Assembly: GCA_964487475.1 (NCBI GenBank)
Contig: CAZAPM010000010.1
Coordinates: 3,005 to 67,004, forward strand
From: an uncultured Planctomycetales bacterium
Lineage (GTDB): Bacteria; Omnitrophota; Gorgyraeia; Gygaellales; Profunditerraquicolaceae
Length of the DNA stretch: 64,000 nt
Reading direction: 5' to 3'
In this document: one piece after another, positions 1 to 64,000 of the stretch
Numbering within the stretch: position 1 is the stretch's first letter
Layout: each line of letters opens with the position of its first letter
Notes under the pieces: generated by a model
What the model was told of the DNA's origin: nothing
What the model saw: only the letters and a program-made list of their open reading frames with translations
The model's database searches: none
Translations under genes and position numbers: made by a program

Positions 1-567
1 AAGGCGGTCAATGAGCTCGCCGAAAGCCCGGGCAAGCTCATCGTGGTGGGGGAGCGCGGGAAATCCTACGTCCGGGAGAGCACCGCGTCCTTCGTGGCCT
101 TTCCCGGCATCAAGGACGAGGAGCGTTACAGCCAGGCCATGCAGCTTAGGGATTACCTGATCAAGCGCATCAAGGACGGGACGTACGGGCAGCTGAGGAT
201 AGTGTATCCCCGGCCGGTCACGTTCACCGTGCAGAAAGTGGATGTGGTGACCTGTCTGCCCTTTACACCTCCGAAGCGCAAGGATGAATCGATCTCCCAG
301 TTCTCCCGGGAGGTGATCCTGGAATCGGACCTGGGGGATATCCTGGAGTATCTGTTGGGCATCTGGATCGGGCAGAAGGTGTACGAGATCTTCGGATTGA
401 GCCGGCTGGCGGAGTTCGCCGCCAGGTACGTGCACCTGGAGGAGAGCCTGCAGAAGCTTAAGGAAATGGACGCCAAGCAGCGGCTGCAGTATTTCCGGGT
501 GCGGCATGAAATGATCGACCGGAACATGCGCGAGCTTTTCAGCGCCCGGTTGCTGTATTCCAACTAA
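1..567 (+). CDS. atpG: F-type ATP synthase gamma subunit, C-terminal part (5' end lies outside the window)
   Basis: The reading frame is open from base 1. The C-terminal helix RLAEFAARY...YFRVRHEMIDRNMRELFSA parallels the gamma C-terminus (SEHAARM...YNRARQAAITQELTEIVSGA). It lies immediately upstream of atpD. Confidence 0.7.
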   Translation, partial: KAVNELAESPGKLIVVGERGKSYVRESTASFVAFPGIKDEERYSQAMQLRDYLIKRIKDGTYGQLRIVYPRPVTFTVQKVDVVTCLPFTPPKRKDESISQFSREVILESDLGDILEYLLGIWIGQKVYEIFGLSRLAEFAARYVHLEESLQKLKEMDAKQRLQYFRVRHEMIDRNMRELFSARLLYSN

Positions 568-576
568 GGGGAGAAG

Positions 577-1971
577 ATGGCAGCGGCAAAAGGAAGAGTG
601 ACGGCGGTGCAGGGCCCGGTGGTGGACGTGCGTTTCTCCCGCGCCGAGGACGTGCCGAATATCTATACCATGCTTTCCTGCAAGACCCTCGACGGAGTGC
701 CGGTGATCCTGGAGGTGGCGGAGCATCTTCCCGGGCATCTGGCCCGCTGCATCTCCATCAATTCCACCATCAACCTCCAGCGCAACACCGAAGTGGAGAT
801 CGCCGGCAGTTCCATCCAGATACCCGCGGGCGAGGTCCTCTACGGCCGCATCATCAACGTGCTGGGAGAGCCCATAGACCAGCAGGGACCGCTGGAAAGT
901 GACGAGAGGGTCTCCATCCGCCGGCCGGATATGGGAAGCCGCGTGCGCATCGACAAGGACCAGAAGGGGGTCACTCATTTCGAGGTCATGGAGACGGGGA
1001 TCAAGATCATCGACCTGCTCTCGCCCCTGGTCAAAGGCTCCAAGACCGGGATCCTGGGAGGCGCCGGTCTGGGCAAGAGCGTGCTGACCCTCGAGATCAT
1101 CCAGCATATCGTCAAGAAGTACCAGGGAAGCTGCGTGTTCGTGGGCGTGGGTGAGCGTATCCGCGAAGGAAACGAACTCTATTTCGAGCTCAAGCATCAC
1201 GAGGTGCTCTCCAAGACCATGATGGTGTTCGGCCAGATGAACGAGCCTCCGGGCGCGCGTTTCGGGGTGGCCATGACCGGGATCACCATCGCGGAGACGA
1301 TCCAGCGCAAGAACCAGGACGTGCTCATGTTCGTGGACAACATCTTCCGTTTCGTGCAGGCCGGCGCGGAGATCTCGACGCTTTTAGGGCGCGTGCCTTC
1401 GGAGACGGGATACCAGCCGACGCTGATGTCGGAGGTGGCGGAGTTCCACGAGCGCATCCGCACCTCGAAGGACACCAGCGGTTCCATCACTTCCATCGAG
1501 GCGGTGTACGTGCCGGCGGACGACTTGACCGACCCGGCGGTCGTGGCGCTTTTCAGTTTCATGGATTCGGTGCTGGTGCTCTCCCGCGAGCGCATCCAGC
1601 TGGGGTTGTATCCGGCCATCGACCCGCTGCTGTCCTCCTCCTCCAACCTGGATATCGACATCGTGGGCCGCCGGCATTTCGAGACCGCCCAGGAAGCGGT
1701 GCGCATCTTCCAGCGTTACGAAGAGCTGCGGCGCATCGTGCTGGTCGTCGGTATCGACGAGCTTTCGCACGCCGACCGCCTGCTCTACGAGCGCGCGCGC
1801 AAACTGCAGAACTTTCTGACCCAGCCTTTTTTCGTCGGAGAAGCGTATACCGGGAAAAAGGGAGCGTATGTCACCATCCCGCAGACGATCGAGGGATGCG
1901 AGAAGATCATGTCCGGGCGCGTGGATAACCGTCCCGAAGAGGAGTTCTACCTGATCGGAGCACTGGAATAG
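577..1971 (+). CDS. atpD: F1-ATPase beta subunit (divergent; P-loop GGAGLGKS)
   Basis: Full-length colinear similarity to F1 beta: GIKIIDLL, GGAGLGKS P-loop, GERIREGNE, QMNEPPGAR, DNIFRF, DDLTDP. RBS AGGGGAG upstream. Confidence 0.88.
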   Translation: MAAAKGRVTAVQGPVVDVRFSRAEDVPNIYTMLSCKTLDGVPVILEVAEHLPGHLARCISINSTINLQRNTEVEIAGSSIQIPAGEVLYGRIINVLGEPIDQQGPLESDERVSIRRPDMGSRVRIDKDQKGVTHFEVMETGIKIIDLLSPLVKGSKTGILGGAGLGKSVLTLEIIQHIVKKYQGSCVFVGVGERIREGNELYFELKHHEVLSKTMMVFGQMNEPPGARFGVAMTGITIAETIQRKNQDVLMFVDNIFRFVQAGAEISTLLGRVPSETGYQPTLMSEVAEFHERIRTSKDTSGSITSIEAVYVPADDLTDPAVVALFSFMDSVLVLSRERIQLGLYPAIDPLLSSSSNLDIDIVGRRHFETAQEAVRIFQRYEELRRIVLVVGIDELSHADRLLYERARKLQNFLTQPFFVGEAYTGKKGAYVTIPQTIEGCEKIMSGRVDNRPEEEFYLIGALE

Positions 1972-1972
1972 G

Positions 1973-2443
1973 ATGCAGCGCATACAGAAGAAGCTCGGCG
2001 AGATACTCATCTCCAAGGGGCTGATCACCAGCGTGCAGCTGACCATGGCCCTGGCCCAGCAGTCTGTCTCCAAGGAGTATCTGGGCCGGATCCTGATCAA
2101 GAACGGGGTGATCACGGAGCATAACCTGATGATGGTGCTCTCCGAGCAGTTCGCGATCCCGATCGTGCAGTTGAAGCCCAAGGACGTGGACTGGGAGTTC
2201 GTGAGGACCTTTTCCCCCTCCATGGTGCTTGACCATCGGTGTCTGCCCTTGCGCCGGGACGAATGGACGGTGACGGTGGCCATCACCAATCCGCTGGATA
2301 TGTGGGTGATGAAGCTGGCGGATGACTGTTGCCGGGGCCTGAAGCTTAAGCTGGTGCTGGTCTCCGAAGCGGAGATGGATAACGCCACGTATGTGTTCAA
2401 GCAGTACCTTAAGCAGAGCATCAACGACCTTTTCAAGGAATAA
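1973..2443 (+). CDS. standalone MshEN / T2SS-E N-terminal domain protein (putative c-di-GMP-binding)
   Basis: Two tandem GspE-N-like repeats: KLGEILISKGLITSVQLTMALAQQ and YLGRILIKNGVITEHNLMMVLSEQ. The first matches the MshEN c-di-GMP motif RLGxxLLxxGLIxxxxLxxALxxQ. ATG lies 1 nt after the atpD TAG. Confidence 0.75.
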   Translation: MQRIQKKLGEILISKGLITSVQLTMALAQQSVSKEYLGRILIKNGVITEHNLMMVLSEQFAIPIVQLKPKDVDWEFVRTFSPSMVLDHRCLPLRRDEWTVTVAITNPLDMWVMKLADDCCRGLKLKLVLVSEAEMDNATYVFKQYLKQSINDLFKE

Positions 2444-2446
2444 CCC

Positions 2447-4579
2447 ATGCCCAAGAAGATCGATATCACGTTAGCCGACGCGGTCGCCGAAAGAGGTTGG
2501 GTGGCACGGGAGCAGCTGGCAGGGCTGCTTAAAGAAGCGGATGCTTCCGGTGCGCCCCTGGGACAGGTGCTGGTCAAAGGCGGATTCCTGACCGAAGCGA
2601 AGGTCCAGGAGGTGCTGAGCGAGACCTTCAAACTTTCCTGTATCAGCCTGCGCCAGGCCCAGATCGACAAGGAGGCGCTGGAACGGGTGCCGGTCAAGAT
2701 CGCCACGTATTATAAGTTCATCCCGTTGAAGATGCGGGGAGGGGTGTTGGAAGTGGCGGTGGCGTATCCGCTGGATATCAAGACCATGGACGAGGTACGC
2801 ACCCAGGTGGGAAGCGATATCGAGGTGTTCCTGGCTTCCGCCTCCGAGATCGCCGACGGGCTGAAACAGTACTACGGCCTGGCGGCGGACACTCTGGAGC
2901 GTATCCACTCCGAGTCCGGGGCTCCGGGCGAGCCGCCGGCGCCGAGCAGTTTCGAGAAGGTCGAGGATATCGAGAAGCTGGCGGGGGATGCCTCTGTGAT
3001 CAAGCTGGTCAACCAGATCATCCTCGACGCGTACCGCAAGCGCGCCACGGACATCCATATCGAGCCCTTCCGGGAGGGCATGGCCCTGCGCTACCGTATC
3101 GACGGGGTGTTGTACGACGCCAACGTGGCGACCGATATCTCCCGGTACATGAATGCCATCATCTCCCGGATCAAGATCATGTCCAACTTGAATATCGTGG
3201 AGCGGCGGCTGCCCCAGGACGGGCGGGCCATCGTGCGCGTGCAGGAGCAGATGCTGGACTTGAGGATCTCCACCATCCCGACACCGTTCGGGGAAAGCGT
3301 CGTGATCCGCATCCTGCCCACGCATATGCTTTTCTCCCTGGAGAAGCTGGGGCTTTCCAGCGGCGACCTGCGCATCTTCGAGGACCTGATCCGCAAGCCC
3401 CACGGGATCGTCTTCGTCACCGGCCCGACGGGAAGCGGCAAGACGACTACGCTCTACGCCGCGCTTTCCTGCATCAATACCAAGGACCGCAAGATCATCA
3501 CTATCGAGGACCCGATCGAATACGAGATGGCGGGGATCACCCAGATCCAGGTGCAGCCGGAGATCGGCCTGGATTTCGCCCGGGGGCTGCGCAGTATCCT
3601 GCGCCACGACCCGGACGTGATCATGGTCGGAGAGGTGCGCGACCTGGAGACCGCGGAGATCGCCATCCGCGTGGCGTTGACCGGGCATCTGGTCTTTTCC
3701 ACCCTGCACACCAACGATGCCGCCAGCGGCGTGACCCGCCTGCTGGATATCGGGGTGGAGCCTTATCTTCTGGCCTCCAGCGTCGAGGCGTTCATCGCGC
3801 AGAGGCTTATCCGGACCATTTGTCCCGACTGCAAGTACGAGGATAAAAGCATCCCGCAGGAACTGCGCGAACTGATCCGACAGGAGCTGGGTCTTGATTC
3901 CATCTCGGCGGTCAAGGTGTACCGGGGCCGCGGATGCACCGCCTGTAATTTTACCGGGTTCTTCGGCCGTACCGCCATCTATGAGGTGATGCGCATCGAG
4001 GATTCGGTGCGGGGGCTGATCTTGAAGAAAGCGCCGGCCGACCAGATCAAGAAAGCGGCGGTGGCTGCCGGAATGCATCTTTTGCGCCAGGACGGATGGG
4101 AGAAGGTGCTGCAGGGGGTTACTACTCCGGAGGAGGTCTTCAAGGTGGCTCCTTCGGGCTCCGGCCAGCCGGGTGCGCAGATGCTCTCTTCCGACAGCGC
4201 GATCATCTCCGAGCTTCAGGATAACCGCAGGGTGTTCCCGCGCCTGTATTGCGAGGCGACCTTGCGTTACAACAGGTTCGATCCTTCCGGTTCCAAGGGG
4301 GGGGCGGCCAGGGAAGAGGAGTTCAGCCGCACGACGAACATCTCCGCCGGCGGCATACTTTTTGTTTCGCAGGAGCAGCTTTCCATCGGTACCTTGCTCG
4401 AGCTTTCCATCGTGCTTCCTGACGGGCAGGAACCGGTGGTGTGCTTAAGCCGGGTGGTCAGGGTCGAGAACGCCGGGCAGGAAGGGTTTTACAATATCGC
4501 GGTGTGTTTCCTGGATATCACCAGCGGTCAGCGGGCGCGCCTGTCGAAGTACGTCGACGGCCACCTGCAGGGGCCATAA
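2447..4579 (+). CDS. gspE: GspE/PilB-family secretion ATPase with N-terminal MshEN-like domain and C-terminal PilZ domain
   Basis: Walker A GPTGSGKTTTLYA, Walker B/His box, tetracysteine CPDC...CTAC. N-terminal motif PLGQVLVKGGFLTEAKVQEVLSE. About 130 extra C-terminal aa carry PilZ signatures RRVFPR (RxxxR) and NISAGG ((D/N)xSxGG). Confidence 0.88.
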   Translation: MPKKIDITLADAVAERGWVAREQLAGLLKEADASGAPLGQVLVKGGFLTEAKVQEVLSETFKLSCISLRQAQIDKEALERVPVKIATYYKFIPLKMRGGVLEVAVAYPLDIKTMDEVRTQVGSDIEVFLASASEIADGLKQYYGLAADTLERIHSESGAPGEPPAPSSFEKVEDIEKLAGDASVIKLVNQIILDAYRKRATDIHIEPFREGMALRYRIDGVLYDANVATDISRYMNAIISRIKIMSNLNIVERRLPQDGRAIVRVQEQMLDLRISTIPTPFGESVVIRILPTHMLFSLEKLGLSSGDLRIFEDLIRKPHGIVFVTGPTGSGKTTTLYAALSCINTKDRKIITIEDPIEYEMAGITQIQVQPEIGLDFARGLRSILRHDPDVIMVGEVRDLETAEIAIRVALTGHLVFSTLHTNDAASGVTRLLDIGVEPYLLASSVEAFIAQRLIRTICPDCKYEDKSIPQELRELIRQELGLDSISAVKVYRGRGCTACNFTGFFGRTAIYEVMRIEDSVRGLILKKAPADQIKKAAVAAGMHLLRQDGWEKVLQGVTTPEEVFKVAPSGSGQPGAQMLSSDSAIISELQDNRRVFPRLYCEATLRYNRFDPSGSKGGAAREEEFSRTTNISAGGILFVSQEQLSIGTLLELSIVLPDGQEPVVCLSRVVRVENAGQEGFYNIAVCFLDITSGQRARLSKYVDGHLQGP

Positions 4580-4594
4580 CAAGGAGCAGCGCGC

Positions 4595-5824
4595 ATGCCG
4601 ATGTTCAGATACCGGGCCAAGCAGGGCCCGGAAAAGGTGATCGAAGGGACTCTGGAGGCGCCCAATGAGAAGGACGCCATCGAGCAACTGAGCCGCATGA
4701 ATGCGGTGCCGCTGCATCTGGAAGCCCTCAATGCGGCGCCGGCCGGCCAGCCCAAAGCTTCCGCCGCGGTCCCGGGACACGAAAGCGCGGGGCATAAGGT
4801 CCCATCCCGGGAGGTCACCATTTTCACCCGGCAGCTGGCCAGTCTGATCAAGGCCGGAGTGCCCATCCTTGCGAGCCTGCAGATCATCTCCGAGCAGTCG
4901 GAGAACCCGAGGATGCGCCTGATCCTGCGCAAAGTGCATGATGTGGTCAAGGAGGGGGTCACGTTCTCTTCCGCCTTGAGCCGTTTTCCCGAAGTGTTCT
5001 CCCCGCTTTACATCGCCATGGTGCGCACGGGAGAGGATAGCGGCGTGCTTCCCGAAGTGCTGCTGCGTATCGCGGAGCACCGGGCGAAACAGGAGGAGTC
5101 GCTGGCCAAGATCCGCTCCGCACTGGCCTATCCCATCCTGATGCTGTTGGTGGGGGTGGGCACGATCGTGTTCATGCTGACTTTTGTCATGCCCAGGCTG
5201 ATGAAGGTGTTCTCCAGCCTGGGTCAGGACCTGCCGTTGCCGACGAGGATTTTGCTCAAGATCAGCGCGCTGGCTTCCACCTGGTGGGTGTGGGTCATCC
5301 TGGCGGCGCTGGCGGCGTTCGTATACTCCCGTCTTAAGACCCCCGCCGCGCAGCAGACCGCCGGCAGGCTCGTGCTTTCCGTGCCGGTGATGGGAAAACT
5401 GGTGCGCATGGCCGACCTGGGCCGTTTCTGCCGGACCATGGAAGTGCTGATCAAAAGCGGCATACCGATCCTGCGCGCGATCGACGTTTCCCTGCCCGTG
5501 GTGGGGAATCCCGTACTGCGCAAAGAGCTGCAGGCGGGACTGAAGTCCCTGGAGCAGGGAGGTTCGTTCGGCAGGATACTCAAGAGCTCTCCCAATATCC
5601 CGGCGTTCATGGGTAACCTCCTGGTGGTGGGAGAGGAGTCCGGGAAACTGACCAATGCCTTCAGCGAGATCGCGTACTCCTACGAGCACGATACGGACGA
5701 GGCGATCCGCGCGATGACCAGCCTGGTCGAGCCTCTGCTCATCCTGGGGATGGGGCTGGTGGTGGGGTTCATCGTGATGGCCATGCTCCTTCCGGTCTTC
5801 GAGATCAATCTCGCGGTACGATGA
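4595..5824 (+). CDS. gspF: GspF/PilC-family inner-membrane platform protein
   Basis: 409 aa. Duplicated GspF domain architecture and three TM segments. AAGGAG RBS. Follows gspE. Confidence 0.85.
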   Translation: MPMFRYRAKQGPEKVIEGTLEAPNEKDAIEQLSRMNAVPLHLEALNAAPAGQPKASAAVPGHESAGHKVPSREVTIFTRQLASLIKAGVPILASLQIISEQSENPRMRLILRKVHDVVKEGVTFSSALSRFPEVFSPLYIAMVRTGEDSGVLPEVLLRIAEHRAKQEESLAKIRSALAYPILMLLVGVGTIVFMLTFVMPRLMKVFSSLGQDLPLPTRILLKISALASTWWVWVILAALAAFVYSRLKTPAAQQTAGRLVLSVPVMGKLVRMADLGRFCRTMEVLIKSGIPILRAIDVSLPVVGNPVLRKELQAGLKSLEQGGSFGRILKSSPNIPAFMGNLLVVGEESGKLTNAFSEIAYSYEHDTDEAIRAMTSLVEPLLILGMGLVVGFIVMAMLLPVFEINLAVR

Positions 5825-6651
5825 TCCTGCGGATGCGGCGGGTGCGGGCGATGGTGCTGGCCTGGGCAGCGTCCGCGGTATTGGTAACGGGCGCGGCGAA
5901 TGCCGCCGGCGCTGAAACCGTCAGCTGGAAGCAGGTGGCCGGGGACCATTTCCTCGTCTATTACCTGCAGGATGAGGGGTTCGCCAAAGAGGTCTCTTCG
6001 ATGGCGGAGCGTTATTATCAGCGCATCGCCTCCGAGCTGGGGTACCCGCGCTACAGCGCATTCTGGACATGGGATAACCGGGTCAAAATATACATCTTTC
6101 CCGACCATGCTTCTTTTCTCCGGGCCACCGGGCAGCCGGAGTGGTCGCAGGGGCTGGCGGAATATTCCACCAAGCGGATATTCAGTTATGCCTGGAGCGA
6201 AGGGTTCACCGAGTCGCTCCTGCCGCACGAGATCGCGCATCTGATCTTCCGCGATTTCATCGGTTTCAAGGGGCAGGTGCCGTTGTGGCTGGACGAAGGG
6301 GTCTCCCAATGGGCGGAGGAGCCGAAGCGCCGCGCGGTCAAAGAAGTGATGCGCCGTTTCCTCTCCGAGGGTAAGCTGCTTTCCCTCTCCGCGATGATGA
6401 AACTCGACGTGCGCGAGCTTCCCGCGGGTAAGGGCCATGAGGAACTGATCGATGTGTTCTACGTGCAGTCGGTGTCGCTGGTGGGGTTCCTGATCGAGCG
6501 TTACGGTTCGTTAAGTTTTGCGGAGTTCTGCCGGGGGCTGCGGGACGGCAAAGGGGTGGAGGAAGCGCTGCGCGCCGCGTACCCGGACCATGTGCGTTCG
6601 CTGGATGAATTCGAAAAGGAATGGCGCGGGTATATCGCCGGAGAAATGTAA
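5821..6651 (+). CDS. secreted HExxH zinc-metallopeptidase-like protein (peptidase MA-like)
   Basis: N-terminal signal peptide (MVLAWAASAVLVTGAANAAGA) and HEIAHLIF motif. 4-nt overlap with gspF. Embedded between gspF and gspG. Confidence 0.6.
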   Translation: MILRMRRVRAMVLAWAASAVLVTGAANAAGAETVSWKQVAGDHFLVYYLQDEGFAKEVSSMAERYYQRIASELGYPRYSAFWTWDNRVKIYIFPDHASFLRATGQPEWSQGLAEYSTKRIFSYAWSEGFTESLLPHEIAHLIFRDFIGFKGQVPLWLDEGVSQWAEEPKRRAVKEVMRRFLSEGKLLSLSAMMKLDVRELPAGKGHEELIDVFYVQSVSLVGFLIERYGSLSFAEFCRGLRDGKGVEEALRAAYPDHVRSLDEFEKEWRGYIAGEM

Positions 6652-6661
6652 GGAGGGGGAC

Positions 6662-7075
6662 ATGAGGTTTCGAAGCAGGACGAAAGGGTTCACGCTCATC
6701 GAACTGATGCTGGTGGTGATCATCATCGGCGCGCTGGTGGCCATGGTCATGCCGCGTCTGACCGGCAGGAGCGAGCAGGCGAGGGTGGTGGCGGCGCAGG
6801 CGGATATCAACGCCAATATCGCGACCGCGCTTAAGCTCTACGAACTGGATAACGGGGGATTTCCGACGACGGAGGAGGGGTTGGCGGCGCTCACGGCCCG
6901 TCCGGGAAGCGCATTGTCCTGGAAAGGCCCTTACATCGAGAAGAAGCCCGTGGATCCCTGGGGCCGGGAGTATAAGTTCCGTTCGCCCGGGGAGCACCGC
7001 AGCGATTACGATCTCTATTCGGTGGGCAAGGACGGCCAGGATAATACCGCCGACGACGTGAAGAACTGGGAATGA
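6662..7075 (+). CDS. gspG: major pseudopilin GspG (type IV pilin-like N-terminus)
   Basis: Prepilin cleavage/methylation motif KGFTLIELMLVVIIIGAL. GspG-like body (DGQDNTADDVKNWE). RBS AGGAGGGGG upstream of ATG at 6662. Confidence 0.85.
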   Translation: MRFRSRTKGFTLIELMLVVIIIGALVAMVMPRLTGRSEQARVVAAQADINANIATALKLYELDNGGFPTTEEGLAALTARPGSALSWKGPYIEKKPVDPWGREYKFRSPGEHRSDYDLYSVGKDGQDNTADDVKNWE

Positions 7076-7467
7076 TGAGCGCATCGCGCCGCGGTTTCAC
7101 GCTGGTGGAGGTGCTCGCCGCCGCCTGCATCCTTTCCTTGGGGATCGTGCTGGTGCACCGGTCGTTCCTTTCCTCCCTGGATGCCTTTTCCGAGACCTAT
7201 GATTATGCCCGGGTCTCGTCGGCGGCGGATGAGCTGCTCTGGGAAGCCGTTTACAGACTTACCTATATCCGTTCCATGCAGGGCGCTCCGGATGCCGGAG
7301 TGATCAAGGTGCGTCAGCGTCCGTATGCCTGGACGCGCGTGCACGAGTCCCTGGGCGAAGTACCGGGGGCGCAGCTATGGAAGGTCGAGGTATCGCTGCA
7401 GCGTACCGCAGGAAGGAGGCGCGGGGGGGTGACCCGCAGCACGTATGTGCTTTCCCGGCAACCGTAA
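7072..7467 (+). CDS. minor pseudopilin (GspH/I-like)
   Basis: RGFTLVEVLAAACIL prepilin N-terminus. Overlaps the gspG stop. Confidence 0.65.
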   Translation: MMSASRRGFTLVEVLAAACILSLGIVLVHRSFLSSLDAFSETYDYARVSSAADELLWEAVYRLTYIRSMQGAPDAGVIKVRQRPYAWTRVHESLGEVPGAQLWKVEVSLQRTAGRRRGGVTRSTYVLSRQP

Positions 7468-8032
7468 GGGCGTATCCTTAATCGAGCTTTTAGTGGTCTC
7501 TGTCATCGCGGCGATGGTGACCATGGGCGTGTTCTTTTCCATCAACAGCGGGGTGAAGGTCTGGCAGGCGATCAAGCAGCAGATGCCGGAGGAGGACCTG
7601 GCGCTTTTCCTCGACCGTTTCGAGGGGGATGTGCGCAATTACCTGCGTTACGGCCCCGAACTCTTCGAAGGCACGGATACGATGATGGAGTTTCCGACGG
7701 TGGTCAGGAGCATGATGCTGCGCACCACCTCTCCGGGGAGGGTGCAGTACCGGTATGAGCCCTCCGACGACCGCCTGTACCGTCAGCAGAAGGATTTCTC
7801 CCAGATGTATCAGGACCGCCAGCCGTATGTGGAGCATGTGATCGAGGGGGTGCGGGAAGTGCACTGCCGCTACCTTTTGTTCGATGCGCAGACCAAGGAG
7901 CTGGGCTGGTATGACGAATATTCCGGGAGCGAGCCTCCCCTGGCGGTATCACTGGAGATCGTCACGGGAGAAGATTCCAGGCCGCAGCGGTTCGTGAAGA
8001 CCGTACCCGTTGCCATTGCGAGAGTTAAGTAA
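7445..8032 (+). CDS. minor pseudopilin (GspJ-like)
   Basis: KGVSLIELLVVSVIAAM prepilin-like N-terminus. About 190 aa. Lies in the pseudopilin run. Confidence 0.6.
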   Translation: MCFPGNRKGVSLIELLVVSVIAAMVTMGVFFSINSGVKVWQAIKQQMPEEDLALFLDRFEGDVRNYLRYGPELFEGTDTMMEFPTVVRSMMLRTTSPGRVQYRYEPSDDRLYRQQKDFSQMYQDRQPYVEHVIEGVREVHCRYLLFDAQTKELGWYDEYSGSEPPLAVSLEIVTGEDSRPQRFVKTVPVAIARVK

Positions 8033-8056
8033 ATACTGCTTCTTCTATGGTGCTTT

Positions 8057-8998
8057 TTGGATTATAATATGCGTACAAGCCGGGGTTCATTGTTCATAGT
8101 CGCTCTTTGGTCGCTTTGTTTCCTGGGCGCGTTGGCGGTGGTAGTGGCCGGGGTGGTCAGGCAGAAGATGACGCTTTCCTCGAGGCTGGATGCCCGCGCG
8201 CAGTTACGGCAGACGGCCCGCGCCGCGGTGGAGCTGGGATTGTTCCGTATCGCCGAGCGGGCAGGGGGAACGGGTTATTTCTCCGGAAGGGACCCATTGC
8301 TGCAGGCGCATCCGGAGGTGCCTTGCCGCTGGAGCATCTCCGACGAGGAATCCCGGGTGAACCTCAACACTGCCGATATGTTCGTGCTGCGGCGTCTGAT
8401 GCAGGAGGTGCTGCGCGTCGACGAGATGCAGGCGCAGGAACTGGCGGCGGCGGTGGTGGACTGGCGGGATGCGGACAGCGAATTATCCGTTCCCATCGGC
8501 AGCGCGGAAGAGGCGCAGTATCTGAGCCAGCAGTACCCGTATAAGCCCAAGAACGCTCCCTTCGAGTCCTGGGTGGAGCTGGGGCTGGTGAAGGGGTTTA
8601 CCGACGAGTTTGTGGAAGCGCTTTTTCCGTATGTGACGGTGTTCGGGATGGGGAAGGTCAACGCGAACACCGCGCCGGCTCCGGTGCTGCGGGCGCTGGG
8701 CATCCCCGAGGAGCTGGTGGAGGCGATCCTGGAGTATCGCCGGGGGCAGGATGACGCGGAGGGGACCGCGGATGATAATGTTTTTGAAGCGGAAGGGTCG
8801 ATCGTTCCGAAGTTGAGCCAGTACCGGAGATTGAACGATCAGGAGTTGGCGGAGTTGACCCGGGCCGGCGTGTTCCTGGGAGTGGCCTCGGAATATTTCC
8901 GTATCCAGGCTCAGGCCCGGCGAAACGTCAAAGAGACGTACGAGATGTATGCGGTGGCCGATGCGGCGGGCACACCGGTGTATTGGCGCGAACCATAA
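8057..8998 (+). CDS. gspK: GspK-like minor pseudopilin
   Basis: N-terminus RGSLFIVALW...LAVV is typical of GspK. Helix-hairpin-helix-like VNANTAPAPVLRAL. An alternative ATG at 8069 is also possible. Confidence 0.65.
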   Translation: MDYNMRTSRGSLFIVALWSLCFLGALAVVVAGVVRQKMTLSSRLDARAQLRQTARAAVELGLFRIAERAGGTGYFSGRDPLLQAHPEVPCRWSISDEESRVNLNTADMFVLRRLMQEVLRVDEMQAQELAAAVVDWRDADSELSVPIGSAEEAQYLSQQYPYKPKNAPFESWVELGLVKGFTDEFVEALFPYVTVFGMGKVNANTAPAPVLRALGIPEELVEAILEYRRGQDDAEGTADDNVFEAEGSIVPKLSQYRRLNDQELAELTRAGVFLGVASEYFRIQAQARRNVKETYEMYAVADAAGTPVYWREP

Positions 8999-9007
8999 AA
9001 GGATGCC

Positions 9008-10519
9008 ATGGGGATCATCACCTTCGATTTCAACAGGTTGAACGTGCTGAAGCGCAAAAGCGGCGGAGGAGGGGTCTCCCTGACCGTGGTCTTAAGCGGT
9101 ACGCTGCTCAAGCTTTCCCGGGTAAGGAACACCGGGACCAAGATCGAGGTCCTGGATGTGCAGTGCCACAACGTGGCCGGCTTGACCGACGGCGAGATCT
9201 CCGATCTGATCGGAGTGGCCGCGCGGGGTTGGCTCTCGCAGGGCGGGTCATTCGCCGACGCTTGCCTGGTCGTCCCGGCATATCAGGCGATCACCAAGAA
9301 CATCGAGATCCCCTCCACCTCCCCCCAGGAGATCAAGGAGATCATCAACCTTCAGGCCGGACGGCATACCCCGTATTCCCGCGAGGAGATCATCGTCGAT
9401 TACGTGAATCTCGGGGTGTACCGGCATAATTACACCAAGGTGCTGCTGGTGATCGTGACCAAGGCGGCGGTGAAGCGGCAGTTCGAGATCATGGAGCGGG
9501 CGGGGATCAAGGTCTCCAAAGTGCTTTTTGCGCCAGAGGTCATGGCCGCGGGCGTGGCGCTGACCTTGAAGACCCCGGTGGCGGCCGAATCGGTGGAAGT
9601 GCTGGTGCATGTCGACGAGCAGTGTACGGATTTCGTGGTGGTGACCTCCGGCAAGCCCCTCTTCGTGCGCAGCATCCCCGTCGGGTCAAAACATTTCATG
9701 GACGATATCCATAAATACGAGGAGAAGTTCGCGCAGGAGATCCGCAACTCCCTGGAGTCCTACCTGAGCGAAGATATCGACAAGCCTCCCGTGGGAATGG
9801 TGCTGGCCGGCGCGGTGGAGATGCTCTCGGAAACCCCGGCGGCGCTTTCCAAGGTGCTGGGGATCCCGGTGCGCGTTTCCGCGTACATGGAATCCTTCCT
9901 GATGGGAAACGAAGTCTTTAACAAGCTTTCGGTGGCGAAGTATGCATCCTTCCTGGATGCCTGGAGCTATTTTTTCGCCCGGATCCCCTTGCAGACCAGC
10001 CTGATCCCCGAGGAGATCAAGCTCAAACAGCAGGTCGAACAGCGGGGAAGGGAGCTCATCAAGACCGGTATCCTCCTGCTGCTGATCTTCGTGCTTTTCT
10101 TCTTCACCCTCATCACCAAGATCACTTTTTCCACCCTTTACTTGCAGAAAGTGGATGCGCTTTTCCAGCCCCGTTCGAAAGAAGCGAGGAAGCTGGAGGA
10201 GGATTTCGCCAAGGTAAGCCTCATCAAGCAGTATTTGAGCCGGCGGGGCTTTTCCCTGGAGGTGCTCACCGAGCTTTACAATACTTCGACGGACGAGCTG
10301 CAGCTTTCCGACATCCGTTTCGACGAGCAGGGGAAGTTCACCGTGCGGGGCACGGCGGAGACCATGTCCGCGGTCTTCTCCTTCGTGGAGAACCTGGAGA
10401 AATCGAATTATTTCAAGGACGTCAAGACGAAGTATACCACCAAGCGCAAGGAAGGCCTGCGCGACGTGACCGATTTCGAGATCAACGCGTTCTTGAGCAG
10501 AAAGGGTGAGAAGAAGTGA
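9008..10519 (+). CDS. PilM-like actin-fold domain fused to PilN-like TM/periplasmic domain (GspL-like assembly protein)
   Basis: N-terminal roughly 330 aa are PilM/FtsA-like. One TM helix (ILLLLIFVLFFFTLI) is followed by a coiled-coil/periplasmic region. Lies in the T2SS/T4P operon. Confidence 0.7.
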   Translation: MGIITFDFNRLNVLKRKSGGGGVSLTVVLSGTLLKLSRVRNTGTKIEVLDVQCHNVAGLTDGEISDLIGVAARGWLSQGGSFADACLVVPAYQAITKNIEIPSTSPQEIKEIINLQAGRHTPYSREEIIVDYVNLGVYRHNYTKVLLVIVTKAAVKRQFEIMERAGIKVSKVLFAPEVMAAGVALTLKTPVAAESVEVLVHVDEQCTDFVVVTSGKPLFVRSIPVGSKHFMDDIHKYEEKFAQEIRNSLESYLSEDIDKPPVGMVLAGAVEMLSETPAALSKVLGIPVRVSAYMESFLMGNEVFNKLSVAKYASFLDAWSYFFARIPLQTSLIPEEIKLKQQVEQRGRELIKTGILLLLIFVLFFFTLITKITFSTLYLQKVDALFQPRSKEARKLEEDFAKVSLIKQYLSRRGFSLEVLTELYNTSTDELQLSDIRFDEQGKFTVRGTAETMSAVFSFVENLEKSNYFKDVKTKYTTKRKEGLRDVTDFEINAFLSRKGEKK

Positions 10520-11082
10520 AGGTGCCTAAACAGCTCGAATTCGCGCTGCAGTTCTACTCCAAGCTTTCCGCCAAGGAAAGGACCATTTTTTACGTGGCGG
10601 TGTTCTTTCTTGCGGTGATGCTGGTGGACAGGGTGTTCATCGCGCCTATCTTCGGGAAGATCTCCGCGCTGGACGAGGAGATCGCGCAGAAACGCACGGA
10701 CATGCGCCGGGACAGCAAGGTGGTGGCCCAGAAGGAACGGATCGCCGCGGAAGTGGCGAGGTATTCCTCGTACCTGGGGATCGCCGAGAACGAGCAGGAG
10801 TCGATGACCGTGCTCTTGAAGCAGCTGGAGAGCTTTGCCAATAAGAGCAAGCTCTATATCGTGGACATGAAGCCGGTAGGGGTTAAACAGGAGAAGGATA
10901 AGACTAAGCGCCTGCAGGTCAATCTTTCCTGCGAAGGGCTGATGGAGCAGGTCATGGAGTTCATGTATACCATCGAGAATTCCCCGGATCTTATGGTCAT
11001 CGAGAAATACCAGATCAGCCCGAAGTCCCGTGATACGGGGATCGCTTCGTGCGTGATGACCGTATCGAGGATCGCGTTGTAG
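10516..11082 (+). CDS. PilO/GspM-like inner-membrane assembly protein
   Basis: Single N-terminal TM (IFYVAVFFLAVMLV), coiled coil, then an alpha/beta domain. 4-nt overlap with the upstream gene. Confidence 0.6.
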   Translation: MKVPKQLEFALQFYSKLSAKERTIFYVAVFFLAVMLVDRVFIAPIFGKISALDEEIAQKRTDMRRDSKVVAQKERIAAEVARYSSYLGIAENEQESMTVLLKQLESFANKSKLYIVDMKPVGVKQEKDKTKRLQVNLSCEGLMEQVMEFMYTIENSPDLMVIEKYQISPKSRDTGIASCVMTVSRIAL

Positions 11083-11084
11083 CG

Positions 11085-11125
11085 GCAGTAGCACCCGGCC
11101 TTATCGGTTAGGCCGGTGTTTCACT
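11085..11125 (+). terminator. weak hairpin after the pilO-like gene
   Basis: CCGGCCTTatcggttAGGCCGG stem followed by a T-rich stretch. Confidence 0.3.
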
Positions 11126-11146
11126 TTCTGTGAAAGAGGTGTCTGT

Positions 11147-11674
11147 ATGCGAAAAATATTTGTAATTGTGGCGGTGGTGGCGTTTTGGGCCACGGGGGCA
11201 TATGCCGAGTCGGATTTCAAGATCCTGGAGCTGCGCAACCGTTTCTTCGAGGAGTCGAAGCAGGTCAAGGACCTGATCCCGCAGTCAAAGGATCCGGCGG
11301 TGCTGATGAGCCTGTATAACTCCTGCGTGCTTACCATCACCCAGTTCGACGCCTATTTCGGGATGTTGGGGATCATCCAGACCATGTCGGACAAGGAGCT
11401 TTCTTCCCGGGCCCTCGACGTAGTCTCCAACTGGCTTTACGAGATCAAGCGCACCAACGCGCTTAATATCTCGACCCTCGACGGGATGAAGCTCGAGCTG
11501 GCGCCGGAGACGAAGAACCATCTGGCCAGGCTTAAAGCGTATTTTGCGGAATCGACCATGCGGGCGGATGCCGAGCTTTCCAAGATCGCGACCCTGAAGA
11601 AGGTCAGCAAAAAGGAGCCGCCGCTGATGGCTCCTGCCGCGGCGCCGGCTGCCAAGAAGCCCGCCAAGAAATAA
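11147..11674 (+). CDS. secreted hypothetical protein (signal peptide, Ala/Lys-rich C-terminus)
   Basis: Signal peptide MRKIFVIVAVVAFWATGAYA. RBS GAAAGAGG. No recognised domain. Confidence 0.55.
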   Translation: MRKIFVIVAVVAFWATGAYAESDFKILELRNRFFEESKQVKDLIPQSKDPAVLMSLYNSCVLTITQFDAYFGMLGIIQTMSDKELSSRALDVVSNWLYEIKRTNALNISTLDGMKLELAPETKNHLARLKAYFAESTMRADAELSKIATLKKVSKKEPPLMAPAAAPAAKKPAKK

Positions 11675-11997
11675 TGTTGCGGGCAACGGTGGTCATGGTG
11701 GCGTGGTCTGCCGCATGCGTATCCTGCGCCTTTGCCCAGCAGTCCGTCTCCGGCAATCTCACCGATGACCCTACCCTGACCGTCAAGGAGATACGCGGCC
11801 ACCGTTTCAGCGTGCCTGAGGACCGCGAGGTCCAGAAAAAGCACGGGGTATATATCCTTACTCCCATCGATCAATATGTAGCGCAGAAATTCCAGAAGAT
11901 GGAGGAGCGCATGGCGTTTCTGGAAGCCCAGGTCGCGCAGCTTACCGAGCAGATCGCGGCGCTGCAGCCGAAGGAGGAGCACGATGTATCGCGTTGA
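11674..11997 (+). CDS. small secreted coiled-coil protein
   Basis: Signal peptide, then a C-terminal coiled coil (MAFLEAQVAQLTEQIAALQ). Confidence 0.5.
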   Translation: MLRATVVMVAWSAACVSCAFAQQSVSGNLTDDPTLTVKEIRGHRFSVPEDREVQKKHGVYILTPIDQYVAQKFQKMEERMAFLEAQVAQLTEQIAALQPKEEHDVSR

Positions 11998-12367
11998 GGT
12001 GGCTAATAGCGGCGGATTCTTATTCACCAGCGCCTCCCCGGGGGGGACGGTGGCGATCGATATGCACGGTGTGGCGGGGATCACTCCTCCGGATTGCCTC
12101 CTGGCGAGCGTCGCCAGCTGTATCGGGGTGTATCTGCGTAAATATGCGGAAGGCGCCAAGCTGGATATCTCGGGGTTCAAGGTCCGGGCGGAGGGGGAAT
12201 TGGTCAAAGACGGAGCGCTGGCCTTCAGGCTGATCAAAGTGACGATCGATCTCGGCGGAGCGGTCCTGGAGGAGCGGCGCCGGGCCGCGCTGCTGGAGTT
12301 CGTCAGGAACTGTCCGGTGCATAATACCCTGCACGCGAATCCGGCCGTGGAGATCTCCATATCATGA
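11984..12367 (+). CDS. OsmC/Ohr-family peroxiredoxin-like protein
   Basis: 127 aa with two Cys in an OsmC-like spacing ([10 protein letters not shown]...NCPVHNTL). Confidence 0.65.
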
Positions 12368-13419
12368 TGAAAGGACTTCCCCGCACCGCGCGTACCGGGA
12401 TCGTGTGCACGATCGGGCCTGCCAGCCGCGACATACGCGTCCTGCGGAGGATGATGCGGGCGGGTATGGATGTGGCCAGGCTCAATTTTTCCCACGGCAC
12501 TCATGCCGACCATCTTAAGACCGTGCGCCTGATCCGGGAATTGAACCGCACGTACCGTCGGGGCATCCGTATACTGGGGGACCTGGAGGGGTACCGCATC
12601 CGGATCGGCACCTGGCCGGGGCACGTCCCCATAGACTTGAAGCGCAGGCAGCAGGTCAGGCTTTCCAATTTTTCTCCGTTGCCGGCGGGTGCGGTCCCTT
12701 TTGAGTATGAAGGCTCTCTGCGGGATATCCGCAAAGGCATGACCATTTTCCTGGATGACGGCACGATCGCGCTGACGGTGAAGGGGTCGGGTATGCGCGC
12801 CCTGGAGTGCGAAGTGACGGTTCCGGGAACGCTCAAAGAGCATAAGGGGATCAATATCCCGGAAGCGAAGTTGCGGTTTTCCGGGGTCAAGGAGAAGGAC
12901 CGCCGGGATATCGGGTTCTGCGTGCAGCATCGCGTCGAGTATCTGGCGCAGTCCTTCGTGCGTACGCCCCAGGATATGCGGGTCGTGGCAGGATATGCGC
13001 GGGAACACGGGTATCGGGGGCTGCTCTTCGCCAAGATCGAGAACCGGCAGGGGATAGAGAACGTGGAGGGGATCCTGGCGGTGGCGGACGGTATCATGGT
13101 GGCGCGCGGGGATATGGGCGTGTCGATCCCGGTCTGGGAGGTGCCGGTGGTGCAGAAACAGATCATCCGTTCCTGCAACCTCGCGCGCAAGCCGGTGATC
13201 ACCGCGACGCAGATGCTGGAGAGCATGACCGAGCACCTGCGGCCGACCCGGGCCGAGGCGACCGATGTGGCCAACGCCGTGTTTGACGGGACGGATTACG
13301 TGATGCTTTCCGCGGAAACCGCCGTGGGCGCGCATCCGGTGGAGACCGTGGATACCATGAACCGGATCATCAAGTTCGCGGAAGCGAACCGGGCGGGGCT
13401 TTTTCCGGCGCGCAGATGA
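12364..13419 (+). CDS. pyk: pyruvate kinase, short form lacking the C-terminal domain
   Basis: IVCTIGPAS and [11 protein letters not shown] motifs, B-domain, [16 protein letters not shown]. The protein ends right after the A-domain at 351 aa. Confidence 0.8.
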
Positions 13420-13634
13420 AGGTATCGGTCAAGGTCAAGCCGGCAAGCTCGCGGGAAAAAGTTGAGGCGGCGCCTGACGGAAGTCTGCAGGTGTGGGTAC
13501 GGGCCAAAGCGCACGAAGGCAAGGCGAATGAGGCGGTGATCGCCGCGCTCTCCCGCCACTACGACATCCCCAAAAGCCGCATCACTCTCCTCAAAGGCCA
13601 CTCCTCTAAACTGAAGGTCATCGAGATACTGTAA
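13416..13634 (+). CDS. DUF167/YggU-family small protein
   Basis: 72 aa. VKVKP...G..L.V.V.A.A..GKAN..V...L motif. 4-nt overlap with pyk. Confidence 0.6.
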
Positions 13635-13645
13635 TCTAAGCAACA

Positions 13646-13740
13646 AAAAACAGGGACTATCCCTCGCTTAAGGTGCGGCCGCTCGAGTATTTAGAGAATG
13701 GCCGCACATGCGCTCGGGACAGTCCCTGTTTTTTGTTGCG
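13646..13740. terminator. bidirectional intrinsic terminator between convergent genes; also copy 1 of a dispersed palindromic repeat
   Basis: GCAACAAAAAACAGGGAC...GTCCCTGTTTTTTGTTGC is a near-perfect outer inverted repeat with T/A tracts on both sides. Confidence 0.7.
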
Positions 13741-13741
13741 C

Positions 13742-16414
13742 TTAGCCTAAGACTATTTCGATGATGTTCGAGGATCGGGTGGCTTTTTTGAGGAGATCGT
13801 TGCGGGGGATGGTGATGCTTTTGGATCCGGCGGCCAGCGGGCTGCCGTTTATGGCTGCGGCGACGATGATGTATTCGCCGTATTCCTTTCCTGCTTTGTT
13901 GAGGAAGCGGACGGTGATCTTTTTTCCGGCAAAGGTGAGGCGGACGGATATCTCGTTGCGGGAACCGAACTGTTTCTTTACGAGCTTTGGCTCGATCCGC
14001 AGGTCGCCGCGTTCGCCTCTCACGCCGAAGATCTCGGTCAGATAGGTGAGCATCAGCCAGCTGGCGGAGCCGGTAAGGTAGCTGTACATCCCGCGTCCCT
14101 CGGCGTTGAAGTATTCGGGCAGGCAGGGGTAGATACGGCTCTCCGCCGTCTCGACGCTCATCCGGCGGAGGGAATCGATCACCTCGAAGCCTTCCTTGAC
14201 GAATCCCCGGCGGTACAGTCCGTTGGCGAACATCACGGCCATATGGGAGAAGACCGCGCCGTTCTCCTTTTCCCCGTAGACGAAGGAGAATGCGCGGCCC
14301 AGGTCGTGCTGTTCCCCGCCGAAATCGGTGTTCAGGCGGAACCCGCCGCGTTTTTTATCCTGCAGGTATTTTTTTGCGGCGGCAAAGATCAAGGGGATCT
14401 GTTCGTCCGTGGCCACTCCCGACATCACGGAGAAGGTCTGACCGGTCAAAGTCATGCGTATGCGCGTGCCGGAAGAGGAGCCTTCCACCCGGCAGCCGCG
14501 GTTATCGTAGTAGCCGTTATAGAAGCCTTCCTTGAGCCATTCCTTTGCCCGGACGTGCGCGGTTATCCACTCCGCCTTCTTGGTCAGGTCTTTGGCCAGC
14601 GCCTCCGGGTCGAGCTCGACCGTTTCGCCGCTGATCCTTTTCCCGGCTATTTCGAAGTAATGGTTGAGCAGGGCGGTTTTTGAGTCCGCCGAGCCGTAGT
14701 CTATCGGATTATGCAAAGTGTCGAGCAGCAGGAGGATCTCTTTGGCCACGGTGACGCTTTTTACCCCGAGGCTCTTCAGCAGCCGGCTTAAGGCATGGAG
14801 GTTGGAGGCATAGAGGCAGGTAAAGGCGACGCTTTCACCCCGTTCCCTGGCCATGTCCAGCCCGTCGTTCCAGTCCGCGCCTTCCAGCCGGATGTGGTTG
14901 TGCTCTCCGACGTTGAAGAACTGCACCAGATGCTGGATCAGGATATGCTCGAGCACGGTGCCTTCGTATACTTCCCCGTGGGAGGTGGTCAGCCAGTGGT
15001 CCTGTTGCGGCTCCCATTCCAGGTCGAGGGCGCGGCTGCGGGCAAGCTGACGGTCCTTGAAGTAGGGAATGCGCTCGAAGAGGAGGGATTCGTCCCCGCT
15101 TTGGTTAAGGTAGAGCAGCGTGGTGATGAAGGGCCAGATGCCGTGGTCCATCCATACCCGCGAGATGTTGTTGCGGTCGGCGATGAACTCGCCGGGTCTC
15201 TGGCCGATGATGGTCGCGTTCGAACCATCGATGCGCACGCCCTTGAAATTGTTCAGGAGCAAAGGCTTGACCTCATCCGGATTGTTCAGGATCAGGGAAA
15301 GCGCGTCCTGCCAGAGGTCCCGCCAGCCGCGGCCTCCCCGTCCGTAATCGAAGTCCGGGAGGAAGGAGCAGCCGAAGATCTTGCGCAGGAGCGGCTGGAT
15401 GCTCACCCAGCGCAGCCAGTTGTCGAATTGGGGGTCGCTGCTGGAGACCGAAATATCCGAGGAAACCCGTCCCCAGTAGGCTTTGGTCTTATCCAGGGCT
15501 TCGGCGACCTTCTCCGGAGTGTTCAGTCGTGCGAATATGCGATCGGCGTCCGCGGTATTCTGCGTGATACCCAGAAGCAGGATAAAGGTACAGCTTTTCC
15601 CGGGTGCCAGGGTCAGGGGCGCGAAACGCAGCCCTGCCATCGGCTCTTTGCCCTGTCCGGGGAACTCCTTGTCCGGATTTTTTTGCGCGTACACCGCTTC
15701 CGGCATGAGCAGGTCCCCGGAAGCGCCGCAAAATTCCTCCTGGGTGGGAAACACCGCCAGGGGAGCGGCGCTCTTCGGGCCGCATCCGTACACGAAATAG
15801 GAGGTGGAATTCTTATGGTGCCCCGCTTCGTCGAAGACCAGGGTGGGGGTGACTATGACCCCGTGCGAGCGGATGCGGGAGCGCACCAGCAGCGACGTGA
15901 CGTGGCGATGGTCGCGCAGGTTATCCGCCGCTCTGGCGTAGAGGGGGATGGCTGCGGTCGGGGTGAAGGATACGGGTTTGGAGGTGATGTTGGTAAGGGT
16001 GACCTGCATCACTTCGACCGGAGCGTCGGGAATGAAGGAAAGTATCTGCGCTTCCAGGCCGACGGATTTGTTCTTCCGGATGGTCTTATGCCAGAGCAGT
16101 CCTGCTTCCAGCCGGGATCCGTCTTTGAGGTTGCGCGCTTCCCGCGAAACACCGGTCGCGGACCAGACATTGCCGTTCTTGAGGCGTACCCAGAAATTCC
16201 GGCTGCTCATCGAGGTGCCGAGGCTGTTGCGGGTAACGGGTTCGAGCAGGAAGAAGCTGTTGCCGGTTTTCAAGTCTCCGTGCAGGTCGGGAGTGACGGA
16301 GGCCATGAGGGGTGTCTGGTTGCAAAGGGGGAAATACAGCGTGCGCAGCGAATGCGCATGGTCGCTGTGAAAAGTGCCCATATCGTCCACAAAATTCCAG
16401 AGCGGCTTTTTCAT
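13742..16414 (-). CDS. large glycoside hydrolase/phosphorylase-like protein (GH94-like, cellobiose/cellodextrin phosphorylase superfamily)
   Basis: The only coherent minus-strand ORF. (alpha/alpha)6-barrel-like sequence with EGADWNDGLDM, which I recall resembling the GH94 catalytic-Asp context. Start uncertain: ATG at 16414 or 16450. Confidence 0.55.
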   Translation of the reverse strand: MKKPLWNFVDDMGTFHSDHAHSLRTLYFPLCNQTPLMASVTPDLHGDLKTGNSFFLLEPVTRNSLGTSMSSRNFWVRLKNGNVWSATGVSREARNLKDGSRLEAGLLWHKTIRKNKSVGLEAQILSFIPDAPVEVMQVTLTNITSKPVSFTPTAAIPLYARAADNLRDHRHVTSLLVRSRIRSHGVIVTPTLVFDEAGHHKNSTSYFVYGCGPKSAAPLAVFPTQEEFCGASGDLLMPEAVYAQKNPDKEFPGQGKEPMAGLRFAPLTLAPGKSCTFILLLGITQNTADADRIFARLNTPEKVAEALDKTKAYWGRVSSDISVSSSDPQFDNWLRWVSIQPLLRKIFGCSFLPDFDYGRGGRGWRDLWQDALSLILNNPDEVKPLLLNNFKGVRIDGSNATIIGQRPGEFIADRNNISRVWMDHGIWPFITTLLYLNQSGDESLLFERIPYFKDRQLARSRALDLEWEPQQDHWLTTSHGEVYEGTVLEHILIQHLVQFFNVGEHNHIRLEGADWNDGLDMARERGESVAFTCLYASNLHALSRLLKSLGVKSVTVAKEILLLLDTLHNPIDYGSADSKTALLNHYFEIAGKRISGETVELDPEALAKDLTKKAEWITAHVRAKEWLKEGFYNGYYDNRGCRVEGSSSGTRIRMTLTGQTFSVMSGVATDEQIPLIFAAAKKYLQDKKRGGFRLNTDFGGEQHDLGRAFSFVYGEKENGAVFSHMAVMFANGLYRRGFVKEGFEVIDSLRRMSVETAESRIYPCLPEYFNAEGRGMYSYLTGSASWLMLTYLTEIFGVRGERGDLRIEPKLVKKQFGSRNEISVRLTFAGKKITVRFLNKAGKEYGEYIIVAAAINGSPLAAGSKSITIPRNDLLKKATRSSNIIEIVLG

Positions 16415-16443
16415 GGGAAGTAATCTATCACAGTTGCAACCCG

Positions 16444-16585
16444 TATGCAAGCAGTATTAGGGACGCCCCTAAAGGGGACGCCCCTGAAGGCGCCCCTAAA
16501 GGGGACGCCCCTGAAGGGGACACCCCTTACCCGAAAACAGGGGTGTCCCCTCTGAGAGCGTCCCCTTTGAGGGCGTCCCTAAATG
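16444..16585. repeat. tandem plus inverted GGGGACGCCCCT(R)AAG repeat array forming a large palindrome
   Basis: Four direct copies of AGGGGACGCCCCTgAAg-like units. A perfect 13-bp hairpin AGGGGACACCCCT...AGGGGTGTCCCCT follows, then mirrored copies GCGTCCCCTTTGAGGGCGTCCCT. Confidence 0.7.
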
Positions 16586-16594
16586 TGGTATAAT
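16586..16594 (+). promoter_or_regulatory. extended -10 promoter element (TGgTATAAT) ending 8 nt before the ATG at 16603
   Basis: TGGTATAAT lies directly after the palindrome. Spacing to the ATG implies a leaderless transcript. Confidence 0.45.
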
Positions 16595-16602
16595 ACGCGG
16601 CT

Positions 16603-17298
16603 ATGAAAAGGGGATTCCCGAATAAGGTCAAGGCCGTCATCTTCGATATGGACGGGGTCATCACCAACACCATGCCGTACCACTATGAGGCCTGGCGGAT
16701 GGCTCTGGCCGAAGCAGGGGTAAAGGTGAACTGTTATGATATTTACCTGCGCGAAGGCCAGGACGGCATCACGAGTGTGAGGGAGATACTGGCAAAATAT
16801 CGCGTGCCCTTTACCGTGCGCTCCGCGCGTCAACTGCTGGCGCGCAAGGAAACCCTCTTCAAAGGGATGGTCAGGGTGCGGTTCATCAAAGGCAGCCGGC
16901 CTTTCCTGCGCAGGCTTTTACGCACCGGGGTGCAACTGGCCTTGGTGACCGGCACTTCCCGCCACGAGATGGAACGCATCCTTCCCCGTCCGCTGCGCGA
17001 GCTTTTCTCCGTGACGGTCACCGGAGACGAGGTGGCTCGCGGGAAGCCTTTTCCCGATCCTTTCCGCAAGGCGCTGCGGGGCTTACGCCTTACACCCGGC
17101 GAAGCGGTGGTGATCGAGAACGCGCCCTTCGGGATCGAGTCCGCGGTTTCCGCCGGGCTCTTCTGTATCGCCCTGACCACATCCCTTCCCCGCGCGCATC
17201 TGCGCCGCGCCCACGCGATCGTGCGGGATTTCGGGGAATTGCAGAAGTATTTGAACAAACAGGCGTTAAGGAGTATAATACACAGCTATGGCAGGTAA
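16603..17298 (+). CDS. HAD-superfamily hydrolase (beta-phosphoglucomutase-like subfamily IA)
   Basis: Motif I VIFDMDGVITNT at residues 12-23. Motif II/III (LALVTGTS...GDE...KP.PD) is typical of HAD-IA. Confidence 0.75.
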   Translation: MKRGFPNKVKAVIFDMDGVITNTMPYHYEAWRMALAEAGVKVNCYDIYLREGQDGITSVREILAKYRVPFTVRSARQLLARKETLFKGMVRVRFIKGSRPFLRRLLRTGVQLALVTGTSRHEMERILPRPLRELFSVTVTGDEVARGKPFPDPFRKALRGLRLTPGEAVVIENAPFGIESAVSAGLFCIALTTSLPRAHLRRAHAIVRDFGELQKYLNKQALRSIIHSYGR

Positions 17299-17659
17299 AT
17301 TCAAAGAAAAATTATCCGAGATCCTCGCGCGCGACCGACGGTATAAGGCGGATGCCTATGAGTTCGTCATGCAGGCGCTGTGGTATACCCAGAAGAAGCT
17401 TAAACGGCAGGGCCATGTCAGCGGCAAGGAGCTTTTGACCGGGGTGCGGCAGTACGGCCTGGACCAGTTCGGCCCCTTGACCAAGACCGTTTTCGAGCAC
17501 TGGGGCCTGCACCGGACCAGCGATTTCGGGGAGGTCGTGTTCAATATGATCGAAGGGGGCCTCATGGGCAAGAACGACCAGGATTCCCGGGACGATTTCC
17601 GCGACGTCTTCGATTTCGAGAAAGACCTCGACGTCTTCAGCGAGAGCTACAAGAAATGA
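17288..17659 (+). CDS. hypothetical protein
   Basis: 123 aa. No recognised motif. Coding-like composition. Overlaps neighbouring genes. Confidence 0.45.
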
Positions 17660-18072
17660 AGTCGCACACGGAGTACCTCTGGTTCTCCACGGAAAAGCGG
17701 CAGGAGTTCCTCAATATCACCCCGCAGGTGGAAGCGGCGGTGGTCAAAAGCGGTATCAGGGAAGGTCTGTGCCTGGTCAACCCCATGCATATCACCGCGA
17801 GCGTATTCATCAACGACGACGAGGGCGGCCTGCACCAGGATTTTTCCGCGTGGCTGGAAAAACTGGCGCCGTACGGGGTGGACAAGTACCGGCATAACCT
17901 GACCGGCGAGGACAACGCCGACGCGCATTTGAAGCGCACGGTGATGGGCCGGGAAGTGGTGGTGGCGGTGACCAAGGGCAAGCTGGATTTCGGCCCCTGG
18001 GAGCAGATATTCTACGGAGAGTTCGACGGCCAGCGCAGGAAGCGGGTGCTGGTCAAGGTGATCGGGGAGTAA
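17656..18072 (+). CDS. YjbQ/UPF0047-family protein (secondary thiamine-phosphate synthase-like)
   Basis: [15 protein letters not shown]... and YRHN motif are characteristic of YjbQ. Confidence 0.7.
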
Positions 18073-18075
18073 GCG

Positions 18076-18483
18076 GTGCGCACCAGGGTGTATTATCATG
18101 ATACCGATTGCGGGGGAGTGGTCTATTACTCCAATTACCTTAAATATATAGAAGAGGCGCGCACGGAGTATTTCGAGTCCCGGGGGCTCTCCCTTAAAAA
18201 ACTGGCTGAAGAAGGGACCCTTTTCGTGGTCGCGCGCCAGGAAGTGGATTATAAGTCTCCCGCGGTGTACGGGGATGTGCTGGATGTGGAGACCGCGTTT
18301 ACGGAGATCGGTACCGTGAAGATGGTCAGCGAGCACCGGATCACCAATCAGGACGGCAAAGTGGTGGTGCTGGCCAAGACCATCATGGTGTGCGTGGGCC
18401 CGGATATCCGGCCCAAGGCAATCCCGGATGCGTTGCGTAGCGTGCTTTCCGGCGCGGCTCGTCAGGGTCCGTCTGCAGGTTAA
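18076..18483 (+). CDS. hotdog-fold acyl-CoA thioesterase (YbgC/4HBT family)
   Basis: VYYHDTDCGGVVYYSNYLKY is the classic 4HBT N-terminus. GTG start. Confidence 0.7.
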   Translation: MRTRVYYHDTDCGGVVYYSNYLKYIEEARTEYFESRGLSLKKLAEEGTLFVVARQEVDYKSPAVYGDVLDVETAFTEIGTVKMVSEHRITNQDGKVVVLAKTIMVCVGPDIRPKAIPDALRSVLSGAARQGPSAG

Positions 18484-18497
18484 GGAGGGTTCACCAG

Positions 18498-19379
18498 ATG
18501 TTTACTTATCTCGCCATCGGTTTCGCGCTGCTCGGGGTAGCGATCATCCTGTTCGGTCTTTTCCTGTCCAAAGGTTCCAACGTTTCGCGTGCGGCGATGG
18601 ATGAAAGCACCGGGGTGATGGGGAAATCCGAGCCGGAGGGCGGGCTGGTGACAGTGCTTTCGCAGCGTATCGAAGCGCTGCAGAAGGAGAACGAGGTGGC
18701 GCTGCAGAGGCAGCAGGAAGCGCTGCGCTTGCTGGAGCAGGAGCGGGCCAAGAGCGCACAGCTGCAGGAGACCGTTTCCAAAGGCAGCGCGGAGCAGGGG
18801 GAGAGGGTATCCAAGTTGCTGGAAGAGGCGAAAGCCGAAGTCGCTTCCTGGAAGGAAAAGGTAGCGAATAAGGAAAAGGCCCTGGAGCGCGCGGCGTCCC
18901 TTAATGCCGATCTGAGCCGGGAATTGAGCGAGAAGACCGAGGCGTTCACCACACTGGAAGCCAGGAATAAAGCTCTGGAAGCGCAGGTCACGGAAGTGGA
19001 GACCGTGTTAGGGGACGCGAAATCCCAGGCCGCTGAGCTCGATACCGTGCTGCAGGAGATCAAGAAGAGATCCCAGGAGCCGGTCGTCGATACCAAGGCG
19101 GTCGAGGCGCTGCAGGCGCAGCTGAAAAAATCCCAGGAAGACGTGAAGCAGCTGGAAGAGGAGAAGAAGTCGCTCGCTACTTCACTTACCGAAATGAAGA
19201 AGCGTTTTGAATCCAAAGCGCAGGAGGCGGCAAAGGCCCAGGAGCTCGCCGCCGCGGCAAAGCAGGAAGCCGCCAAGGCCCCGGCCGTCAACTCCGTGCC
19301 CGAAGAGGAGTACCTGCGCATCAAGGAGAAGCTGGAAGCCGCAGAAAAGGTGCTGCGCATCATCCACGGCGCAGGGTAA
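18498..19379 (+). CDS. membrane-anchored coiled-coil protein
   Basis: N-terminal TM (IGFALLGVAIILFGLFL), then about 250 aa of heptad-rich E/K/A/Q sequence. Confidence 0.55.
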   Translation: MFTYLAIGFALLGVAIILFGLFLSKGSNVSRAAMDESTGVMGKSEPEGGLVTVLSQRIEALQKENEVALQRQQEALRLLEQERAKSAQLQETVSKGSAEQGERVSKLLEEAKAEVASWKEKVANKEKALERAASLNADLSRELSEKTEAFTTLEARNKALEAQVTEVETVLGDAKSQAAELDTVLQEIKKRSQEPVVDTKAVEALQAQLKKSQEDVKQLEEEKKSLATSLTEMKKRFESKAQEAAKAQELAAAAKQEAAKAPAVNSVPEEEYLRIKEKLEAAEKVLRIIHGAG

Positions 19380-19478
19380 TCCCTCCCGCAGAGTCTTTCC
19401 GCACAGATTTATCTTGACGAGCCCCTGGTGGCGTGGTATAGTCATCGCAATTTTCTTATCCTAAAGGAGGAAGTGCAA

Positions 19479-21584
19479 ATGGGTAATTTCGATCTGTTGG
19501 TGTTGGCGCCGGTAGGGTCTATCGTGGCGCTGGGATTCGCGTTTCTGTACCTGGTGCCTTTTATCATGAGGCAGGACCAGGGAAACGACCGCATGAAAGA
19601 GATCGCGGCAGCCGTGAAGGTCGGCGCGATGGCGTACCTGAAGCGCCAGTACATTGGCGTGGCAGCGTATTTCCTGGTGACCTTCCTCATCCTTCTGGCC
19701 ATGGCCTTCAAGGGGTATCTGGTCATGTTCGTGCCGTTTGCCTTCCTGACCGGCGGTTTCTTCTCCGGCCTGGCTGGTTTCATCGGCATGATGGTGGCGA
19801 CCTCCTCCTCCAACCGCACCGCGGCCGCGGCGCAGAAAAGCCTGAACGCGGGTCTGCGCGTGGCATTTTCCGGTGGCGCGGTCATGGGGCTGACCGTGGT
19901 CGGCCTCGGGCTGCTCGATTTAAGCATCTGGTATTATCTGCTGGACTGGTATTATACGGGACATCCTACCCCGATGGGTATAGATAAGATCGCCGCCATC
20001 ACCTCGACCATGCTCTGCTTCGGTATGGGCGCGAGCTCGCAGGCGTTGTTCGCCCGCGTCGGCGGAGGCATCTTCACCAAGGCCGCGGACGTCGGCGCTG
20101 ACCTGGTGGGTAAGGTGGAAGCCGGTATTCCCGAGGATGACCCGAGGAACCCCGCGGTCATCGCGGATAACGTGGGTGATAACGTCGGAGACGTCGCAGG
20201 CATGGGAGCCGACCTTTACGAATCGTATGTCGGATCCATCGTCGCCACTTCTGCGCTGGGTGTGGCGGCCGGGCTCGGGGTGAAGGGTGTCACCGTTCCC
20301 CTGGTCATGGCGGCAGTAGGCGTGGTGGCTTCCATCATCGGTACCTTCTTCGTGAAGAGCCGGGAAGAGGCCAGCCAGTCCGTGCTGTTGGCGGCGCTGC
20401 GCAAGGGCGTGTTCGTCAGCTCATTGATCGTGGCGGTCATCTCCTTCTTCCTGGTCAAATATACCCTGGGGATGGAGCATATCGGCGTGTACTGGTCAGT
20501 GATCGCGGGCCTGGTGGCCGGCGTGCTGATAGGTCTGGTGACCGAGTACTACACCTCCAGCGGGTTCAAGCCGACCAAGTTCATCGCCGAGCAGGCGGTG
20601 ACCGGTCCGGCGACCGTGATCATCGGCGGCCTGGCAGTAGGGATGATGTCTACCGCCCTTCCCGTGATCATCGTCGGTATCGCCATCATGTTGAGCTTCT
20701 ATCTCTCCGGCGGGGCTACGAATTTCAACGCCGGTCTCTATGGTATCGCCATCTCCGCGGTGGGCATGCTCTCTACGCTGGGTATTACCCTGGCGACGGA
20801 TGCATACGGCCCGATCGCGGATAACGCCGGCGGAAACGCCGAGATGTCCCATCTTCCTCCGGAAGTGCGCAAGCGCACCGATGCCCTGGATTCCCTGGGC
20901 AACACCACTGCCGCGACCGGCAAGGGGTTTGCCATCGGTTCCGCCGCATTGACCGCGCTGGCGCTCATTGCCGCGTATAAGGAGGAGCTGGTGCGTTACG
21001 GCGCGGATATGACGGGAAGCATTATGAACCCGACCGTGCTGGTGGGGCTTTTTATCGGCGGAATGCTTCCGTTCCTGTTCTGCTCCATGACCATGAGGGC
21101 GGTAGGACGTGCTGCCGGTAAGATCGTGGTTGAGGTCCGCCGTCAGTTCAAAGAGATCGCAGGTTTAATGGAAGGCAAGGCCAAGCCGGACTATGCCCGT
21201 GCCGTGGATATCGCTACTTCCGCCGCTCAGATGGAGATGATCGCTCCTTCTTTGCTGGCGATCATGGCTCCTATCGTGATCGGGATCGCGATGGGCGTGG
21301 AAGCGGTGGGCGGATTGCTTACCGGTTCCCTGGTTTCCGGCTTCGTGCTGGCGGTGATGATGGCGAATTCAGGCGGCGCCTGGGATAACGCCAAGAAATA
21401 TATCGAGGAAGGTCACCACGGCGGTAAAGGTTCGCCTGCGCATAAGGCGGGAGTGGTGGGGGATACGGTCGGCGATCCCTTCAAGGATACCTCCGGACCG
21501 AGCTTGAACATCCTGATCAAGCTCATGTCCATGGTGTCGATCGTGTTCGCGTCCTTCATCGTCAAGAACGCGTTCATCAAGTAA
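19479..21584 (+). CDS. hppA: membrane-bound H+/Na+-translocating pyrophosphatase
   Basis: [23 protein letters not shown] signature, multiple TM segments, about 700 aa. RBS AAGGAGG 9 nt upstream of ATG 19479. Confidence 0.9.
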
Positions 21585-21611
21585 TACCGATATAAGGAAA
21601 CCGTAACCATA

Positions 21612-21655
21612 AGAGCGCTCCGGGATCCGTCCCGGGGCGCTCTTTTTTGTGTTTT
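21612..21655 (+). terminator. rho-independent terminator after hppA
   Basis: GAGCGCTCCGGGATCCGTCCCGGGGCGCTC hairpin followed by TTTTTTGTGTTTTT. Confidence 0.7.
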
Positions 21656-21685
21656 TCCCCTTTAAAATACGATATAATAACCGGT

Positions 21686-22288
21686 ATGGACGACCTGGAG
21701 CTGATCAGGCGGTGCGCACAGGGCGACCAGGAAAGCCGTCAGCTGCTGGTGCGCACTTATTCTCCGGTAGTGGTAAGCGCGATAAGGTATACTTTTTCGC
21801 TGTATGCCGCGCAGCTGTGTTCCCGCCAGGATGTGCTGCAGGACCTCTGCCACGAGATATTCCTCAAGCTTTTCGACCAAGGGTGTAAAAGGCTGCTGAC
21901 CTTTACCGGCGCGTACGGCGCCAGCCTTTCCGGGTGGCTGCGCCATGTGGCGGCGAACCGGGCCGTTGACCATCTGCGCCGCATGCGGCCGCACCTTTCC
22001 CTGGACCAGGCGATAGGGGAAGGGTTTACCGTGGCCGATCTGATACCTGATCCGCAGGAATCAGTGCTTACGGCGGCGGAGCGCCTTGAGGAGCGGCAGC
22101 AATTGGCCGAGTGTATCGCGCAGCTGGATACTCTTTCCTTGTTCATCATCCGGGCGAACGTATTCGCCGGGGTGTGCGCCAGGGAGCTGGCGCTTCTGCT
22201 GGGCATATCCCGCGGCGCGTTCGATATGCGTAAATCGCGGATCATGGAAAAGCTGCGGGAGTGTTTCCGGAAGAAAGGTTTTCTGTGA
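21686..22288 (+). CDS. ECF-type RNA polymerase sigma factor (sigma-70 family)
   Basis: About 200 aa. Region 2 (LLVRTYSPVVVSAIRYTF...DLCHEIFLKLF) and region 4 HTH (ARELALLLGISRGAFDMRKSRIMEKLR). GATATAAT -10-like sequence upstream. Confidence 0.75.
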   Translation: MDDLELIRRCAQGDQESRQLLVRTYSPVVVSAIRYTFSLYAAQLCSRQDVLQDLCHEIFLKLFDQGCKRLLTFTGAYGASLSGWLRHVAANRAVDHLRRMRPHLSLDQAIGEGFTVADLIPDPQESVLTAAERLEERQQLAECIAQLDTLSLFIIRANVFAGVCARELALLLGISRGAFDMRKSRIMEKLRECFRKKGFL

Positions 22289-22327
22289 GCGCAGGCGTTG
22301 CGGTGCGTCTTAAGGGTGAGGTGGATC

Positions 22328-23050
22328 ATGGAAGATAAAAAATTCGCGGGGGTGCTGAAAAGGGCGGTTTCCTCCTGGCAGGAGGGGTTGGGTGCGCGCG
22401 CAGCGTCGCATCCTCCGGAGGAGCTCGTTGCCGCGTTCGCCGAAGGCAGGCTTCAGGGGAAGGATATGACCGAGGTCATGGCGCATCTTTGCGTGTGCGA
22501 CCTTTGCCTGGCGGGATATGCCGCAGCCCAGGGGGCCATTCATGAGCCTTTGGTCCAGGTCCCGGAAGCGCTCCGGCAGCGCCTGGATGCGCTGGCGAGG
22601 GACCCCTCTGCCGCAGGATTCGTGCCCAAGGCGTTCCATATTGCCATACTGCTCAAGGAAAAAGCCTTCGAGCTCCTTTCTGCGACGGGTGATGTGCTCG
22701 TGGGCCAGGAGTATGTGCCCGGTGCGCTGGTGCGCGGCAAGCATCAGGGGGATTTTCCCGATACGCTGGTGGTGGTCAAGGATATGGAGCGGGTACGCAT
22801 GAGCATTAAGTGCGAGGTGCGGGGCGGCAAAGACCTGGCGTTGACCGTGGAGGTCACCGAAAAAGAGACTGCCAGGCCCTGCGCGCACGCCCGCATCAGC
22901 CTGTGGCGTGAAGGGGTCGAGCTGGAGTCTCTGGCCTCGGACCGGGGTGCGGTGTCATTCGAGCATGTGGGCGCGGCACGGTATAATGTGCGTGCTGAGG
23001 CTCCTGCGGGTACCCTGGCAGGGGAAGTGTCTTTGGAGATCAGGGAGTGA
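22328..23050 (+). CDS. putative ZAS-type anti-sigma factor (HxxxCxxC)
   Basis: Immediately downstream of the ECF sigma. HLCVCDLC zinc-binding anti-sigma motif near the N-terminus. No TM. RBS GGGTGAGG. Confidence 0.55.
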   Translation: MEDKKFAGVLKRAVSSWQEGLGARAASHPPEELVAAFAEGRLQGKDMTEVMAHLCVCDLCLAGYAAAQGAIHEPLVQVPEALRQRLDALARDPSAAGFVPKAFHIAILLKEKAFELLSATGDVLVGQEYVPGALVRGKHQGDFPDTLVVVKDMERVRMSIKCEVRGGKDLALTVEVTEKETARPCAHARISLWREGVELESLASDRGAVSFEHVGAARYNVRAEAPAGTLAGEVSLEIRE

Positions 23051-25275
23051 GCATGCCGGGAAAAGACTCCGTATCCCGTCCGATGGTCTTGGAGGTGCTT
23101 TCCCAGGACCCCCGGCTGGCGATGAGCCTTTTCTTCCAGGATGAGTCGGGGCATACCGTGCGTTACTACCACCAGCGGCTGGTCGATCCCCGGCAGATGG
23201 AAAGTCTGAGCCGCGAAGTGACCGGCATCCTTTATAAATCCTACCTCGTCGGACCCCGTCAGGAGCACATCCAGAATTCCCTCAAGAAGGTCGGGCAGAT
23301 GATGTGGGACCATTTCCTTGCCCGGCAGGTGAAAGAGGAGCTGCTCGCGCAATCCGGGGGAGAGCTTTCCCTGGTGATCGACGAATCCCTGGTGCGGGTG
23401 CCCTGGGAGCTGATGTATGACGGGCAGGATTTTTTGTGCGTGAAATTCAGCGTAGGCCGGCTGGTGCGGGCTTCCCGCCAGGCCGAAGCGATCCGTTACC
23501 GGCAGATGCATACCTCTGCCCGTATGCTGGTGATCGCCAATCCGACCGGAGGGCTTCCCGCCGCGTACCAGGAAGGGGTGTGCATCCGTGATCAGCTCGA
23601 CGGCAAGCGCCGGGATATTTCCGTGGACCTGCGGGCGGAGGAGGCGGACAGTCTGTACCTGAAAAAGAACCTGCGCGACTATGATATCGTGCATTTTGCC
23701 GGGCACTGCGAATACGACACCACCCAGCCGCACCGCGCCGGATGGGCCTTGAAGGACGGACTGCTTAATTTCCAGGATGTGCTGATGATGGGGGAGGGCC
23801 GGACGGCGATGCCCTCGATCGTTTTCTCCAACGCCTGCCAGTCCGCGCAGGTGATGGAAACCGGGCCGGCGGCATTCGACCAGCAGCACCGCACCTACAG
23901 TTTCGCCTCCAGTTTCCTTTTTGCGGGAGTGCGGCATTATATCGGTACGGTCGGTAAGGTGGATGACCGGGCGAGTCTGAGTTTTGCCCTGGCGTTCTAC
24001 AAGGCGCTGGCCAAGGGAAAGGCTACCGGTGAATGCGTGCGGCAGGCGCGCATATCACTGATGCGCGAATACGGGACCGCCAATCTTGCCTGGGCCCAGT
24101 ACCTGATGTACGGCGATCCCGGCCATGTCCTCATCAAGAAGCTTCCTCCCAAAAAGAAACTGGCGCGTCATTTATCCGCTCCTCCGGGCTGGATGAAGAA
24201 AGCCGGGGTGGCGGCGGCAGCGGCGGCGGTGTTCGTGGCGGTCGCGGGATCGGTGCTGGCGCTCCGGCCGCAGGAGAGGATCCTTCTGGTAAGGGCGAAG
24301 ACATACCTTTCCCAGGGGAATAATCAGGAGGCGGTGGCGGCAGCGGAGATGATCACCGCCAGGCGGGCGGGGGCTCTGGCCGCGTATCCGGTGCTCTTCG
24401 AAGGGTATGTCCGGCTGGGGAAGAAGGAAAAGGCGCGGCAGGCGCTCATGGCCTATGCGCTGTTAAGCGAAAAACACCGCGCGTACGAGAACCTGGCAGA
24501 TGCCTATATCTCCCTGGGGTGGTTCCATTACCTGGGAGGAGAGTACGAGAAAGCCATGGCTTTCTATGAAAAAGCGTTATCCGTATCCCGGCAGCAGCAG
24601 GACCTCCTGCATGAGGCGGTCGCCCTGCGGCGCATGGCGGTATGGCACATCGATAAGGGGGATAACGGCAGGGCGCTGGAACTGCTTTCCCGAAGTGTGG
24701 AGATCCATTCCCGTTTCGCCAATGATCCGGAGCATCAGTATCACATGGCGTGCGCGTATTTCGACATGGGGCTGGTGTTCATCAATAAGAACGAATTCGA
24801 GGTCGCCAGGCAGTTCTACCGCAAGAGCGCGGAAGGTTTCCAGAAGTTGAAGCGGGACAACGAGCTCAGCGATTATTACTTCAATCTGGGGGAGATTTTC
24901 CTCTTCGAGAAGCAGTACCAAAAGGCGAAGGAGCATTATGCCGAGGGTTTGCGCATCGACCTGCTGCATGATAACCGGGCGAACCTGCCTTCCGATTACG
25001 TGATGATCGGGGAGCTGTCCTTTGAGATGGGGGATCTGGTCGAAGCGGAGCGCCATTTCCAGCTTGCGGTGCAGGCAGGCAAGCGGATCGATTCCCCGGC
25101 TGACCTGGCGCAGGCGTACCACGGACTGGGACGGATATACGCGAAAAAAAATCATATCTCCAAGGCTAGAGAGCACTTACGACTAGCGCAGGAACTCTAT
25201 TATTCCCTCGGTTTTCCGGAATATCAGCAGATCAAGGAGGAGTACGCGGGCCTGTCTTCAGCCGGCCGGCCTTGA
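23047..25275 (+). CDS. CHAT-domain (caspase-like) protein with a central TM helix and C-terminal TPR repeats
   Basis: CHAT His/Cys dyad contexts DIVHFAGHCEY and IVFSNACQSAQ. TM KKAGVAAAAAAVFVAVAGSVLAL. About 300 aa of TPR-like repeats. An alternative ATG at 23053 has a better RBS. Confidence 0.7.
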   Translation: MSMPGKDSVSRPMVLEVLSQDPRLAMSLFFQDESGHTVRYYHQRLVDPRQMESLSREVTGILYKSYLVGPRQEHIQNSLKKVGQMMWDHFLARQVKEELLAQSGGELSLVIDESLVRVPWELMYDGQDFLCVKFSVGRLVRASRQAEAIRYRQMHTSARMLVIANPTGGLPAAYQEGVCIRDQLDGKRRDISVDLRAEEADSLYLKKNLRDYDIVHFAGHCEYDTTQPHRAGWALKDGLLNFQDVLMMGEGRTAMPSIVFSNACQSAQVMETGPAAFDQQHRTYSFASSFLFAGVRHYIGTVGKVDDRASLSFALAFYKALAKGKATGECVRQARISLMREYGTANLAWAQYLMYGDPGHVLIKKLPPKKKLARHLSAPPGWMKKAGVAAAAAAVFVAVAGSVLALRPQERILLVRAKTYLSQGNNQEAVAAAEMITARRAGALAAYPVLFEGYVRLGKKEKARQALMAYALLSEKHRAYENLADAYISLGWFHYLGGEYEKAMAFYEKALSVSRQQQDLLHEAVALRRMAVWHIDKGDNGRALELLSRSVEIHSRFANDPEHQYHMACAYFDMGLVFINKNEFEVARQFYRKSAEGFQKLKRDNELSDYYFNLGEIFLFEKQYQKAKEHYAEGLRIDLLHDNRANLPSDYVMIGELSFEMGDLVEAERHFQLAVQAGKRIDSPADLAQAYHGLGRIYAKKNHISKAREHLRLAQELYYSLGFPEYQQIKEEYAGLSSAGRP

Positions 25276-25300
25276 AATCAGTGCACTTTTGTGGTATATT
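25271..25300 (+). promoter_or_regulatory. sigma70-like promoter (TTGAAA-17-TATATT, extended TGTGG)
   Basis: cTTGAAAtcagtgcacttttgtggTATATT lies about 45 nt upstream of the riboswitch aptamer. Confidence 0.5.
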
Positions 25301-25344
25301 CTTTTATGTAATTTGACATTTTGACAATTTGGTAGCTTTACCTA

Positions 25345-25490
25345 CTGACAAAGGCAAACCCGCAGTAATGCGGGGGCGCAAAGCGACAGGTCCTGGAGCG
25401 ATCCAGGACGGCTGCGTTACCAAAGGGGAATTGCACGGTGCCATTGAGCCCCCGGAGCGTAACGTACGCCTTCGGGGGTTTTTTATTGCT
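25345..25490 (+). promoter_or_regulatory. candidate c-di-GMP-I (GEMM) riboswitch with terminator-type expression platform
   Basis: AAAGGCAAACC + CGCA-GUAA-UGCG hairpin + GGGGCGCAAAGC + P2 hairpin GGUCCUGGagcgAUCCAGGAC + GUUACC match GEMM-I conserved blocks. Followed by GAGCCCCCGGAGCGTAACGTACGCCTTCGGGGGTTTTTTATT, then RBS GAAAGGGGG and ATG 25507. Confidence 0.65.
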
Positions 25491-25506
25491 CGAAAGGGGG
25501 TCGACT

Positions 25507-25773
25507 ATGGAGCATACGGAAAAAGAGCAGAAGGTCCGCACGCATCGCGTGATCACCATGCTTGACCGCAAGGAGGTGGAGTTCCTTGATAAACTGGGCA
25601 AGGACGCGCTTTTTTCCACCGGCAGGAAGCTTTCCTATAATGATATCCTGCGCGGGCTGATCGATTTTGCGATGGAGGTGGGGGTCACCGGAGAGAAGGT
25701 CGATTCGGAGAAGGCCCTGAAGGACCAGATGCTCAGGCAACTGGGACAGGCAGGAAGCGGGAATCATAATTAA
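25507..25773 (+). CDS. small hypothetical protein, first gene of the riboswitch-controlled operon
   Basis: 88 aa. RBS GAAAGGGGG. No signal peptide. No recognised domain. Confidence 0.5.
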   Translation: MEHTEKEQKVRTHRVITMLDRKEVEFLDKLGKDALFSTGRKLSYNDILRGLIDFAMEVGVTGEKVDSEKALKDQMLRQLGQAGSGNHN

Positions 25774-25799
25774 CGAGGCAGCAGAACAAGGAGGAAGAG

Positions 25800-26186
25800 A
25801 TGAGGAACAAGTTCATGATGGCGGTGTTGGCGTTATGCATGGCGGTACCGGTAATGGCGTGGGCAGGAGAGAACTTCGAGGCGTTCAACCTGGAAGAGAT
25901 CAATTACGAGAATTCCGCGGTGAACAAGCTGGGACGCGGCCTTATCAATACGGCGACGTTCTGGGTGGAGATCCCCGGCCGGGTGGCGCAGGTCTCTGCC
26001 GAGGAGAATCCGCTTTTGGGCGTGACCCTGGGCGGAGCGGAAGGGACGTTCAACGCCCTGGTGCGCGGCGTATCCGGAGTGTTCGATACGGTCACCTGTG
26101 CGTTCCCTCCGTATGACCAGCCGGTGGTGCTGCCGGAGTACGCGTTGAAGTCCGCGGATCAGCATCTGACGGAGTGGTTGTGGTAA
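25800..26186 (+). CDS. small secreted protein (signal peptide)
   Basis: MRNKFMMAVLALCMAVPVMAWAGE signal peptide. 128 aa. RBS AAGGAGGAAG. Confidence 0.55.
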   Translation: MRNKFMMAVLALCMAVPVMAWAGENFEAFNLEEINYENSAVNKLGRGLINTATFWVEIPGRVAQVSAEENPLLGVTLGGAEGTFNALVRGVSGVFDTVTCAFPPYDQPVVLPEYALKSADQHLTEWLW

Positions 26187-26239
26187 TGCGCATGTGAGAA
26201 AGTGCCGCCTCCTGCGTCTTAGGATGCAGGAGGTGGCAT

Positions 26240-27745
26240 ATGAAAAAAGGATTATTCGTAGCAGCGGTGTGGATGGTGTGTGCGGGCAGGGCCTGGGCAG
26301 GGGAGTATGCCTGGGAGGAACTTTCCGGAGTGCCTTCCTGTTATAGCGTGCAGGAGGATAAGGATTCCAGCCGCAGGGTGCTGGCAGGCGCGGCAGGCGG
26401 GGTGTACCTTTCCGAGGATGCGGGTATTGGCTTCCGTCAGGTTTTGCGGATATCCGGTTCCTCGGATAAGGATATCCGCGTACAGCAGGACCCGTTTGAT
26501 CTGCGGGTGTGGTATGCCGCGACGGGTTCCGGGTTGTACCGGAGCACGGATTCCGGACGGTCTTGGCAGCGTATCTTCAAGGGAGAGGCTGACGGTTCGG
26601 GGCGGGTGAATTCGGCGGGGGTCGTCCCCGGTTTTTTGTATGCGGCGACCGATGCCGGCCTGTTTCTAAGCCGCGACGGAGGCAGGCGATGGCAGCGGGA
26701 AGCGGGGGCCATCGGCACGCTGCCGGTCATTGCGGTCGCGGGATCGCTGGAGGCAGGGACGGCTATTTTGTGGGCGGTGGCCGCAGGGGAATTATACGTC
26801 TGTACCGCTCCCGGAGCAGGATGGTCGTGCGTAAAGCACCGGGAGGAGTCTTCCCCCTGGATCGAGGACCTGGTCCCGGGAAAGGGGCTGGGGGTGTATG
26901 CGGCGACTTCCCGCGGAGTATTCCTGGCAGAGGCGGCAGGGGGGATAAAATTTCAGCGGCTGGCGGTGTACGGACTGTTCTCTTTGGAGATGCGCCGGGT
27001 GTCATTCGATAAGGCGCAGGATACGCTTTATGCGTGCACCGGCTCGTCCGTATTCGTATATGATCGTGAGCGCTGGAAAGAGATAAGTTTCGAACTGCAG
27101 GCGGGGGAGGTACGCGGTATCTCTGCGGCTTCCTCCTTTGCGGTGTATGTCGCGGGGAGCAAGGGGTTGTTCAAGGCGAGCATCGTGCCGGAAACCTTCC
27201 GCGGGGAAATATCCGCGCAGGATCCGGTCCCCGGGATCGGTGAAGTGCAGCAGGCGGCGATCGCGTATGCGCAGGTGGATCCGGAGATGGTGGCGCGATG
27301 GCGAAGGCAGGCATCGGCCAAAGCCTGGATGCCGCAGTTATCCGTATCCTTTGCGCGCAACACCAGCGACCTTTGGCATTGGGAGAGCGGGTCGACCACC
27401 AAAAGCTGCGACGATGCCCTGATGCGGGGTAGGGATTCCCTGGATTGGGACGTGCGCGTAAGCTGGGACCTTGCCGAGGTGGTGTGGAACAAGGACCAGG
27501 CTTCCATCGATGCGCGGGCACGGTTGCTCTCGGACTTACGGGAACATCTGCTCGAAGAGGTGACCAGGCTTTATTATGAGCGCAAGAAGCTGCTGCAGGA
27601 TCCCGGGGGAGCCACCCTGGAGGCCAGGGCGGGAAAGAAGGCGGAGCAGGAGCTTAAGGTCGCTGAACTGACGGCTCTGCTGGACGGATATACCGGAGGA
27701 TTTTTTTCCGGGCGTTCCGTGCAAAAAGGTATCGAAAGGGATTGA
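26240..27745 (+). CDS. secreted BNR/Ycf48-like beta-propeller repeat protein with C-terminal coiled-coil region
   Basis: Signal peptide. Repeated SxDxGxxW motifs (LSEDAGIGF, STDSGRSWQ, SRDGGRRWQ). RBS GGAGG. Confidence 0.6.
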   Translation: MKKGLFVAAVWMVCAGRAWAGEYAWEELSGVPSCYSVQEDKDSSRRVLAGAAGGVYLSEDAGIGFRQVLRISGSSDKDIRVQQDPFDLRVWYAATGSGLYRSTDSGRSWQRIFKGEADGSGRVNSAGVVPGFLYAATDAGLFLSRDGGRRWQREAGAIGTLPVIAVAGSLEAGTAILWAVAAGELYVCTAPGAGWSCVKHREESSPWIEDLVPGKGLGVYAATSRGVFLAEAAGGIKFQRLAVYGLFSLEMRRVSFDKAQDTLYACTGSSVFVYDRERWKEISFELQAGEVRGISAASSFAVYVAGSKGLFKASIVPETFRGEISAQDPVPGIGEVQQAAIAYAQVDPEMVARWRRQASAKAWMPQLSVSFARNTSDLWHWESGSTTKSCDDALMRGRDSLDWDVRVSWDLAEVVWNKDQASIDARARLLSDLREHLLEEVTRLYYERKKLLQDPGGATLEARAGKKAEQELKVAELTALLDGYTGGFFSGRSVQKGIERD

Positions 27746-27747
27746 TC

Positions 27748-28863
27748 ATGGAATTCGATCTGCTTTCTCTGGTGTTTATGATTACCCAGGCGGTCACTGC
27801 CGTGATCGCCATAGTGTGGCTGCTTCTGCATGGCCGCCGCCAGTCCGATCAATCAAAGGTAAGCCAGCTGCAGGAGGCGCTTGCGGCCAAGGAAGCGGAG
27901 CTCGCGTGTCTTCTCAGTAATCAGGAGAAGTCCCGTCAGGAGGCATGCCGCCGCGCTTCGTTGCAGCCACAGGCACCGTCGCAACCTTTGCCAAAACGGT
28001 CTGCGGTCCCTGACGTTCCTGACGGAGGGAAGGATAAAAAGATCGGGGAGATACTTCTGGAGCATCATTTCATCGTTAAGGACATCCTGGACAGGGCGCT
28101 GGAGCATCAAGTGCAGCACGGAGGAACGATCACGCAGTATCTGCTTGCCTACGGGTATATCGATGAAAGCCAGTTGGCCAAGTGCCTTTGCTCCCAGTTT
28201 AAGATACCGTACCTGCCCCTTTCTTCATGCGATATCCCGGAGCGGGTGATAAAACTCCTTCCGGTCGATATCGCGGAAAAATACCTGGCCATACCCGTGG
28301 ACCAGGCCGGGGATTCATTGATGGTGGTGATGGCCGATCCTTTGGACCCCAAAGCGCTGGCTACGATAAAGAAGGTGACCGGGTGTACGTTAAAGCCTTT
28401 TGTGGGAATACTTTCCGAGATAGTGGGAGCCCTGGAGACGTATTATCATGTGAATATCCGCGGCGCAGCCTCATCCAAGAGCGCATATCCTTTCGTAGTC
28501 GAGTCTCCTAACTTCCGGGGTATCGAGCGTCGGGAGGCGATACGCTTCAAGTGCGAGATGGATGTGCAGGTCCCGATAAAAGGTATCTATCAGAGCCAGA
28601 AGACTAAGGACATCAGCCGCGACGGATTTTGCTTCGAATCTGATTGCGCGCCACCCATGGGGTCGATCCTTACCATGGAAGTGTATCTGCCGAAAGAATT
28701 TAGCTCACTTCCCATCAGGGCGCTGGTGCAGGTGGTGCGTATCCTGGAACGGGGAGAACACCGATATGAGATAGGCGTTAAGACCGTGGAGATCGCAAAG
28801 CATGACCTGGCGGCCATCATTAATTACGCTTCCAGCAAGATGTTGGGAGAAAAAAAGGGATAA
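27748..28863 (+). CDS. membrane-anchored MshEN-domain plus PilZ-domain protein (putative c-di-GMP receptor)
   Basis: N-terminal TM. MshEN motif KIGEILLEHHFIVKDILDRALEHQ plus a second GspE-N-like repeat. C-terminal PilZ motifs RREAIR (RxxxR) and DISRDG (DxSxxG). Confidence 0.7.
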   Translation: MEFDLLSLVFMITQAVTAVIAIVWLLLHGRRQSDQSKVSQLQEALAAKEAELACLLSNQEKSRQEACRRASLQPQAPSQPLPKRSAVPDVPDGGKDKKIGEILLEHHFIVKDILDRALEHQVQHGGTITQYLLAYGYIDESQLAKCLCSQFKIPYLPLSSCDIPERVIKLLPVDIAEKYLAIPVDQAGDSLMVVMADPLDPKALATIKKVTGCTLKPFVGILSEIVGALETYYHVNIRGAASSKSAYPFVVESPNFRGIERREAIRFKCEMDVQVPIKGIYQSQKTKDISRDGFCFESDCAPPMGSILTMEVYLPKEFSSLPIRALVQVVRILERGEHRYEIGVKTVEIAKHDLAAIINYASSKMLGEKKG

Positions 28864-28874
28864 TATTTATGGCT

Positions 28875-28910
28875 TGACACTGTAAGTTTTTGATGGTATT
28901 ATACTTGCGA
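28875..28910 (+). promoter_or_regulatory. sigma70-like promoter (TTGACA-17-TATTAT)
   Basis: ggcTTGACActgtaagtttttgatggTATTATac upstream of the HU-like gene. Confidence 0.55.
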
Positions 28911-28950
28911 GTAATAAGGTTGCTGTTGAGGTACTACGAGGGGGTGCCTG

Positions 28951-29223
28951 ATGACCAAGAAAGACATAATCCTGAAAGTAGCTGACGAAACCAACTTAAA
29001 ACAGATAGACGTAAAACGCGTGGTGCAGCGTACGTTTGACTGTATCGTCGAGGCCTTGCAGCGCGGCGAGAAGATCGAGTTGCGTAACTTCGGCGTTTTC
29101 AAGATCAAACAGAGAAAAAGCCGCACCGGGCGTAATCCCCGTACCGGCCAGGTCGTTCCCGTCCCTCCTCGGAAAGTCGTCGTTTTCAAGCCGGGCTTGG
29201 AGATGAAGCAGGACGTGAAATAA
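28951..29223 (+). CDS. HU/IHF-family DNA-binding protein
   Basis: 90 aa. RNFGVFKIKQRKSRTGRNPRTGQVV arm region typical of HU/IHF. Confidence 0.85.
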   Translation: MTKKDIILKVADETNLKQIDVKRVVQRTFDCIVEALQRGEKIELRNFGVFKIKQRKSRTGRNPRTGQVVPVPPRKVVVFKPGLEMKQDVK

Positions 29224-29279
29224 CCCTCTTTCTTCCCCTATAGTCGGGGTCAGAGTTATTTTTCCCATCGTTATCCCGT

Positions 29280-30533
29280 ATGTTTAAAAGGATCCCCGGT
29301 ACAAAAGATATCCTTCCGGAAGAAGCATACCGCTGGCAGGAACTGGAACGTGTCAGCCGCCGTATTTTCTCCCTCTATAATTATCAGGAGATCAGACTTC
29401 CCCTGATCGAGGATGCGGTGCTTTTCAACCGCTCTCTCGGCGATTTTGCGGAAGTGGTCCAGAAGCAGATGTTTATTATTCGCAACAAAGAGGATGTGTA
29501 TGCCCTCAGGCCCGAGGGGACCGCCTCCGTAGTGCGCGCGTATATCGAGAATTCCCTGGATAAGACCAGGGGGTTCATGAAATTATTCTATCTGGGGCCG
29601 ATGTTCAGGCTGGAGCGCCCGCAAAAGGGAAGGATGCGCCAGTTCCATCATATCGGGTGCGAGACCATCGGCGCTGCCGGACCGCAGATCGATATCGAGG
29701 TGATCTCACTTGCCCACAGGCTGCTGGAAGCGTTCGGGATCTCCGGGCACATCCTCAAGCTTAATACGCTGGGCTGCTCCGATGATAAGATGAAACTCTC
29801 CGGAGTGGTGCGGGAGAAGCTTTCCTCCCGCGTGACGGAGCTTTGCGAAGAGTGCCGGGAGAGGCTCGAGCATAATGTCCTAAGGATACTGGACTGCAAG
29901 CAGGAAGGGTGCAGGCAGGTGGTCAAGTCTCTGGGTATGGAGGCGGCTCACGTCTGCCCGGAGTGCGCCGCGCATTTTGCCGCGGTGAAACAGGGTCTGA
30001 CGGACCTGCGCGTGCCTTTTGAGATCGCGCCGCATCTGGTGCGCGGCCTGGATTATTATACCCGCACCGTCTTCGAATTCACCCACGGTAACTTAGGCGC
30101 CCAGGATGCCATCGGCGCCGGGGGAAGGTATGACAAGCTGGTGGAGGAGCTCGGCGGCCCGCAGGCCGGCTGCGTCGGTTTTGCCTTCGGTGTCGAGCGC
30201 CTCTTGCTCGCGTTAGGGGATGCGTCTTCGCCGCAGGCTCCGTCGGGGCTGGTCTATGTGATCCCCCTGGGGGAGGCCGCGCAGTCTTTCTGCAGGACCC
30301 TGGTCTCGGACCTGCGTCAGGCGGATATCCCCTGCGATACCGATTATCTCAATAAGTCCCTCAAGGGCGCCATGCGCCAGGCGAACGATGCCCTGGCGCG
30401 TTTCTGCGTGCTGGTAGGGGATAACGAACTGGCAAAATCCACGGTGACCCTCAAGGATATGTCTTCCAAGGAGCAGGAGGAAGTGGCGGTCTCCTCGCTG
30501 ATCCCTTTGTTAAAGGACCGCTTGTCGAAATGA
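29280..30533 (+). CDS. hisS: histidine--tRNA ligase
   Basis: Class II aaRS motifs. RGLDYYTRTVFEF and GGRYD are characteristic of HisRS. 417 aa. Confidence 0.88.
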   Translation: MFKRIPGTKDILPEEAYRWQELERVSRRIFSLYNYQEIRLPLIEDAVLFNRSLGDFAEVVQKQMFIIRNKEDVYALRPEGTASVVRAYIENSLDKTRGFMKLFYLGPMFRLERPQKGRMRQFHHIGCETIGAAGPQIDIEVISLAHRLLEAFGISGHILKLNTLGCSDDKMKLSGVVREKLSSRVTELCEECRERLEHNVLRILDCKQEGCRQVVKSLGMEAAHVCPECAAHFAAVKQGLTDLRVPFEIAPHLVRGLDYYTRTVFEFTHGNLGAQDAIGAGGRYDKLVEELGGPQAGCVGFAFGVERLLLALGDASSPQAPSGLVYVIPLGEAAQSFCRTLVSDLRQADIPCDTDYLNKSLKGAMRQANDALARFCVLVGDNELAKSTVTLKDMSSKEQEEVAVSSLIPLLKDRLSK

Positions 30534-30563
30534 CGTGGTGTTAAGAAAGGATCGTGCAGGAAT

Positions 30564-31952
30564 ATGTACCGTACGCATACATGCGGGCAGCTGAACGCCG
30601 CAGATAAATCAAAGGAAGTGGTGTTGAGCGGATGGGTCGCTTCCCGCCGCGACCACGGCAAACTTATCTTCATCGACGTCCGCGACCGGACCGGTTTGAC
30701 CCAGGTGGTGTTCCTGCCTAAGGACGCCCCGGAAGCGCACAAGCTCGCGCAGGATCTGCGCAGCGAGTTCGTGATCACGGTCAAAGGGATCGTCAATTCC
30801 CGTCCCGCGAACACCGTCAATCCGAAACTTCCCACCGGAGAGATCGAAGTGCTGGCCAAAGAGCTGGTGATCCTGAATACCAGCCTGACCCCGCCTTTCG
30901 AGATCCAGGATGAGATCGACATCACGGAAGAAGTGCGGATGAAATACCGGTATCTCGACCTGCGCCGGTCCAAGATGTTCTCGAACCTCAAGGCGCGCAG
31001 CCGGCTTTATTCCATCGCCAGGAGCTGCCTGGACGCGCAGGGGTTCATCGAGTGCGAGACGCCTATCCTGACTAAGTCCACTCCCGAAGGCGCCCGCGAT
31101 TACCTGGTCCCCTCGAGAGTGAATCCGGGGAATTTTTTCGCCCTGCCGCAGTCCCCGCAGCTTTTCAAGCAGATCCTGATGGTCTCGGGGTTCGAGAAGT
31201 ATTATCAGATCGCGAAGTGTTTCCGCGACGAGGACCTGCGCGCCGACCGCCAGCCGGAGTTCACCCAGCTGGACCTGGAGATGTCCTTTGTCTCCGAGGA
31301 GGATATCTTCTCCCTGATCGAAGGGATGATGCAGCGGATCTTCAAGGAGATCAAGGGGATCGACCTGGAACTTCCTTTCCCCAGGATCAGTTACCGCGAG
31401 GCGCAGGAGAAGTATCATTCCGACAAGCCCGATCTGCGCCAGGAGCAGGGGAAAGAGTACGCCTTCACCTGGGTGACGGAGTTCCCTCTTTTCAAGTATA
31501 ACGACGAGGAGAAGCGTTGGGATTCCGAGCACCATCCCTTTACCTCGCCCCGCCAGGAGGACTTACCCCTGATGGACAGCGCGCCGGATAAGATGCTTTC
31601 CCGGGCGTATGACCTGGTGTTGAACGGGATGGAGTTAGGCTCCGGATCGATCAGGATCCATGACCAGAAGCTCCAGGAGAAGGTGTTCAAGCTCCTGGGG
31701 ATAGAGGAGGAAGAGGCGCGCAAGCGTTTCGGGTTCCTGCTGGAAGCGTTCCAGTACGGGGCGCCTCCGCACGGAGGTTTTGCGTTCGGTATCGACAGAT
31801 TGATGACCCTCCTGACCGGGGAAGCGAGCATCCGGGAAGTGATACTGTTCCCGAAGACCAGCGCGGCGGTGTGCCCGCTGACCAGCGCGCCTTCCGCAGT
31901 GGCGGAGCGTCAGTTGAAGGAATTGGGGATCCAGATCGCCAAGAAAACCTGA
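30564..31952 (+). CDS. aspS: aspartate--tRNA ligase, bacterial-type core lacking the GAD insertion domain
   Basis: FFALPQSPQLFKQILMVSGFEKYYQIAKCFRDEDLRADRQPEFTQLDLEMSF, SDKPDLR, GFAFGIDRL. Only about 10 aa lie between SDKPDLR and the FPLF block, where E. coli AspRS has about 130. Confidence 0.8.
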   Translation: MYRTHTCGQLNAADKSKEVVLSGWVASRRDHGKLIFIDVRDRTGLTQVVFLPKDAPEAHKLAQDLRSEFVITVKGIVNSRPANTVNPKLPTGEIEVLAKELVILNTSLTPPFEIQDEIDITEEVRMKYRYLDLRRSKMFSNLKARSRLYSIARSCLDAQGFIECETPILTKSTPEGARDYLVPSRVNPGNFFALPQSPQLFKQILMVSGFEKYYQIAKCFRDEDLRADRQPEFTQLDLEMSFVSEEDIFSLIEGMMQRIFKEIKGIDLELPFPRISYREAQEKYHSDKPDLRQEQGKEYAFTWVTEFPLFKYNDEEKRWDSEHHPFTSPRQEDLPLMDSAPDKMLSRAYDLVLNGMELGSGSIRIHDQKLQEKVFKLLGIEEEEARKRFGFLLEAFQYGAPPHGGFAFGIDRLMTLLTGEASIREVILFPKTSAAVCPLTSAPSAVAERQLKELGIQIAKKT

Positions 31953-31956
31953 GTTT

Positions 31957-32502
31957 TTGGAGGAGATGATGACGAATAGAATTCTTTGTGCGGCGGCAGT
32001 GGCGGCAGTGGCGTTGACCTCGTCGGGATGCGTGGTGCGTACCTACCAGGTGGCCAGGGACAGGGTGGACCAGGACCTGGAAGTTGGCAACCGGGGATAC
32101 CTCCACGGCGCGGTGCCGGCGACGTTCGGGGAGCAGGAACGCAAGTCGACCCGGGCGACCAGGACGGTGGAGATAGAGCTGCGCAATCCTCTCCGTTTCG
32201 AGCGGCGCGCAGGGCCTAAGGCCGCGGCGGTGCAGGACGATTTCCCGGTGCAGGAGGAAGCCATGTTCGTGGAGGATGATCCCGGGCAGGTCCCCGCCGG
32301 AGTGACCATGCAGCCGTATACCGTGCAGAAGAACGATACTTTGCAGAAGATCTCCCAGAAGTTTTACGGCACGACCAAGAAGTGGATGCGCATCTTCGAG
32401 GCCAACAAGGGCGCGTTGAGCGCTCCGGACAAGATCTATCCCGGCCAGGTGATCCAGGTGCCGGTGGACAACGTCGCGGGCAACGACCCGAAACTGAAGT
32501 AA
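31957..32502 (+). CDS. lipoprotein with C-terminal LysM domain
   Basis: Lipobox LTSSGC. LysM: YTVQKNDTLQKISQKFYGTTKKWMRIFEAN...IYPGQVIQVP. Confidence 0.7.
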   Translation: MEEMMTNRILCAAAVAAVALTSSGCVVRTYQVARDRVDQDLEVGNRGYLHGAVPATFGEQERKSTRATRTVEIELRNPLRFERRAGPKAAAVQDDFPVQEEAMFVEDDPGQVPAGVTMQPYTVQKNDTLQKISQKFYGTTKKWMRIFEANKGALSAPDKIYPGQVIQVPVDNVAGNDPKLK

Positions 32503-32512
32503 GTCTGACCTT

Positions 32513-33475
32513 ATGGATACGTCGATCCGCCTGGAAAGCGTCCAGGAAGCGCAGTTGATATTCGGGCCGGCCGATGAGCATATGCAGCTTATCGAGCAGG
32601 AGTTCAAGGTCCGGGTGACGGTGCGCGGGGAGCATTTGAAGGTCAGCGGATTGGCCAGCAACATCAAAAAAGCCTCCCAGGTGATCGAGCATATCTTGGG
32701 ATCGGTGCGGCAGGAGGGGGCTTCCCTTTCCAAGGCGGATATCCTCTACCTGGTCAATAATTACAAGAAGGGGACGGCGCAGCAGCAGCTGACGGATGAT
32801 TTCAAGGTGCTTTCCCCGTCCGGGAGGCACACCGCGGCGATCGGGCCGAAGACCCGGGGTCAGCGGGAGTATGTCGAAGCGATCAAGGCGCATGACATCG
32901 TCTTCGGCATCGGGCCTGCGGGCACCGGAAAGACCTATCTGGCCATGGCCTGCGCGGTCGAGGCGCTCAAGAAGCAGGAGGTGCGCCGCATCATCCTGAC
33001 CCGTCCGGCCATCGAGGCCAGGGGAGAGTCCCTGGGGTTTTTGCCCGGGGATATGTACGAGAAGATCTCCCCGTACCTGCGGCCGCTCTATGACGCCCTC
33101 TACGATATGATGGAGGCGGAGCGCATTGAAAAGTATCTCGAAACCGGTATAATAGAGGTAGCGCCGCTGGCATATATGCGGGGGCGTACTTTGAACGAGG
33201 CGTTCATCATCCTGGACGAAGCCCAGAACTGTACCGCGGAGCAGATGAAGATGTTCCTGACCCGCCTGGGGTTCGATTCCAAGGCGGTGATCACCGGGGA
33301 CCTGACGCAAAGCGACCTGCCGGATGCCAGGCCTTCCGGCCTGATGCAGGCCACGTCGATCCTGAAGGATATCCCCGGGATCAAGTTCAACTTTTTCACC
33401 GGGGCGGATGTGGTGCGGCATCATCTGGTGCAGCGCATCATCGAGGCGTATGATACAGCCTTTCCTAAAAAATAA
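32513..33475 (+). CDS. phoH: PhoH-family ATPase
   Basis: GPAGTGKTYLAMA Walker A. PhoH-like throughout. Conserved phoH-7TMHD-ybeY context. Confidence 0.88.
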   Translation: MDTSIRLESVQEAQLIFGPADEHMQLIEQEFKVRVTVRGEHLKVSGLASNIKKASQVIEHILGSVRQEGASLSKADILYLVNNYKKGTAQQQLTDDFKVLSPSGRHTAAIGPKTRGQREYVEAIKAHDIVFGIGPAGTGKTYLAMACAVEALKKQEVRRIILTRPAIEARGESLGFLPGDMYEKISPYLRPLYDALYDMMEAERIEKYLETGIIEVAPLAYMRGRTLNEAFIILDEAQNCTAEQMKMFLTRLGFDSKAVITGDLTQSDLPDARPSGLMQATSILKDIPGIKFNFFTGADVVRHHLVQRIIEAYDTAFPKK

Positions 33476-34781
33476 CTGGCGTTTCCTGCTGGGATCCTGC
33501 AGCGCGTTCGCGGTGTCGCTGCTGATCGGGTTTAATCTGGCCATCCCGCTTTTCGTGACGGTGCTTAGCGTGTATCTGCGCTGCCGGGGAGCGCATGCTC
33601 CCGTCAAACGGCACTCCCTGCTGTATCTGATCTTCCTCTTTTCCCTGATCATGGCCATCGCCACGTATATGTACGTGCACCATGACCTGTCGGTGTACTG
33701 GATCCCCCTGGCCGTGGTCCCGATGCTCTGTACGATCCTTTTTCTGGATGTGGGGATCGCGCTGCTCCTTTCCCTGGTCACGACCGTCGCGGTCGCGGCC
33801 ATGGCGGGCAACGATTTCCGCTTTTTCCTGGTGGCTTTGACCGGAGGGATCAGTTCGATCTTTTTTGTCCGGCAGGTGCGCCGGCGTATGGCGGTCATCC
33901 GCGCCGGGCTGGTGGTCGGGGCGGTGCAGGCGCTCTCCCTGTATTTTCTGACCGGCTACGACCTTTCGATAACCGCGGTGTACGGCGGGCTGATCGCCAA
34001 CGGCCTGGTGTGCAGTTTCATCGTGCTGGCGGTGCTGCCTATTTTCGAGACCCTTTTTGCGACGGTGACCAATATCAGCCTGCTGGAGCTGGCTGATTTC
34101 GACCATCCGCTCCTGCAGCGGCTGATGCAGGACGCCCCGGGTACCTATCATCACAGCCTGATCGTGGGCAATCTCGCGGAAGCCGCCTCGTCTGCGGTAG
34201 GCGCCCACGCGCTCCTCGCGCGCATCGGTTCCTATTACCATGACGTGGGCAAACTTGCCAAGCCGGGGTATTTCAGCGAGAACTTAGGCATCAATCCCAG
34301 CAAGCACGACGTCTTGTCGCCGACCATGAGCAAGATGGTGATCATGAACCACGTCAAGGAGGGGGTGGAACTGGCGCGCAAGCATCACTTGAGCGAGCGC
34401 CTTATCGATTTCATCCAGCGCCATCACGGGTCGAGTCTGGTGTATTATTTCTACCGGCGGGCGCTGGAGGATTCCATCGAGGATGCCCAGGTGAAGGAGG
34501 ATGTATTCCGTTATCCCGGCCCCAAGCCCCATACGAAAGAGACGGCGATCGTGCTGCTGGCGGATTCCGTGGAAGCTGCCACCCGCACCCTGAAGGACCC
34601 CACCCCCGCCAAGATCGAGGAACTGGTGCATAAGATCATCAATAATAAGTTCATCGACGGGCAGCTGGACGAGTGCGACCTTACCCTTAAGGACCTGGAA
34701 AAGATCGCGGCCGTGTTCATCCATGTGTTAAGCGGGATCTATCACAGCCGGATCATCTATCCCGACACCCCGAAAAGTTGA
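33450..34781 (+). CDS. 7TM-receptor HD-domain phosphohydrolase (PgpH/YqfF-like)
   Basis: Seven TM segments followed by HD domain (HSLIVGNLAE...YHDVGKL). ATG at 33450 overlaps the phoH end. Confidence 0.8.
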   Translation: MIQPFLKNNWRFLLGSCSAFAVSLLIGFNLAIPLFVTVLSVYLRCRGAHAPVKRHSLLYLIFLFSLIMAIATYMYVHHDLSVYWIPLAVVPMLCTILFLDVGIALLLSLVTTVAVAAMAGNDFRFFLVALTGGISSIFFVRQVRRRMAVIRAGLVVGAVQALSLYFLTGYDLSITAVYGGLIANGLVCSFIVLAVLPIFETLFATVTNISLLELADFDHPLLQRLMQDAPGTYHHSLIVGNLAEAASSAVGAHALLARIGSYYHDVGKLAKPGYFSENLGINPSKHDVLSPTMSKMVIMNHVKEGVELARKHHLSERLIDFIQRHHGSSLVYYFYRRALEDSIEDAQVKEDVFRYPGPKPHTKETAIVLLADSVEAATRTLKDPTPAKIEELVHKIINNKFIDGQLDECDLTLKDLEKIAAVFIHVLSGIYHSRIIYPDTPKS

Positions 34782-35248
34782 GAGCCCCGACGCATACACG
34801 TTCGCCGCAGGTGGTTTCTTTGAGCAAAGTCCCTTCCCGCGCGCGGCTGCCTTACGGCGCGATGGGAAACGCGGAGCGGACGGTGCGCGCGGCGCTGGCG
34901 GCGCATCGCGTGAGTGCTTTCCGGATCAATGTATGCCTGGCGGATGACGCGACGATCGGGAAGGTGCATGCCCGGCATATGCGCGACCCTTCTCCCACGG
35001 ATGTCATCTCTTTTCTTATTTCTTCGGGCGGGAGGGTCCTGGAGGGGGAAGTGATCGTTTCCTACGAGACCGCCTGCCGGCAGGCAAAGGAGTACGGCAC
35101 CTCGGCGCTGTTTGAACTGCTGTTGTATGTCGCGCACGGCACATTACATCTTCTGGGGATGGATGACCGCACGCCGTCGGAGCGTCTGCGCATGAACGCT
35201 GCGGCGTCGAGGATCGTCAGAAAAGTAATTATGGGTAAGATTAAGTAA
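34778..35248 (+). CDS. ybeY: endoribonuclease YbeY
   Basis: HGTLHLLGMDD zinc-binding H-x3-H-x5-H motif. Follows phoH/7TM-HD as usual. Exact start uncertain. Confidence 0.8.
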   Translation: MRAPTHTRSPQVVSLSKVPSRARLPYGAMGNAERTVRAALAAHRVSAFRINVCLADDATIGKVHARHMRDPSPTDVISFLISSGGRVLEGEVIVSYETACRQAKEYGTSALFELLLYVAHGTLHLLGMDDRTPSERLRMNAAASRIVRKVIMGKIK

Positions 35249-35299
35249 TAATTTATTATAAAAAGTAATATTAATTAAAACTAGGTAAATTAGAGTAAA

Positions 35300-36049
35300 A
35301 TGGCGATACTCAAGGCAGATACGATCATCCTGAAACGCCAGGATTTCCGTGAGACCTCCCTGATCGTTACTTTCTTTTCCCGGGAGCACGGCAAGATGCA
35401 GGGGCTGCTCAAAGGCGTGCGCAAGGACCCCCGCAAATTCGCCAGTACCATCGAGATCTATTCGCGCAACGAGATCGTCTTCTACCGTTCCCGGACCTCC
35501 ACGCTGCATCTGGTCAGCCACTGCGATTCCAAGGATTACTATCCGGGGATCAGGGCGGATATGTCCAAGGCCGGGACGGCCGGGGTGATGGCGGAGCTGG
35601 TGCACGCGGTGATGGCGCAGGAGGACCGCAACGAAGAGGTGTTCGACCTGCTGGTGATGGCGCTTAAAGAGCTGGAGACCGCGCCGAACCCGGAGAAGCT
35701 GCTGACGCTGTTCAAGATCAAGGTGCTCACCCTTTCCGGGTACGAGCCGCATTTCGATTCCTGCCTTTCCTGCGGAGTGCGCATCACCGGGGATACGAAA
35801 TTCTCCCTGGCGCGGGGCGGGCTGCTTTGTCCGCGCTGCCTGGCCAGGGATACCAGCGCCCGGAGCGTGTTCAAGGGGACGGTGGCCTCCATGCTGTACG
35901 TGCAGCGCAACGAGTTCAGGAATGCGCTCACCCTGGGGCTTAATCCCGAGATCAAGCGCGAGCTTAACCTGATCATCAACGGGTTCATCAATTTCCATCT
36001 GGAAAAGGATCTTAAGTCGCAGCGTGTGGCAACGGCGCTAGGAGGGTAG
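35300..36049 (+). CDS. recO: DNA repair protein RecO
   Basis: N-terminal OB-fold region and C-terminal Cys4 zinc finger (CLSCG...CPRC). 249 aa. AT-rich promoter region upstream. Confidence 0.8.
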   Translation: MAILKADTIILKRQDFRETSLIVTFFSREHGKMQGLLKGVRKDPRKFASTIEIYSRNEIVFYRSRTSTLHLVSHCDSKDYYPGIRADMSKAGTAGVMAELVHAVMAQEDRNEEVFDLLVMALKELETAPNPEKLLTLFKIKVLTLSGYEPHFDSCLSCGVRITGDTKFSLARGGLLCPRCLARDTSARSVFKGTVASMLYVQRNEFRNALTLGLNPEIKRELNLIINGFINFHLEKDLKSQRVATALGG

Positions 36050-36053
36050 TACT

Positions 36054-36992
36054 ATGAAGATCGCGGTGATCGGCCCGGGTGCGATGGGAAGCCTTTTTTC
36101 TGCGGCGTTCGCCAGAGGCGGGAAGCACGAGGTCTGGCTTCTGGATAAACGCAGGGACCGCGCCGCGGCCCTGGCCAAAAGCGGAGTGAGCGTCGAGGGT
36201 GTCTCCGGCCAGTGGGAAGCGAAGATGAAGGTGACCGCCGATCCCCGGGAGATCGGGCCGGCGGATATGGTCATGGTGTGCGTGAAATCCTATGATACCA
36301 AGGAGGCGGTTGCCTCGGCCAAGCCTTTGCTCGGTCCGGCGACCAGCATCCTTACGCTGCAAAACGGTTTGGGCAATATCGAGACGATCGCGGAGACCGC
36401 GGGGATGGACCGGGTGATCGCGGGGGTGACCAATGACGGCGCGACCCTGATCCGGACGGGGCAGGTGCGCCATGCCGGGAAGGGCGAGACCGTGATCGGC
36501 CGCATCGACGGCAAGATGCCGGTGGAGATGCGCGCGATCCGCGAGGCGTTCAACAAGGCCGGCTTTCAGACCAGGGTGAGCCAGGATATCAAGGGGCTGA
36601 TCTGGTCGAAACTGGTGATCAATACCGGGATCAACGCGCTGACCGCGCTGACGCGGCTTCCCAACGGGAAGCTTCCCGAACATGAGGGCACGCGCGCCAT
36701 CCTCCGTCAGGCGGTGACCGAAGCGGTCAAGGTCGCCAAGCGCAAGCGGGTGAAGCTGCAGTATGACGATCCGCTGGCGAAGGTGGAGGCGGTGTGCGAG
36801 GCGACCGCCGGCAACATCTCATCCATGCTGCAGGACGTGTTGCGGGGGAAACGCACGGAGATCGAATACATCAACGGCGCGATCGTGCGCCAGGCGCAGG
36901 AACTTTCCATCCCCGCGCCGGTCAATACGCTGCTTCTGGAACTGATCAAGACCATCGAATCGAGCTATCCCGACGCCGTATCCGCGTTATGA
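36054..36992 (+). CDS. panE: 2-dehydropantoate 2-reductase
   Basis: MKIAVIGPGAMGSLF Rossmann N-terminus. ApbA/PanE-like length and C-terminal domain. Confidence 0.75.
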   Translation: MKIAVIGPGAMGSLFSAAFARGGKHEVWLLDKRRDRAAALAKSGVSVEGVSGQWEAKMKVTADPREIGPADMVMVCVKSYDTKEAVASAKPLLGPATSILTLQNGLGNIETIAETAGMDRVIAGVTNDGATLIRTGQVRHAGKGETVIGRIDGKMPVEMRAIREAFNKAGFQTRVSQDIKGLIWSKLVINTGINALTALTRLPNGKLPEHEGTRAILRQAVTEAVKVAKRKRVKLQYDDPLAKVEAVCEATAGNISSMLQDVLRGKRTEIEYINGAIVRQAQELSIPAPVNTLLLELIKTIESSYPDAVSAL

Positions 36993-38698
36993 GCGTGAAC
37001 GCGCAGGTGGCGTCCCTTTTCCGGGAGATCGCCCAGATCCTCGAGATCAAAGGGGAGAACGTCTTCCGTATCCGGGCCTATGAGCGGGCCGCATCCCAGA
37101 TCGAATCCCTTTCCCAGGACCTTACCGAACTTGCGCGTCTTGATACGCTGACTTCCATCCCCGGCATCGGCAAAGACCTTTCCGAACGCATCAAGGAGTA
37201 TCTTTCGACCGGCAGGATCAATATCTTCGAAGAGCTCAAGCAGAGTATCCCCGAAGGGGTGCTGGCGCTTTTGAGGATCCCGGGGGTCGGGCCCAAGACC
37301 GCCAAGCTTTTGTACGAGCGGCTCTCGATCACCGGCATCGACGATCTGGAGCAGGCGATTGTGCGGGGCAGGCTGCGGGGGATCGAAGGGATCAAGGAGA
37401 AGACCATCCAAAACCTGGTGCAGGGGATCGCGCTGGTGCGCCGGGGCATGGAGCGGATGACCTTAGGGGAAGCCTGGGAGGTGGCGGGGGAGTTTGTGCG
37501 GGCGCTGGAGAAGCTTCCCGAGGTAAAGCGGCTTTCCGTGGCGGGAAGCCTGCGGCGGCAGAAGGAGACGGTGCGGGATATCGACGTGCTGGTGGAATCC
37601 GCGGCGCCGGATAAGGTGATGCAGGTCTTCACTTCTCTGCCGGCTGTGGAGCAGGTGCAGTCGCACGGGGAGACGAAAAGCTCGGTCCGTACGGGAACCG
37701 GGGTGCAGGTGGATTGCCGGGTGGTGGAGAAAAGTTCTTTTGGCGCGGCGCTGGTGTATTTCACCGGTTCCAAGGATTTCAACATCAAGCTCAGGCAGTT
37801 GGCGATCAAAAAAGGTTTGAAGGTCAATGAGTACGGGGTGTTCAAGGGGGAGCGCAGCGTTGCCGGTGTCACGGAGGAAGAGGTGTTCAAGGCGCTGGGG
37901 ATGGAGTATGTGGAGCCGGAGCTGCGGGAGGATTCCGGGGAGGTGGAGCTGGCGCTTAAGGGTGCGCTGCCCGAACTTATTTCCCTGGAGGATATCAAAG
38001 GCGACCTGCATGTGCACTCCTCCTGGTCGGACGGGCAGGAAACGATCCAGACCATGGCGCTGGCGGCGAAGAAGCGAGGGTATTCGTATGTGGCGATCAC
38101 CGACCATTCCCAGAGTTTGCGGATAGCGGGGGGGCTGGACTTGGCGGCGCTGAAAAAGAAAAAGAAGGAGATCGAGAAGGTCAACGCCGGGCTCACCGGG
38201 ATCCGGGTGCTTTTCGGCACGGAGGCGGATATCGATAGCGAGGGCGGGATCGATTATCCCGATGCGGTGCTCAAGGATTTCGACATCGTGGTGGCGGCGT
38301 TGCATACGGGGTTCAGGCAGTCTGCGGGGCAGATCACGAAGCGCCTGGTGGCGGCATGCCGCAACCCGCACGTGCATGTGATCGCGCATCCGACCGGAAG
38401 GCTTTGGGGGGAGCGCGAGGCGTATGCGCTGGATATGGAGGAGGTGTTCAAGGTTGCGGCGGAAAGCGGCACGTGCCTGGAGATCAATTCATATCCGAAG
38501 CGGCTGGATTTGAACGATGTGCATGTGCGCCGGGCTAAAGAGGCGGGGGTGCGCATCGTGATCAACACGGATTCCCATGTGGCCGGCCAGCTGGAGCATA
38601 TGCGGCTGGGGGTGGCGGTGGCCCGCCGCGGCTGGCTTACCAAAAAGGACGTTCTTAACACGCTTCCTCTCGATAATCTTCTAAAATCTTTAAAGTAG
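36989..38698 (+). CDS. polX: family X DNA polymerase with C-terminal PHP domain
   Basis: HhH N-terminus, pol beta-like palm (GSLRRQKETVRDIDVLV), PHP domain (DLHVHSSWSDG...HPTGR). ATG 36989 overlaps the panE stop. Confidence 0.85.
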   Translation: MSVNAQVASLFREIAQILEIKGENVFRIRAYERAASQIESLSQDLTELARLDTLTSIPGIGKDLSERIKEYLSTGRINIFEELKQSIPEGVLALLRIPGVGPKTAKLLYERLSITGIDDLEQAIVRGRLRGIEGIKEKTIQNLVQGIALVRRGMERMTLGEAWEVAGEFVRALEKLPEVKRLSVAGSLRRQKETVRDIDVLVESAAPDKVMQVFTSLPAVEQVQSHGETKSSVRTGTGVQVDCRVVEKSSFGAALVYFTGSKDFNIKLRQLAIKKGLKVNEYGVFKGERSVAGVTEEEVFKALGMEYVEPELREDSGEVELALKGALPELISLEDIKGDLHVHSSWSDGQETIQTMALAAKKRGYSYVAITDHSQSLRIAGGLDLAALKKKKKEIEKVNAGLTGIRVLFGTEADIDSEGGIDYPDAVLKDFDIVVAALHTGFRQSAGQITKRLVAACRNPHVHVIAHPTGRLWGEREAYALDMEEVFKVAAESGTCLEINSYPKRLDLNDVHVRRAKEAGVRIVINTDSHVAGQLEHMRLGVAVARRGWLTKKDVLNTLPLDNLLKSLK

Positions 38699-38750
38699 GG
38701 ACGGTTCTCATTCACGGTTAAAACTGTCCCCTCTCGTCGGGAAAAAACAG

Positions 38751-39755
38751 ATGAAAAGGATGATTGCTTCGATCTTTTGTTCCCTATGTCGCTCTGGGTT
38801 CGACGGGAGATTAGGGTTTCGCTTTCTGCGAAAGGGACACTTTGTACCGTATTTGAGAACCGTCCCGGTTTTGTTGCTGGTGGGGTGTGCGCCGGTGCAT
38901 AAGAGCTCGTACCTGGTGATGGGGACGTACCTCGAGGTGACCTCGGATGACCCCCGGGCAGGAGCGATCGTCCGCGACGAGTTCCGGCGCGTGGAAAAGC
39001 TCATGAGCGCGTATGACCCGGAAAGCGATGTCGGCCGCCTTAATCGCAACGGCCGCGCCGAGGTGCGCCCCGATACTCTGCAAGTGATGGCGGCGGCACA
39101 GGAGGTATGGCGCCAAAGTCACGGTGCGTTCGACGTCACCGTGGGGCCGCTCCTGGACCTCTGGGGCTTTACCGATAAACAGTTCCGCGAGCCTTCCGCC
39201 GCGCAGGTCGCCTCGGCTAAACGCCTGGTGGGCATGGACAAAATCATTGTGCACCCCCAAGAATCCGTGATAGAATTAACCGTTCCCGGGATGAGGATCG
39301 ACCTGGGAGGTATCGCCAAAGGGTATGCCCTGGATACTTCGGTCAGGCTGCTTTCTCAGGCGGGGATCAGGAACTGCCTGATCAATGCCGGAGGCCAGGT
39401 GTACGCGCTGGGGTATAAACACCGCCGGCCGTGGGTGATCGCATTGCGCCATCCCCGCGATCCGAAAAGAGCGTATCCCGCGCAGCAGCTCATGCCGGGT
39501 AATTCGTTCTCCACCTCAGGTGATTACGAGCAGTATTTTACGGCGCAGGGCAGGCGTTTCAGCCACATCCTCGATCCGCGCACCGGCTCGCCTGCGCAGG
39601 CAGGTATCATGTCGGTGACCGTATCCTCGCCCAGCGCCATGTACGCGGATGCGCTCTCGACCGCCATATTCGTCCTGGGAGAGAAGGAAGGCCGCGCCCT
39701 GGCAGCGCGTTGTAACGTGCAGATCGTTTCATTGATCCGTTCAGACGATGAATAA
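38751..39755 (+). CDS. apbE: FAD:protein FMN transferase
   Basis: ApbE family: lipoprotein-like N-terminus, SxxGDYEQYF and GIAKGYA motifs. Confidence 0.8.
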   Translation: MKRMIASIFCSLCRSGFDGRLGFRFLRKGHFVPYLRTVPVLLLVGCAPVHKSSYLVMGTYLEVTSDDPRAGAIVRDEFRRVEKLMSAYDPESDVGRLNRNGRAEVRPDTLQVMAAAQEVWRQSHGAFDVTVGPLLDLWGFTDKQFREPSAAQVASAKRLVGMDKIIVHPQESVIELTVPGMRIDLGGIAKGYALDTSVRLLSQAGIRNCLINAGGQVYALGYKHRRPWVIALRHPRDPKRAYPAQQLMPGNSFSTSGDYEQYFTAQGRRFSHILDPRTGSPAQAGIMSVTVSSPSAMYADALSTAIFVLGEKEGRALAARCNVQIVSLIRSDDE

Positions 39756-40587
39756 AGTGCTTTTCAAGGAACTTATCGCTCCTCAGGTCACGAAACTGGT
39801 GATCGAGTGCCCGGATGCCGCACGCCGCGCCGCCGCCGGCCAGTTCGTGGCCGTGGTCATCGACGAGCAGGGGGAGCGTATCCCGCTGACCATCGCGGAC
39901 GCGGACAAGGATAAAGGCACGATCACGCTTATTTTTCAGCAGGTCGGCTATACCACACAGCGGCTGGCAGCCCTGCAGCCGGGGCAGGAGATCGCCCATA
40001 TCCTCGGCCCGCTCGGTCATCCCACCAAGACCGAAGGCATTAAGAGCGTCGTGACGATCGGGGGAGGAGTGGGGATCGCCGAAGTGTATCCGGTGTCCCG
40101 GGCTTTCAAACAGGCAGGCAGCCGTGTCATCGGGATCATCGGCAGCCGCACCAAGGAGTTGGTGATCCTGGAAAAGGAGATGTCCGCGGTCTGCGACGAG
40201 CTTTTCGTCACCACCGACGACGGCAGCTACGGCCGCAAAGGCCTGGTGCTGGATGTGCTCAAGGACCTTTTTACCGCGATAGAGCGTTCCACCCATACCG
40301 TGTTCCCCGACTTAGTGTATGTTATCGGCCCGGTGCGCATGATGCAGGCGGTCTCCGAGTTCACCAAGGGGTTCGGGGTGCGCACCATCGTGAGCCTCAA
40401 TCCGCTGATGGTCGACGCCACGGGGATGTGCGGCGCGTGCCGCTGCACGGTGGCGGGCAAGACCGTGTTCGGGTGCGTGGACGGCCCGGAGTTCGACGGC
40501 CATCAGGTGGATTTCAACGAGCTCGCTTCCCGCCTGAGGTTCTTCGGGGATGAGGAGGAGCGCATGCGCCGGGAGCCTCGCACATGA
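39748..40587 (+). CDS. NfnA/SudB/PyrK-like FAD/[2Fe-2S] electron-transfer subunit
   Basis: FNR-like FAD/NAD module and C-terminal CGACRC [2Fe-2S] motif. Paired with a GltD-like subunit downstream. Confidence 0.75.
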   Translation: MNKVLFKELIAPQVTKLVIECPDAARRAAAGQFVAVVIDEQGERIPLTIADADKDKGTITLIFQQVGYTTQRLAALQPGQEIAHILGPLGHPTKTEGIKSVVTIGGGVGIAEVYPVSRAFKQAGSRVIGIIGSRTKELVILEKEMSAVCDELFVTTDDGSYGRKGLVLDVLKDLFTAIERSTHTVFPDLVYVIGPVRMMQAVSEFTKGFGVRTIVSLNPLMVDATGMCGACRCTVAGKTVFGCVDGPEFDGHQVDFNELASRLRFFGDEEERMRREPRT

Positions 40588-41954
40588 GACATAAGGTCCC
40601 CCAGCAGGATCCGGCAGCGCGCCGCAGCAATTTTTCCGAAGTGGCCGCGGGATTCTCCGAAGCGCAGGCAAAGGAGGAGGCCTCCCGCTGTCTGCAGTGC
40701 AAGAATCCCCTGTGCGTGAAAGGGTGTCCCGTCGGGATCGATATCCCCTCGTTCATCGGCCTGATCAAGGAGGGCAAGCGCAAGGAAGCGTTGGCCAAGA
40801 TCAAGGAAGTGAATAACCTTCCGGCGGTATGCGGCCGCGTCTGTCCTCAGGAGGACCAGTGCGAGAAGGCCTGCATCCTGCAGGCGAAGAAGGCGCCCAT
40901 AAATATCGGAGGTCTGGAGCGGTTTGCCGCGGACTGGGAGCTGCTGCATCTGGAGGTGCGCGCGCCCTCGCCGGCAGTCCCTTCCCGGGGTAAAAAAGTC
41001 GCGGTGGTAGGCAGCGGCCCGGCGGGCTTGACCTGCGCCGCCGACCTGGCGAAGATGGGGTATGCGGTGACGTTGTTCGAATCCCTGCATGTCCCCGGCG
41101 GGGTCCTGGTCTACGGGATCCCGGAGTTCCGCCTTCCGAAAAAGATCGTGCATGACGAGGTGGAGTATATCCGCAGCCTCGGGGTCACCGTGCGTACGGA
41201 CGTGCTCATCGGGAATACTCTGACACTGGAGGACCTTTTCGGGCAGGGGTATCAGGCGGTGTTCGTGGCCGCGGGCGCCGGTTTGCCGCAGTTCTTAGGC
41301 ATCCCGGGAGAGAACCAGGCAGGGGTGTATTCCGCCAACGAGTTCCTCACCCGCGTCAATCTGATGAAAGCGTACGAATTCGGCAAGTACGCCACGCCCG
41401 TCAGGATAGGCAAGAAGACCTGTACCGTAGGCGGCGGCAACGTGGCATTCGACTGCGCGAGGGTGGCCTTGCGCTTGGGCAGCGAATCTACCCTGGTGTA
41501 CCGCCGCACCGAAGCGGAGATGCCGGCGAGGATCGAAGAGATCGAGAACGCCAAGGAAGAGGGAGTGAGTTTTCAGCTGCTTACCCAGCCGGTGCGGGTG
41601 CTGGGGGACGAAAAAGGATTCGTGCGCGGACTGGAGTGTATCCGGATGGAACTCGGCGAGCCGGATGCTTCGGGCAGGCGCAGGCCGGTGCCGGTGAAGG
41701 GGTCGAATTTCGTGGTGGAAGCCGATACCCTCATCATTGCCATCGGACAGAACCCCAATCCGCTGCTTGCCAAGGCCACTGCCGGCCTTGAGGTGACGGA
41801 GGAGGGGACGCTTAAGGTCGACGAGCATCAGATGACTTCCCTCCCCGGGGTGTTCGCCGGAGGGGATATCGCTTCCGGCGCCGCGACGGTTATTTCCGCC
41901 ATGGGCGCGGGAAAGAAGGCGGCCCGGGAGATCGACGCATACTTGACACGATGA
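40584..41954 (+). CDS. NfnB/SudA/GltD-like NADPH-dependent oxidoreductase subunit
   Basis: N-terminal 2x[4Fe-4S] motifs (CLQCKNPLC...GCPV, CGRVCPQEDQCEKAC). Two GxGxxG dinucleotide folds (VAVVGSGPAGLTCA, CTVGGGNVAFDCA). Confidence 0.85.
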   Translation: MRHKVPQQDPAARRSNFSEVAAGFSEAQAKEEASRCLQCKNPLCVKGCPVGIDIPSFIGLIKEGKRKEALAKIKEVNNLPAVCGRVCPQEDQCEKACILQAKKAPINIGGLERFAADWELLHLEVRAPSPAVPSRGKKVAVVGSGPAGLTCAADLAKMGYAVTLFESLHVPGGVLVYGIPEFRLPKKIVHDEVEYIRSLGVTVRTDVLIGNTLTLEDLFGQGYQAVFVAAGAGLPQFLGIPGENQAGVYSANEFLTRVNLMKAYEFGKYATPVRIGKKTCTVGGGNVAFDCARVALRLGSESTLVYRRTEAEMPARIEEIENAKEEGVSFQLLTQPVRVLGDEKGFVRGLECIRMELGEPDASGRRRPVPVKGSNFVVEADTLIIAIGQNPNPLLAKATAGLEVTEEGTLKVDEHQMTSLPGVFAGGDIASGAATVISAMGAGKKAAREIDAYLTR

Positions 41955-42772
41955 ACGCTACAGAGATCAGATCCTTAAAAGGGAAACGCAAGGTGACCAT
42001 GCTCACTGCCTATGATTATCCTACGGCAGCGCTGGTCGACCGCGCCGGAATAGATATGGTGCTGGTGGGGGATTCCCTGGCCAACGTGGTCCTGGGGCTC
42101 GAGTCCACTACCGAAATTGGCATGCCGGAGATGCTCCATCATGCCAAGGCGGTGACCAGGGCGGTCAAGCAGGCGCTGGTGATAGGGGATATGCCTTTTG
42201 ACGCGTATCAGCGTGATCCCTCTGTCGCCCTTTCCAATGCCCGCAGATTCATCGAAGAGGCGCATTGCGCAGGGGTAAAAGTGGAGTGGTTTGACCACTG
42301 TATTGAGGTTACCGGGTGTCTGGTGGAGGCGGGGATCCCTGTGATGGGTCATATCGGCCTTACGCCCCAGACCGCAGATAAACTCGGCGGGTTCAAGGTG
42401 CAGGGAAAAGACGCGCAGGCGGGAAAGCTTCTGATCAGCCAGGCTCAGGCTTTGGAAAAAGCGGGGTGTTTTTCCCTGGTCCTGGAATGCGTGCCGGATA
42501 AACTGGCCGGATTGATCACCCGCAAGGTGTCCATCCCAACTATCGGTATCGGCGCGGGAGCGGCCTGCGACGGCCAGGTGCTGGTGATCAACGATCTGCT
42601 GGGGCTCTTCGAGAGGTATACCCCTAAGTTCGTCAAGCAGTACGTCAACCTTTCTCCGCTGATCTTAGAGGCTTTGCAGCGTTATAAGAAGGACGTGGAG
42701 GAGGGGACGTTCCCCGGCCCGGAGCACAGTTTCACCATCAAAGAAGAAGAGTTCAGGAAACTCGAAGAATGA
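41951..42772 (+). CDS. panB: 3-methyl-2-oxobutanoate hydroxymethyltransferase
   Basis: MLTAYDYPTA, VGDSLANVVLG, HIGLTPQ motifs. 273 aa. Confidence 0.88.
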   Translation: MNATEIRSLKGKRKVTMLTAYDYPTAALVDRAGIDMVLVGDSLANVVLGLESTTEIGMPEMLHHAKAVTRAVKQALVIGDMPFDAYQRDPSVALSNARRFIEEAHCAGVKVEWFDHCIEVTGCLVEAGIPVMGHIGLTPQTADKLGGFKVQGKDAQAGKLLISQAQALEKAGCFSLVLECVPDKLAGLITRKVSIPTIGIGAGAACDGQVLVINDLLGLFERYTPKFVKQYVNLSPLILEALQRYKKDVEEGTFPGPEHSFTIKEEEFRKLEE

Positions 42773-43485
42773 AGCATAAGATCCGCAAGTTTTTCCTGCT
42801 TACCGTCCTGCTCTCCCTTGCCGTGGTGTACATCGCCAGGTTCGGCGGGCCGCAGCTGCTTAAATTCTACATCAAGACCGGCATGGGAAGCTGCCATGAC
42901 CAGAAGATCTTCTGCGCCCTTCCGGAGCGGTCCTATCGTGACCCTGCCGTCGATGAATCGTTCCTGGCGGAGCTTAAGACGTACACTTTTCCGGAGATGC
43001 AGATCGGGCTGCCGAAGGAGGTCAAGGTGGTCATGGGGGATCAGACCAGGAGTTATTACAAGAAGCGGCCCTGGAAGACCCGCGGGTCGGTGGCGTACCT
43101 GTTGTACCGCGCCCCCGGCTTCTTCATCGGATTGTTCCCGCAGCTGCGCAAGTCCGGGATCAACGACGATTATGCCTTCGTTGCCCGCATGATGCAGGCC
43201 AGGGTCGAGGATATCAGCGGGATCGACGATTCCTTTTTCGTGATCATCAAAAGCCTGTTCACCCCTGACTTAGGCTCGCAGGACGAGATGAGCATCATCT
43301 CCTTCACCCTGGGGGAAAAGAGGGGGTTCATCACCTTTAACCTGGAGCCGCAGACGCGCTATTTCGACTGCAATTTTTTTGACGCAAAGGACAACTATTT
43401 CAAGGTATATATAAAGGATAAGCAGGCTGCCCTTGACCTGCCCAAGGTATTCGCCATCATTTCTACGGTCAGGAAGCCGGGATAA
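42769..43485 (+). CDS. membrane-anchored hypothetical protein
   Basis: N-terminal TM (FFLLTVLLSLAVVYIA). No recognised domain. Confidence 0.45.
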   Translation: MKHKIRKFFLLTVLLSLAVVYIARFGGPQLLKFYIKTGMGSCHDQKIFCALPERSYRDPAVDESFLAELKTYTFPEMQIGLPKEVKVVMGDQTRSYYKKRPWKTRGSVAYLLYRAPGFFIGLFPQLRKSGINDDYAFVARMMQARVEDISGIDDSFFVIIKSLFTPDLGSQDEMSIISFTLGEKRGFITFNLEPQTRYFDCNFFDAKDNYFKVYIKDKQAALDLPKVFAIISTVRKPG

Positions 43486-43508
43486 CGCAACGCTTCGAGC
43501 TTTTCCCC

Positions 43509-43538
43509 TTGACATTCCCGGGAAAATACGCTACAAAT
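43509..43538 (+). promoter_or_regulatory. sigma70-like promoter (TTGACA-17-TACAAAT) for glyQS
   Basis: ccTTGACAttcccgggaaaatacgcTACAAAT lies about 25 nt before the ORF. Confidence 0.45.
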
Positions 43539-43561
43539 AGAGACTCTATTCCCAAAACCCT

Positions 43562-44902
43562 ATGGAAATCTCCCTGATGGAAAAGATCATTTCCCTGTGT
43601 AAACGCAGGGGTTTCATTTTTCAGTCCTCCGAGATATACGGCGGCCTGAGCAACACCTGGGATTACGGGCCCTTCGGCGTTGAGCTGAAGAACAACCTGA
43701 AGAAAGCCTGGTGGAAGTCCGTGGTCTACGAGCGCAACGATGTCTTCGGTATGGACGCGGCGATCCTCATGCACCCTAAGGTCTGGGAAGCTTCCGGCCA
43801 CGTGGCCAATTTCTTCGACTTGAAGAGCGACTGCAAGGGGTGCAAGAAACGTTTCAAATCCGCGGACTTGAAGGATCCGCTCAAGTGCCCGGAGTGCGGA
43901 GGGGAGCTTACCGAAGGCCGTCCTTTCAACCTGATGTTCAAGACCCATCAGGGGCCGGTGGAGGAGTCTTCCGCCGTGGTGTACCTGCGTCCGGAGACCG
44001 CGCAGGGCATGTTCGTCAACTTCGCCAATATCCTCGACGCCCGCCACCCGAAGCTTCCCTTCGGCCTGGCGCAGGTCGGCAAGTCATTCCGCAACGAGAT
44101 CACCCCCGGCAATTTCACCTTCCGTACCCGCGAATTCGAGCAGATGGAGGTGGAGTATTTCGTCAAGCCCGACGAAGCGGACGCCAAGCTGGCGGAGTGG
44201 ATCGAGTACCGGTTCAACTGGTACCTGGGGCTGGGCCTGAAAAAAGAGAACTTGCGTCTGCGCCATCACGGGGCGGATGAGCTGGCGCATTATGCCCGGG
44301 CCTGCGTGGATGTGGAGTACCGTTTCCCCTTCACTTCCCGCGGCGGGGCGAGCACGGAAGAGGGGTCCTGGAGCGAGCTGGAGGGGATCGCCAACCGTAC
44401 CGATTTCGACTTAAAACAGCACCAGCAGCACAGCGGCAAGGACCTTACCTATTTTGACGAATCCACCAAGGAGAGATTCCATCCTTTCATCATCGAGCCT
44501 TCGGGCGGGGTGGACCGCGGGGTACTGGCGTTCCTGGTGGATTCATACTCCGAGGAGAAGGTCAAGGACGAGAAGCGCATCTGTTTGAAGCTGCATAAGG
44601 ACCTGGCGCCGGTCAAGATCGCGGTGCTGCCGCTTCTGCGCAACCGGCCGGAGATCGTGGAGCTGGCGCACCGGATCGCGCAGGACCTCAAGAAACGCTT
44701 CGTGACCGTGTATGACGATACCGGCTCCATCGGGAAACTGTACCGCCGTCAGGACGAGGTGGGTACGTTGTATTGTTTGACGGTCGACGTGCAGTCCCTG
44801 GAGGATCACCAGGTGACGGTGCGCGACCGGGATACCATGCTTCAGGACCGGGTCTCCATCGACCGGCTGAGGGAATATTTCGACGGGAAATTATCGGATT
44901 AG
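43562..44902 (+). CDS. glyQS: glycine--tRNA ligase (alpha2 dimeric type)
   Basis: RRGFIFQSSEIYGGLSNTWDYGPFG, class II motifs, C-terminal anticodon-binding domain. 446 aa. Confidence 0.88.
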   Translation: MEISLMEKIISLCKRRGFIFQSSEIYGGLSNTWDYGPFGVELKNNLKKAWWKSVVYERNDVFGMDAAILMHPKVWEASGHVANFFDLKSDCKGCKKRFKSADLKDPLKCPECGGELTEGRPFNLMFKTHQGPVEESSAVVYLRPETAQGMFVNFANILDARHPKLPFGLAQVGKSFRNEITPGNFTFRTREFEQMEVEYFVKPDEADAKLAEWIEYRFNWYLGLGLKKENLRLRHHGADELAHYARACVDVEYRFPFTSRGGASTEEGSWSELEGIANRTDFDLKQHQQHSGKDLTYFDESTKERFHPFIIEPSGGVDRGVLAFLVDSYSEEKVKDEKRICLKLHKDLAPVKIAVLPLLRNRPEIVELAHRIAQDLKKRFVTVYDDTGSIGKLYRRQDEVGTLYCLTVDVQSLEDHQVTVRDRDTMLQDRVSIDRLREYFDGKLSD

Positions 44903-44947
44903 TGCAGGTTAGATTTTATTAACCGTAAAAAGAAAGGAACCACGGAA

Positions 44948-47725
44948 ATGGCAAAGAAGTATGTGTACAGTTTTGGCGGCGGAAAAGCTGACGGCAACGA
45001 GAGCATGAAGAACCTGCTCGGCGGCAAGGGAGCGAACCTGGCCGAGATGGCGGGACATCCCAACCTGCGCCTGCCCGTTCCTCCGGGATTCACGCTTTCC
45101 ACCGAGGTCTGCACCTACTACTATCAGAATAAAAAGAAATACCCGAAAGAGCTCGACGGCCAGGTGATGAAGGCCCTGGGCCAGGTGGAGAAGCTTATGG
45201 GCCGCACGTTCGGCGACCCGTCGAATCCGCTCCTGGTCTCGGTGCGCTCCGGCGCCCGCAAGTCCATGCCCGGGATGATGGAGACCGTGCTTAACGTCGG
45301 GTTGACCGAGAAGACCATTCCCGGCCTGGTCAGACAGTCCGGCGGCAACGAGCGTTTCGTGTATGACGCCTACCGCCGTCTGATCATGATGTACTCCGAC
45401 GTGGTGATGGAGAAGGCTGCCGGCATCGAGCCCAAGGACGAGATGGGTATCCGCAAGCAGCTCGAGCGCATCATGGACGTGCTGAAGAAATCCAAAGGCT
45501 ATAAGGGCGATACGGACATGACCGCCGCGGACCTGAAGGTCCTCGTGGGTCAGTTCAAGGCCAAGATCAAGGAAGTGCTGGGTAAGGAATTCCCGGACGA
45601 TCCCCTGCAGCAGATGTGGGGAGGTATCGGCGCGGTGTTCGCCAGCTGGAACGGAAAGCGCGCGATCTCCTATCGCCGCATCGAAGGGATACCGGATGAG
45701 TGGGGCACGGCGGTCAACGTCCAGACCATGGTCTTCGGGAACATGGGAGAGGATTCCGCGACTGGTGTGGCTTTCACCCGCAACCCGGGCAACGGCGATC
45801 CGCGTTTTTACGGCGAGTTCCTGATCAACGCCCAGGGCGAGGACGTGGTGGCGGGTATCCGCACCCCGGCGCCCATCAACGAGGCGTCCCAGTCGGATAA
45901 CAACAAGAACCTGACCACCCTCGAGCAGGCGATGCCCAAGCTTTACCAGGAGCTTTTCGCCATTCAGAAGCGCCTGGAGAAGCATTACCGGGATATGCAG
46001 GACCTCGAGTTCACCATCGAAAAAGGCCGCCTGTTCATGCTGCAGTGCCGCGTGGGAAAACGCAACGGCCCGGCCGCAGTGCGCATGGCAGTCGATATGC
46101 TCAACGAGAAGCTCATCACCAAGGAAGACCTGGTCAAGCGCGTCACGCCTGCCCAGCTCGATGAGCTTTTGCATCCTATCATCGAACCGAAGTACGAAGC
46201 GACCAGGAAACCGCTGGCCAAGGGGCTTCCCGCGGGACCGGGCGGAGCCAACGGCCAGATCGTCTTCAACGCTAATGACGCGGTAGCCTGGGCGAAGGAC
46301 GGCAAGAAGGTGATCCTGGTGCGCGAGGAGACCAATCCCGAGGATGTCGAGGGTATGCGCGCGGCGCAGGCGATCTTGACCGCCCGCGGCGGCATGACCT
46401 CGCACGCGGCGCTGGTCGCCCGCGGCTGGGGCAAATGCTGCATCGTCGGATGCGGCGGTATCCACGTGGAAGCGCACAAAAAGGAGATGGTCGTCGAGGG
46501 CGGCAAGGTGCTCAAAGAGGGTGACTGGATCACCTTGAACGGCACCAAAGGCAACGTCTACGAAGGGCAGCTGCCCATGATGGACGCGTCCGCCGAGAAC
46601 GAGCTCCTGAACAGCTTCCTGAAGGTGTGCAATTCCGTCAGGGATATGGGTATCCGCACCAACGCCGATACGCCGGAAGATGCCAGGAAGGCCCGCCAGT
46701 TCGGCGCCGAAGGCATCGGGCTCTTCCGCACCGAGCACATGTTCTACGGGAAAGGTTCCGATCAGCCGCTGTTCCTCCTGCGCAAGATGATCGTCTCCAA
46801 GACGGTCGAGGAGAGGCAGAAGGCGCTGGATGAGCTCTTCCCGTTCGTGAAGAAGGATATCAAGGGCACCATGGAAGCCATGGACGGTTTCCCGGTGGTG
46901 GTCCGTCTGCTGGACCCGCCCCTGCACGAGTTCGTTCCCCGCGAGGCCGCCAAGCTCGAAGAGCTGGCCAAGAACCTCAACATCTCCATGGAGGAGCTTG
47001 CCAAGCGCGCCGAGGGGCTGCATGAGTCCAACCCGATGATGGGGCACCGCGGCGTGCGCTTAGGGGTCACGTACCCCGAGGTCAGCGCCATGCAGATCCG
47101 CGCCATCCTCGAGGCGGCTGCCGAGCTCATCAAGGAAGGCAAAAAGCCGTACCCGGAGATCATGATCCCGGTGGTCTGCACCGAGAAAGAGCTCAATAAT
47201 CAGCTCGATATCGCCAAGCAGATCTACGGCGAGGTGCTCAAGAAGTACGGTTTGAAATCCATGAAGCATATGTTCGGTACCATGATCGAGATCCCCCGCG
47301 CGGCGCTGATCGCCGATAAGCTGGCGGAGACCGCGATGTTCTTCTCGTATGGCACCAATGACCTGACGCAGATGAGCTTCGGGTTCTCCCGCGACGATAT
47401 CGGCGGATTCCTGCCGGATTATATCAACAAGGGGATCCTGCCCGAAGACCCGTTCCAGTCCATCGACCAGACGGGTGTCGGCGAGCTCATCAAGATCGGC
47501 ATCGAGCGCGGCCGCAAGACCCGCAAGGACCTGGAAGTGGGTATCTGCGGCGAGCACGGCGGCGATCCCAGGACGGTGGAGTTCTGCTATAATGTCGGCA
47601 TGAACTACGTCTCCTGCTCGCCTTTCCGCGTGCCGATCGCCAATCTGGCGGCAGCGCAGGCGGCGTTGAAAGCGAAGGCAGTTTCCAAGCCCAAAGCAAA
47701 AGCCAAGGGCAAAAAAAAGAAATAA
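44948..47725 (+). CDS. ppdK: pyruvate, phosphate dikinase with Lys-rich C-terminal tail
   Basis: GGKGANLAEM, the phospho-His region (GGMTSHAALVARGWGKCCIVG) and the PEP-utilising TIM barrel. 925 aa. Tail KAKAVSKPKAKAKGKKKK. Confidence 0.9.
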   Translation: MAKKYVYSFGGGKADGNESMKNLLGGKGANLAEMAGHPNLRLPVPPGFTLSTEVCTYYYQNKKKYPKELDGQVMKALGQVEKLMGRTFGDPSNPLLVSVRSGARKSMPGMMETVLNVGLTEKTIPGLVRQSGGNERFVYDAYRRLIMMYSDVVMEKAAGIEPKDEMGIRKQLERIMDVLKKSKGYKGDTDMTAADLKVLVGQFKAKIKEVLGKEFPDDPLQQMWGGIGAVFASWNGKRAISYRRIEGIPDEWGTAVNVQTMVFGNMGEDSATGVAFTRNPGNGDPRFYGEFLINAQGEDVVAGIRTPAPINEASQSDNNKNLTTLEQAMPKLYQELFAIQKRLEKHYRDMQDLEFTIEKGRLFMLQCRVGKRNGPAAVRMAVDMLNEKLITKEDLVKRVTPAQLDELLHPIIEPKYEATRKPLAKGLPAGPGGANGQIVFNANDAVAWAKDGKKVILVREETNPEDVEGMRAAQAILTARGGMTSHAALVARGWGKCCIVGCGGIHVEAHKKEMVVEGGKVLKEGDWITLNGTKGNVYEGQLPMMDASAENELLNSFLKVCNSVRDMGIRTNADTPEDARKARQFGAEGIGLFRTEHMFYGKGSDQPLFLLRKMIVSKTVEERQKALDELFPFVKKDIKGTMEAMDGFPVVVRLLDPPLHEFVPREAAKLEELAKNLNISMEELAKRAEGLHESNPMMGHRGVRLGVTYPEVSAMQIRAILEAAAELIKEGKKPYPEIMIPVVCTEKELNNQLDIAKQIYGEVLKKYGLKSMKHMFGTMIEIPRAALIADKLAETAMFFSYGTNDLTQMSFGFSRDDIGGFLPDYINKGILPEDPFQSIDQTGVGELIKIGIERGRKTRKDLEVGICGEHGGDPRTVEFCYNVGMNYVSCSPFRVPIANLAAAQAALKAKAVSKPKAKAKGKKKK

Positions 47726-47737
47726 ACCTTGGGACGG

Positions 47738-47842
47738 TTCTGAGCGGCCGGGACCGTTTCGAGCGCATGGAGGTCCATTCTCTGAATACTCGAGCGGACC
47801 GACCTTAAGCGAGAAATGGTCCCGAACGCTCAGAACCGGCTC
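47738..47842. repeat. copy 2 (inverted orientation) of the dispersed palindromic intergenic repeat
   Basis: The reverse complement of 47770-47811 matches 13668-13709 at 37 of 42 positions (ctcgcttaaggt..gctcgagtatt.agagaatgg). Flanking GGGAC/GTCCC arms are also shared. Confidence 0.65.
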
Positions 47843-47853
47843 TAGAGGAACCT

Positions 47854-48681
47854 ATGGAATCATTAAAAGCGTACCTGAAGGAAGTCCGTACCATTCCGCT
47901 GCTGACCGCCGAGCAGGAGGTCGAACTGGCCAAGCGTATCGGCAAGGGCGATGAGCTGGCGCGCAAGGAGATGATCCGTTCCAACCTGCGCCTGGTCATC
48001 AACATCGCCAAGAAGTACATGTACCTGGGGATCCCTTTCCTCGACCTGATCGAAGAGGGCAATCTCGGGCTGATGAAAGCGGTGGACAAGTTCGACCACA
48101 GGAAAGGGTTCCGCTTCTCGACCTATGCCGCCTGGTGGATCAAGCAAAGCATCACCCGCGCCGTCCCCGAGCAGGGCAAGATGATCCGCGTGCCGGTGTA
48201 CATGAACGAGCTGATCACCAAGTGGAAGAAGACCAAGGAGCAGATGACGCAGAAGCTGCACCGTTCGCCTACCGACGAAGAGATCGCTAAAAAGATGAAG
48301 ATCTCCGTGTCCCGGCGGGACCAGATCTCCTTCTGGCTTTCCACCACCACTTCGTCCCTGGATGCTCCCATCGACGACGAGGGGGAGAGCCAGGTCTCCG
48401 ACCTGATCGAGGACCAGGCGGCCATACAGCCTGATTCCGACATCGAGCACCTGCTGGACAAGGAACGGGTGGATAATCTCCTGGAACTGATGAATGACCG
48501 CGAACGCCAGGTGTTGGACATGCGCTTCGGCCTGGAAGAGGAAAAGCCGCATACGCTGGCCGAGGTCGCCGACAAACTGGGTATTTCGCGCGAGCGGGTC
48601 CGCCAGATCGAGGAGGCGGCGCTCAATAAGCTCAGGAAATTCGTCAAAGAACAGGAGAAGGAGTTATGGCGCAGAAATTAG
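47854..48681 (+). CDS. RNA polymerase sigma factor, sigma-70 family (group 2/RpoS-like, lacks region 1.1)
   Basis: Region 1.2 (YLKEVRTIPLLTAEQEVELAKRI), region 2 (FSTYAAWWIKQSI), region 3, region 4 HTH (LAEVADKLGISRERVRQIE). Confidence 0.85.
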   Translation: MESLKAYLKEVRTIPLLTAEQEVELAKRIGKGDELARKEMIRSNLRLVINIAKKYMYLGIPFLDLIEEGNLGLMKAVDKFDHRKGFRFSTYAAWWIKQSITRAVPEQGKMIRVPVYMNELITKWKKTKEQMTQKLHRSPTDEEIAKKMKISVSRRDQISFWLSTTTSSLDAPIDDEGESQVSDLIEDQAAIQPDSDIEHLLDKERVDNLLELMNDRERQVLDMRFGLEEEKPHTLAEVADKLGISRERVRQIEEAALNKLRKFVKEQEKELWRRN

Positions 48682-49199
48682 ACCTCGCTTCTTACGTCCG
48701 CAACATCCCCGATTTCCCCAAACCCGGAATACTCTTTCGAGACATCACCACCCTGATCGCCCACAAGAAAGCCTTCAAGGAAGCCATCCGGCTCCTCGTC
48801 GCGAAGTTCAAGGATAAACGGATCGGATACGTGGTAGGCGTCGAGGCCAGGGGATTCATCTTAGGCGGCGCGATCGCGGAAAAACTGGGGGTCGGGTTCA
48901 TCCCGGTGCGCAAGAAAGGCAAGCTCCCCTGGAAGACGCGCTCGGTCACCTATGAGCTGGAGTACGGCACCGATACCCTGGAGATCCACGAGGACGCGCT
49001 GCCCGCGGGCCGCCGCGTGCTGATCGTCGATGACCTTCTGGCGACGGGCGGGACGGTGGGCGCGGTGTGCAAACTGGTGGAGCAGCAGGGGGCGAAGATC
49101 GTAGCCACCGCGTTCGTGATCGAACTGGTCGACCTGAAGGGCAAAGAAAAGCTCAAGCCTCATTCCGTGGTCTCGCTGATCAAATTCAAGGGGGAGTAG
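48666..49199 (+). CDS. apt: adenine phosphoribosyltransferase
   Basis: PRPP motif VLIVDDLLATGGT. Apt-like N-terminus IPDFPKPGILFRDIT. Confidence 0.88.
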   Translation: MAQKLDLASYVRNIPDFPKPGILFRDITTLIAHKKAFKEAIRLLVAKFKDKRIGYVVGVEARGFILGGAIAEKLGVGFIPVRKKGKLPWKTRSVTYELEYGTDTLEIHEDALPAGRRVLIVDDLLATGGTVGAVCKLVEQQGAKIVATAFVIELVDLKGKEKLKPHSVVSLIKFKGE

Positions 49200-49205
49200 C
49201 CGGTC

Positions 49206-51455
49206 ATGCACTATTCGCTGCTTTGTGCGGTAACTTTTCTCGCGGCATTTTTGCTTTTCCAGATCGAGTTGATCGTCTCCAAAGTGCTGCTGCCGCATTA
49301 CGGGGGCAGTTTCGTGGTGTGGGGCGCGTGCCTGGTCTTCTTTCAGTTCACTCTGCTGCTGGGATACGTGTTCGCGCACCGGGTGGTCCGGCGCATCGGG
49401 GTGGCGCGTTACCGCTGGGCGCATCTGGGGCTGCTTCTGCTTCCCCTGGTGTCTTTTCCGGGCCGCAATCTTTCTCTGGGCAGCGCCTCTTCCGGCATTC
49501 CCCTGGTGGCGGATATCTTCATGGTGCTGGCCTGGTCCATCGGGCTGGTCTTTTTCGCGCTTTCCACCATCAGTGTCTTCTCGCAGGCATATGTGGCGGC
49601 ATCGCGTCTTCCGCAGCGCTCCAATCCGTACCTTCTTTACGCCGTATCGAACCTCGCCTCGTTCCTCGCGCTTTTCACGTACCCGTTACTATGGGAAGTA
49701 TATTTTGACCTCGGACAGCAGCTGTTGATCTGGCGGCTGGGATACGTCGCGTTCGTGCTCTGTTACTGGGCGGTGGCGGCCAAAGTGCCCCTGGAGCCAA
49801 TGTCCGCTCCGGCTGTGCCTGCCGCTGCGGGAGAGGGGGAAGTGCCCTGGTGGAAGAGGCAGTTCGATCTTTCAATGATCCCCCACAAAAAGGTCTACTG
49901 GCTGGTGTTAAGCGCCGCAGGATCGATCCTTTTCCTTTCCGTGAACAATATCATCACCTATGAGATCGTGCCCGGCCCGTTCCTCTGGATCATCCCACTG
50001 TGTCTTTTCCTTTTTTCCTTCACCGCGGCGTTCAGGGAGAAGCCGATCGCCTGTCCCCTCTGGGTATTCGAGAAACCGTACCTGGTGTTCGCCTGCAGCG
50101 TGGCGGTCTTCGTGCTCTACACCACCAGTTTTCTTCCCCTGATCGTCGAAGTGGGGCTTTTCTTTTACCTCCTTTGGATCAGCAGCATGCTTTGCAACCG
50201 CTGGCTGTATGAGTCCAGGCCGGAGGATGTCCGCCAGATGACCTCGTTCTACCTGTGCCTGGCCGTGGGCGGTTTCCTGGGCAGTTTCTTCGTGACCTGG
50301 ATCGTTCCTGTATTCTTCAGGGAAGTGGTGGAGTACGCCTTCGGGTTCTGGTTCCTGGCCGCCGCCTACATTTACCGGCAGGCGTCCCGGGAAAGGTTCT
50401 CCTGGAAGCAGGCGAGGTTTGCCGCGTATATGGGCGTCTTCCTGTTCCTCTGGCTTAAGGTGTATAACGTGAATTATAACGTTTTCGGCGCGGCGCTCCT
50501 GATCTGGGTGCTTTTCAGGGCGTTCCGGCTGTGCAGGGACAACGCCCGGCTGCTGCTTCTGGCCTTGGTGGTATCTTTTTCAACCGTGTATCTGGTCCAG
50601 ATCACCAACTCTCAGATCGTGTTCGTGGCCAGGAATTATTACGGGATATACAAGGTGCTTTCCCCTAAGGGATTCGTAACGCTTAACCACGGTTCGATCA
50701 TCCACGGCGCACAGTCGCTTCAGCCCGAGTACCGTAAGGAGCCGCTGCTGTATTTCTCCCGGCCGACCCCGGTGGGCATGGTGCTGGATTCATCTTTAGG
50801 CGCGTCATTGCGGCGTATCGCCGTGGTCGGGCTGGGAACGGGTACTTTGGCCGCGTACGGCAGGCCGGGCCAGCAGATGGATTTCTATGAGCTTGATCCC
50901 AAGGTGCACGAGATCGCCAAGACCTTTTTCAGCTATCTGGATGATTCTTCCGCCACGATCCGGCATATATTCGGGGATGCCAGGCTCTCTTTGGATAAAG
51001 CGCCGGATGCCTCCTACGACGTCCTTTTGCTGGACGCCTTCAGCGGGGATTCCATCCCGGTGCATCTGATCACCGTGGAGGCCCTCGCGCAGTACCGCCG
51101 GATACTTTCGCCCGGGGGGTTCATCATGGTGCACATAAGCAACCGTTACCTGGACCTGGCGCCCGTGCTTTTCAGCAATGCCGGGGCTGTGGGAGCGAAA
51201 GCATCCTTCCACCGCAACACCATCACCGAAAAGTCGCCTCCCATGTCCCGCAGCATCTCGGATTGGGTGGTGATAACCTGGGATGAGGGGAGGTTTGCCG
51301 AACTTGGGAGGCTGCTCGACCCTGACGGCAATGCGTACAAGCGCCCGGTCAAAGCGGTGAGGCCCTGGACCGATACCTATTCCAACCTTCTGGCAGTGTT
51401 CAAAGCCCGGGATATGGTCTATCCGCTGAAGAAGTTCGCCCCGTTCTCCTGGTAG
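49206..51455 (+). CDS. polytopic membrane domain fused to spermidine-synthase-like (class I SAM-MTase fold) domain
   Basis: About 500 aa of TM helices, then VVGLGTGTLA...VLLLDAFSGDSIPVHLIT, typical of spermidine synthase/aminopropyltransferase. Confidence 0.7.
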   Translation: MHYSLLCAVTFLAAFLLFQIELIVSKVLLPHYGGSFVVWGACLVFFQFTLLLGYVFAHRVVRRIGVARYRWAHLGLLLLPLVSFPGRNLSLGSASSGIPLVADIFMVLAWSIGLVFFALSTISVFSQAYVAASRLPQRSNPYLLYAVSNLASFLALFTYPLLWEVYFDLGQQLLIWRLGYVAFVLCYWAVAAKVPLEPMSAPAVPAAAGEGEVPWWKRQFDLSMIPHKKVYWLVLSAAGSILFLSVNNIITYEIVPGPFLWIIPLCLFLFSFTAAFREKPIACPLWVFEKPYLVFACSVAVFVLYTTSFLPLIVEVGLFFYLLWISSMLCNRWLYESRPEDVRQMTSFYLCLAVGGFLGSFFVTWIVPVFFREVVEYAFGFWFLAAAYIYRQASRERFSWKQARFAAYMGVFLFLWLKVYNVNYNVFGAALLIWVLFRAFRLCRDNARLLLLALVVSFSTVYLVQITNSQIVFVARNYYGIYKVLSPKGFVTLNHGSIIHGAQSLQPEYRKEPLLYFSRPTPVGMVLDSSLGASLRRIAVVGLGTGTLAAYGRPGQQMDFYELDPKVHEIAKTFFSYLDDSSATIRHIFGDARLSLDKAPDASYDVLLLDAFSGDSIPVHLITVEALAQYRRILSPGGFIMVHISNRYLDLAPVLFSNAGAVGAKASFHRNTITEKSPPMSRSISDWVVITWDEGRFAELGRLLDPDGNAYKRPVKAVRPWTDTYSNLLAVFKARDMVYPLKKFAPFSW

Positions 51456-51619
51456 CCGGGATTCCTCTTTACAGCGCCCGCCTAATCGGATATAATTTTG
51501 GGTGTTGTCCCTTGCGTAAACAGAGGTGTGCCGTCCCAGTCGTAAGCAGGCCAAAATTTTAAGAAGCAAAATTTCGGCCTACTCCTGGGACTCCATTAGA
51601 TAAAAGCATAAGGTGTGTC

Positions 51620-51693
51620 GCCCCTGTAGCTCATAAGGATAGAGCAGCGGTTTCCTAAACCGCGTGCGGCAGGTTCGATTCCTGCCAGGGGCA
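51620..51693 (+). tRNA. tRNA-Arg (anticodon CCU)
   Basis: Manual cloverleaf: acceptor GCCCCTG/CAGGGGC, D-stem GCTC/GAGC, anticodon stem GCGGT/ACCGC with loop TTCCTAA, T-arm GCAGG-TTCGATT-CCTGC, discriminator A. CCA is not encoded. Confidence 0.8.
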
Positions 51694-51701
51694 TTAAAAT
51701 C

Positions 51702-52367
51702 ATGTATCCCTACAACCTGCATTGCCATACGCTGTTAAGTGACGGATGCCTGGTGGCCTCGGAGGTCGCGGTCAGGTACGCGGCCGCCGGCTATAAGGCG
51801 ATCGCCATTACCGACCATGCGGATTACAGCAACATCAAAATGGTCCTCCCGGCGGTGTGCGAGTTCGTCAAACAATGGCGCAAGTACGCGCACGTCATCT
51901 CCGTGCTTCCGGGGGTGGAGCTCACCCACGTGCCTCCGCTGCAGTTCAAGCCCCTGGCCGCCTGGGCCAGGAAGAACGGCGCCCAGGTGATCATCGGCCA
52001 CGGCCAAACCCCGGTCGAGCCGGTGTTTGCCGGCACCAACCGTGCCGCGCTCATGGCGGATATCGATATCCTGGCGCACCCCGGGCATATCACCGAGGAG
52101 GATGCGCTCCTGGCAACGCAGAGGGGGATCTTCCTGGAGATCACCAGCCGCCGGGGCCACGGGAACACCAACGCGCATGTGGCATCCATCGCGCAGCGGG
52201 TCGGCGCGAAAGTGTGCATCAACACCGACGGGCATGCTCCGGAGGATATCATCTCTCCCCGGGAACTGGAACAGGTCGGCCGCAAGGCGGGCCTGCGGAC
52301 GGATACCCTCAAACTCAGCCGGCAGCACGTGCTTGAGTTCATCCAGGGCAGGTGCGCGCAGCGATGA
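51702..52367 (+). CDS. PHP-domain (histidinol-phosphatase-like) metal-dependent phosphoesterase
   Basis: LHCHTLLSDG N-terminal His motif and later His/Asp motifs (TDHAD, GHG, DGH). Confidence 0.65.
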   Translation: MYPYNLHCHTLLSDGCLVASEVAVRYAAAGYKAIAITDHADYSNIKMVLPAVCEFVKQWRKYAHVISVLPGVELTHVPPLQFKPLAAWARKNGAQVIIGHGQTPVEPVFAGTNRAALMADIDILAHPGHITEEDALLATQRGIFLEITSRRGHGNTNAHVASIAQRVGAKVCINTDGHAPEDIISPRELEQVGRKAGLRTDTLKLSRQHVLEFIQGRCAQR

Positions 52368-53557
52368 GGCCCTTCCTCCGGAAGGGGTTCGCGCTCATCC
52401 TGCTCTTCCTGTTCGCCGACCTGATATTGCGGCTGGGTTTCTGGGCCGTCGACAAATATCTCTATCCCTCCACGATCGTGCAGCACCTTCCCAAGAAGAT
52501 GGAACGCAATTTCCTGCGCATCGCCCGGACCCCCGAAGAGAGAACTTTCATTTCTGCTTTGTGCCGCGAAGTGGACCTGGCATCTGCCGGGCACTATCAT
52601 CCGTATTTCGGTTGGCAGACCACGCCTTTCCGCGGAAAATATGTGAATATCGGCGAGCACGGCATCCGGGCCACCTGGGTTTCCCCGGAAGCGAAGGAGG
52701 ATGCGTACACCATCTATTGTTTCGGCGGCTCGACCATGCTGGGGCCCTGCCGGGACGAATACACGATACCCTCGCTCCTGGCTAAAACATTATATGCGGC
52801 AGGGTACCGGAATGTCAGGGTGAAGAACTTCGGTTCCGGAGGGTATACGTTCGGCCAGGAGGTGATGCAGCTGGTCCAGGTGCTTAAAGCCGGAGAGGTG
52901 CCCGACTATGTCATCTTCTATGACGGGAACAACGACCTGGTGAGCATCTCTGTCCCGGGCGCCGAGCCCGGATCGGTGATGTTCCTGGGGCTGCTGCGCG
53001 AGAAGTATGCCCGCAAGGAAGGGGACTGGATGGCGTACGGCCGTCAGTTCGCTCACGAGCTGTTCATCCGGCAAAGCGGCTGGCGCAGGTTCTTCTCGCT
53101 GGCGAGGGTCGCGGTGAGTAATATCCGGGGCAGGAACCGGGACCCGGTCGATTTCCGCAGGGCAGAAGAGATGGCCTCCGCAGTGACGGATATGTACGTC
53201 CAAAACGCCCGGCTGGTGGAAAAGCTCTCCCAGGCGTACGGGTTCAAGTATACACTTTTCTGGCAGCCTGTCGCGCCCTTCCAGAAACCGCTTACCGAGA
53301 GGGAGCGTGCCAATATCGGGGATATGCCCAGGTTCATGGCGGCGATTTTCGAGTCGGGGTATCTTCAGGCTGCGGCGCTCTCCGGCAAGGTGCGGAATTT
53401 CCGGGACATTTCCGGGACCTTCCGGGACACGAGAGATGACCGGTATATTGACGTATGCCACGTGAACGAAGAGGGGAACCGGCAGATCGCCGAAACGATG
53501 TTCGCGCACATCCGGGGTGATCTTGAGTCCGGGATGGTTCCCGCACCGCTGCAGTGA
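52352..53557 (+). CDS. membrane-anchored SGNH/GDSL-like hydrolase
   Basis: N-terminal TM. Block I CFGGSTM, block III GxND (FYDGNNDL), and a C-terminal DxxH-like motif (CHVNEEGN). Confidence 0.5.
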   Translation: MRAAMRPFLRKGFALILLFLFADLILRLGFWAVDKYLYPSTIVQHLPKKMERNFLRIARTPEERTFISALCREVDLASAGHYHPYFGWQTTPFRGKYVNIGEHGIRATWVSPEAKEDAYTIYCFGGSTMLGPCRDEYTIPSLLAKTLYAAGYRNVRVKNFGSGGYTFGQEVMQLVQVLKAGEVPDYVIFYDGNNDLVSISVPGAEPGSVMFLGLLREKYARKEGDWMAYGRQFAHELFIRQSGWRRFFSLARVAVSNIRGRNRDPVDFRRAEEMASAVTDMYVQNARLVEKLSQAYGFKYTLFWQPVAPFQKPLTERERANIGDMPRFMAAIFESGYLQAAALSGKVRNFRDISGTFRDTRDDRYIDVCHVNEEGNRQIAETMFAHIRGDLESGMVPAPLQ

Positions 53558-54354
53558 GCTCCTTCCGGAACACCGTCTACCGTTATTACCTCGCTCATGG
53601 CCGGCATACCCTTCCCTGGCGGCTGACCAGGGATCCCTACCGTATCCTGGTCTCCGAGATCATGCTGCAGCAAACCCAGGTGACCCGGGTGATGACGAAA
53701 TATCCCGCGTTCTTAAGCGCATTTCCCGATATCCCCGGTCTGGCAGAGGCATCCCTCGCTGATGTGCTGGGGCAGTGGCAGGGGCTGGGATATAACCGCC
53801 GTGCGCTGGCGCTGCACGCTCTGGCAAAGCAGGTGCAGGAAAGGTACGGGGGAAGGATCCCCAGGCAAAGGGAGGCGCTGCGCACCCTTCCCGGCATCGG
53901 AGAGGCGACCGCAGGTTCGTTGATGGCCTTTGCCTTCAATAAGCCGGTGGTGTTCATCGAAACCAATATCCGCAGCGTCTTCTTGCATCACTTTTTCCGC
54001 GGCCGTTCAGGGGTAGAGGACGGGGAGATCCTTCCGCTGATAGATAAGCATCTCGACCGCAGCGCACCCCGGAAATGGTACTGGGCGCTCATGGATTACG
54101 GGGTATATCTGAAGGGCAGCATCCCTAATCCCAGCCGTAGCAGCGCGCATTACCGCAGGCAATCCCCCTTTTCCGGATCTGACCGCCAGGTGCGCGGCAG
54201 GATTATCCGGGAGCTGCTGGCCTCCAACGGGCTAACACCCCGGGCTTTGTGGGCTAGGCTTAAGGTGGACAAGGAGCGGGGAAAACGCATACTGGCATCG
54301 ATGGCAGGAGAGGGGCTGGTGACGGCAAAGGAGGGGAAATGGAGGATAGCCTGA
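53554..54354 (+). CDS. MutY-like HhH-GPD DNA glycosylase lacking Fe-S cluster cysteines
   Basis: N-terminus YRYYLAHGRHTLPWR...DPYRILVSEIMLQQTQV and HhH LPGIGEATAG. No Cys in the region where MutY/Nth carry Cx6Cx2Cx5C. GTG start overlaps the upstream stop. Confidence 0.65.
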   Translation: MSSFRNTVYRYYLAHGRHTLPWRLTRDPYRILVSEIMLQQTQVTRVMTKYPAFLSAFPDIPGLAEASLADVLGQWQGLGYNRRALALHALAKQVQERYGGRIPRQREALRTLPGIGEATAGSLMAFAFNKPVVFIETNIRSVFLHHFFRGRSGVEDGEILPLIDKHLDRSAPRKWYWALMDYGVYLKGSIPNPSRSSAHYRRQSPFSGSDRQVRGRIIRELLASNGLTPRALWARLKVDKERGKRILASMAGEGLVTAKEGKWRIA

Positions 54355-55016
54355 GGGTTAAAAAGATCATCGCTTTGCTGGACCGCGCGTATCCCGAGGC
54401 GAAGATAGAACTGCGTTACGGCAACTCTCTGGAGCTGCTGATCGCGACCATGCTTTCGGCGCAGTGCACGGATAAGATGGTCAACAAGGTGACGGAAAGG
54501 CTCTTTAAGGAGTACCGTACCGTGAAGGAGTACGCTGGGGCAGATATAGTAAAACTTGAGCAATCCGTGCGCTCCACGGGGTTCTACCATAACAAGGCGA
54601 GGAACGTCAAGGCCATGGCGGCAATGCTTCTGGAGCGCTTCGGAGGACGAGTCCCGGAGCGGATGGAGGACCTGGTGCAGCTGCCCGGGGTGGCCAGGAA
54701 AACCGCGAATATCGTTCTTTTTAACGCCTTCGGCAAGCAGGAAGGGATCGCAGTGGATACCCACGTAAAGAGATTAAGCCAGCGCCTTGGCCTGACCACC
54801 CAGGAAGATACTGACAAAATAGAGCAGGAGTTGATGCGATTGGTCGAAAAAAGGCTTTGGGGGCACTTTACGTACCTATTAATAGAGCATGGAAGGGCGA
54901 TTTGCATCGCCAGGCAGCCAAAATGCCCGGAGTGTGTGATCGGTGAGTGGTGCCCCTCCAAACGGGTATTTTTGCAAAAAGTGCAAAAACCACAAAAAGG
55001 CGCAAAAAATTCTTGA
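54339..55016 (+). CDS. nth: endonuclease III
   Basis: HhH-GPD (LPGVARKTANIV) and Fe-S loop CPECVIGEWC. 225 aa. Confidence 0.88.
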   Translation: MEDSLRVKKIIALLDRAYPEAKIELRYGNSLELLIATMLSAQCTDKMVNKVTERLFKEYRTVKEYAGADIVKLEQSVRSTGFYHNKARNVKAMAAMLLERFGGRVPERMEDLVQLPGVARKTANIVLFNAFGKQEGIAVDTHVKRLSQRLGLTTQEDTDKIEQELMRLVEKRLWGHFTYLLIEHGRAICIARQPKCPECVIGEWCPSKRVFLQKVQKPQKGAKNS

Positions 55017-55045
55017 CAGATAAGGGGTTGTGTGTAAAATGAAAA
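55015..55045 (+). promoter_or_regulatory. sigma70-like promoter (TTGACA-16-TAAAAT, TGTG-extended) upstream of the porin-like gene
   Basis: cTTGACAgataaggggttgtgtgTAAAAT, followed by an AT-rich roughly 190-nt leader. Confidence 0.4.
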
Positions 55046-55230
55046 CGTAGCCTAACCTCCGGCTATACCATTGGAGCTGACTTTAAATCTAGGAAGAAAG
55101 GGGGTGACAAAAACCCAGATCCTGAAGTCAGGAAAATCTCCGATGATATACATATCTGATAAATCCTAGGTTCGTTTAATACCCTAGTTTAGCTTTATAG
55201 AATACGTCTTACAACAGGAGGAATACCCAA

Positions 55231-56526
55231 ATGAGTAAACGCTTGATTTTAGCTGTAGCCTTCGCGTTTGTGGCTGGCGCTGCCATGTCCGCATACGCAG
55301 AGGTTCAGAACGTCAAGGTAAGCGGAGACATCACGGCATTTGGCGTGATGCGCGAGCTTGGTTTTGACAACGATAACAATGACGCCACCAGCAGCCAGGA
55401 CAAGCATCAGTTCATGGCCACCACCACCCGCGTGAAGGTGGATGCTGACCTGACCGACAATGTCATGACCACGGTGCGTCTGATCAACGAGAGATTCTGG
55501 GGCTCCACCTCCACGTCTTCCCAGATCGACCTCGACCTGGCATATGTCACGTTGAAAGAGTTCCTTTATTCACCCGCAACCCTGACCGTCGGCCGCCAGG
55601 AACTGCAGTTCGGCAACCAGATGATCGTGGGTGATGGGGATGCGAACAGCGATTATGGGATTGAAGGCGACCTGAGCAGCCGCTTGGCGTTTGACGCGGT
55701 CCGCTTGACCCTCGCGTACGATCCGATGATCGTGGACGTGATCGCAGCAAAGGTAGTCGAAGGTACCAATAACATCGCTGATGACCAGAACCTTTACGGC
55801 ATCAACGCGAATTATCGTTTGAACGACAAGACCATGCTCGAAGGGTACTGGTTCGAGAAGTACACCGCACCGAAGACCGCAACCCTGTCCAACAACAAGA
55901 CCGACAGAGTCGATACCTTCGGCGTTCGCAGCATGTTGAGCTTGACCGATGCCCTCACCTTGCACGGCGAAGGCGCGGTTCAGGTGGGTAAGGCTGTGGC
56001 TTCCGGCAACACCGCCAAGCGCAGAGCGTATGCGTTTGAAGGCGCCGCACAGTTCGCGCCCAAGGATATGAAATACACGCCCGCATTCACGGCGTTGTAT
56101 TCATATTTCTCCGGTTCCAAGGGCAACGGTGACAAGACCGCCCGTGCATGGGATCCGATGTTCGAGAACCAGGTCTTCGGCGATATCGCTGATGCCCAGT
56201 TCCCGCAGTCGAACGTGCACTTGGCCGGTTTCATCGCCACGGCAAAACCGATGGACGATGTCACCCTCAAGGGCGAGTATTACCTCTATTGGTGGGATAA
56301 GCGGTATGGTTCACTCCAGTCCGTGACCACCCTGAGAGGCGATACCGTCATCATGAAGGACAACAAGTTCGCGGGACAGGAACTCGACATGACCGCGACC
56401 TATGACTACACCGAGGATGTGCAGTTCTCGCTCATGAGCGGGCTGTTCTTCCCCGGGACGTCCTTCTCCGAGAGAACGGACAATGTCGCATCTGAGTTGA
56501 TCGGTACGATGAAGGTGACCTTCTAA
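55231..56526 (+). CDS. outer-membrane beta-barrel protein (porin-like), probably highly expressed
   Basis: Signal peptide. Alternating amphipathic beta-strands. C-terminal MKVTF. Strong RBS AGGAGG. Local GC is lower than its surroundings. Confidence 0.65.
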   Translation: MSKRLILAVAFAFVAGAAMSAYAEVQNVKVSGDITAFGVMRELGFDNDNNDATSSQDKHQFMATTTRVKVDADLTDNVMTTVRLINERFWGSTSTSSQIDLDLAYVTLKEFLYSPATLTVGRQELQFGNQMIVGDGDANSDYGIEGDLSSRLAFDAVRLTLAYDPMIVDVIAAKVVEGTNNIADDQNLYGINANYRLNDKTMLEGYWFEKYTAPKTATLSNNKTDRVDTFGVRSMLSLTDALTLHGEGAVQVGKAVASGNTAKRRAYAFEGAAQFAPKDMKYTPAFTALYSYFSGSKGNGDKTARAWDPMFENQVFGDIADAQFPQSNVHLAGFIATAKPMDDVTLKGEYYLYWWDKRYGSLQSVTTLRGDTVIMKDNKFAGQELDMTATYDYTEDVQFSLMSGLFFPGTSFSERTDNVASELIGTMKVTF

Positions 56527-56546
56527 GTACTGATGAATTGAAACAC

Positions 56547-56586
56547 ACCCCCCGGAGAGGCGACTCTCCGGGGGGATTTTTTTAAC
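56547..56586 (+). terminator. rho-independent terminator after the porin-like gene
   Basis: CCCCCCGGAGAGgcgacTCTCCGGGGGG followed by ATTTTTTT. Confidence 0.8.
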
Positions 56587-56619
56587 CGATTTTCATCCCG
56601 CGCCGGCGATAACGCATAT

Positions 56620-58191
56620 ATGCTCTACCTTTCATTCATATTCCATCAGCACCAGCCGTACTACAAAAACCTCCTGACCAACGAGACCGAGCTTCCCTGG
56701 GTGCGTCTGCACGGCACCAAGGATTATCTCGACATGGTTTTGATGCTCGAGAGGTTCCCCAAGATCAAACAGGTGTTCAACCTTGTGCCGTCCCTCCTGG
56801 AGCAGGTGGAGGATTATCACCGTCATACGGTCAAGGATAAATGGCTTGAGCTTTCCTATAAACCTGCCAAGCAGCTCAACAGCCAGGACCACCATATCAT
56901 CCTCGAAAGGTTCTTCAGCATCAACCGCGAACGGGTGATCTCCACCCATCCGCGTTACTACGAGCTGTACTTCAAGAAGGAATCCGGCCAGCATTTCACG
57001 GACCAGGACTTCCTGGACCTGCAGGTATGGTTCAATTTGGCCTGGATCGACCCGATGTTCCGCCAGAGCAACCCCGTGTTAAAGGCTCTGGTGGAGAAGG
57101 ACCGGGGCTTTACGGAAGAGGAGAAGAAGCAGCTGCTGGACGAGAGCCTCAAGATCCTCGAAGGGATAATTCCGGCTTACAGGAAGTTCCAGGAGCAGGG
57201 GCAGATCGAGGTGATCGTCAACCCCTACTACCATCCCATACTGCCGCTTTTGTACAATACCATGATCGCCAAAGAGGCCAATCTGCATTCCCTGCTTCCC
57301 GAGGAGGGTAAGCACTTTGCGTATCCCCAGGACGCGCAGGCCCAGATCAACGATGCCATTTCCTTCTACCGGGAGCGCTTCGGCATAGCGCCGGCCGGGA
57401 TGTGGCCTTCCGAGCAGTCGGTGTGCGAGCATATCATCCCGTTTTTCCTGCAGGCGGGGCTCAAATGGATCGTGACGGACGAGGGGATGCTCTTCAAATC
57501 CCTGAAGCACAAGAAGCGCTCCACCGACCTCTTGTACCAGCCGCACCTGCTCAAACGCAAGGACGGGGAGATGGCGGTGATCTTCCGGGACCGCAACTTA
57601 TCCGATATGATCGGGTTTCAGTACGCGCAGTGGCAGCCGAAATCCGCGGTGGACGATTTCATGCATCATCTGGAGAATATCGCCGCCACCTATAAAGGCA
57701 AGGATATCCTGGTGGCCGTGGCCATGGACGGGGAGAACGCCTGGGAGTATTTTGCCAATGACGGGCATGATTTCCTGGAGTACCTCTATGAGCGGCTTTC
57801 GGACGCTTCCTTCCTCCAGTGCACGACGATCAGCGAATACTTGAAGAAGTTCCCGCCTGTCCATGAGATCCCGCACATGGCTGCCGGTTCCTGGATCTTC
57901 TCCGATTTCGGGAAGTGGATGGGCAAGCCCCAGAAGGTGAAGGCCTGGGAGTGCCTGGCGCAGGCGCGCAACAAGCTCGCGGAGATCGAGCGCGATCCGG
58001 TGCGTAAGGGAGCGCTCAAGGATGCGTGGCCGCTTATCTGGAAGCAGATGTTCGTGTGCGAGGGCAGCGACTGGTACTGGTGGTACGGTGACGATCAGCC
58101 TGATTTCGACCTCCTTTTCCGGAAACACCTGATCAATTTTTATTCACTTTTGGGCGAAGAAGTCCCGCATTATCTGCATTATCCGCTGTAA
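56620..58191 (+). CDS. glycoside hydrolase family 57 alpha-glucan enzyme (amylase / 4-alpha-glucanotransferase / branching-enzyme type)
   Basis: N-terminal FIFHQHQPYY and HGTKDY are characteristic of GH57. 523 aa. Confidence 0.8.
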   Translation: MLYLSFIFHQHQPYYKNLLTNETELPWVRLHGTKDYLDMVLMLERFPKIKQVFNLVPSLLEQVEDYHRHTVKDKWLELSYKPAKQLNSQDHHIILERFFSINRERVISTHPRYYELYFKKESGQHFTDQDFLDLQVWFNLAWIDPMFRQSNPVLKALVEKDRGFTEEEKKQLLDESLKILEGIIPAYRKFQEQGQIEVIVNPYYHPILPLLYNTMIAKEANLHSLLPEEGKHFAYPQDAQAQINDAISFYRERFGIAPAGMWPSEQSVCEHIIPFFLQAGLKWIVTDEGMLFKSLKHKKRSTDLLYQPHLLKRKDGEMAVIFRDRNLSDMIGFQYAQWQPKSAVDDFMHHLENIAATYKGKDILVAVAMDGENAWEYFANDGHDFLEYLYERLSDASFLQCTTISEYLKKFPPVHEIPHMAAGSWIFSDFGKWMGKPQKVKAWECLAQARNKLAEIERDPVRKGALKDAWPLIWKQMFVCEGSDWYWWYGDDQPDFDLLFRKHLINFYSLLGEEVPHYLHYPL

Positions 58192-58285
58192 ATCCGCCTT
58201 TTTCGCAAAAGGAGCCCCTACTCAATATCTAGTGCCTGGAGCCTCAAAAAACCACTAAGTATGGTTATTTTTTGCTCTAAAGTTA

Positions 58286-58314
58286 TTGACATGAAAATGT
58301 TTTTATGTTATATA
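58286..58314 (+). promoter_or_regulatory. sigma70-like promoter (TTGACA-17-TATATA)
   Basis: TTGACAtgaaaatgtttttatgtTATATA in an AT-rich intergenic region. Confidence 0.5.
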
Positions 58315-58357
58315 AACAATAGGCATCATACTCCACTGGCGCATTCATCTTACCTTT

Positions 58358-58954
58358 TTGCGAGACAATATCTTTATGCAGGCAACCATGGATAAAAAGG
58401 ATATTTACGAGCATCTGGCAAAGATATATCTTGATGCTTCCCTCAAAGGTTCCTCCCGGATCAAGGCACGTAAACCATTCTTTACACCCGCAGTGATCGG
58501 TATCTCCGTTGCGTCAGCGGTGGTGCTGATCCTGTTGTCGCTGTTCTTCTTTTTCCCCAAGTCCCCGCGTAACCTGCAGACGGTACTGGAGATCAACCAG
58601 AACCTGATGCGCATCAATTATAACTTCGATCCCGCCAAGAAGGAGACCATCTCCTTTGCCTTCAACAAGATGGACATGTCCAAATTCAAAGCGGTGGAGT
58701 TCAGGGCCAAGCGGCAGAATTACGCCGACGAAGCGTCTCTGCGTGTGGAGATCTCCAACGGTTTCAAGGAGCGCTCGGAAGTGTACGTGAAGAGCATTCC
58801 CCATGTATGGACGGCGTACCGGTTCCCGCTGCAGGATTTCAAGAGGATCAGCGACTGGTCCGATATGCGCGAGCTGGCGTTTTCCGTCGAGGAATGGAAC
58901 AGCAAAGAGAAAAACGGACTTGTGTTGATCGAGAATGTGAGATTTGTGAGGTAG
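58358..58954 (+). CDS. membrane-anchored hypothetical protein
   Basis: One TM (VIGISVASAVVLILLSLFFFF). No recognised domain. Alternative starts at 58376 or 58388. Confidence 0.45.
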   Translation: MRDNIFMQATMDKKDIYEHLAKIYLDASLKGSSRIKARKPFFTPAVIGISVASAVVLILLSLFFFFPKSPRNLQTVLEINQNLMRINYNFDPAKKETISFAFNKMDMSKFKAVEFRAKRQNYADEASLRVEISNGFKERSEVYVKSIPHVWTAYRFPLQDFKRISDWSDMRELAFSVEEWNSKEKNGLVLIENVRFVR

Positions 58955-59024
58955 GATGTGTTCTGCGGACACCCGCCCTTATCGGATGGGGCGGTGTTCG
59001 CCTACTGCGAAGGAGGGTTTACGT

Positions 59025-60161
59025 ATGCGCATTATTTCGGTCACGAACCAAAAGGGGGGATGCGGCAAAACTACGACCGCGGTGAACCTGGCGGCATGCC
59101 TGGCGGTCAACGAACGAAAGGTGCTGCTCATTGACCTTGACCCTCAAGCGCATGCGACCCTGGGACTGAACATCAAGCATGACCTCTCCATGTATAACGT
59201 GCTCTCGAAGCTCACCAGCCGCAAGGTGCGCCTGCAGGAGATCATCAAGAACGTGGGGGCGAATTTCGACATCGCGCCCTCCAGCATGATCTTAAGCACC
59301 ATGGAGCAGGAGCTCGCCGGAGAGATCAGCCGCGAATCCCGCCTCTGGGAAGTGCTGCAGTCCTTCGAAGCGAAGTACGATTATGTCATCATCGACTGCC
59401 CTCCGAACTTAGGCATCCTTACCATCAATGCCATCCGCGCCTCCTCCGAGGTCATTATTCCCGTCGAGGCGAGCCGTTTCTCCCTGGAGGGCTTGAGCCA
59501 GCTCAACGAGATCATCGGTCTCATCACCGAGCGCCTCAACCATAAAGTGACCACGAACGTGCTGGTGACCAATTTCGATTCCCGGCTGCGTCATTCCTTC
59601 AAGGTGCTGGACCATATCCGCGCCACCTTCAAGAACAAGCTTTTCAGCACCATGGTGCATGTCAACGTCAAGCTCAAGGAAGCCCAGTCCGAAGGCACGC
59701 ACGTGCTCAACTACGACAAGTATTGCCGCGGCGCCAAGGATTACTTCAGCCTTTCCCGCGAGATCATCACGGCCGAATCCGGGCCTAAGGCGGAGAAAGC
59801 AGCCGCGGTCAAGCCGGCGAAAGCGCCTGCGGCCAAGCAGGACAAGATGGCGGCGCTCTCCGACAAGATGAACGAGCTGCTCAAGGAGAACCTGCCGGGC
59901 CTGAACGAGATCGTGCTTTCGATCTATTCTCCCGACGCCAAGGAAGTGCACGTGGCCGGGGATTTCAACAACTGGGCGGTGGACAGCTCCAGCCTGATGG
60001 AGAAGAAGGACGGCACCTGGACCAAGCGGCTGGCCTTAAACGGCGGAAAATACCATTACCGTTTCGTGGTGGACGGAGCCTGGGTGGATGATCCTTCGAA
60101 CCCGCAAAAGGAATTGAATCCTTTTGGGCAGACCGATTCTTTGCTTGAGGTCTCTGCGTAA
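59025..60161 (+). CDS. ParA/MinD-family ATPase fused to a C-terminal CBM48/AMPK-beta-like (glycogen-binding) domain
   Basis: Deviant Walker A NQKGGCGKTTTAVNLAA with ParA body. Ala/Lys linker. Then VHVAGDFNNW...GTW...KYHYRFVVDGAWVDDPSNP, typical of CBM48/AMPK1_CBM. RBS AGGAGGG. Confidence 0.75.
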   Translation: MRIISVTNQKGGCGKTTTAVNLAACLAVNERKVLLIDLDPQAHATLGLNIKHDLSMYNVLSKLTSRKVRLQEIIKNVGANFDIAPSSMILSTMEQELAGEISRESRLWEVLQSFEAKYDYVIIDCPPNLGILTINAIRASSEVIIPVEASRFSLEGLSQLNEIIGLITERLNHKVTTNVLVTNFDSRLRHSFKVLDHIRATFKNKLFSTMVHVNVKLKEAQSEGTHVLNYDKYCRGAKDYFSLSREIITAESGPKAEKAAAVKPAKAPAAKQDKMAALSDKMNELLKENLPGLNEIVLSIYSPDAKEVHVAGDFNNWAVDSSSLMEKKDGTWTKRLALNGGKYHYRFVVDGAWVDDPSNPQKELNPFGQTDSLLEVSA

Positions 60162-60175
60162 GCGTACCGGCTCAG

Positions 60176-60496
60176 ATGACTGAAACGGATACCGAGGTCC
60201 GCGAAGGCAGGTTCTTCGCGATAGTGGCCTATATCAGTTTTTTCTGCATGCTGACGTTCCTGCTGAAGAAAGAGAACAAGTTCGCTCTTTTTCACGCCAA
60301 GCAGGGGCTGGTGCTTTTCGTGCTGGAATCCGCAGCGCTCATACTTTCCATCATCCCGCTCCTGGAATTCCTCCTGCGTACCGTAGGGGCCGCGCTCTTC
60401 ATCGGGTTTTCGGTGTGGGGCATGGTGCAGGCGTGGCGGGGGGCGTATGCCAAAATGCCGCTGGTCTCGAAAGTGGCGGAGGAGATCATACTCTGA
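60176..60496 (+). CDS. DUF4870-like small membrane protein
   Basis: FFAIVAYISFF...LFHAKQGLVLFVLE pattern. Two or three TM segments. Confidence 0.55.
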   Translation: MTETDTEVREGRFFAIVAYISFFCMLTFLLKKENKFALFHAKQGLVLFVLESAALILSIIPLLEFLLRTVGAALFIGFSVWGMVQAWRGAYAKMPLVSKVAEEIIL

Positions 60497-60990
60497 TGCA
60501 GGCGCTTGAGTCGATGAAATCACGGCGCAGCGTGCGCGCGTTCAGCGGGAAGGAAGTGCCCTGGGAGAAGATCGAGGCGCTTCTGGAGTGCGCCAGGTAC
60601 GCGCCCACTGCCCGCAACGTCCAGCCCTGGGAGTTCGTGGTGGTGACCGCGGTTCCTACCCTCAAGAAGCTGGGGGCGATCGCCCAGAACGGGTTCTTCA
60701 TCGCCGAGGCGCCGTGCTGCATCGCGGTCTTCTGTGCGGACACCAAATACTATCTCGAGGACGGATGCGCGGCGACGGTCAATATCCTGACCGCGGCGCA
60801 CGCTTTGGGGCTGGCTGCCTGCTGGGTTGCGGGGGATAAGAAGGAGTATTGCGAGCAGGTGCGGGAGATACTGGCTGCGCCTGCGGGAGTAAAGCTGGTA
60901 AGCCTGATCCCGCTGGGGTATGCGCAGGAGCATCCCGGAGCGCCGGTAAAGCGCCCGCTTAAAGAGATGATACACCAGGAGAAGTGGTAA
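60496..60990 (+). CDS. nitroreductase-family protein
   Basis: SRRSVRAFSGKEVP...ARYAPTARNVQPWEFVVV is the classic nitroreductase N-terminus. Confidence 0.8.
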   Translation: MQALESMKSRRSVRAFSGKEVPWEKIEALLECARYAPTARNVQPWEFVVVTAVPTLKKLGAIAQNGFFIAEAPCCIAVFCADTKYYLEDGCAATVNILTAAHALGLAACWVAGDKKEYCEQVREILAAPAGVKLVSLIPLGYAQEHPGAPVKRPLKEMIHQEKW

Positions 60991-60991
60991 C

Positions 60992-61354
60992 ATGCCTAAA
61001 GCCAAGCCGAAGGCGAAGGCCATTCGTAAAAAAAAGGTCGCGCCGAAGTCCCTGAAGAAGGCAAAGCCCCTGAAATCCCCGAAGGGGACGAAGAGGACGA
61101 AGGAGGCGAAGGCCAAGGAGATCGGGGTCATCGCTCATTACTTCCCCAAGGTCATGGCAGCGGTAGTCAAGCTTAAAGGCCCTTTATCCGTGGGGGATAC
61201 GGTGGCTATCAAGGGCCATACCACGGATTTTACGCAGCAGATCATCTCTATTCAGCTCGACCATGCCTCGTTGCAGTCGGCAAAGAAGGGGCAGGAGATT
61301 GGTTTTCAGGTGGTTTCCCGGGTCCGCCGGGGCGATTCCGTGACCAAGAAGTAA
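60992..61354 (+). CDS. hypothetical protein with Lys-rich histone-H1-like N-terminus
   Basis: MPKAKPKAKAIRKKKVAPKSLKKAKPLKSPKGTKRTKEAKAKE, then a roughly 75-aa globular part. Confidence 0.5.
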   Translation: MPKAKPKAKAIRKKKVAPKSLKKAKPLKSPKGTKRTKEAKAKEIGVIAHYFPKVMAAVVKLKGPLSVGDTVAIKGHTTDFTQQIISIQLDHASLQSAKKGQEIGFQVVSRVRRGDSVTKK

Positions 61355-61394
61355 CGCGCTGGTCAGGCGCGCAGTCATTACACAGGAGGAAGTC

Positions 61395-61580
61395 ATGCGT
61401 CTTTCAGAGATAGAGCAGAAAGCCCGTTCGATAGGTATCAAGGATACCTGGAAATTCTCCAGAAAAGAGCTTATCCGCGAGATCCAGCGCAAGGAGGGCA
61501 ACCCCGTTTGTTTCTCTTCAAACTTGAGTTTTTGCGACCAGTTCGCCTGCAGCTGGCGTGAAGACTGCCTGCACTCGTAA
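61395..61580 (+). CDS. small protein with Rho-N/SAP-like N-terminal helix pair and C-terminal four-Cys cluster
   Basis: LSEIEQKARSIGIKDTWKFSRKELIREI, then CFSSNLSFCDQFACSWREDC. RBS AGGAGGAAG. Confidence 0.45.
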   Translation: MRLSEIEQKARSIGIKDTWKFSRKELIREIQRKEGNPVCFSSNLSFCDQFACSWREDCLHS

Positions 61581-61613
61581 CACGACCTAACCCATTAGCG
61601 AGCAAGAAGTTAT

Positions 61614-61645
61614 CCTTGAATAGGCCGGGGTTTGTGATATACTAC
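61614..61645 (+). promoter_or_regulatory. sigma70-like promoter (TTGAAT-16-TATACT)
   Basis: cTTGAATaggccggggtttgtgaTATACT immediately before the OMP gene. Confidence 0.45.
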
Positions 61646-61650
61646 CCCTT

Positions 61651-62793
61651 ATGAAACCCGGGCTTATAATGAAGCGTTTTATCGCATTGGCGGCGGCAGT
61701 CTGTATCCTGCTGCCCCATCCCGTTTTTTCCTATTCGATCGGGGATGTCGACGTCTCCCTGATCGGTTCGCTTTTCGAGCAGTATACGGATAACATCACT
61801 TCGGCCTCAACGAACGAAAAAGCGGATTTCATCACCGGCACCCGGGTCGGATTGCTCGCCCGCTTTGAGGGCAAGCTGCAGTCCCTTTCCGTAGCCGGTA
61901 ACCTCACGTACCAGGCCTTCGCGAAGCATCATTCCTTCAACAACCTTTCCCAGGACGCCAACGCTTCCTATACCCGGGAATTGAGCCGTTTCGACCGCAT
62001 CGATATTTCGGATTCTTTTGTGCGCTCCGAGGAGCCGACGAGCTTCGAGGACGAGTTCGGCCGCACCAGCGGCCGTTACCGCTATACCCGCAACCGGGCA
62101 ACCCTCGGATATACCCGGGATATCACCAGGCAGTTCTCTCTGCGTTCTTCCTATTCGAACGAGGTCTATTCTTACTCGAGGCAGGACCTTGCGGACACGC
62201 AGCAGCACCGTTTCGGGGTGGAGGGGACGTATGCGCTCAGTTCGCAGGATACCGCGCTGGCCGCGTACGATTATCAGCGTAAAAGTTATGACGGGGGAAG
62301 CCGTTTCAATACGCACCGTGTCTCCGGAGGATGGCGGCATTATTTCAGCGGCACCTTCTTTGCGGAGGGCAGGCTGGGGCAGGACTATATCTCCTCATCC
62401 TTTGACAAGAAGACTTCCCGCCAGAACTATATCTTCGCCTCTTTAAGCAAGGAGATCGATGAGCTCACCCGGGCGGTGATCTCGTTCGTCCGGGAAAGCG
62501 GAGCTACTTCCTCGACGCAGGCGGTGCGAAAATCATGGCAGGCGACCTGCTCGCTGGCCCGGCAGTTGTGGGACAGGGTGGGGGTCAGCGCGTCCGGGTT
62601 CTACGGTGAAGGCAAATATTCCTCCCTTAATATCAAGGACAAGTACCGGGGAGCTTCGGCAGGACTTTCCTATGACCTGACCCAGGATATCCAGGCTTCG
62701 CTGAACTATTCCCATTCGAACCTTTCGTCGAACTCCTCATCCCGGGATTATACGGTCAATACCGTGACCCTGGGGATGCGGTTCACCTTTTAG
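61651..62793 (+). CDS. outer-membrane beta-barrel protein (likely polysaccharide-export associated)
   Basis: Signal peptide. Alternating Tyr/Ser-rich strands. C-terminal MRFTF. Immediately upstream of a polyprenyl-phosphate sugar transferase. Confidence 0.6.
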   Translation: MKPGLIMKRFIALAAAVCILLPHPVFSYSIGDVDVSLIGSLFEQYTDNITSASTNEKADFITGTRVGLLARFEGKLQSLSVAGNLTYQAFAKHHSFNNLSQDANASYTRELSRFDRIDISDSFVRSEEPTSFEDEFGRTSGRYRYTRNRATLGYTRDITRQFSLRSSYSNEVYSYSRQDLADTQQHRFGVEGTYALSSQDTALAAYDYQRKSYDGGSRFNTHRVSGGWRHYFSGTFFAEGRLGQDYISSSFDKKTSRQNYIFASLSKEIDELTRAVISFVRESGATSSTQAVRKSWQATCSLARQLWDRVGVSASGFYGEGKYSSLNIKDKYRGASAGLSYDLTQDIQASLNYSHSNLSSNSSSRDYTVNTVTLGMRFTF

Positions 62794-62802
62794 GCCCCGG
62801 GA

Positions 62803-64000
62803 ATGCTCAAGGAATATACCGCGATACTGCGCAGGTTCCTGATCGGCAGCGACTGGATCATCATCGTTGCGGCGTTCGCCGTATGCTACTATCTGCGGGG
62901 GTATCTGCCGGGAGAGGATCTGCCTTTTGCCCAGTACCTCTGGGTGCTGGGTTTCGTGTCGCTGGCCTGGGTCGGGTTGATGTATTATTTCGGGATGTAC
63001 CGCTCCTTCCGGACCAAGGACGTCTCGGAGGTGCTCTATGTCATATTCAAGGCGGGGTTCTTTACCCTGCTTCCTTTAAGCGGCCTGATCTATTTTTCCA
63101 GGGAAGTCCACGTCAGCCGCGCGTTCATCTCGCTGTATTTCATCACCGGGACCTTTCTGTTGAGCCTGGAAAAGCTGGTGGTGATCGCCCTCTTCAGGCA
63201 GGTGCGGCGTAAAGGATACAATTACCGCAACATCATCATCGTCGGCACCAATGCCCGCGCCCTGGAGCTGCTTTCCCTGGTGCGTACCCACGGGGAATGG
63301 GGATTCCGCGTGCTGGGGTTCGTGGATGAGGATGTTTCCAGGGTGGGATCGCAGATCGCAGGGGTGGGGGTGATCGGTTCCTTCAACGATATTCCCCGCC
63401 TGCTCCAGGAAAACGTCGTCGACGAGGTGCTTTTCGTGGTGCCGCGCTCCTGGCTGGACAGGATCGAGGGACTGATCCTTTACTGCGAGACGCAGGGGGT
63501 GCGGGCGAGCCTGGCGGTGAATTTTTTCGATCTTCGGATCGCGCGCGCGCGGCAGACCGACCTGCACGGATTTCCGCTGTTGACCTTTGAAAGCGCGCCG
63601 AGCAAGGTGTGGCAGCTTTTGATCAAGCGGGGCATCGATATCGCGGGCGCGCTGCTCGGGCTGGCGGTGTTAATCCCGTTCGGGGTGCTGACCGCGGTGC
63701 TGGTCAAGCTGACCTCTCCTGGCCCGGTGTTCTTCAGGCAGACGCGCAGCGGATTGAACGGCCGCACGTTCACCCTGCTTAAATACCGCACCATGTACCG
63801 GGATGCGGAAGCGCGGCTTAAAGAGCTTAAGGATAAGAACGAGATGCAGGGGCCGGTCTTCAAGATGGAGAACGACCCGCGGGTCACCCCGCTGGGCCGG
63901 CTGCTGCGGAAATTCAGCATCGATGAGTTTCCCCAGCTTTGGAACGTGCTGGTGGGGGATATGAGCTTAGTCGGCCCGCGGCCGCCCATCCCCAGCGAGG
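62803..64000 (+). CDS. polyprenyl glycosylphosphotransferase (WbaP/EpsB-like initiating sugar transferase), 3' end outside window
   Basis: N-terminal TM helices, NAD-binding-like middle, C-terminal bacterial sugar-transferase domain (PGPVFFRQTRSGLNGRTF, DEFPQLWNVLVGDMSLVGPRP). The frame stays open to the window end. Missing from the ORF table because there is no stop. Confidence 0.85.
   Translation, partial: MLKEYTAILRRFLIGSDWIIIVAAFAVCYYLRGYLPGEDLPFAQYLWVLGFVSLAWVGLMYYFGMYRSFRTKDVSEVLYVIFKAGFFTLLPLSGLIYFSREVHVSRAFISLYFITGTFLLSLEKLVVIALFRQVRRKGYNYRNIIIVGTNARALELLSLVRTHGEWGFRVLGFVDEDVSRVGSQIAGVGVIGSFNDIPRLLQENVVDEVLFVVPRSWLDRIEGLILYCETQGVRASLAVNFFDLRIARARQTDLHGFPLLTFESAPSKVWQLLIKRGIDIAGALLGLAVLIPFGVLTAVLVKLTSPGPVFFRQTRSGLNGRTFTLLKYRTMYRDAEARLKELKDKNEMQGPVFKMENDPRVTPLGRLLRKFSIDEFPQLWNVLVGDMSLVGPRPPIPSE

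Follow-up and report, generated by a model that had tools for sequence, protein, structure and literature searches.

A linkage between F-type ATPase genes and pilus genes in the uncultured phylum Omnitrophota was published in 2023 (Seymour et al., Nat Microbiol, PMC10066038), based on the phylogeny of the alpha and beta subunits and on gene co-location within 10 kb only. In the alpha phylogeny of that study, a "respiratory" clade is split from a "symbiotic" clade in Omnitrophota, and the Omnitrophota alpha groups with the type-2/3 ATPases of Mycoplasma (PMC10066038); the latter are encoded in seven-gene clusters that include 3-TM and 12-TM partners but neither c nor b (PMC3369863, PMC12994834). 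ATP itself is made in Omnitrophota, according to the literature, by V/A-type or by separate "respiratory" F-type enzymes. A search of the text and supplements of Seymour et al. (PMC10066038) revealed no mention of an epsilon that is first in order or truncated, of the presence of c and b/delta, of a missing a subunit or of a non-conserved c carboxylate, nor of a direct junction, a small MshEN gene or a large ORF upstream; these subunit details appear to be undescribed in the searchable literature.

The subject of the present analysis is a stretch of 64,000 nucleotides (the window) from an Omnitrophota bacterium. It begins midway in an Omnitrophota-specific F-type ATPase/type-IV-filament super-operon and is one more instance of the published "symbiotic" F-type/type-4a pilus loci (PMC10066038), with which it shares the phylum, the divergent alpha/beta clade and the GspE/PilB-GspF-pilin adjacency.

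F-type and pilus genes in the window

The window opens within a divergent F1 gamma gene (1..567, forward strand, frame 1; C-terminal 188 amino acids; Pfam ATP-synt, 73.8 bits), which continues past the left window end and whose product is 65% identical to the full-length gamma (284 amino acids) of one relative, L002; full-length gammas of the relatives reach 84 bits on TIGR01146, at a cutoff of 194. It is followed by the gene for an F1 beta of 464 amino acids (577..1971, forward strand; TIGR01039 atpD, 559.7 bits, cutoff 462.85). In the PDB, this beta is best matched by 2qe7, a canonical bacterial F1 beta (477 bits), and the two align at the catalytic motif GERxREG and at Walker B. [quoted passage not shown] This divergent gamma/beta pair with its P-loop had been recognized correctly in a first-pass annotation of the DNA, which left the type of beta to be placed among F-type, N-type and FliI ATPases; by HMM score, beta is divergent but a true F1 beta, and it stays under the cutoffs of the N-type, Mycoplasma-type and FliI models. 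The best homologues of the window beta are all from Omnitrophota MAGs, the closest representative beyond the clade sharing at most 50% identity. Identity to the E. coli subunits amounts to 47% for beta (AtpD), 37.5% for alpha, 25% for epsilon and 21% for gamma; alpha and beta clear the atpA/atpD equivalog cutoffs, and gamma, epsilon, c and delta lie far under theirs.

With gamma and beta, a divergent F-type set comes to its end, and the pilus genes join on without a break. The stop codon TAG of beta (1969-1971) and the ATG of the next gene (1973) are separated by a single nucleotide, as annotated before, and a promoter/terminator scan of the window detected neither a promoter-like nor a terminator-like site at this junction. 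The gene starting here (1973..2443, forward strand) encodes a stand-alone MshEN protein of 156 amino acids (Pfam MshEN, 37.4 bits), a predicted c-di-GMP receptor, in which both 24-residue c-di-GMP motifs, KLGEILISKGLITSVQLTMALAQQ and YLGRILIKNGVITEHNLMMVLSEQ, are intact (NF053729, 63.1 bits, cutoff 38). Its PDB sequence matches are the N-domains of PilF, PilB and MshE (5htl, E 9.6e-12), so that it is not an epsilon subunit; of the two folds raised at first pass, these matches favour MshEN. Next comes a GspE/PilB-type secretion ATPase of 710 amino acids (2447..4579, forward strand; Pfam T2SSE 438, MshEN 66 and PilZ 46 bits), scoring slightly below cutoff on both TIGR02533 (592) and TIGR02538 (567), with an MshEN domain of degenerate motif at its N-terminus and a PilZ domain at its C-terminus. 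Of 67 sequences (relatives and window), 66 have lost the N-terminal c-di-GMP motif, and the PilZ tail carries RxxxR and NxSxxG motifs, which are kept in 60 of 63 relatives. Given the motifs of the stand-alone MshEN protein and of the PilZ tail, a link of the locus to c-di-GMP, as suggested at first pass, is plausible.

The remaining genes, all on the forward strand, comprise those for a GspF/PilC platform protein of 409 amino acids (4595..5824; Pfam T2SSF in two repeats, 194 bits), found after GspE in every locus that is long enough, for a Peptidase_MA_2 family protein (5821..6651; Pfam, 61.4 bits; same position in 42 of 47 relatives), and for a GspG-like major pseudopilin (6662..7075; Pfam T2SSG, 112 bits, plus N_methyl; 45 of 47), whose ORF is open from 6518, with the ATG at 6662 as the likely start. 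Three minor pseudopilin genes follow, one with N_methyl only (7072-7467), one GspJ-like (7445-8032; Pfam T2SSJ) and one GspK-like (8057-8998; Pfam T2SSK_1st/T2SSK), each with counterparts in 38 to 45 of 47 relatives. The string is completed by the assembly platform genes for a PilM-PilN fusion (9008-10519; Pfam PilM_2 and PilN; 45 of 47) and a PilO/GspM-like protein (10516-11082; weak Pfam PilO and T2SSM matches; 36 of 47). All junctions from gamma to 11082 are of at most 25 nt or overlapping, in keeping with the tight pseudopilin/platform cluster noted earlier. A terminator-like hairpin at 11095..11116 (forward strand; 7-bp stem with six G-C pairs, T-rich tail) is the first good one on this strand after the gene string, no comparable hairpin being found at the gene junctions between 1 and 11082, and probably marks the operon end.

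The locus in Omnitrophota relatives

For comparison, 80 GTDB species-level relatives were used, with one locus per species. All loci that are long enough have the order epsilon, c, b/delta, alpha, gamma, beta, [MshEN], GspE-PilZ, GspF, preceded in most relatives by a very large ORF that ends on the same strand just 5' of epsilon; 45 of 47 continue with the pseudopilin/PilMN/PilO string of the window. Of the atp set, the window itself holds only beta and a partial gamma, and epsilon, c, b/delta, alpha and the large ORF of its organism are deduced from these relatives (beta identity at most 84%). Across the set, identity amounts to 54-90% for alpha and 63-86% for beta. In the 74 loci, each from a different species, with sequence past beta, the gene 3' of beta is either a small MshEN gene or the GspE-PilZ gene, at a median gap of 6 nt and of at most 50 nt in 57 loci, and this adjacency is far beyond chance. 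The number of small MshEN genes between beta and GspE varies (none in 23 loci, one in 42, two in three and three in one), so that about a third of the loci are without one. Because of the 1-nt gap in the window and the recurrence of this tight junction and order in about 75 species, co-transcription of the F-type with the pilus/secretion genes is likely, as had been proposed.

The relatives correct the view of an F1 head gene pair without epsilon, given that they carry a full set including c and b/delta. It holds that no atpC follows atpD; epsilon, however, is relocated, being the first gene of the atp set in 51 of 51 relatives with a contig reaching far enough, and is reduced to the N-terminal beta-sandwich of 74-90 amino acids (48 loci measured). 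A relocated epsilon is among the outcomes that the first pass had itself named as counting against its proposal. The b subunit has a delta-like C-terminus only (TIGR03321, 49 bits). What is truly anomalous about the set is that an a subunit is missing and that the carboxylate of c is not conserved. In none of the 80 loci was an a-subunit gene detected over the range covered, about 10 kb around beta: the E. coli subunit a as tblastn query gave no match at E <= 1, and unassigned ORFs with at least four TM helices were absent from all loci except for one unrelated 8-TM ORF. At the c position matching the Glu that is essential in c subunits of known structure, the residues found in 53 species are Q (24), E (17), A (4), V, L and T (2 each), F and S (1 each); the carboxylate is, thus, kept in 17 species (32%) and lost in 36. 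This column is among the most variable of helix 2 (2.09 bits), and the Q-type c of L002 contains no Asp or Glu at all; the cytoplasmic loop facing gamma and epsilon (LGRNPS, PKIFTAM) is invariant or nearly so. The PDB matches for c include the c1 and c2 chains of Acetobacterium woodii (4bem). This organism has a mixed c ring, in which c1 carries Gln at one site; by analogy, a Gln-type c could in principle be combined, within one ring, with a Glu-type c from another locus. In the lineages that keep the Glu, ion coupling may persist.

A proposed rotary motor and the rival readings

Judging by the subunits of the relatives, the divergent F-type set would consume ATP as a motor and not make it. 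It is probably a rotary motor that hydrolyses ATP, has no ion channel and acts in concert with the pilus machine, a view inferred from the conserved motifs as regards hydrolysis and rotation and from gene order as regards the coupling. Because all catalytic motifs are kept, alpha3beta3 would be catalytically competent. Since the complex would be devoid of an a subunit and, in two thirds of the species, also of the membrane carboxylate in c, no ions would be moved, at least in those species, which argues for a rotary motor driven by ATP hydrolysis. Its rotor would consist of gamma, epsilon and the c-ring, turning against alpha3beta3 and b/delta, with a short epsilon devoid of the helices that normally inhibit hydrolysis. 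The cell may use the mechanical output, under regulation by c-di-GMP, for attaching to host cells or attacking them, in combination with either the pilus/secretion machine or the large membrane-anchored protein; ATP synthesis would not be the role of this set. The earlier proposal that the set is not a conventional ATP synthase is, hence, probably right in its outcome, although its argument from epsilon fails, the relevant anomalies residing in a and c.

It is unlikely that the set is the cell's ordinary F1Fo ATP synthase, encoded in an operon that has been reshuffled (epsilon now in front, a located elsewhere) and is read through into the pilus operon without any functional link. This reading would account for alpha and beta clearing the equivalog thresholds with intact catalytic residues, for the presence of c, b/delta, gamma and epsilon homologues and for the Glu in 17 of 53 species; furthermore, atp operons are split in other bacteria, too. 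However, it leaves unexplained why 36 of 53 species have lost the carboxylate from an otherwise strongly conserved c, why a is missing near all 80 loci, why epsilon everywhere is without its regulatory C-terminal domain, and why gamma, epsilon and c fall far under the family cutoffs. Mere neighbourhood is no explanation for a pilus junction held to a few nucleotides over a phylum-level spread, and the published alpha clades separate "respiratory" from "symbiotic" enzymes in a phylum where V/A-type ATPases are common.

It is very improbable that the set belongs to the Mycoplasma Type 2/Type 3 "F1-like X0" family, that its genes came by horizontal transfer and that it works likewise, as a gliding motor or surface-effector helper. 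The published alpha grouping with Mycoplasma would fit, as would the similar logic of an F1-like ATPase that is kept in addition to a real ATP synthase and has a link to a surface/host-interaction system; in M. mobile, moreover, very large surface proteins partner the ATPase. Against this, beta scores 421.8 on MMOB1670 (cutoff 850) and 400 on MSC_0618 (cutoff 570) versus 559.7 on atpD, alpha 395 on MMOB1660 (cutoff 600) and 280 on MSC_0619 (cutoff 520) versus 536 on atpA, the M. mobile G1 beta (9io5) yields 337 bits versus 477 for the canonical beta, and the Omnitrophota cluster has the c and b/delta that are absent from the Mycoplasma clusters. Equally hard to credit is a decaying former ATP synthase, superseded by a V/A-type ATPase and next to the pilus genes for historical reasons: the loss of a, the replacement of the c carboxylate by many kinds of residues, the truncated epsilon and the fast-evolving gamma would agree with it, but each of the six genes forms an undisrupted ORF whose length is constant over about 50-80 species, with alpha and beta conserved in sequence, the P-loop of beta kept throughout, the c loop contacting gamma and epsilon invariant, and order and tight spacing maintained, which argues for purifying selection on a changed function.

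Comparison with known systems

With the canonical F1Fo (atpBEFHAGDC), the Omnitrophota set shares homologous alpha, beta, gamma, the epsilon N-domain, the c hairpin and b/delta. It differs in the lack of a nearby a subunit, in a c Glu limited to 32% of the species, in an epsilon without C-terminal helices, in a b with a delta-like C-terminal piece only and in the change of the beta DELSEED to DELSxxD; furthermore, it has epsilon as its first gene and continues into a pilus operon. Like the Mycoplasma Type 2 (gliding, G1-ATPase) and Type 3 (F1-like X0, MIB-MIP) enzymes, it is F1-derived, linked to a surface system and assigned a putative non-bioenergetic task in host interaction (PMC3369863, PMC12994834), but these belong to a different sequence family by curated HMMs and have no linkage to type IV filament genes. 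Shared with the N-ATPase (alternate F1Fo, atpDCQRBEFAG) are a delta-like extension of b (TIGR03321, 49 bits) and the status of a second, divergent F-type set within a genome; in contrast to it, beta and alpha score only 490.8 (cutoff 752) and 508.7 (cutoff 750.5) on the N-type models, the gene order is another one, and neither AtpQ and AtpR nor an a subunit was found in the Omnitrophota loci. On the pilus side, the 156-amino-acid protein resembles the c-di-GMP-controlled MshE, PilB and T. thermophilus PilF in its MshEN fold with tandem 24-residue motifs, and the window ATPase resembles PilZ receptors in its RxxxR and [DN]xSxxG motifs. Unlike in MshE, PilB and PilF, the intact MshEN motif resides on a separate protein, the ATPase's own is lost (66 of 67 sequences), and PilZ is fused to the C-terminus of the ATPase.

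The operon in the window and in its relatives

The window opens within the gene of an F1 gamma subunit, of which the last 188 residues are encoded (1–567, + strand, frame 1, cut by the left window edge; Pfam ATP-synt, 73.8 bits), followed at a spacing of 9 nt by the gene of a 464-aa F1 beta subunit (577–1971, + strand; TIGR01039, 559.7 bits, cutoff 462.85). Behind the beta stop codon, which ends at 1971, a new ATG follows at 1973, so that a gene for a 156-aa MshEN protein (1973–2443, + strand) lies 1 nt away; 476 nt from beta begins the gene of a 710-aa GspE/PilB-type ATPase (2447–4579, + strand) with an N-terminal MshEN and a C-terminal PilZ domain. Downstream of this GspE–PilZ ATPase follow GspF, a Peptidase_MA_2 protein, a GspG-type pseudopilin, three minor pseudopilins (one T2SSJ-like and one T2SSK-like) and, as the last genes of the string (to 11082), a PilM–PilN fusion and a PilO/GspM-like protein. 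All junctions from gamma to 11082 measure at most 25 nt or overlap. A scan of the window found no promoter-like or terminator-like site at the beta/MshEN junction and placed the first convincing + strand hairpin at 11095–11116. The gene layout described in the first-pass annotation (gamma end, beta, 1-nt gap, MshEN gene, GspE–PilZ, pseudopilin/platform cluster) is borne out, as is the atypical P-loop it had noted, the beta translation reading GGAGLGKS at Walker A.

Elsewhere in the window, an H+-translocating membrane pyrophosphatase (19428–21584, + strand; Pfam H_PPase, 894 bits) is the sole ion-pumping enzyme recognised among the ORFs up to ~54.4 kb, and a second ATP synthase was not found among them. 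A GH94-family glycoside phosphorylase (902 aa, 13742–16450, − strand) and a CHAT-domain protease fused to TPR repeats (742 aa, 23047–25275, + strand) are unrelated to the present finding.

For comparison, 80 related loci (beta identity to the window 63–86%) were drawn from a genome set with a single member for each GTDB species, and the window proteins, together with those encoded upstream in the closest long contig, were mapped onto all of them. All loci that are long enough share a co-directional string of epsilon, c, b/delta, alpha, gamma, beta, zero to three small MshEN genes, GspE–PilZ and GspF, with short gaps between most genes of the epsilon-to-beta set. The passage from beta to MshEN/GspE recurs as in the window in 74 relatives, with a median of 6 nt from the beta stop to the next gene (≤50 nt in 57 of 74 loci), and the pseudopilin/platform string is found in window order (peptidase, GspG, minor pseudopilins, GspK, PilMN, PilO) in 45 of the 47 loci that extend 4 kb or more beyond GspF. 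The loci come from at least two named Omnitrophota lineages and constitute a conserved super-operon, not a chance neighbourhood; an assembly artefact is ruled out by the recurrence of the junction in ~75 independent assemblies. Of the atp genes, the window contains only gamma (in part) and beta, and epsilon, c, b/delta, alpha and the large upstream ORF described below are known from relatives with a beta identity of ≤84%. DNA upstream of the window was sought by exact-protein look-ups for beta and for a 100% identical record of it (on an 84.5-kb NCBI contig), which returned nothing, and by scanning metagenome contigs for an exact 39-mer and for gamma, which turned up no near-identical contig; the MshEN protein was met only on contigs of ≤2.2 kb.

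GspE after beta is absent only in L020, the sole locus with no MshEN/GspE gene behind beta (7450–9891), where an unrelated 348-aa ORF with eight predicted transmembrane (TM) helices is found at 8191–9237. L080, among the most divergent loci, carries, before gamma and beta, two tandem alpha genes (2874–4298 and 4380–5804) that share 54–55% identity with the reference alpha. By label, the 80 loci are mostly Omnitrophota MAGs or SAGs, and the named beta homologues (best 120, 75–100% identity) are nearly all Omnitrophota/Omnitrophica MAGs, one being labelled Deltaproteobacteria. Some 20 of the GTDB representative records bear the title “uncultured Planctomycetia/Planctomycetales bacterium” (L003, L009, L019, L023, L029, L036 and others) and that of L059 is titled “Deltaproteobacteria”; these titles are probably loose taxonomic labels on submitted MAGs.

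Upstream of epsilon, 36 distinct loci with at least 3 kb of sequence could be considered, and in most of them a very large ORF on the same strand ends between a few and ~120 nt before epsilon (e.g., 1–6323 in L001/L002, 3–6311 in L008, 3–6395 in L026, and 2–6331 in L058). The 6 kb covered there show upwards of 2,000 aa of this ORF, which ENA annotates in L001 as a protein of 3,298 aa. About eight other loci have in its place an ORF of 260–300 aa that is homologous to its C-terminal ~250 residues. This C-terminal module belongs to no Pfam or NCBIfam family; it has 166 homologues, the named ones almost all Omnitrophota hypothetical proteins. Its AlphaFold model (pLDDT 84) predicts an Ig-like sandwich and three long helices between an N-terminal helix and a single C-terminal TM helix; no PDB structure matched this fold significantly.

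Putative c-di-GMP receptor domains are encoded in the operon. Whether the 156-aa protein behind beta might be an epsilon subunit in disguise or an MshEN domain is settled in favour of the latter, as the first-pass annotation had predicted, by Pfam (MshEN), NCBIfam (NF053729 c-di-GMP motif domain, 63.1 bits, cutoff 38) and PDB homology to the N-domains of PilF, PilB and MshE (5htl, E 9.6e-12). It contains both 24-residue motifs of the tandem pattern RLGxx(L/V/I)(L/V/I)xxG(L/V/I)(L/V/I)xxxxLxxxLxxQ, five residues apart, the first beginning with K instead of R, and on this motif it is a putative c-di-GMP receptor. In the GspE ATPase, the PilZ tail carries RxxxR and NxSxxG in the window, with PilZ motifs in 60 of 63 relatives; of 67 sequences compared, 66 lack the c-di-GMP motif in the MshEN domain of the ATPase itself. 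As an accessory of the operon, the small MshEN gene varies in number: four loci (L053, L057, L058, L074) have two or three tandem copies, and 23 have none. A second MshEN-plus-PilZ protein of 373 aa, without an ATPase domain, is encoded 23 kb downstream of the operon (27742–28863, + strand) and is another putative c-di-GMP receptor.

Subunits of the F1 head and the stalk

The catalytic subunits score best with canonical F1 models. In addition to beta passing the atpD cutoff, the alpha subunit of the relative L002 reaches 536.4 bits with TIGR00962 (cutoff 484.45). Beta aligns with the Caldalkalibacillus F1 beta 2qe7 at 477 bits, with the GERxREG and Walker B segments conserved. On these scores, alpha and beta are assigned to the F1 family proper, in an isolated clade: after its own representative (61% identity), the nearest entries of a library clustered at 50% identity reach ≤50%. 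Compared with E. coli, beta is 47%, alpha 37.5%, gamma 21% and epsilon 25% identical, and in the relatives gamma, epsilon, c and delta lie far under the curated cutoffs.

An N-type or FliI/T3SS identity of beta, which the first-pass annotation had raised, is not supported. The curated cutoffs rule out membership of the N-ATPases (beta TIGR03305, 490.8 vs. 752; alpha TIGR03324, 508.7 vs. 750.5) and of the homohexameric FliI/T3SS ATPases (best FliI model, 195.5 bits, cutoff 619). Membership of the Mycoplasma type 2/3 enzymes is ruled out both by curated cutoffs (beta, 421.8 with the gliding model, cutoff 850; 400 with the type 3 model, cutoff 570) and by PDB scores, the models of MMOB1660/1670 and MSC_0619/0618 all four falling below their cutoffs and below the canonical models.

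There is no atpC after atpD in the window, from which the first-pass annotation had concluded that epsilon is missing. This does not hold for the relatives, in which the atp set opens with a short epsilon, recognisable by its N-terminal beta-sandwich (Pfam ATP-synt_DE_N). It matches TIGR01216 at 53.8 bits over profile positions 1–78 of 130 only and measures 74–90 aa in 48 loci. Judged from gene order, profile coverage and length, epsilon is relocated and has lost its C-terminal helical hairpin. In bacterial F1, ATP hydrolysis is inhibited by this hairpin, which also touches the DELSEED loop of beta. That loop is reduced to DELSHAD in the window beta (2qe7 alignment) and reads DELSxxD across the clade, a relaxation which would fit the loss of the hairpin. 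In the b subunit of the relatives (225–250 aa), a single N-terminal TM helix is joined by a coiled coil, and of delta only the C-terminal part is present.

The membrane sector

Rotary F-type ATPases are textbook examples of ion-coupled machines, and a c-ring without the helix 2 carboxylate is unable to translocate H+ or Na+. In the c subunit of the closest relative, the residue opposite the conserved Glu of solved c subunits is Gln (HMMER alignments), and the Gln-type c of L002 has no acidic residue anywhere. Across 53 species, the column holds Q in 24, E in 17, A in 4, V, L and T in 2 each, and F and S in 1 each; i.e., the residue at the ion site is non-acidic in 36 of 53. With an entropy of 2.09 bits, the column ranks among the most variable of helix 2 in an alignment of 52 sequences. 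The cytoplasmic loop with its flanks, within reference positions 30–47 of the same alignment, is in turn invariant (I30, LGRNPS) or nearly so (PKIFTAM), and an invariant Gln lies near the outer end of helix 2 (reference position 67). Because the loop is invariant and the carboxylate column variable, selection keeps the hairpin and the surface facing gamma and epsilon, but not the ion site. The signature formed by I30, LGRNPS, PKIFTAM and the Gln could help to recognise this class of ATPases in annotation.

As for subunit a, ~10 kb on each side of beta in the 80 loci contain no unassigned ORF with four or more TM helices save the eight-TM ORF of L020, and a tblastn search of the 80 loci with E. 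coli subunit a (AtpB) returned no match at E ≤ 1. None of the atp intergenic gaps of the relatives, mostly short, holds a multi-TM ORF. The ORF of ~270 aa that some loci have between the large ORF and epsilon was considered as subunit a and ruled out, given its single TM helix and its homology to the large-ORF module. The absence of a nearby subunit-a gene and the unconserved carboxylate are two features that, at the level of sequence, argue against ion coupling. The main rival, an ordinary ATP synthase whose subunit-a gene would lie in another part of the genome, draws on the third of species that keep the c Glu and on a subunit-a search that covered ~10 kb on each side of beta; set against these two features, we regard it as improbable. 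The suspicion voiced in the first-pass annotation, that the module is not a conventional ATP synthase, was justified, yet not by a missing epsilon: its grounds are the anomalies of a and c.

Proposed function and relation to known systems

We favour, with moderate confidence, an ATP-hydrolysing rotary motor without ion transport that would work with the pilus machine under the control of c-di-GMP. Its alpha3beta3–gamma–epsilon head would hydrolyse ATP and turn the c-ring against the b/delta stalk without moving ions, and the work would serve to attach to hosts or to attack them, in concert with the GspE/GspF pseudopilus machine, with the large anchored protein or with the two together; c-di-GMP would set the activity through the stand-alone MshEN protein and the PilZ tail. 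A more far-reaching version is tentative and, in our estimate, rather unlikely, namely a new class of rotary machine in which the F1 head spins an ion-free c-ring with no a stator and passes torque to another membrane partner. This partner might be the GspF/pseudopilus platform or the single-TM C-terminal module of the large upstream protein, with c-di-GMP, via MshEN and PilZ, as the switch of the machine.

In either form, the complex keeps the c-ring and the peripheral stalk and has apparently dropped the ion path, with no a nearby and a carboxylate free to vary. If true, this would provide a natural test case for uses of the c-ring besides ion carriage and would point to the energy source of the host-attack apparatus of Omnitrophota. 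Calls of “F0F1 ATP synthase subunit beta/alpha” in Omnitrophota genomes should not be taken as evidence of chemiosmotic ATP synthesis. The link between the ATPase and a pilus/secretion operon spans a phylum of ultra-small, probably predatory or parasitic bacteria, and the subunit-level anomalies recommend the system to research on rotary motors.

The association of F-type ATPase and pilus genes in Omnitrophota has already been reported, with co-location within 10 kb in 57 of 66 contigs, “symbiotic” loci in every class, and an alpha subunit placed together with the type-2/3 ATPases of Mycoplasma (Seymour et al. 2023, PMC10066038). That study analysed alpha and beta only; no mention of epsilon, c or a was found in its text or in the supplements searched. 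Among 176 complete genomes, a 2026 preprint lists alpha and beta in 125 and gamma, by strict KO, in only 30, a shortfall that the divergent gamma of this set would explain; it also lists V/A-type ATPase subunits in 70–99% of Gorgyraeia outside Pluralincolimonadales. Williams et al. 2021 inferred a V-type ATP synthase for their Omnitrophota MAGs, and West-Roberts et al. 2023 described T2SS-like loci and pilZ next to giant genes, leaving the ATPase unmentioned. The searchable literature yielded no description of the c- and a-subunit features; the association is published, and the subunit-level anomalies of epsilon, c and a appear to be undescribed in searchable papers.

Canonical F1Fo ATP synthases have a subunit a with ion half-channels and an essential Arg, a full-length epsilon (beta-sandwich and C-terminal helical hairpin), normally encoded after atpD, and a conserved Glu/Asp in helix 2 of c, whereas the relatives begin with a short epsilon and have E in 17 of 53 species only. 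N-ATPases possess AtpQ/AtpR and the order atpDCQRBEFAG, in contrast to the epsilon–c–b–alpha–gamma–beta order of the Omnitrophota set, the b/delta of which resembles the b of N-ATPases. To our knowledge, the re-purposed F-type derivatives known until now are the F1-like enzymes of Mycoplasma, in which the membrane rotor is lost. To the Mycoplasma type 2/3 systems, the Omnitrophota set bears a likeness in logic, not in family: the former comprise a seven-gene cluster with 3-TM and 12-TM partners and no Fo c or b, whereas the latter keeps c and b/delta and differs in cluster content. The proposed machine would be an F-type analogue of the gliding motor of Mycoplasma mobile, but one that has kept its membrane rotor.

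What the first reader, a model, noticed from the sequence alone, without database searches (positions are those of the whole stretch)
1973..4579. Secretion/pilus ATPase carrying both an N-terminal MshEN and a C-terminal PilZ c-di-GMP-binding domain
MshEN domains of MshE/GspE bind c-di-GMP through the RLGxxLLxxGLIxxxxLxxxLxxQ motif. The 710-aa GspE here has that motif and, beyond the normal C-terminal zinc-finger domain, a roughly 130-aa extension with both PilZ signatures, RRVFPR and NISAGG. Two different c-di-GMP receptor modules on one traffic ATPase is an uncommon architecture. It suggests layered second-messenger control of this T2SS/T4P-like machine. The preceding standalone MshEN protein could be a third input.
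Basis: partly seen in the sequence, partly recalled or inferred. Interest (0 to 1): 0.65.

Follow-up and report, generated by a model that had tools for sequence, protein, structure and literature searches.

The report
Pilus/secretion motor ATPase with PilZ tail

Summary
The two ORFs exist as described: 1973-2443 (156 aa) and 2447-4579 (710 aa).

**Confirmed**
- The 710-aa protein is a catalytically intact GspE/PilB-class ATPase with a MshEN domain, a disordered linker of about 26 aa, and a canonical C-terminal PilZ domain.
- PilZ scores 46 bits in Pfam. The AF2 model matches c-di-GMP-bound Alg44, MotI, MrkH and BcsA.
- RxxxR and NxSxxG are invariant in about 180 relatives.

**Not confirmed**
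- The ATPase does not carry the canonical MshEN c-di-GMP motif.
- The experimentally essential glycines are missing family-wide (Gly at both sites in 0 of 120). The window's copy (Ala/Gly) is the least degenerate and borderline.
- The upstream 156-aa protein keeps both glycines and both glutamines (40 of 40) and models onto c-di-GMP-bound MshE at 1.9 Å.

**Context**
- The architecture is fixed across Omnitrophota: 120 of 120 best hits and 63 species.
- It sits in a conserved operon, F1-like atpA-G-D / [MshEN] / GspE-PilZ / GspF / peptidase / pseudopilins / GspL-M-like. The F1-pilus synteny is already published. The PilZ fusion was not found in the papers I could search.

**Verdict**
- The most likely function is c-di-GMP control of pilus or pseudopilus assembly through the PilZ tail.
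- This is a new variant of a known kind and of moderate interest.

The parts
43..567 (+). F1-type ATPase gamma-like subunit. Its 5' end is cut by the window edge.
   Evidence: Pfam ATP-synt 67 bits. It is very divergent from canonical gamma (48 bits against a cutoff of 194). It is conserved upstream of the cluster in all 54 loci that have upstream sequence.
577..1971 (+). F1-type ATPase beta subunit. Its stop codon lies 1 nt before the MshEN gene start, and no epsilon gene follows.
   Evidence: TIGR01039 atpD 560 bits, above the 463 cutoff; Pfam; synteny. F1-like clusters adjacent to pilus clusters in Omnitrophota are described in PMC10066038.
1973..2443 (+). Standalone MshEN protein of 156 aa, made of MshEN_N, MshEN_C and a long C-terminal helix. 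It is the candidate high-affinity c-di-GMP receptor.
   Evidence: NF053729 63 bits against a cutoff of 38, and 37 of 37 family members pass at E<=1e-9. AF2 pLDDT 90. Foldseek top hit is 5HTL, MshE with c-di-GMP, at TM 0.79-0.87 and rmsd 1.9 A. The family has 71 clusters.
1991..2149 (+). 53-residue MshEN_N ligand motif of the standalone protein. Motif I is residues 7-30 (KLGEILISKGLITSVQLTMALAQQ), the spacer is 31-35, and motif II is residues 36-59 (YLGRILIKNGVITEHNLMMVLSEQ).
   Evidence: Gly at position 3 of both motifs in 40 of 40 and Gln at position 24 in 40 of 40 and 41 of 43. Position 1 is R/K in 27 of 40 in motif I, and F/Y in motif II.
2447..4579 (+). GspE/PilB-class extension ATPase of 710 aa with a C-terminal PilZ domain.
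   Evidence: TIGR02533 GspE scores 592 (cutoff 630) and TIGR02538 PilB scores 567 (cutoff 676), so it matches neither equivalog. All 120 best homologs carry PF00437, PF05157 and PF07238.
2468..2626 (+). Degenerate MshEN_N (ND0) motif region of the ATPase, residues 8-60.
   Evidence: R->T, G->A and Q->A in motif I; R->P and Q->T in motif II. NF053729 is borderline.
2630..2884 (+). MshEN_C (ND1) subdomain of the ATPase, residues 62-146.
   Evidence: Pfam MshEN 66 bits.
2981..4141 (+). T2SSE ATPase core, residues 179-565. It has Walker A at 326-333, the Asp box at 354, Walker B at 388-399, the His box at 413 and the Zn site CxxC...CxxC at 459-500.
   Evidence: Pfam 438 bits. All motifs are present. 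The Walker lysine and all four cysteines are invariant in 120 of 120.
4142..4225 (+). Variable acidic linker rich in Ser and Pro, residues 566-593.
   Evidence: Length is 21-58 aa across the family, enriched in E, S, A and P. pLDDT is below 50 in the AF2 model.
4226..4576 (+). Canonical PilZ domain, residues 594-710. RxxxR is at 595-599 (nt 4229-4243) and NxSxxG at 631-636 (nt 4337-4354).
   Evidence: Pfam 46 bits. AF2 pLDDT 82, with six strands and a C-terminal helix. Foldseek hits Alg44 4xrn/4rt0, MotI 5vx6, MrkH, BcsA and YcgR, E down to 5e-6, TM 0.72-0.82. R595 120/120, R599 119/120, D/N631 120/120, S633 118/120 and G636 120/120. The motif is intact in 63 of 63 species representatives.
4595..5824 (+). 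GspF/PilC platform protein.
   Evidence: Pfam T2SSF x2, 194 bits. TIGR02120 scores 357, below its 424 cutoff. Conserved synteny.
5821..6651 (+). Peptidase_MA_2 protein. Its start overlaps the gspF stop, and it is conserved inside the operon.
   Evidence: Pfam 61 bits. Present in most loci between gspF and gspG. No NCBIfam match.
6662..7075 (+). GspG-like major pseudopilin.
   Evidence: Pfam T2SSG 112 bits plus N_methyl.
7072..8032 (+). Two minor pseudopilins: 7072-7467 with N_methyl only, and 7445-8032 which is GspJ-like.
   Evidence: Pfam; synteny.
8057..8998 (+). GspK-like minor pseudopilin.
   Evidence: Pfam T2SSK_1st 74 bits and T2SSK.
9008..10519 (+). PilM-PilN fusion, which has GspL-like topology.
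   Evidence: Pfam PilM_2 55 bits and PilN 41 bits.
10516..11082 (+). PilO/GspM-like protein.
   Evidence: Weak Pfam PilO, T2SSM_b and T2SSM hits, all below gathering score. Synteny.
11095..11116 (+). Terminator-like hairpin and likely operon end.
   Evidence: Seven pairs, six of them G-C, followed by a T-rich tail immediately after the last gene. The total number of such sites in the region is not above chance.

Best explanation
This is the motor ATPase of a T2SS/T4aP-like filament machine that is conserved across Candidatus Omnitrophota.

Shown:
- The protein is a catalytically intact GspE/PilB-class hexameric-type ATPase.
- A flexible tether of about 26 aa joins its C-terminus to a canonical PilZ beta-barrel. 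The barrel's c-di-GMP-contacting residues (RxxxR, D/NxSxxG) are invariant in the family.
- Its N-terminal MshEN domain keeps the fold-forming hydrophobic pattern but has lost the ligand-site glycines, arginines and glutamines.
- Most species (37 of 54 loci with intact upstream context) encode a separate 155-aa MshEN protein with an intact motif immediately upstream.

Inferred:
- The PilZ tail is the family's conserved c-di-GMP sensor.
- Because RxxxR sits exactly at the junction of linker and barrel, ligand binding should clamp the tether onto the barrel, as in YcgR-type proteins and BcsA. That would reposition PilZ relative to the ATPase ring.
- Extension ATPases regulated by c-di-GMP (MshE, M. 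xanthus PilB, the Xanthomonas PilB-PilZ-FimX complex) are generally promoted by it. My committed guess is therefore that c-di-GMP binding relieves an inhibitory PilZ contact, or promotes engagement with the GspL-like/GspF platform, and so switches filament assembly on. I put activation at about 0.5 and a brake at about 0.25.
- The degenerate MshEN (ND0/ND1) most likely serves as a protein-docking module. Candidate partners are the PilM-like domain of the GspL-like protein and/or the PilZ tail, as in the X. citri PilB(ND0/ND1)-PilZ complex.
- The standalone MshEN is an accessory, probably higher-affinity c-di-GMP receptor. It could act as an adaptor or decoy for the same docking surfaces and give a second threshold.
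For: - Domain calls.
- PilZ fold: AF2 pLDDT 82 and Foldseek hits to ligand-bound PilZ domains.
- PilZ ligand residues are invariant in 120 metagenomic clusters and 63 species representatives.
- Catalytic motifs and Zn-site cysteines are invariant.
- The MshEN_N glycines are absent from the ATPase (Gly/Gly in 0 of 120 and 0 of 61) and present in 40 of 40 standalone proteins. G11L and G40I abolish binding in VcMshEN (PMC5013675).
- On the NF053729 c-di-GMP motif model, the ATPase N-termini score 39 bits at best while 37 of 37 standalone proteins pass at E<=1e-9.
- The standalone model superposes on c-di-GMP-bound MshE 5HTL and PilF GSPII-B 8pdk.
- The operon is conserved in 54 of 54 loci with upstream sequence.
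- PilZ docking on a degenerate MshEN-like PilB N-domain has a precedent in PMC8389850.
- A second, ATPase-less MshEN-PilZ fusion family occurs in the same genome and phylum. That points to MshEN and PilZ being a recurrent functional pair.
- The linker is variable and predicted to be disordered.
Against: - There is no biochemical evidence of any kind. Ligand binding, its direction of effect and all the contacts are inferred.
- No diguanylate cyclase or phosphodiesterase was found in the 64-kb window, and the c-di-GMP capacity of the organism was not tested.
- The window's own ATPase is the least degenerate family member: Ala/Gly at the glycine sites, all 14 hydrophobic positions kept, and 39.1 bits as a fragment. 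Its MshEN might still bind weakly.
- In VcMshE, changes at Arg9 and Gln32 cost less than 5-fold in affinity, so loss of those polar residues is weak evidence on its own.
- In the standalone proteins, position 1 of motif II is Phe/Tyr, not Arg, which falls outside the published relaxed pattern.
- The standalone gene is absent from 17 of 54 loci, so it cannot be essential to the mechanism.
- No full-length or multimer model could be made, so the position of PilZ relative to the ring is unknown.
Confidence: 0.7

Rival explanations
1. One reading: both the N-terminal MshEN and the C-terminal PilZ of the same polypeptide bind c-di-GMP. That would give layered dual-receptor control in cis, with the standalone MshEN as a third input.
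For: - The window's ATPase keeps all 14 hydrophobic motif positions, has Gly at motif II position 3 and the small residue Ala at motif I position 3.
- Motif II fits the published relaxed pattern.
- NF053729 reaches 39.1 bits on the isolated fragment, just above the cutoff of 38.
- Losses of Arg and Gln cost less than 5-fold in VcMshE.
Against: - Motif I fails the relaxed pattern at three positions.
- NF053729 scores 34.1 bits, below the cutoff, in the full-length protein. It aligns only to model positions 8-52 and so skips the R-L-G start.
- No member of the family has Gly at both sites, and 109 of 120 have a bulky residue at one or both. A ligand site is therefore not under selection in this family.
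- The contrast with the adjacent standalone protein (Gly/Gly in 40 of 40) is stark.
Confidence: 0.17
2. [quoted passage not shown] Alternatively it binds a different nucleotide. Any c-di-GMP input would then come only through the standalone MshEN or other partners.
For: - Non-binding PilZ proteins that dock on the PilB N-terminal domain exist (PMC8389850).
- The tail has a family-specific conserved surface, CLARVVR...AVCFLD, outside the ligand motifs.
- No c-di-GMP enzymes were seen in the window.
Against: - Non-binding PilZ proteins lack RxxxR and D/NxSxxG (10.1101/814665). Here both motifs are invariant over about 180 sequences.
- The model matches full six-stranded, ligand-bound PilZ barrels much better than the Xanthomonas type. 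Alg44 gives E 5e-6 and TM 0.72-0.82, whereas 7lkm/3dsg give E 2e-2 and TM 0.47.
Confidence: 0.08
3. The fusion is an artefact, either an assembly or gene-calling error that joins a GspE gene to a separate PilZ gene, or a chance motif match.
For: In one clade a separate small PilZ ORF does lie directly after gspE.
Against: - The ORF is continuous in the window.
- The same architecture is found in 120 of 120 best database clusters from independent JGI, ENA, NCBI and Logan assemblies and in 63 species genomes, including single-cell genomes.
- Even the clade with the extra small PilZ ORF keeps the fused PilZ on its ATPase.
Confidence: 0.01

Closest known systems
MshE-type c-di-GMP-binding T4P/T2SS ATPases (V. 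cholerae MshE VC0405, P. aeruginosa PA14_29490; PMC5013675, PMC4624772)
   Same: They share the GspE/PilB ATPase core, an N-terminal MshEN_N plus MshEN_C domain, and c-di-GMP as the presumed regulator of filament assembly.
   Different: In MshE the ligand binds the N-terminal 53-residue motif and there is no PilZ. Here that motif is degenerate in the ATPase, a canonical PilZ is fused at the C-terminus, and an intact MshEN is encoded as a separate protein.
Xanthomonas citri PilB-PilZ-FimX complex (PMC8389850; PDB 7LKM/7LKO)
   Same: An extension ATPase with a degenerate MshEN-like ND0/ND1 works together with a PilZ-fold protein to receive a c-di-GMP signal. The standalone MshEN model also matches the 7LKO PilB N-domain (TM 0.64).
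   Different: In Xanthomonas, PilZ is a separate, non-binding, incomplete barrel that bridges to the real receptor, the EAL domain of FimX. Here PilZ is covalently fused, has a full six-stranded barrel and keeps both ligand motifs, and no FimX is implied. Whether this PilZ touches ND0/ND1 has not been tested.
Thermus thermophilus PilF (three tandem MshEN/GSPII domains; PDB 6F8L, 8PDK)
   Same: There are multiple MshEN modules per motor, and only some of them are competent for c-di-GMP. The standalone family profile hits PilF best (E 3.5e-45).
   Different: In PilF all the modules are on one chain and there is no PilZ. Here the competent-looking module is a separate polypeptide and the cis module is degenerate.
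PilZ-gated machines: BcsA cellulose synthase, Alg44, YcgR/MotI (PDB 4P00, 4RT0, 5Y6F, 5VX6)
   Same: A canonical PilZ with RxxxR at an interdomain linker controls a membrane-associated machine. These are the best structural matches of the tail.
   Different: The output domain is a traffic ATPase, not a glycosyltransferase, a HlyD-like protein or a flagellar brake. None of the fusion-partner lists I could read includes a T2SSE ATPase.
Omnitrophota 'type-4a pilus' clusters adjacent to non-respiratory F1-like ATPase genes (Seymour et al. 2023, PMC10066038)
   Same: This is the same locus type: atpA-G-D-like genes directly upstream of the pilus/T2SS-like genes, as seen in the window and in 54 of 54 loci.
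   Different: That paper does not mention PilZ, MshEN or c-di-GMP (no occurrences). By Pfam, the components here look more T2SS-like (GspG, J, K and L-like) than T4aP-like.

Membership tests
Canonical c-di-GMP-binding PilZ domain (PF07238) | HMM score above the Pfam gathering threshold | tested here: met
   46.0 bits against 22.5, E 6.9e-12, residues 609-704.
Canonical c-di-GMP-binding PilZ domain (PF07238) | RxxxR motif in the N-terminal loop | tested here: met
   R595-VFP-R599. R595 is 120/120 and R599 is 119/120. Intact in 63 of 63 species.
Canonical c-di-GMP-binding PilZ domain (PF07238) | [D/N]xSxxG motif | tested here: met
   N631-I-S633-A-G-G636. D/N is 120/120, S is 118/120 and G is 120/120.
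Canonical c-di-GMP-binding PilZ domain (PF07238) | Six-stranded beta-barrel followed by a C-terminal helix | tested here: met
   The AF2 model has six strands and helix 108-122, with pLDDT 82. Foldseek hits Alg44, MotI, MrkH, BcsA and YcgR at TM 0.66-0.82.
Canonical c-di-GMP-binding PilZ domain (PF07238) | Measured c-di-GMP binding | not testable with these tools
   Needs ITC, DRaCALA or MST on purified protein.
c-di-GMP-binding MshEN domain, applied to the ATPase N-terminus | MshEN fold and Pfam PF05157 hit | tested here: met
   66 bits, residues 62-146. The hydrophobic pattern of MshEN_N is kept at 14 of 14 positions.
c-di-GMP-binding MshEN domain, applied to the ATPase N-terminus | Two 24-residue motifs with a 5-residue spacer that match at least the relaxed pattern [RKPN]hGxxhhxx[GAS]hhxxxxhxxxhxx[QNKRYWST] | tested here: not met
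   The register and spacer are kept, but motif I fails at positions 1, 3 and 24. Only motif II matches.
c-di-GMP-binding MshEN domain, applied to the ATPase N-terminus | Gly at position 3 of both motifs (G11 and G40 of VcMshE; G11L and G40I lose binding) | tested here: not met
   Ala10 and Gly39 in the window. Across the family, Gly/Gly occurs in 0 of 120 and 0 of 61.
c-di-GMP-binding MshEN domain, applied to the ATPase N-terminus | NCBIfam NF053729 (c-di-GMP motif, MshE-related) at or above 38 bits | tested here: inconclusive
   34.1 bits in the full-length protein and 39.1 bits as a 70-aa fragment, aligned to model positions 8-52 only. The other 43 family members score lower.
c-di-GMP-binding MshEN domain, applied to the standalone 156-aa protein | NF053729 at or above 38 bits, and the MshEN fold | tested here: met
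   63.1 bits over model positions 1-53. 37 of 37 relatives pass at E<=1e-9. The AF2 model matches 5HTL at TM 0.79-0.87 and rmsd 1.9 A.
c-di-GMP-binding MshEN domain, applied to the standalone 156-aa protein | Gly at position 3 and Gln at position 24 of both motifs, with a 5-residue spacer | tested here: met
   G9, Q30, G38 and Q59, with spacer 31-35. Gly/Gly occurs in 40 of 40.
c-di-GMP-binding MshEN domain, applied to the standalone 156-aa protein | Arg, or [RKPN], at position 1 of both motifs | tested here: not met
   Motif I has K7 (family R17, K10, L8, Q4). Motif II has Y36 (family F in 37 of 40), which is outside the relaxed pattern. Its effect on binding is unknown. Changes at Arg9 cost less than 5-fold in VcMshE.
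GspE (TIGR02533) or PilB (TIGR02538) equivalogs | Score above the curated equivalog cutoff | tested here: not met
   GspE scores 592 against 630 and PilB scores 567 against 676. It belongs to the GspE/PilB class but to neither equivalog.
GspE/PilB-class extension ATPase (PF00437 with Zn-binding CTD) | Walker A, Asp box, Walker B, His box and the tetracysteine site | tested here: met
   All are present at 326, 354, 388, 413 and 459-500. The Walker lysine and the four cysteines are 120/120.
Type II secretion system (complete) | GspC, the GspD secretin and the GspO prepilin peptidase alongside E, F, G-K, L and M | tested here: not met
   The operon has E, F, G, two or three minor pseudopilins, K, an L-like PilM-PilN and an M/PilO-like protein. 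No secretin, GspC or peptidase is in the operon, or among the larger ORFs of the window scanned. They may lie elsewhere in the genome.

The most novel reading that the evidence does not exclude
In Omnitrophota, c-di-GMP sensing by the pilus/T2SS-like motor has been rewired.

- The ancestral in-cis MshEN ligand site decayed into a docking module.
- A canonical PilZ was fused to the ATPase C-terminus.
- An intact MshEN was kept as a separate polypeptide.

Together these would form a two-receptor, two-affinity switch (MshEN sub-micromolar, PilZ micromolar) in which PilZ and MshEN-fold domains contact each other physically. The same pairing recurs in a second, membrane-anchored MshEN-PilZ family. 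The switch would gate a filament machine that is co-transcribed with a Mycoplasma-gliding-like F1 motor, in ultra-small bacteria that are probably epibiotic or predatory. That would tie c-di-GMP to host attachment.
Probability: 0.27. Interest if true: 0.65.

Novelty: new variant of a known kind. Interest (0 to 1): 0.45.

Why it matters
c-di-GMP control of type IV pilus and type II secretion motors is so far known in two forms. One is direct binding to the N-terminal MshEN domain (MshE, PilF, M. xanthus PilB). The other is indirect, through a non-binding PilZ adaptor plus FimX (Xanthomonas). A covalently fused, ligand-competent PilZ on the motor itself would be a third solution.

It also offers a natural experiment, because the same protein shows an MshEN site that has decayed while a trans-encoded copy stayed intact.

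The family is universal in a phylum of uncultivated nanobacteria thought to live on or prey on other cells. It sits in an operon with a non-respiratory F1-like motor. It therefore gives a concrete biochemical handle, small soluble domains that can be expressed in E. coli, on how these organisms might regulate attachment.

The practical limit is that everything beyond the architecture is inference.

Tried and rejected
1. I tested whether loss of the standalone MshEN gene is compensated by an intact motif in the ATPase. It is not. ATPases from loci with and without the gene are equally degenerate.
2. I first read the small ORFs of about 162 aa after gspE in clade L060/62/64/65/69/70 as a 'split' PilZ. 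That is rejected, because those ATPases keep their own PilZ. The small ORFs are extra copies, 39% identical to the tail.
3. By eye, the first ~48 aa of those small ORFs resembled the GspF N-terminus. BLASTP does not support this (E 0.55), so I dropped the idea.
4. I considered P0204 (60% identity, 710 aa, N-terminal extension) as a possible MshEN-fused variant without PilZ. That is rejected. It is a different paralog with a TM N-terminus, ND1 only and a shortened Zn region.
5. L068 has an 809-aa ORF overlapping the MshEN ORF in another frame. This may be a frameshift, and I did not interpret it.
6. A search for GGDEF, EAL or HD-GYP in the window by Pfam on 30 ORFs and by regex found none. This says little about a whole genome.
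7. A Foldseek search against AFDB50, meant to give the taxonomic spread of ATPase-fused PilZ, could not run because the library was unavailable.
8. Literature searches for a T2SSE/PilB-PilZ fusion and reading of the PilZ diversity papers, the MshEN paper, the PilB review and two Omnitrophota papers found no description of it. The library lacks most subscription journals, and domain-architecture databases could not be queried.
9. A full-length or hexamer model that would place PilZ relative to the ring was not possible.

Full report
**1. The observation**

The window has two adjacent + strand ORFs exactly where stated: 1973-2443 (156 aa) and 2447-4579 (710 aa).

Pfam places three domains on the 710-aa protein, all above their gathering scores:
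- T2SSE at 179-565, 438 bits.
- MshEN at 62-146, 66 bits.
- PilZ at 609-704, 46 bits against a threshold of 22.5, E 7e-12.

The quoted PilZ signatures are real. RRVFPR lies at 594-599, which contains RxxxR at 595-599, and NISAGG lies at 631-636. The bare regex is not specific, since it also hits two unrelated ORFs in the window. The call therefore rests on the HMM, the fold and conservation.

The ATPase core is intact. Walker A, the Asp box, Walker B, the His box and the CxxC...CxxC zinc site are all present, and the Walker lysine and four cysteines are invariant in 120 relatives.

NCBIfam puts the protein between GspE (592 bits, cutoff 630) and PilB (567 bits, cutoff 676). It reaches neither equivalog.

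**2.

I aligned residues 586-710 with 26 relatives (A1) and predicted the structure. Mean pLDDT is 82 and pTM is 0.73. The model has six strands and a C-terminal helix, and the first eight residues are disordered.

Foldseek against the PDB returns only PilZ domains at the top:
- Alg44 with c-di-GMP (4xrn/4rt0, E 5e-6, TM 0.72-0.82).
- MotI/DgrA (5vx6).
- MrkH, BcsA and YcgR.

The non-binding Xanthomonas-type PilZ (7lkm, 3dsg) scores far worse, at E 2e-2 and TM 0.47. The C-terminal extension is therefore a canonical PilZ barrel, and the test is passed.

**3. The MshEN claim does not hold as written**

The ATPase has no match to the strict MshEN motif.
- Motif I (residues 8-31, TLADAVAERGWVAREQLAGLLKEA) has Thr for Arg, Ala for Gly and Ala for Gln. 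It fails even the relaxed pattern published by Wang et al. (PMC5013675).
- Motif II (residues 37-60) fits only the relaxed pattern.

NCBIfam's dedicated c-di-GMP motif model NF053729 gives 34.1 bits in the full-length protein, below the cutoff of 38. It gives 39.1 bits on an isolated 70-aa fragment. In both cases the alignment covers model positions 8-52 and skips the R-L-G start. The other 43 family members tested all score lower.

Wang et al. showed three things for VcMshEN:
- G11L and G40I, at position 3 of each motif, abolish binding.
- Any change to a conserved hydrophobic residue costs more than 10-fold in affinity.
- Changes at Arg9 and Gln32 cost less than 5-fold.

The glycines are therefore the most diagnostic positions. 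In the ATPase family:
- Gly at motif I position 3 occurs in 0 of 120 and 0 of 61.
- Gly at motif II position 3 occurs in 3 of 120 and 6 of 61.
- No sequence has Gly at both.
- 109 of 120 carry a bulky residue (Tyr, Gln, Arg, Lys and others) at one or both sites.

The hydrophobic pattern, which also builds the four-helix bundle, is kept. I conclude that the family retains the MshEN fold but selection does not maintain a c-di-GMP site.

The window's copy is the least degenerate member, with Ala/Gly at the glycine sites and 14 of 14 hydrophobic positions kept. Weak residual binding in this one protein cannot be excluded.

**4. The upstream 156-aa protein is the better MshEN**

- It scores 63 bits on NF053729 over the whole model.
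- It belongs to a family of 71 clusters of about 155 aa, with PF05157 only, mostly annotated 'hypothetical protein'. All 37 tested pass NF053729 at E<=1e-9.
- Gly at position 3 and Gln at position 24 of both motifs are essentially invariant, with Gly/Gly in 40 of 40. The 5-residue spacer is kept.
- Position 1 is Arg or Lys in motif I. In motif II it is a conserved Phe (Tyr here), which is a deviation of unknown effect.
- The family profile hits Thermus PilF, Geobacter and Myxococcus PilB, and V. cholerae MshE 5HTL at E 3e-21.
- The AF2 model (pLDDT 90) superposes on c-di-GMP-bound 5HTL at rmsd 1.9 A and TM 0.79-0.87. The next hits are c-di-GMP-bound PilF GSPII-B and the X. citri PilB N-domain.

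**5. It is a phylum-level family, not a one-off**

All 120 best database hits (60-65% identity, about 714 aa) carry PilZ, MshEN and T2SSE. They come from independent JGI, ENA, NCBI and Logan assemblies, and the named ones are Candidatus Omnitrophota.

A scan of species-representative genomes with the PilZ alignment returned 70 loci. Almost all are Omnitrophota MAGs or SAGs, with a few bins that are probably mislabelled.

The PilZ ligand residues are essentially invariant:

| Position | Conservation |
|---|---|
| R595 | 120/120 |
| R599 | 119/120 |
| D/N631 | 120/120 |
| S633 | 118/120 |
| G636 | 120/120 |
| Whole motif, species representatives | intact in 63/63 |

In a 1.84-billion-protein representative library, the PilZ tail is found on the nearest representatives (P0192-P0196 and P0198, 50-53% identity). 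The next relatives are plain ATPases of about 570 aa, REC-MshEN-T2SSE, tandem T2SSE-T2SSE or T2SSF-T2SSE. Among close relatives the tail is therefore specific to this family.

The linker is 21-58 aa and rich in Glu, Ser, Ala and Pro.

**6. Genomic context**

Gene order is conserved: atpA-like, atpG-like, atpD, [MshEN-only], gspE-pilZ, gspF, Peptidase_MA_2, gspG, a pseudopilin, gspJ-like, gspK-like, a pilM-pilN fusion (GspL-like) and a pilO/gspM-like gene.
- All 54 loci with enough upstream sequence have the F1-type genes directly upstream.
- 37 of these 54 have the MshEN-only gene. In the other 17, atpD directly precedes gspE, with no detectable MshEN gene.
- In the window the genes are separated by 1-15 nt or overlap.
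- A good terminator-like hairpin follows the last gene at 11095-11116.

This looks like a single operon. No secretin, prepilin peptidase or PilT is in it.

Seymour et al. 2023 (PMC10066038) already reported that Omnitrophota 'type-4a pilus' clusters lie next to a non-respiratory F1-like ATPase related to the Mycoplasma gliding motor. They proposed a role in attachment to host cells. That paper never mentions PilZ, MshEN or c-di-GMP.

**7. A second MshEN-PilZ pairing**

About 23 kb downstream, ORF 27742-28863 encodes a 371-373-aa protein with the following parts:
- An N-terminal TM helix and a coiled coil.
- A complete MshEN domain (NF053729 40.7 bits).
- A canonical PilZ (RREAIR, DISRDG).

It too is a conserved Omnitrophota family of about 50 clusters, all 'hypothetical'. 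Its PilZ motifs are invariant. MshEN motif I is intact, and motif II carries Thr at the Gly position.

Two independent architectures in one phylum that combine MshEN and PilZ suggest the two domains work together. This is Rosetta-stone reasoning and an inference, not a demonstration.

**8. Mechanism**

Shown:
- An intact motor ATPase.
- A flexible tether.
- A PilZ barrel that looks ligand-competent, with RxxxR exactly at the junction of tether and barrel.
- A degenerate MshEN in cis.
- An intact MshEN in trans in most species.

Inferred:
- c-di-GMP binds the PilZ tail. As in YcgR-type proteins and BcsA, binding clamps the linker onto the barrel and repositions PilZ relative to the ring.
- By analogy with MshE, M. 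xanthus PilB and the Xanthomonas PilB-PilZ-FimX complex, I commit to activation of filament assembly at about 0.5, against a brake at about 0.25.
- The degenerate ND0/ND1 probably docks the PilM-like domain of the GspL-like protein and/or the PilZ tail. X. citri PilZ binds exactly this domain of PilB.
- Wang et al. report that MshEN generally binds about 10-fold tighter than PilZ domains. The standalone MshEN could therefore provide a second, lower threshold as an adaptor or decoy. It cannot be essential, because a third of species lack it.

**9. Novelty and limits**

I found no description of a T2SSE/PilB-PilZ fusion in any of the following:
- The PilZ diversity papers.
- The MshEN paper.
- A 2024 PilB review.
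- Two Omnitrophota genome papers.
- Eight full-text searches.

The searchable library is incomplete. Automatic domain databases certainly list the architecture, because the precomputed Pfam hits are there.

I rate it a new variant of a known kind, namely c-di-GMP-regulated traffic ATPases. Interest is moderate. PilZ is a promiscuous fusion partner and the regulatory logic is familiar. What adds interest is the apparent swap of receptors, the fixation across a phylum and the link to the F1-like motor operon of putative epibiotic nanobacteria.

There is no biochemical evidence. No c-di-GMP enzymes were found in the window, and I could not model the full-length protein or the hexamer.

Noticed in passing
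window 27742-28863 (+): A second protein combines MshEN and PilZ without any ATPase. It has a TM helix, a coiled coil, a full MshEN domain (NF053729 40.7 bits; motif I KIGEILLEHHFIVKDILDRALEHQ) and a canonical PilZ (RREAIR, DISRDG). It is a conserved Omnitrophota family of about 50 clusters, all unannotated. Its PilZ motifs are invariant, and MshEN motif II has Thr at the Gly position in 43 of 50.
   Followed up: partly
window 43-1971 (+); L001-L070 upstream regions: F1-type ATPase genes (alpha-like, a very divergent gamma, and beta) lie directly upstream of the T2SS/T4P-like genes and apparently in the same operon. No epsilon gene follows beta. This holds in 54 of 54 loci with upstream sequence. 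The beta subunit still passes the canonical atpD equivalog cutoff (560 against 463), while gamma scores only 48 bits. The synteny was reported by Seymour et al. 2023 as a non-respiratory, Mycoplasma-gliding-like F1 ATPase.
   Followed up: partly
window 5821-6651 (+): A Peptidase_MA_2 (zincin-like) protein is encoded between gspF and gspG, overlapping the gspF stop by 4 nt. It is conserved at this position in most Omnitrophota loci and has no NCBIfam match. It could be a substrate, a processing enzyme or an accessory factor of the machine. Its role is unknown.
   Followed up: no
L060 5854-6342, L062 2326-2811, L064 5854-6342, L065 6486-6974, L069 6375-6893, L070 6378-6863: One clade lacks the standalone MshEN gene. 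Instead it has an extra ORF of 161-172 aa between gspE-pilZ and gspF. The ORF consists of an unassigned N-terminal segment of about 48 aa and a PilZ domain that is 39% identical to the ATPase tail, with RxxxR and NxSxxG intact. It looks like a duplicated, freestanding copy of the tail.
   Followed up: partly
window 4442-4444 and 4505-4507 (C666 and C687 of the 710-aa protein): The PilZ tail has a family-specific conserved signature outside the ligand motifs: C666 in 'CLARVVR' and C687 in 'AVCFLD', each in 117 of 120, with F688, L689 and D690 nearly invariant. The signature is shared by the duplicated small PilZ ORFs but not by the 373-aa MshEN-PilZ protein. It may be a partner-binding surface or a cysteine pair. 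The Cys-Cys distance could not be measured.
   Followed up: no
window 33408-34781 (+): A 7TM-7TMR_HD plus HD-domain protein of the PgpH type. From my own knowledge, this architecture is associated with c-di-AMP phosphodiesterase activity in Listeria. It is the only cyclic-dinucleotide-related enzyme candidate seen in the window.
   Followed up: no
window 9008-10519 (+): PilM and PilN are fused into one 503-aa protein, which gives the topology of GspL. Together with the GspG, GspJ and GspK Pfam hits, this makes the cluster look more T2SS-like than the 'type-4a pilus' label used in the literature. However, no secretin, GspC, prepilin peptidase or PilT is in the operon or among the larger ORFs scanned in the window.
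   Followed up: partly
P0197, P0199, P0201, P0202, P0211 (relatives found): The nearest non-PilZ relatives of this ATPase show other unusual fusions: tandem T2SSE-T2SSE proteins of about 1000 aa, a T2SSF-T2SSE fusion (platform plus motor on one chain) and REC-MshEN-T2SSE.
   Followed up: no

Follow-up and report, generated by a model that had tools for sequence, protein, structure and literature searches.

Background

Switches in which a protease controls a sigma factor are already known. In the classical routes, RseA/DegS/RseP and RsiW/PrsW/RasP, single-pass membrane anti-sigma factors are cut first by a site-1 and then by a site-2 protease. CHAT proteases (caspase-like, clan CD) have been linked to sigma factors in other ways. 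In Craspase, Csx29 cleaves Csx30 and relieves the inhibition of CASP-sigma (PMC10028731); Csx29 is soluble, has the order TPR-CHAT and is activated by target RNA on Cas7-11, and Csx30, also soluble, uses its N-terminal domain to bind and inhibit the ECF-like sigma factor. DdvA of Myxococcus xanthus is an anti-sigma factor fused to a TPR-CHAT domain (PMC11506125, PMC6061681). It is a single polypeptide with a cytoplasmic zinc anti-sigma (ZAS) domain, a transmembrane (TM) helix and a periplasmic TPR-CHAT part, the protease lying outside the cell. Its activation by CHAT-mediated proteolysis has been proposed, in which DdvA would cut its own linker before an intramembrane cleavage by RseP, and such fused proteins have been reported only in Myxococcota and one Comamonas (PMC11506125). 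The cognate sigma factor, DdvS, controls a CBASS/CRISPR island.

Two further cases are less close. As far as the cited account describes it, the type III CRISPR system CalpL/CalpT/CalpS comprises a SAVED-Lon protease, an anti-sigma factor and a sigma factor of the ECF-like kind (bioRxiv 10.1101/2024.05.08.593097). An earlier note on the present locus had suggested looking for a CHAT-associated group of ECF sigma factors, and the literature does mention one, ECF54, whose conserved genomic context is reported to include proteins carrying CHAT and 'carboxypeptidase' domains and for which proteolytic control has been proposed (PMC8999054, citing Huang 2015 and Casas-Pastor 2021). As summarized there, ECF54 is actinobacterial, is described without an anti-sigma factor, and also has subtilase and 4Fe-4S proteins in its context.

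Results

The locus lies in a 64,000-nucleotide stretch of an Omnitrophota genome (contig CAZAPM010000010.1; hereafter the window), and all features named below are on its forward strand. Three genes follow one another: an ECF-type sigma factor (200 aa, 21686..22288), a soluble zinc-type anti-sigma factor (240 aa, 22328..23050) and a CHAT–TM–TPR protein (742 aa, 23047..25275). The first two are separated by 39 nt and the last two overlap by 4 bp (GTGA), so that the tight or overlapping junctions described in the earlier note were confirmed, as were its ECF sigma factor in first place, its soluble protein with an HxxxCxxC motif in second, and every part of its 742-aa third protein (CHAT dyad, one TM helix and TPR repeats). 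Public gene calls begin the CHAT gene at the alternative ATG at 23053, a trivial difference. The 5' boundary of the cassette is an intrinsic terminator at 21611..21644 (15-bp stem and T-run, recognized by a terminator scan and in the sequence), which closes the upstream H+-pyrophosphatase gene; many loci have equivalent hairpins 5' of the sigma gene.

The sigma factor consists of sigma-2 and sigma-4 regions only. It scores 64.4 bits (E = 9e-18) against TIGR02937 (sigma70-ECF; cut-off 42.9) and 25.4 bits against Pfam Sigma70_r2 (cut-off 24), and its Sigma70_r4_2 match of 15 bits is under the cut-off. The ATG at 21686 is backed by the alignment of homologues and by a TATAAT -10 box of a housekeeping (sigma-70-type) promoter at 21673..21678, which ends 7 nt upstream and thus implies a leaderless or near-leaderless transcript. 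Of 69 Omnitrophota-type loci, 60 have a -10 box (at most one mismatch) whose end lies 6-10 nt upstream of the start codon, the background at random positions being 2.6%. The TG extension was found on 54 boxes when all spacings are counted, and the extended box reads cGaTATAAT in the window versus TGnTATAAT in most homologues.

The middle protein is composed of a helical zinc domain (aa 2-91), a flexible linker (~92-102) and, at the C-terminus, an Ig-like beta-sandwich region (103-240), and its AF2 model has a mean pLDDT of 90.1. No TM-grade hydrophobic segment was found in it (the highest 19-residue Kyte-Doolittle window is 1.38). On the window copy the Pfam zf-HC2 match is weak (16.2 bits; cut-off 22.2), and the top PDB matches of a profile built from 78 homologues are the zinc anti-sigma domains of DdvA, RsiW, RslA, ChrR and RsrA, with the N-terminus of DdvA (8rlz_A) as the best sequence match (E = 1.5e-3). 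The fold search returned only generic Ig/fn3-like matches, and there are weak matches to CarboxypepD_reg. The putative zinc ligands H28, H53, C57 and C60 (H/C-x24-H-x3-C-x2-C; 22409..22507), of which the last three form the motif H53-LCV-C57-DL-C60, have the spacing of ChrR/DdvA-type zinc anti-sigma domains. H53, C57 and C60 are kept in 77/78 and at least 122/126 sequences, and 120 of 126 representative sequences have His (72) or Cys (48) at position 28.

Conservation within the anti-sigma factor is highest at aa 118-145 (22679..22762), a stretch that lies in the Ig-like region and has the consensus TTGDVLVGQELxPAPVLR↓SRxIKDFKD (the arrow marks the candidate scissile bond). R136 (codon 22733-22735) was found in all 78 sequences of set A2 and in 125 of the 126 of set A4. 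It is situated in a loop between strands (132-145) where the otherwise confident model has a lowered pLDDT (67 for block 131-140), and this exposed loop is a plausible candidate for a CHAT recognition or cleavage site. Alternatively, R136 could be structural, or a residue in contact with the sigma factor or CHAT, rather than the scissile position.

The third protein (AF2 model, mean pLDDT 90.3) contains a CHAT domain at aa 81-357 (23287..24117; Pfam CHAT, 122.5 bits, E = 3e-35) with a dyad of H220 (23704-23706) and C264 (23836-23838) in the motif HFAGH...SNAC. The best CHAT-containing solved structures in Foldseek are those of Csx29/TPR-CHAT (8eex_B, 7y8t_B and 7zoq_A; TMq ~0.34 for the first two). 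Some family members exceed the Pfam threshold for Peptidase_C25, the family of the Arg/Lys-specific gingipains, an observation that would agree with Arg at P1. A basic linker (KKLPPKKKLARH...MKK) precedes a single TM helix at aa 382-403 (24190..24255; a helix in the AF2 model), and beyond it a TPR superhelix of ~16 helices occupies aa 408-739 (24268..25263; Pfam TPR_12, TPR_2, TPR_8 and TPR_1 over aa 410-720, AF2 and fold matches), presumed to be the sensor domain. One hydrophobic segment near aa 377 was found in 77 of 82 family members, with 5.5 K/R over the 15 residues ahead of the TM segment versus 1.6 after; the positive-inside signal of the window copy is weaker (3 vs 4 K/R in ±15 residues), and its wider basic linker fits the family. 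Topology analysis recognized no signal-peptide-like N-terminus in the CHAT family proteins. By the positive-inside rule applied family-wide, the protein is thus predicted to be N-in, with CHAT in the cytoplasm and the TPR superhelix in the periplasm, which would put CHAT and the TM-less anti-sigma factor in the same compartment, as the mechanism suggested earlier for this locus requires.

Relatives of the CHAT module are encoded in at least 531 species-representative genomes. Among the best 80 loci, nearly all from Omnitrophota, the sigma gene was found upstream in 73/73 informative loci (those with enough upstream DNA) and the middle gene in 77/77, counts that include the rescue of four N-masked cases. 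This arrangement is far beyond chance. An exact-protein look-up recovered the ordered trio at seven of eight places, the exception (L004) having the middle and CHAT genes and no adjacent sigma gene. Typically ~35 nt separate the sigma and middle genes, and the middle and CHAT genes are ~5 nt apart or overlap by 4 nt, spacings that indicate co-translation of the anti-sigma factor and CHAT. The order is also kept in more distant branches, where DUF4384 or another domain takes the place of the TPR part behind the same CHAT-TM core and both the sigma and anti-sigma partners are retained. The H+-PPase gene is upstream in 39 loci and a BNR gene downstream in 40. The earlier note had allowed that the trio might exist only here, or that the catalytic residues might be lost in relatives; the trio recurs with essentially no exceptions over ~80 genomes, and H216, H220 and C264 are invariant in two sets of 36 and 53 divergent members.

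A second type of promoter accompanies the cassette. The motif GTTAGA-N15-CGTCTA has 112 strict matches against 0.4 expected, of which 64 precede the middle gene and 35 the BNR gene, and 63 of 78 loci have the strict pattern GTTAGATT-N13-CGTCTATT upstream of the middle gene. In the window, P1 (GTGAGC-N15-CGTCT, 22285..22310) extends over the sigma stop codon, 17 nt upstream of the anti-sigma ATG, and should drive the anti-sigma and CHAT genes. P2 (GTGAGA-N15-CGTCT, 26194..26219) is 20 nt upstream of the BNR-like gene (26240..27745). Both are at homologous positions and share departures from the family consensus. The BNR-like gene encodes a secreted BNR/Asp-box beta-propeller of 501 aa with an N-terminal signal sequence, assigned from weak profile matches (Sortilin-Vps10/BNR and F510_1955) and weak PDB matches to BNR glycosyl hydrolases and Ycf48/HCF136. 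Orthologous BNR genes are preceded by the motif in 35 loci, and the propeller is a putative regulon member. From this linkage we infer that the cassette sigma factor reads GTTAGA-N15-CGTCTA promoters.

Discussion

The nearest precedents of this module are Craspase (Csx29/Csx30/CASP-σ) and DdvS/DdvA, from which it differs in architecture, topology and context. The arrangement, which the earlier note had called uncommon, is indeed so, but it is not without precedent in view of Craspase (PMC10028731) and DdvA (PMC11506125). With Craspase it shares a TPR-bearing CHAT protease and a soluble sigma inhibitor. However, its protease has the order CHAT-TM-TPR and is membrane-anchored with the TPR part predicted outside, and its inhibitor is a 240-aa ZAS-type zinc anti-sigma factor with an Ig-like domain, whose profile found no Csx30 chains among its PDB matches; no Cas7-11, Csx31 or CRISPR array was recognized near the cassette. 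With DdvS/DdvA it shares an ECF sigma factor, a CHCC/HHCC zinc anti-sigma domain, TPR and CHAT domains whose His/Cys dyad is conserved, and one TM helix. In contrast to DdvA, the anti-sigma factor is separate and soluble, CHAT is predicted to be cytoplasmic with the TPR part alone outside, and a site-2 step would be unneeded; the target linked to the cassette is a secreted BNR propeller, not a CBASS/CRISPR island. CalpL/CalpT/CalpS, as described in the cited account, resembles it in encoding together a signal-activated cytoplasmic protease, a soluble anti-sigma factor and a sigma factor of the ECF-like kind, but CalpL is Lon-type, CRISPR-linked and activated by cyclic oligoadenylate via its SAVED domain, and is not a membrane CHAT protein with an extracytoplasmic sensor. 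The likeness to ECF54, compared by its published description, consists of CHAT in the genomic context and the weak CarboxypepD_reg matches of the middle protein.

We assign a probability of roughly 0.55 to the model as a whole, in which a membrane CHAT receptor-protease frees the sigma factor by cutting the soluble anti-sigma factor. The ECF sigma factor would be made constitutively from its housekeeping-type, leaderless promoter and be kept inactive by the zinc-binding anti-sigma factor, whose N-terminal helical domain would bind it and whose Ig-like region would present the conserved exposed loop. The periplasmic TPR superhelix would bind a ligand, probably a protein or peptide, and a change of oligomeric state or conformation, probably transmitted through the single TM helix, would activate the His220/Cys264 dyad. 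The dyad would then cut the anti-sigma factor, most likely after Arg136 in P-x-x-[VL]-L-R↓[SG]-[RK]; the clipped protein would be lost or degraded, and the released sigma factor would transcribe the anti-sigma and CHAT genes from GTTAGA-N15-CGTCTA, for feedback and reset, and the secreted BNR beta-propeller gene as output. We infer both the sigma–anti-sigma binding and the cleavage at R136. The proteolytic model is supported by the invariant Arg in an exposed, lower-confidence loop and by the cassette-linked ECF-type promoter. Arg at P1 is only a guess because known CHAT proteases do not share one specificity, with cuts after Met or Leu by Csx29 and after Arg by separase (PMC11506125).

The same promoter lies upstream of the CHAT gene, which is formally a target and could therefore be regulated by the sigma factor instead of regulating it. 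The soluble ZAS protein might thus release the sigma factor on zinc-thiolate oxidation, like RsrA, with CHAT as a co-transcribed target that has other substrates or degrades the sigma factor to end the response. We consider this unlikely, although the H/C-H-C-C ligand set is complete and strongly conserved and RsrA, itself a soluble ZAS anti-sigma factor, is among the PDB matches. The ZAS domains of ChrR, RslA and RsiW, which were matched as well, are not known as redox switches, and in the distant member L003 the Cys motif is gone while the remainder of the protein and the synteny are retained. Moreover, oxidation leaves unexplained that the R136 loop and Ig-like domain are more conserved than the sigma-binding domain, that anti-sigma/CHAT translational coupling is near-universal, and that this pair persists despite the swaps of sensor domain.

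Binding alone would fit the co-conservation equally well. The Ig-like domain and R136 loop might dock in the CHAT active site as a securin-type pseudosubstrate and tether the sigma/anti-sigma complex at the membrane, a TPR signal releasing or recapturing it by partner switching without a cut; or the protease might cut itself, as proposed for DdvA. Separase inhibition by securin and the proposed in-trans autoproteolysis of DdvA (PMC11506125) are TPR-CHAT precedents for this, and in the AF2 model a disordered loop (aa 271-283) just past the catalytic Cys occupies the position of the caspase inter-subunit linker. The consensus of that loop, however, has no visible conserved basic residue, in Craspase a CHAT protease does cleave a sigma inhibitor (PMC10028731), and the invariant dyad and many invariant core residues in very divergent members argue for retained catalysis; we regard regulation without a cut of the anti-sigma factor as distinctly improbable. 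That CHAT is an abortive-infection effector or defence regulator (cf. DdvA-DdvS and the CRISPR-linked CHAT proteases), with the sigma factor turning on defence genes, seems very improbable even though CHAT domains often occur in defence contexts, the two characterised CHAT systems with a sigma link (DdvA and Craspase) are both tied to defence and the sigma factor weakly matches the type III-E sigma model NF041236, since that match of 26.8 bits is far under the cut-off of 100, PADLOC found nothing except generic TPR, neither the window nor the inspected loci have cas, CBASS or other defence genes next to the cassette, its chromosomal context is stable, and, beyond the cassette itself, the secreted beta-propeller is the only conserved promoter target found.

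Conclusion

In short, a three-gene signalling module is conserved across Omnitrophota, and its stable chromosomal context suggests a core function that is inherited vertically. The variant with a membrane CHAT-TM-TPR protease has not been described before. As in the classical routes, an extracytoplasmic signal would lead to proteolysis of the anti-sigma factor and release of an ECF sigma factor, but here the anti-sigma factor has no TM helix and the receptor itself would carry the protease across the membrane. If the proteolytic model is true, a single cytoplasmic cut of the anti-sigma factor would suffice.

Organization and conservation of the cassette

Three successive open reading frames occupy positions 21686–25275 of the plus strand: a gene for an ECF-type sigma factor (21686–22288, 200 aa), a gene for a middle protein, here called the anti-sigma (22328–23050, 240 aa, with H53-x3-C57-x2-C60), and a gene for a CHAT protein (23047–25275, 742 aa), in which the CHAT domain (aa 81–357) is followed by many TPR matches. 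The earlier note had read this stretch as an ECF sigma factor, a soluble HxxxCxxC protein and a 742-aa CHAT-TM-TPR protein in a tight row, and all of this was confirmed. The middle gene and the CHAT gene overlap by 4 bp (GTGA), and in public gene calls the CHAT protein starts at an ATG six bases further downstream. A TTG at 22298 was considered as the start of the middle gene, and the ATG at 22328 was preferred on the basis of homologue alignment, a Shine-Dalgarno sequence and the promoter position. Between the cassette and the upstream H+-pyrophosphatase (H+-PPase) gene lies a strong terminator (21611–21644). Just upstream of the H+-PPase gene, a 293-aa protein (18498–19379) combines a single hydrophobic segment at its N-terminus with a long region rich in Ala, Glu and Lys that resembles a coiled coil, and showed no significant family match.

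A protein collection search with the CHAT module (aa 1–408) recovered 109 cluster-level relatives. The closest, with 40–48% identity, are CHAT-TPR proteins of about 710–740 aa from Candidatus Omnitrophota; in the remoter ones the C-terminal domain is DUF4384 or another, and where their source is named it is given as Desulfobacterales or Myxococcales. When eight diverse members were located by exact-protein look-up, the sigma gene, a gene for a protein of 211–255 aa and the CHAT gene were found together in seven of the eight places, including one degraded copy (locus L005), and in the eighth (L004) the middle and CHAT genes are present without an adjacent sigma gene. A scan of one genome per species confirmed at least 531 relatives of the CHAT module, of which the best 80 come almost all from Omnitrophota MAGs. 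These best 80 loci were surveyed with HMMs made from seed proteins, leaving out loci that lack sufficient upstream DNA, and at every locus so retained the sigma, middle and CHAT genes lie on one strand (sigma gene in 73 of 73 and middle gene in 77 of 77 informative loci). Typically some 35 nt separate the first two genes, and the last two either lie some 5 nt apart or share 4 nt. Four seeming exceptions proved to be N-masked stretches, and their genes were recovered by tblastn. The earlier note had reckoned with the three genes occurring together only here; the ordered trio is in fact kept throughout these loci.

The H+-PPase gene is found upstream of the cassette in 39 loci and a BNR/Sortilin-like gene downstream in 40, and this partly fixed flanking context argues for vertical inheritance and not for a mobile island. 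The synteny shared with these loci suggests that the window comes from Omnitrophota or a close relative; its G+C content (60%) and its identity of 50% or less to any representative suggest a divergent lineage. That sigma factor, anti-sigma and CHAT protein work together as a single functional module we regard as very likely. In a distant branch, additional TPR-CHAT paralogues and DUF4384 proteins cluster directly downstream of the cassette (L004, 8468–12665; L005, 7797–13744). The cassette of L005 itself seems degraded: its middle gene is truncated to 134 aa, there is a gap of 410 nt, and the C-terminus of the sigma factor is altered.

The CHAT-TM-TPR protein

The CHAT domain matches Pfam PF12770 with 122.5 bits (aa 81–357). 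The catalytic dyad proposed in the earlier note is conserved in the family: H220 (HFAGH) and C264 (SNAC), together with H216 and about 20 further core positions, do not vary in alignments of 36 and 53 divergent members. An AlphaFold model (mean pLDDT 90.3) contains an N-terminal beta/alpha subdomain (aa 13–100), a confident caspase-like core (aa 105–355) with a disordered loop just past the catalytic Cys (aa 271–283), a basic low-confidence linker, a single TM helix (aa 382–403) and about 16 TPR helices (aa 408–739). TPR proteins dominate the Foldseek matches of this model, and the best CHAT-containing solved structures are those of Craspase Csx29/TPR-CHAT (8eex_B, 7y8t_B and 7zoq_A; TMq 0.32–0.34). 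A profile of the CHAT domain gave one weak match only, 8tl0_A, among PDB sequences.

A single hydrophobic segment directly follows the CHAT domain in 77 of 82 family members, with none at the N-terminus. Across the 82 members, the 15 residues before the TM segment contain on average 5.5 Lys or Arg, versus 1.6 in the 15 residues after it. The positive-inside rule therefore predicts a cytoplasmic CHAT domain and an extracytoplasmic C-terminal domain, the presumed sensor and here the TPR, which gives a predicted answer to the question of topology raised before. The C-terminal domain varies within the family (TPR, DUF4384 and others) and the CHAT-TM core and the partner genes are retained, a pattern that fits a division of labour between sensor and effector. 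Some distant family members exceed the Pfam threshold for Peptidase_C25.

The putative zinc-type anti-sigma

On its own, the anti-sigma of the window yielded only weak matches, to zf-HC2 (16.2 bits, cut-off 22.2) and to CarboxypepD_reg; its homologue in locus L006 scores 22.4 bits against zf-HC2. The H-x3-C-x2-C motif is present in 77 of 78 aligned anti-sigma sequences, and H53, C57 and C60 are each found in at least 122 of 126 cluster representatives. The 78-sequence alignment has a further conserved putative ligand at position 28, which is His in 72 and Cys in 48 of the representatives (120 of 126), an alternation as expected of a metal ligand. With a profile of the alignment, the best matches in the PDB were all anti-sigma domains, at weak E-values of 1.5e-3 to 0.6, ranked as the N-terminal domain of DdvA (8rlz_A, E = 1.5e-3), RsiW, RslA, full-length DdvA, ChrR and RsrA. 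These features point to a putative zinc-type anti-sigma (ZAS) domain. An exhaustive representative search gave 499 clusters at E ≤ 1e-10, and the family is a sizeable, so far unnamed one. No TM-grade hydrophobic segment was detected in the window protein or in the family (family median best KD19 1.07). The cassette thus lacks the defining feature of site-1/site-2 proteolysis, a single-pass membrane anti-sigma.

An AF2 model, in which family members from the representative search were used, has a mean pLDDT of 90.1 and is divided into a helical N-terminal region (aa 2–91), a flexible linker (about 92–102) and a beta-sandwich region (103–240). The helices span residues 2–21, 31–38, 44–56, 58–71 and 80–91, mostly with pLDDT above 85, and the structural neighbours of the beta-sandwich region are generic Ig/fn3-like ones only. 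Conservation is highest outside the putative sigma-binding domain, in aa 118–145, with the consensus TTGDVLVGQELxPAPVLR-SR-xIKDFKD. Its R136 is present in 78 of 78 aligned sequences and in 125 of 126 representatives, and sits in a loop of locally lowered model confidence. In a distant homologue of the middle protein (L003, 5333–6004) the Cys motif HxxxCxxC is lost, but the linker Arg, the Ig-like domain and the synteny are retained, a hint that zinc binding may be dispensable for the core function.

The sigma factor and the promoters

The sigma factor exceeds the cut-offs of TIGR02937 (64.4 bits, cut-off 42.9) and Sigma70_r2 (25.4 bits, cut-off 24) and stays below that of Sigma70_r4_2 (15 bits, cut-off 25.7). 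It consists of a sigma-2 and a sigma-4 region only, within 200 aa, which places it in the ECF class (group IV). A phmmer search with it against PDB sequences gave no match at E ≤ 1e-3.

Positive autoregulation of ECF sigma genes is common, though not universal. An ECF-type autoregulatory promoter was sought upstream of the sigma gene, and a housekeeping extended -10 box (TGnTATAAT) was found there instead. This box ends 6–10 nt before the sigma start codon in 60 of 69 loci, versus a random-position rate of 2.6%; in the window, TATAAT (21673–21678) ends 7 nt ahead of the ATG. A -10 box so close to the ATG predicts constitutive, leaderless expression of the sigma factor. Such a sigma gene, predicted to be leaderless, constitutive and non-autoregulated (window 21673–21688 and the best genome loci, L008–L085), is an unusual wiring for an ECF system.

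In 63 of 78 loci, the 3' end of the sigma gene, immediately before the anti-sigma gene, holds a canonical ECF-type motif, GTTAGATT-N13-CGTCTATT. With GTTAGA-N15-CGTCTA it has a -35 element that is conserved and a -10 element of the CGTC type. It lies downstream of the bulk of the sigma coding region and not before the sigma gene, so that its position is not that of an autoregulatory promoter. The same motif also precedes the BNR-like gene. A strict pattern of it was matched 112 times within loci totalling about 0.8 Mb, versus 0.4 expected, with 64 matches before the anti-sigma gene, 35 before the BNR gene, five before an IS200/RayT-like gene and two elsewhere. The homologous positions in the window hold GTGAGC-N15-CGTCTTAAG (P1, 22285–22310) before the anti-sigma gene and GTGAGA-N15-CGTCTTAGG (P2, 26194–26219) before the BNR gene, and the two deviate alike from the family consensus (GTGAG for GTTAG, CGTCTTA for CGTCTAT). 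Only P1 and P2 stand out in the window, where matches with two mismatches number five versus 9.3 expected. We tentatively assign the motif to the cassette sigma factor, since it sits within the cassette itself. On this linkage, the sigma factor would be made constitutively, the anti-sigma and the protease-receptor would be sigma-induced, providing feedback and reset, and the BNR beta-propeller would be the output.

The BNR gene (26240–27745 in the window) encodes a secreted BNR/Asp-box beta-propeller with weak matches to BNR hydrolases and Ycf48; its C-terminal 150 aa or so have no family match. In the 40 loci that have it, it lies downstream at a distance of 54 nt to 3.5 kb from the cassette, and it is the only conserved candidate output gene. 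The five motif copies before the IS200/RayT-like (Y1 transposase-like) gene, which is divergent from the sigma gene, are on the opposite (minus) strand (L012 3496–3520, L015 3516–3540, L016 3466–3490, L017 206–230 and L048 3471–3495); here the same sigma factor may control a transposase that has been domesticated or co-opted. Between the CHAT and BNR genes of the window are an 88-aa ORF (25507–25773) and a gene for a small secreted protein of the 'exosortase system-associated' family TIGR04073 (25800–26186), both of which have the same relative position in seven other loci. The last 4 bp of the BNR gene are shared with a gene for an MshEN (c-di-GMP-binding) and PilZ protein (27742–28863), which is conserved beside the cassette in only one other locus and suggests a c-di-GMP input in this neighbourhood.

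Proposed mechanism

ECF sigma factors are among the main routes of bacterial signal transduction. To our knowledge, few ways of freeing an ECF sigma factor from its anti-sigma are known, and CHAT proteases have been tied to sigma control only recently and only in CRISPR or defence settings, namely Craspase and DdvA (where proteolysis is hypothetical). For the present cassette, proteolytic release of the sigma factor, as the earlier note had proposed, in a one-step transmembrane switch is the best-supported model, and we put its probability at roughly 0.55. The signal, presumably a ligand, would be bound by the periplasmic TPR; an oligomeric or conformational change would then be passed on through the single TM helix and would switch on the cytoplasmic CHAT dyad. 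The soluble anti-sigma, which would until then bind the sigma factor, would be cut by CHAT, probably after R136, and the freed sigma factor would read GTTAGA-N15-CGTCTA promoters. The model draws on the identities and conservation of the three proteins, on the co-location of CHAT and anti-sigma in the cytoplasm by predicted topology, on the invariant loop and on the promoter motif with its positions.

R136 is a candidate cleavage site: it is basic, invariant and located in an exposed loop of a protein always co-encoded with a clan-CD protease and predicted in the same compartment. Clan-CD enzymes generally have a strict P1 specificity, and Arg is used by gingipain R and by metacaspases. Separase uses Arg at P1 as well (PMC11506125). 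The Peptidase_C25 match of distant CHAT family members, taken with the invariant Arg of the partner protein, is an indirect hint to the P1 specificity of this CHAT domain.

Two other readings take the same proteins differently. The conserved HxxxCxxC motif could belong to a redox- or zinc-sensing anti-sigma, with the CHAT protein, whose gene would be transcribed from the sigma-dependent promoter, a mere member of the regulon; we consider this unlikely, and the Cys-free homologue hints at a core function independent of zinc. The invariant loop could also serve in a securin-like mode, as a pseudosubstrate or scaffold, the anti-sigma staying uncut beside a CHAT domain with invariant catalytic residues, and this we judge less likely still.

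Comparison with known systems

Functionally, the system closest to the cassette under proteolytic release is Craspase, in which TPR-CHAT Csx29 cleaves Csx30, the N-terminal domain of which binds and inhibits the ECF-like CASP-sigma (PMC10028731). Csx29 is soluble, with TPR followed by CHAT, whereas the cassette protein has the reverse order and a TM helix between the domains. Neither Cas7-11 (gRAMP) nor a CRISPR array was found in the window neighbourhood or the inspected loci, and the sigma factor scores 26.8 bits against NF041236 (CAS_III-E_sigma), the cut-off of which is 100. Architecturally, DdvS/DdvA is the closest: the single chain of DdvA carries a zinc anti-sigma domain, then a TM helix and, on the periplasmic side, TPR-CHAT, and autoproteolysis followed by RseP cleavage has been proposed (PMC11506125). 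However, DdvA is a fusion with a periplasmic CHAT, whereas the cassette encodes two separate proteins, has the order CHAT-TM-TPR and a CHAT domain predicted to be cytoplasmic, so that the topology is reversed; and DdvS/DdvA controls an adjacent CBASS/CRISPR defence island, whereas no defence genes flank the cassette. It is very improbable that the cassette is a defence system, because PADLOC matches were absent except for generic TPR and the housekeeping context around it is stable.

The earlier note had asked whether resources on ECF classification list a CHAT-linked group. According to a review, the actinobacterial group ECF54 has no anti-sigma, and proteins of the CHAT, 'carboxypeptidase' and subtilase kinds occur in its context (PMC8999054); CHAT is absent from the main text of the ECF classification paper. 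Literature searches combining Omnitrophota or Omnitrophica with CHAT, ECF, sigma factor or caspase, of incomplete coverage and so giving absence of evidence only, found no description of such a module. We consider the cassette a distinct variant of the Craspase-type 'protease frees sigma from inhibitor' switch: membrane-spanning, non-CRISPR, inverted in topology relative to DdvA and unusual in its promoter wiring.

More tentatively, at somewhat less than even odds, it may be the first of a new class of devices that signal across the membrane in one step, a 'receptor caspase' with a single TM pass in which a swappable extracytoplasmic sensor (TPR in Omnitrophota, DUF4384 or others elsewhere) would directly activate a cytoplasmic CHAT; this would cut the soluble zinc anti-sigma at its invariant Arg, with no site-1/site-2 relay. 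In Omnitrophota this would be a vertically inherited core circuit beside the H+-PPase gene, with a constitutive, leaderless sigma factor and a sigma-induced anti-sigma and protease, controlling a secreted beta-propeller that may have a part in envelope or host-cell interaction.

A non-defence, chromosomally fixed and phylum-wide version would widen the principle to a protease that is itself the receptor, acting on the cytoplasmic side on a separate soluble anti-sigma substrate. The system is compact, with three proteins, a defined promoter (GTTAGA-N15-CGTCTA) and a candidate cleavage site (R136), and could be rebuilt in E. coli. Synthetic biology might take from it a modular protease-receptor scaffold in which an external ligand sets off orthogonal sigma/promoter pairs. 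For the Omnitrophota, a largely uncultured group, it would offer a first handle on gene regulation.
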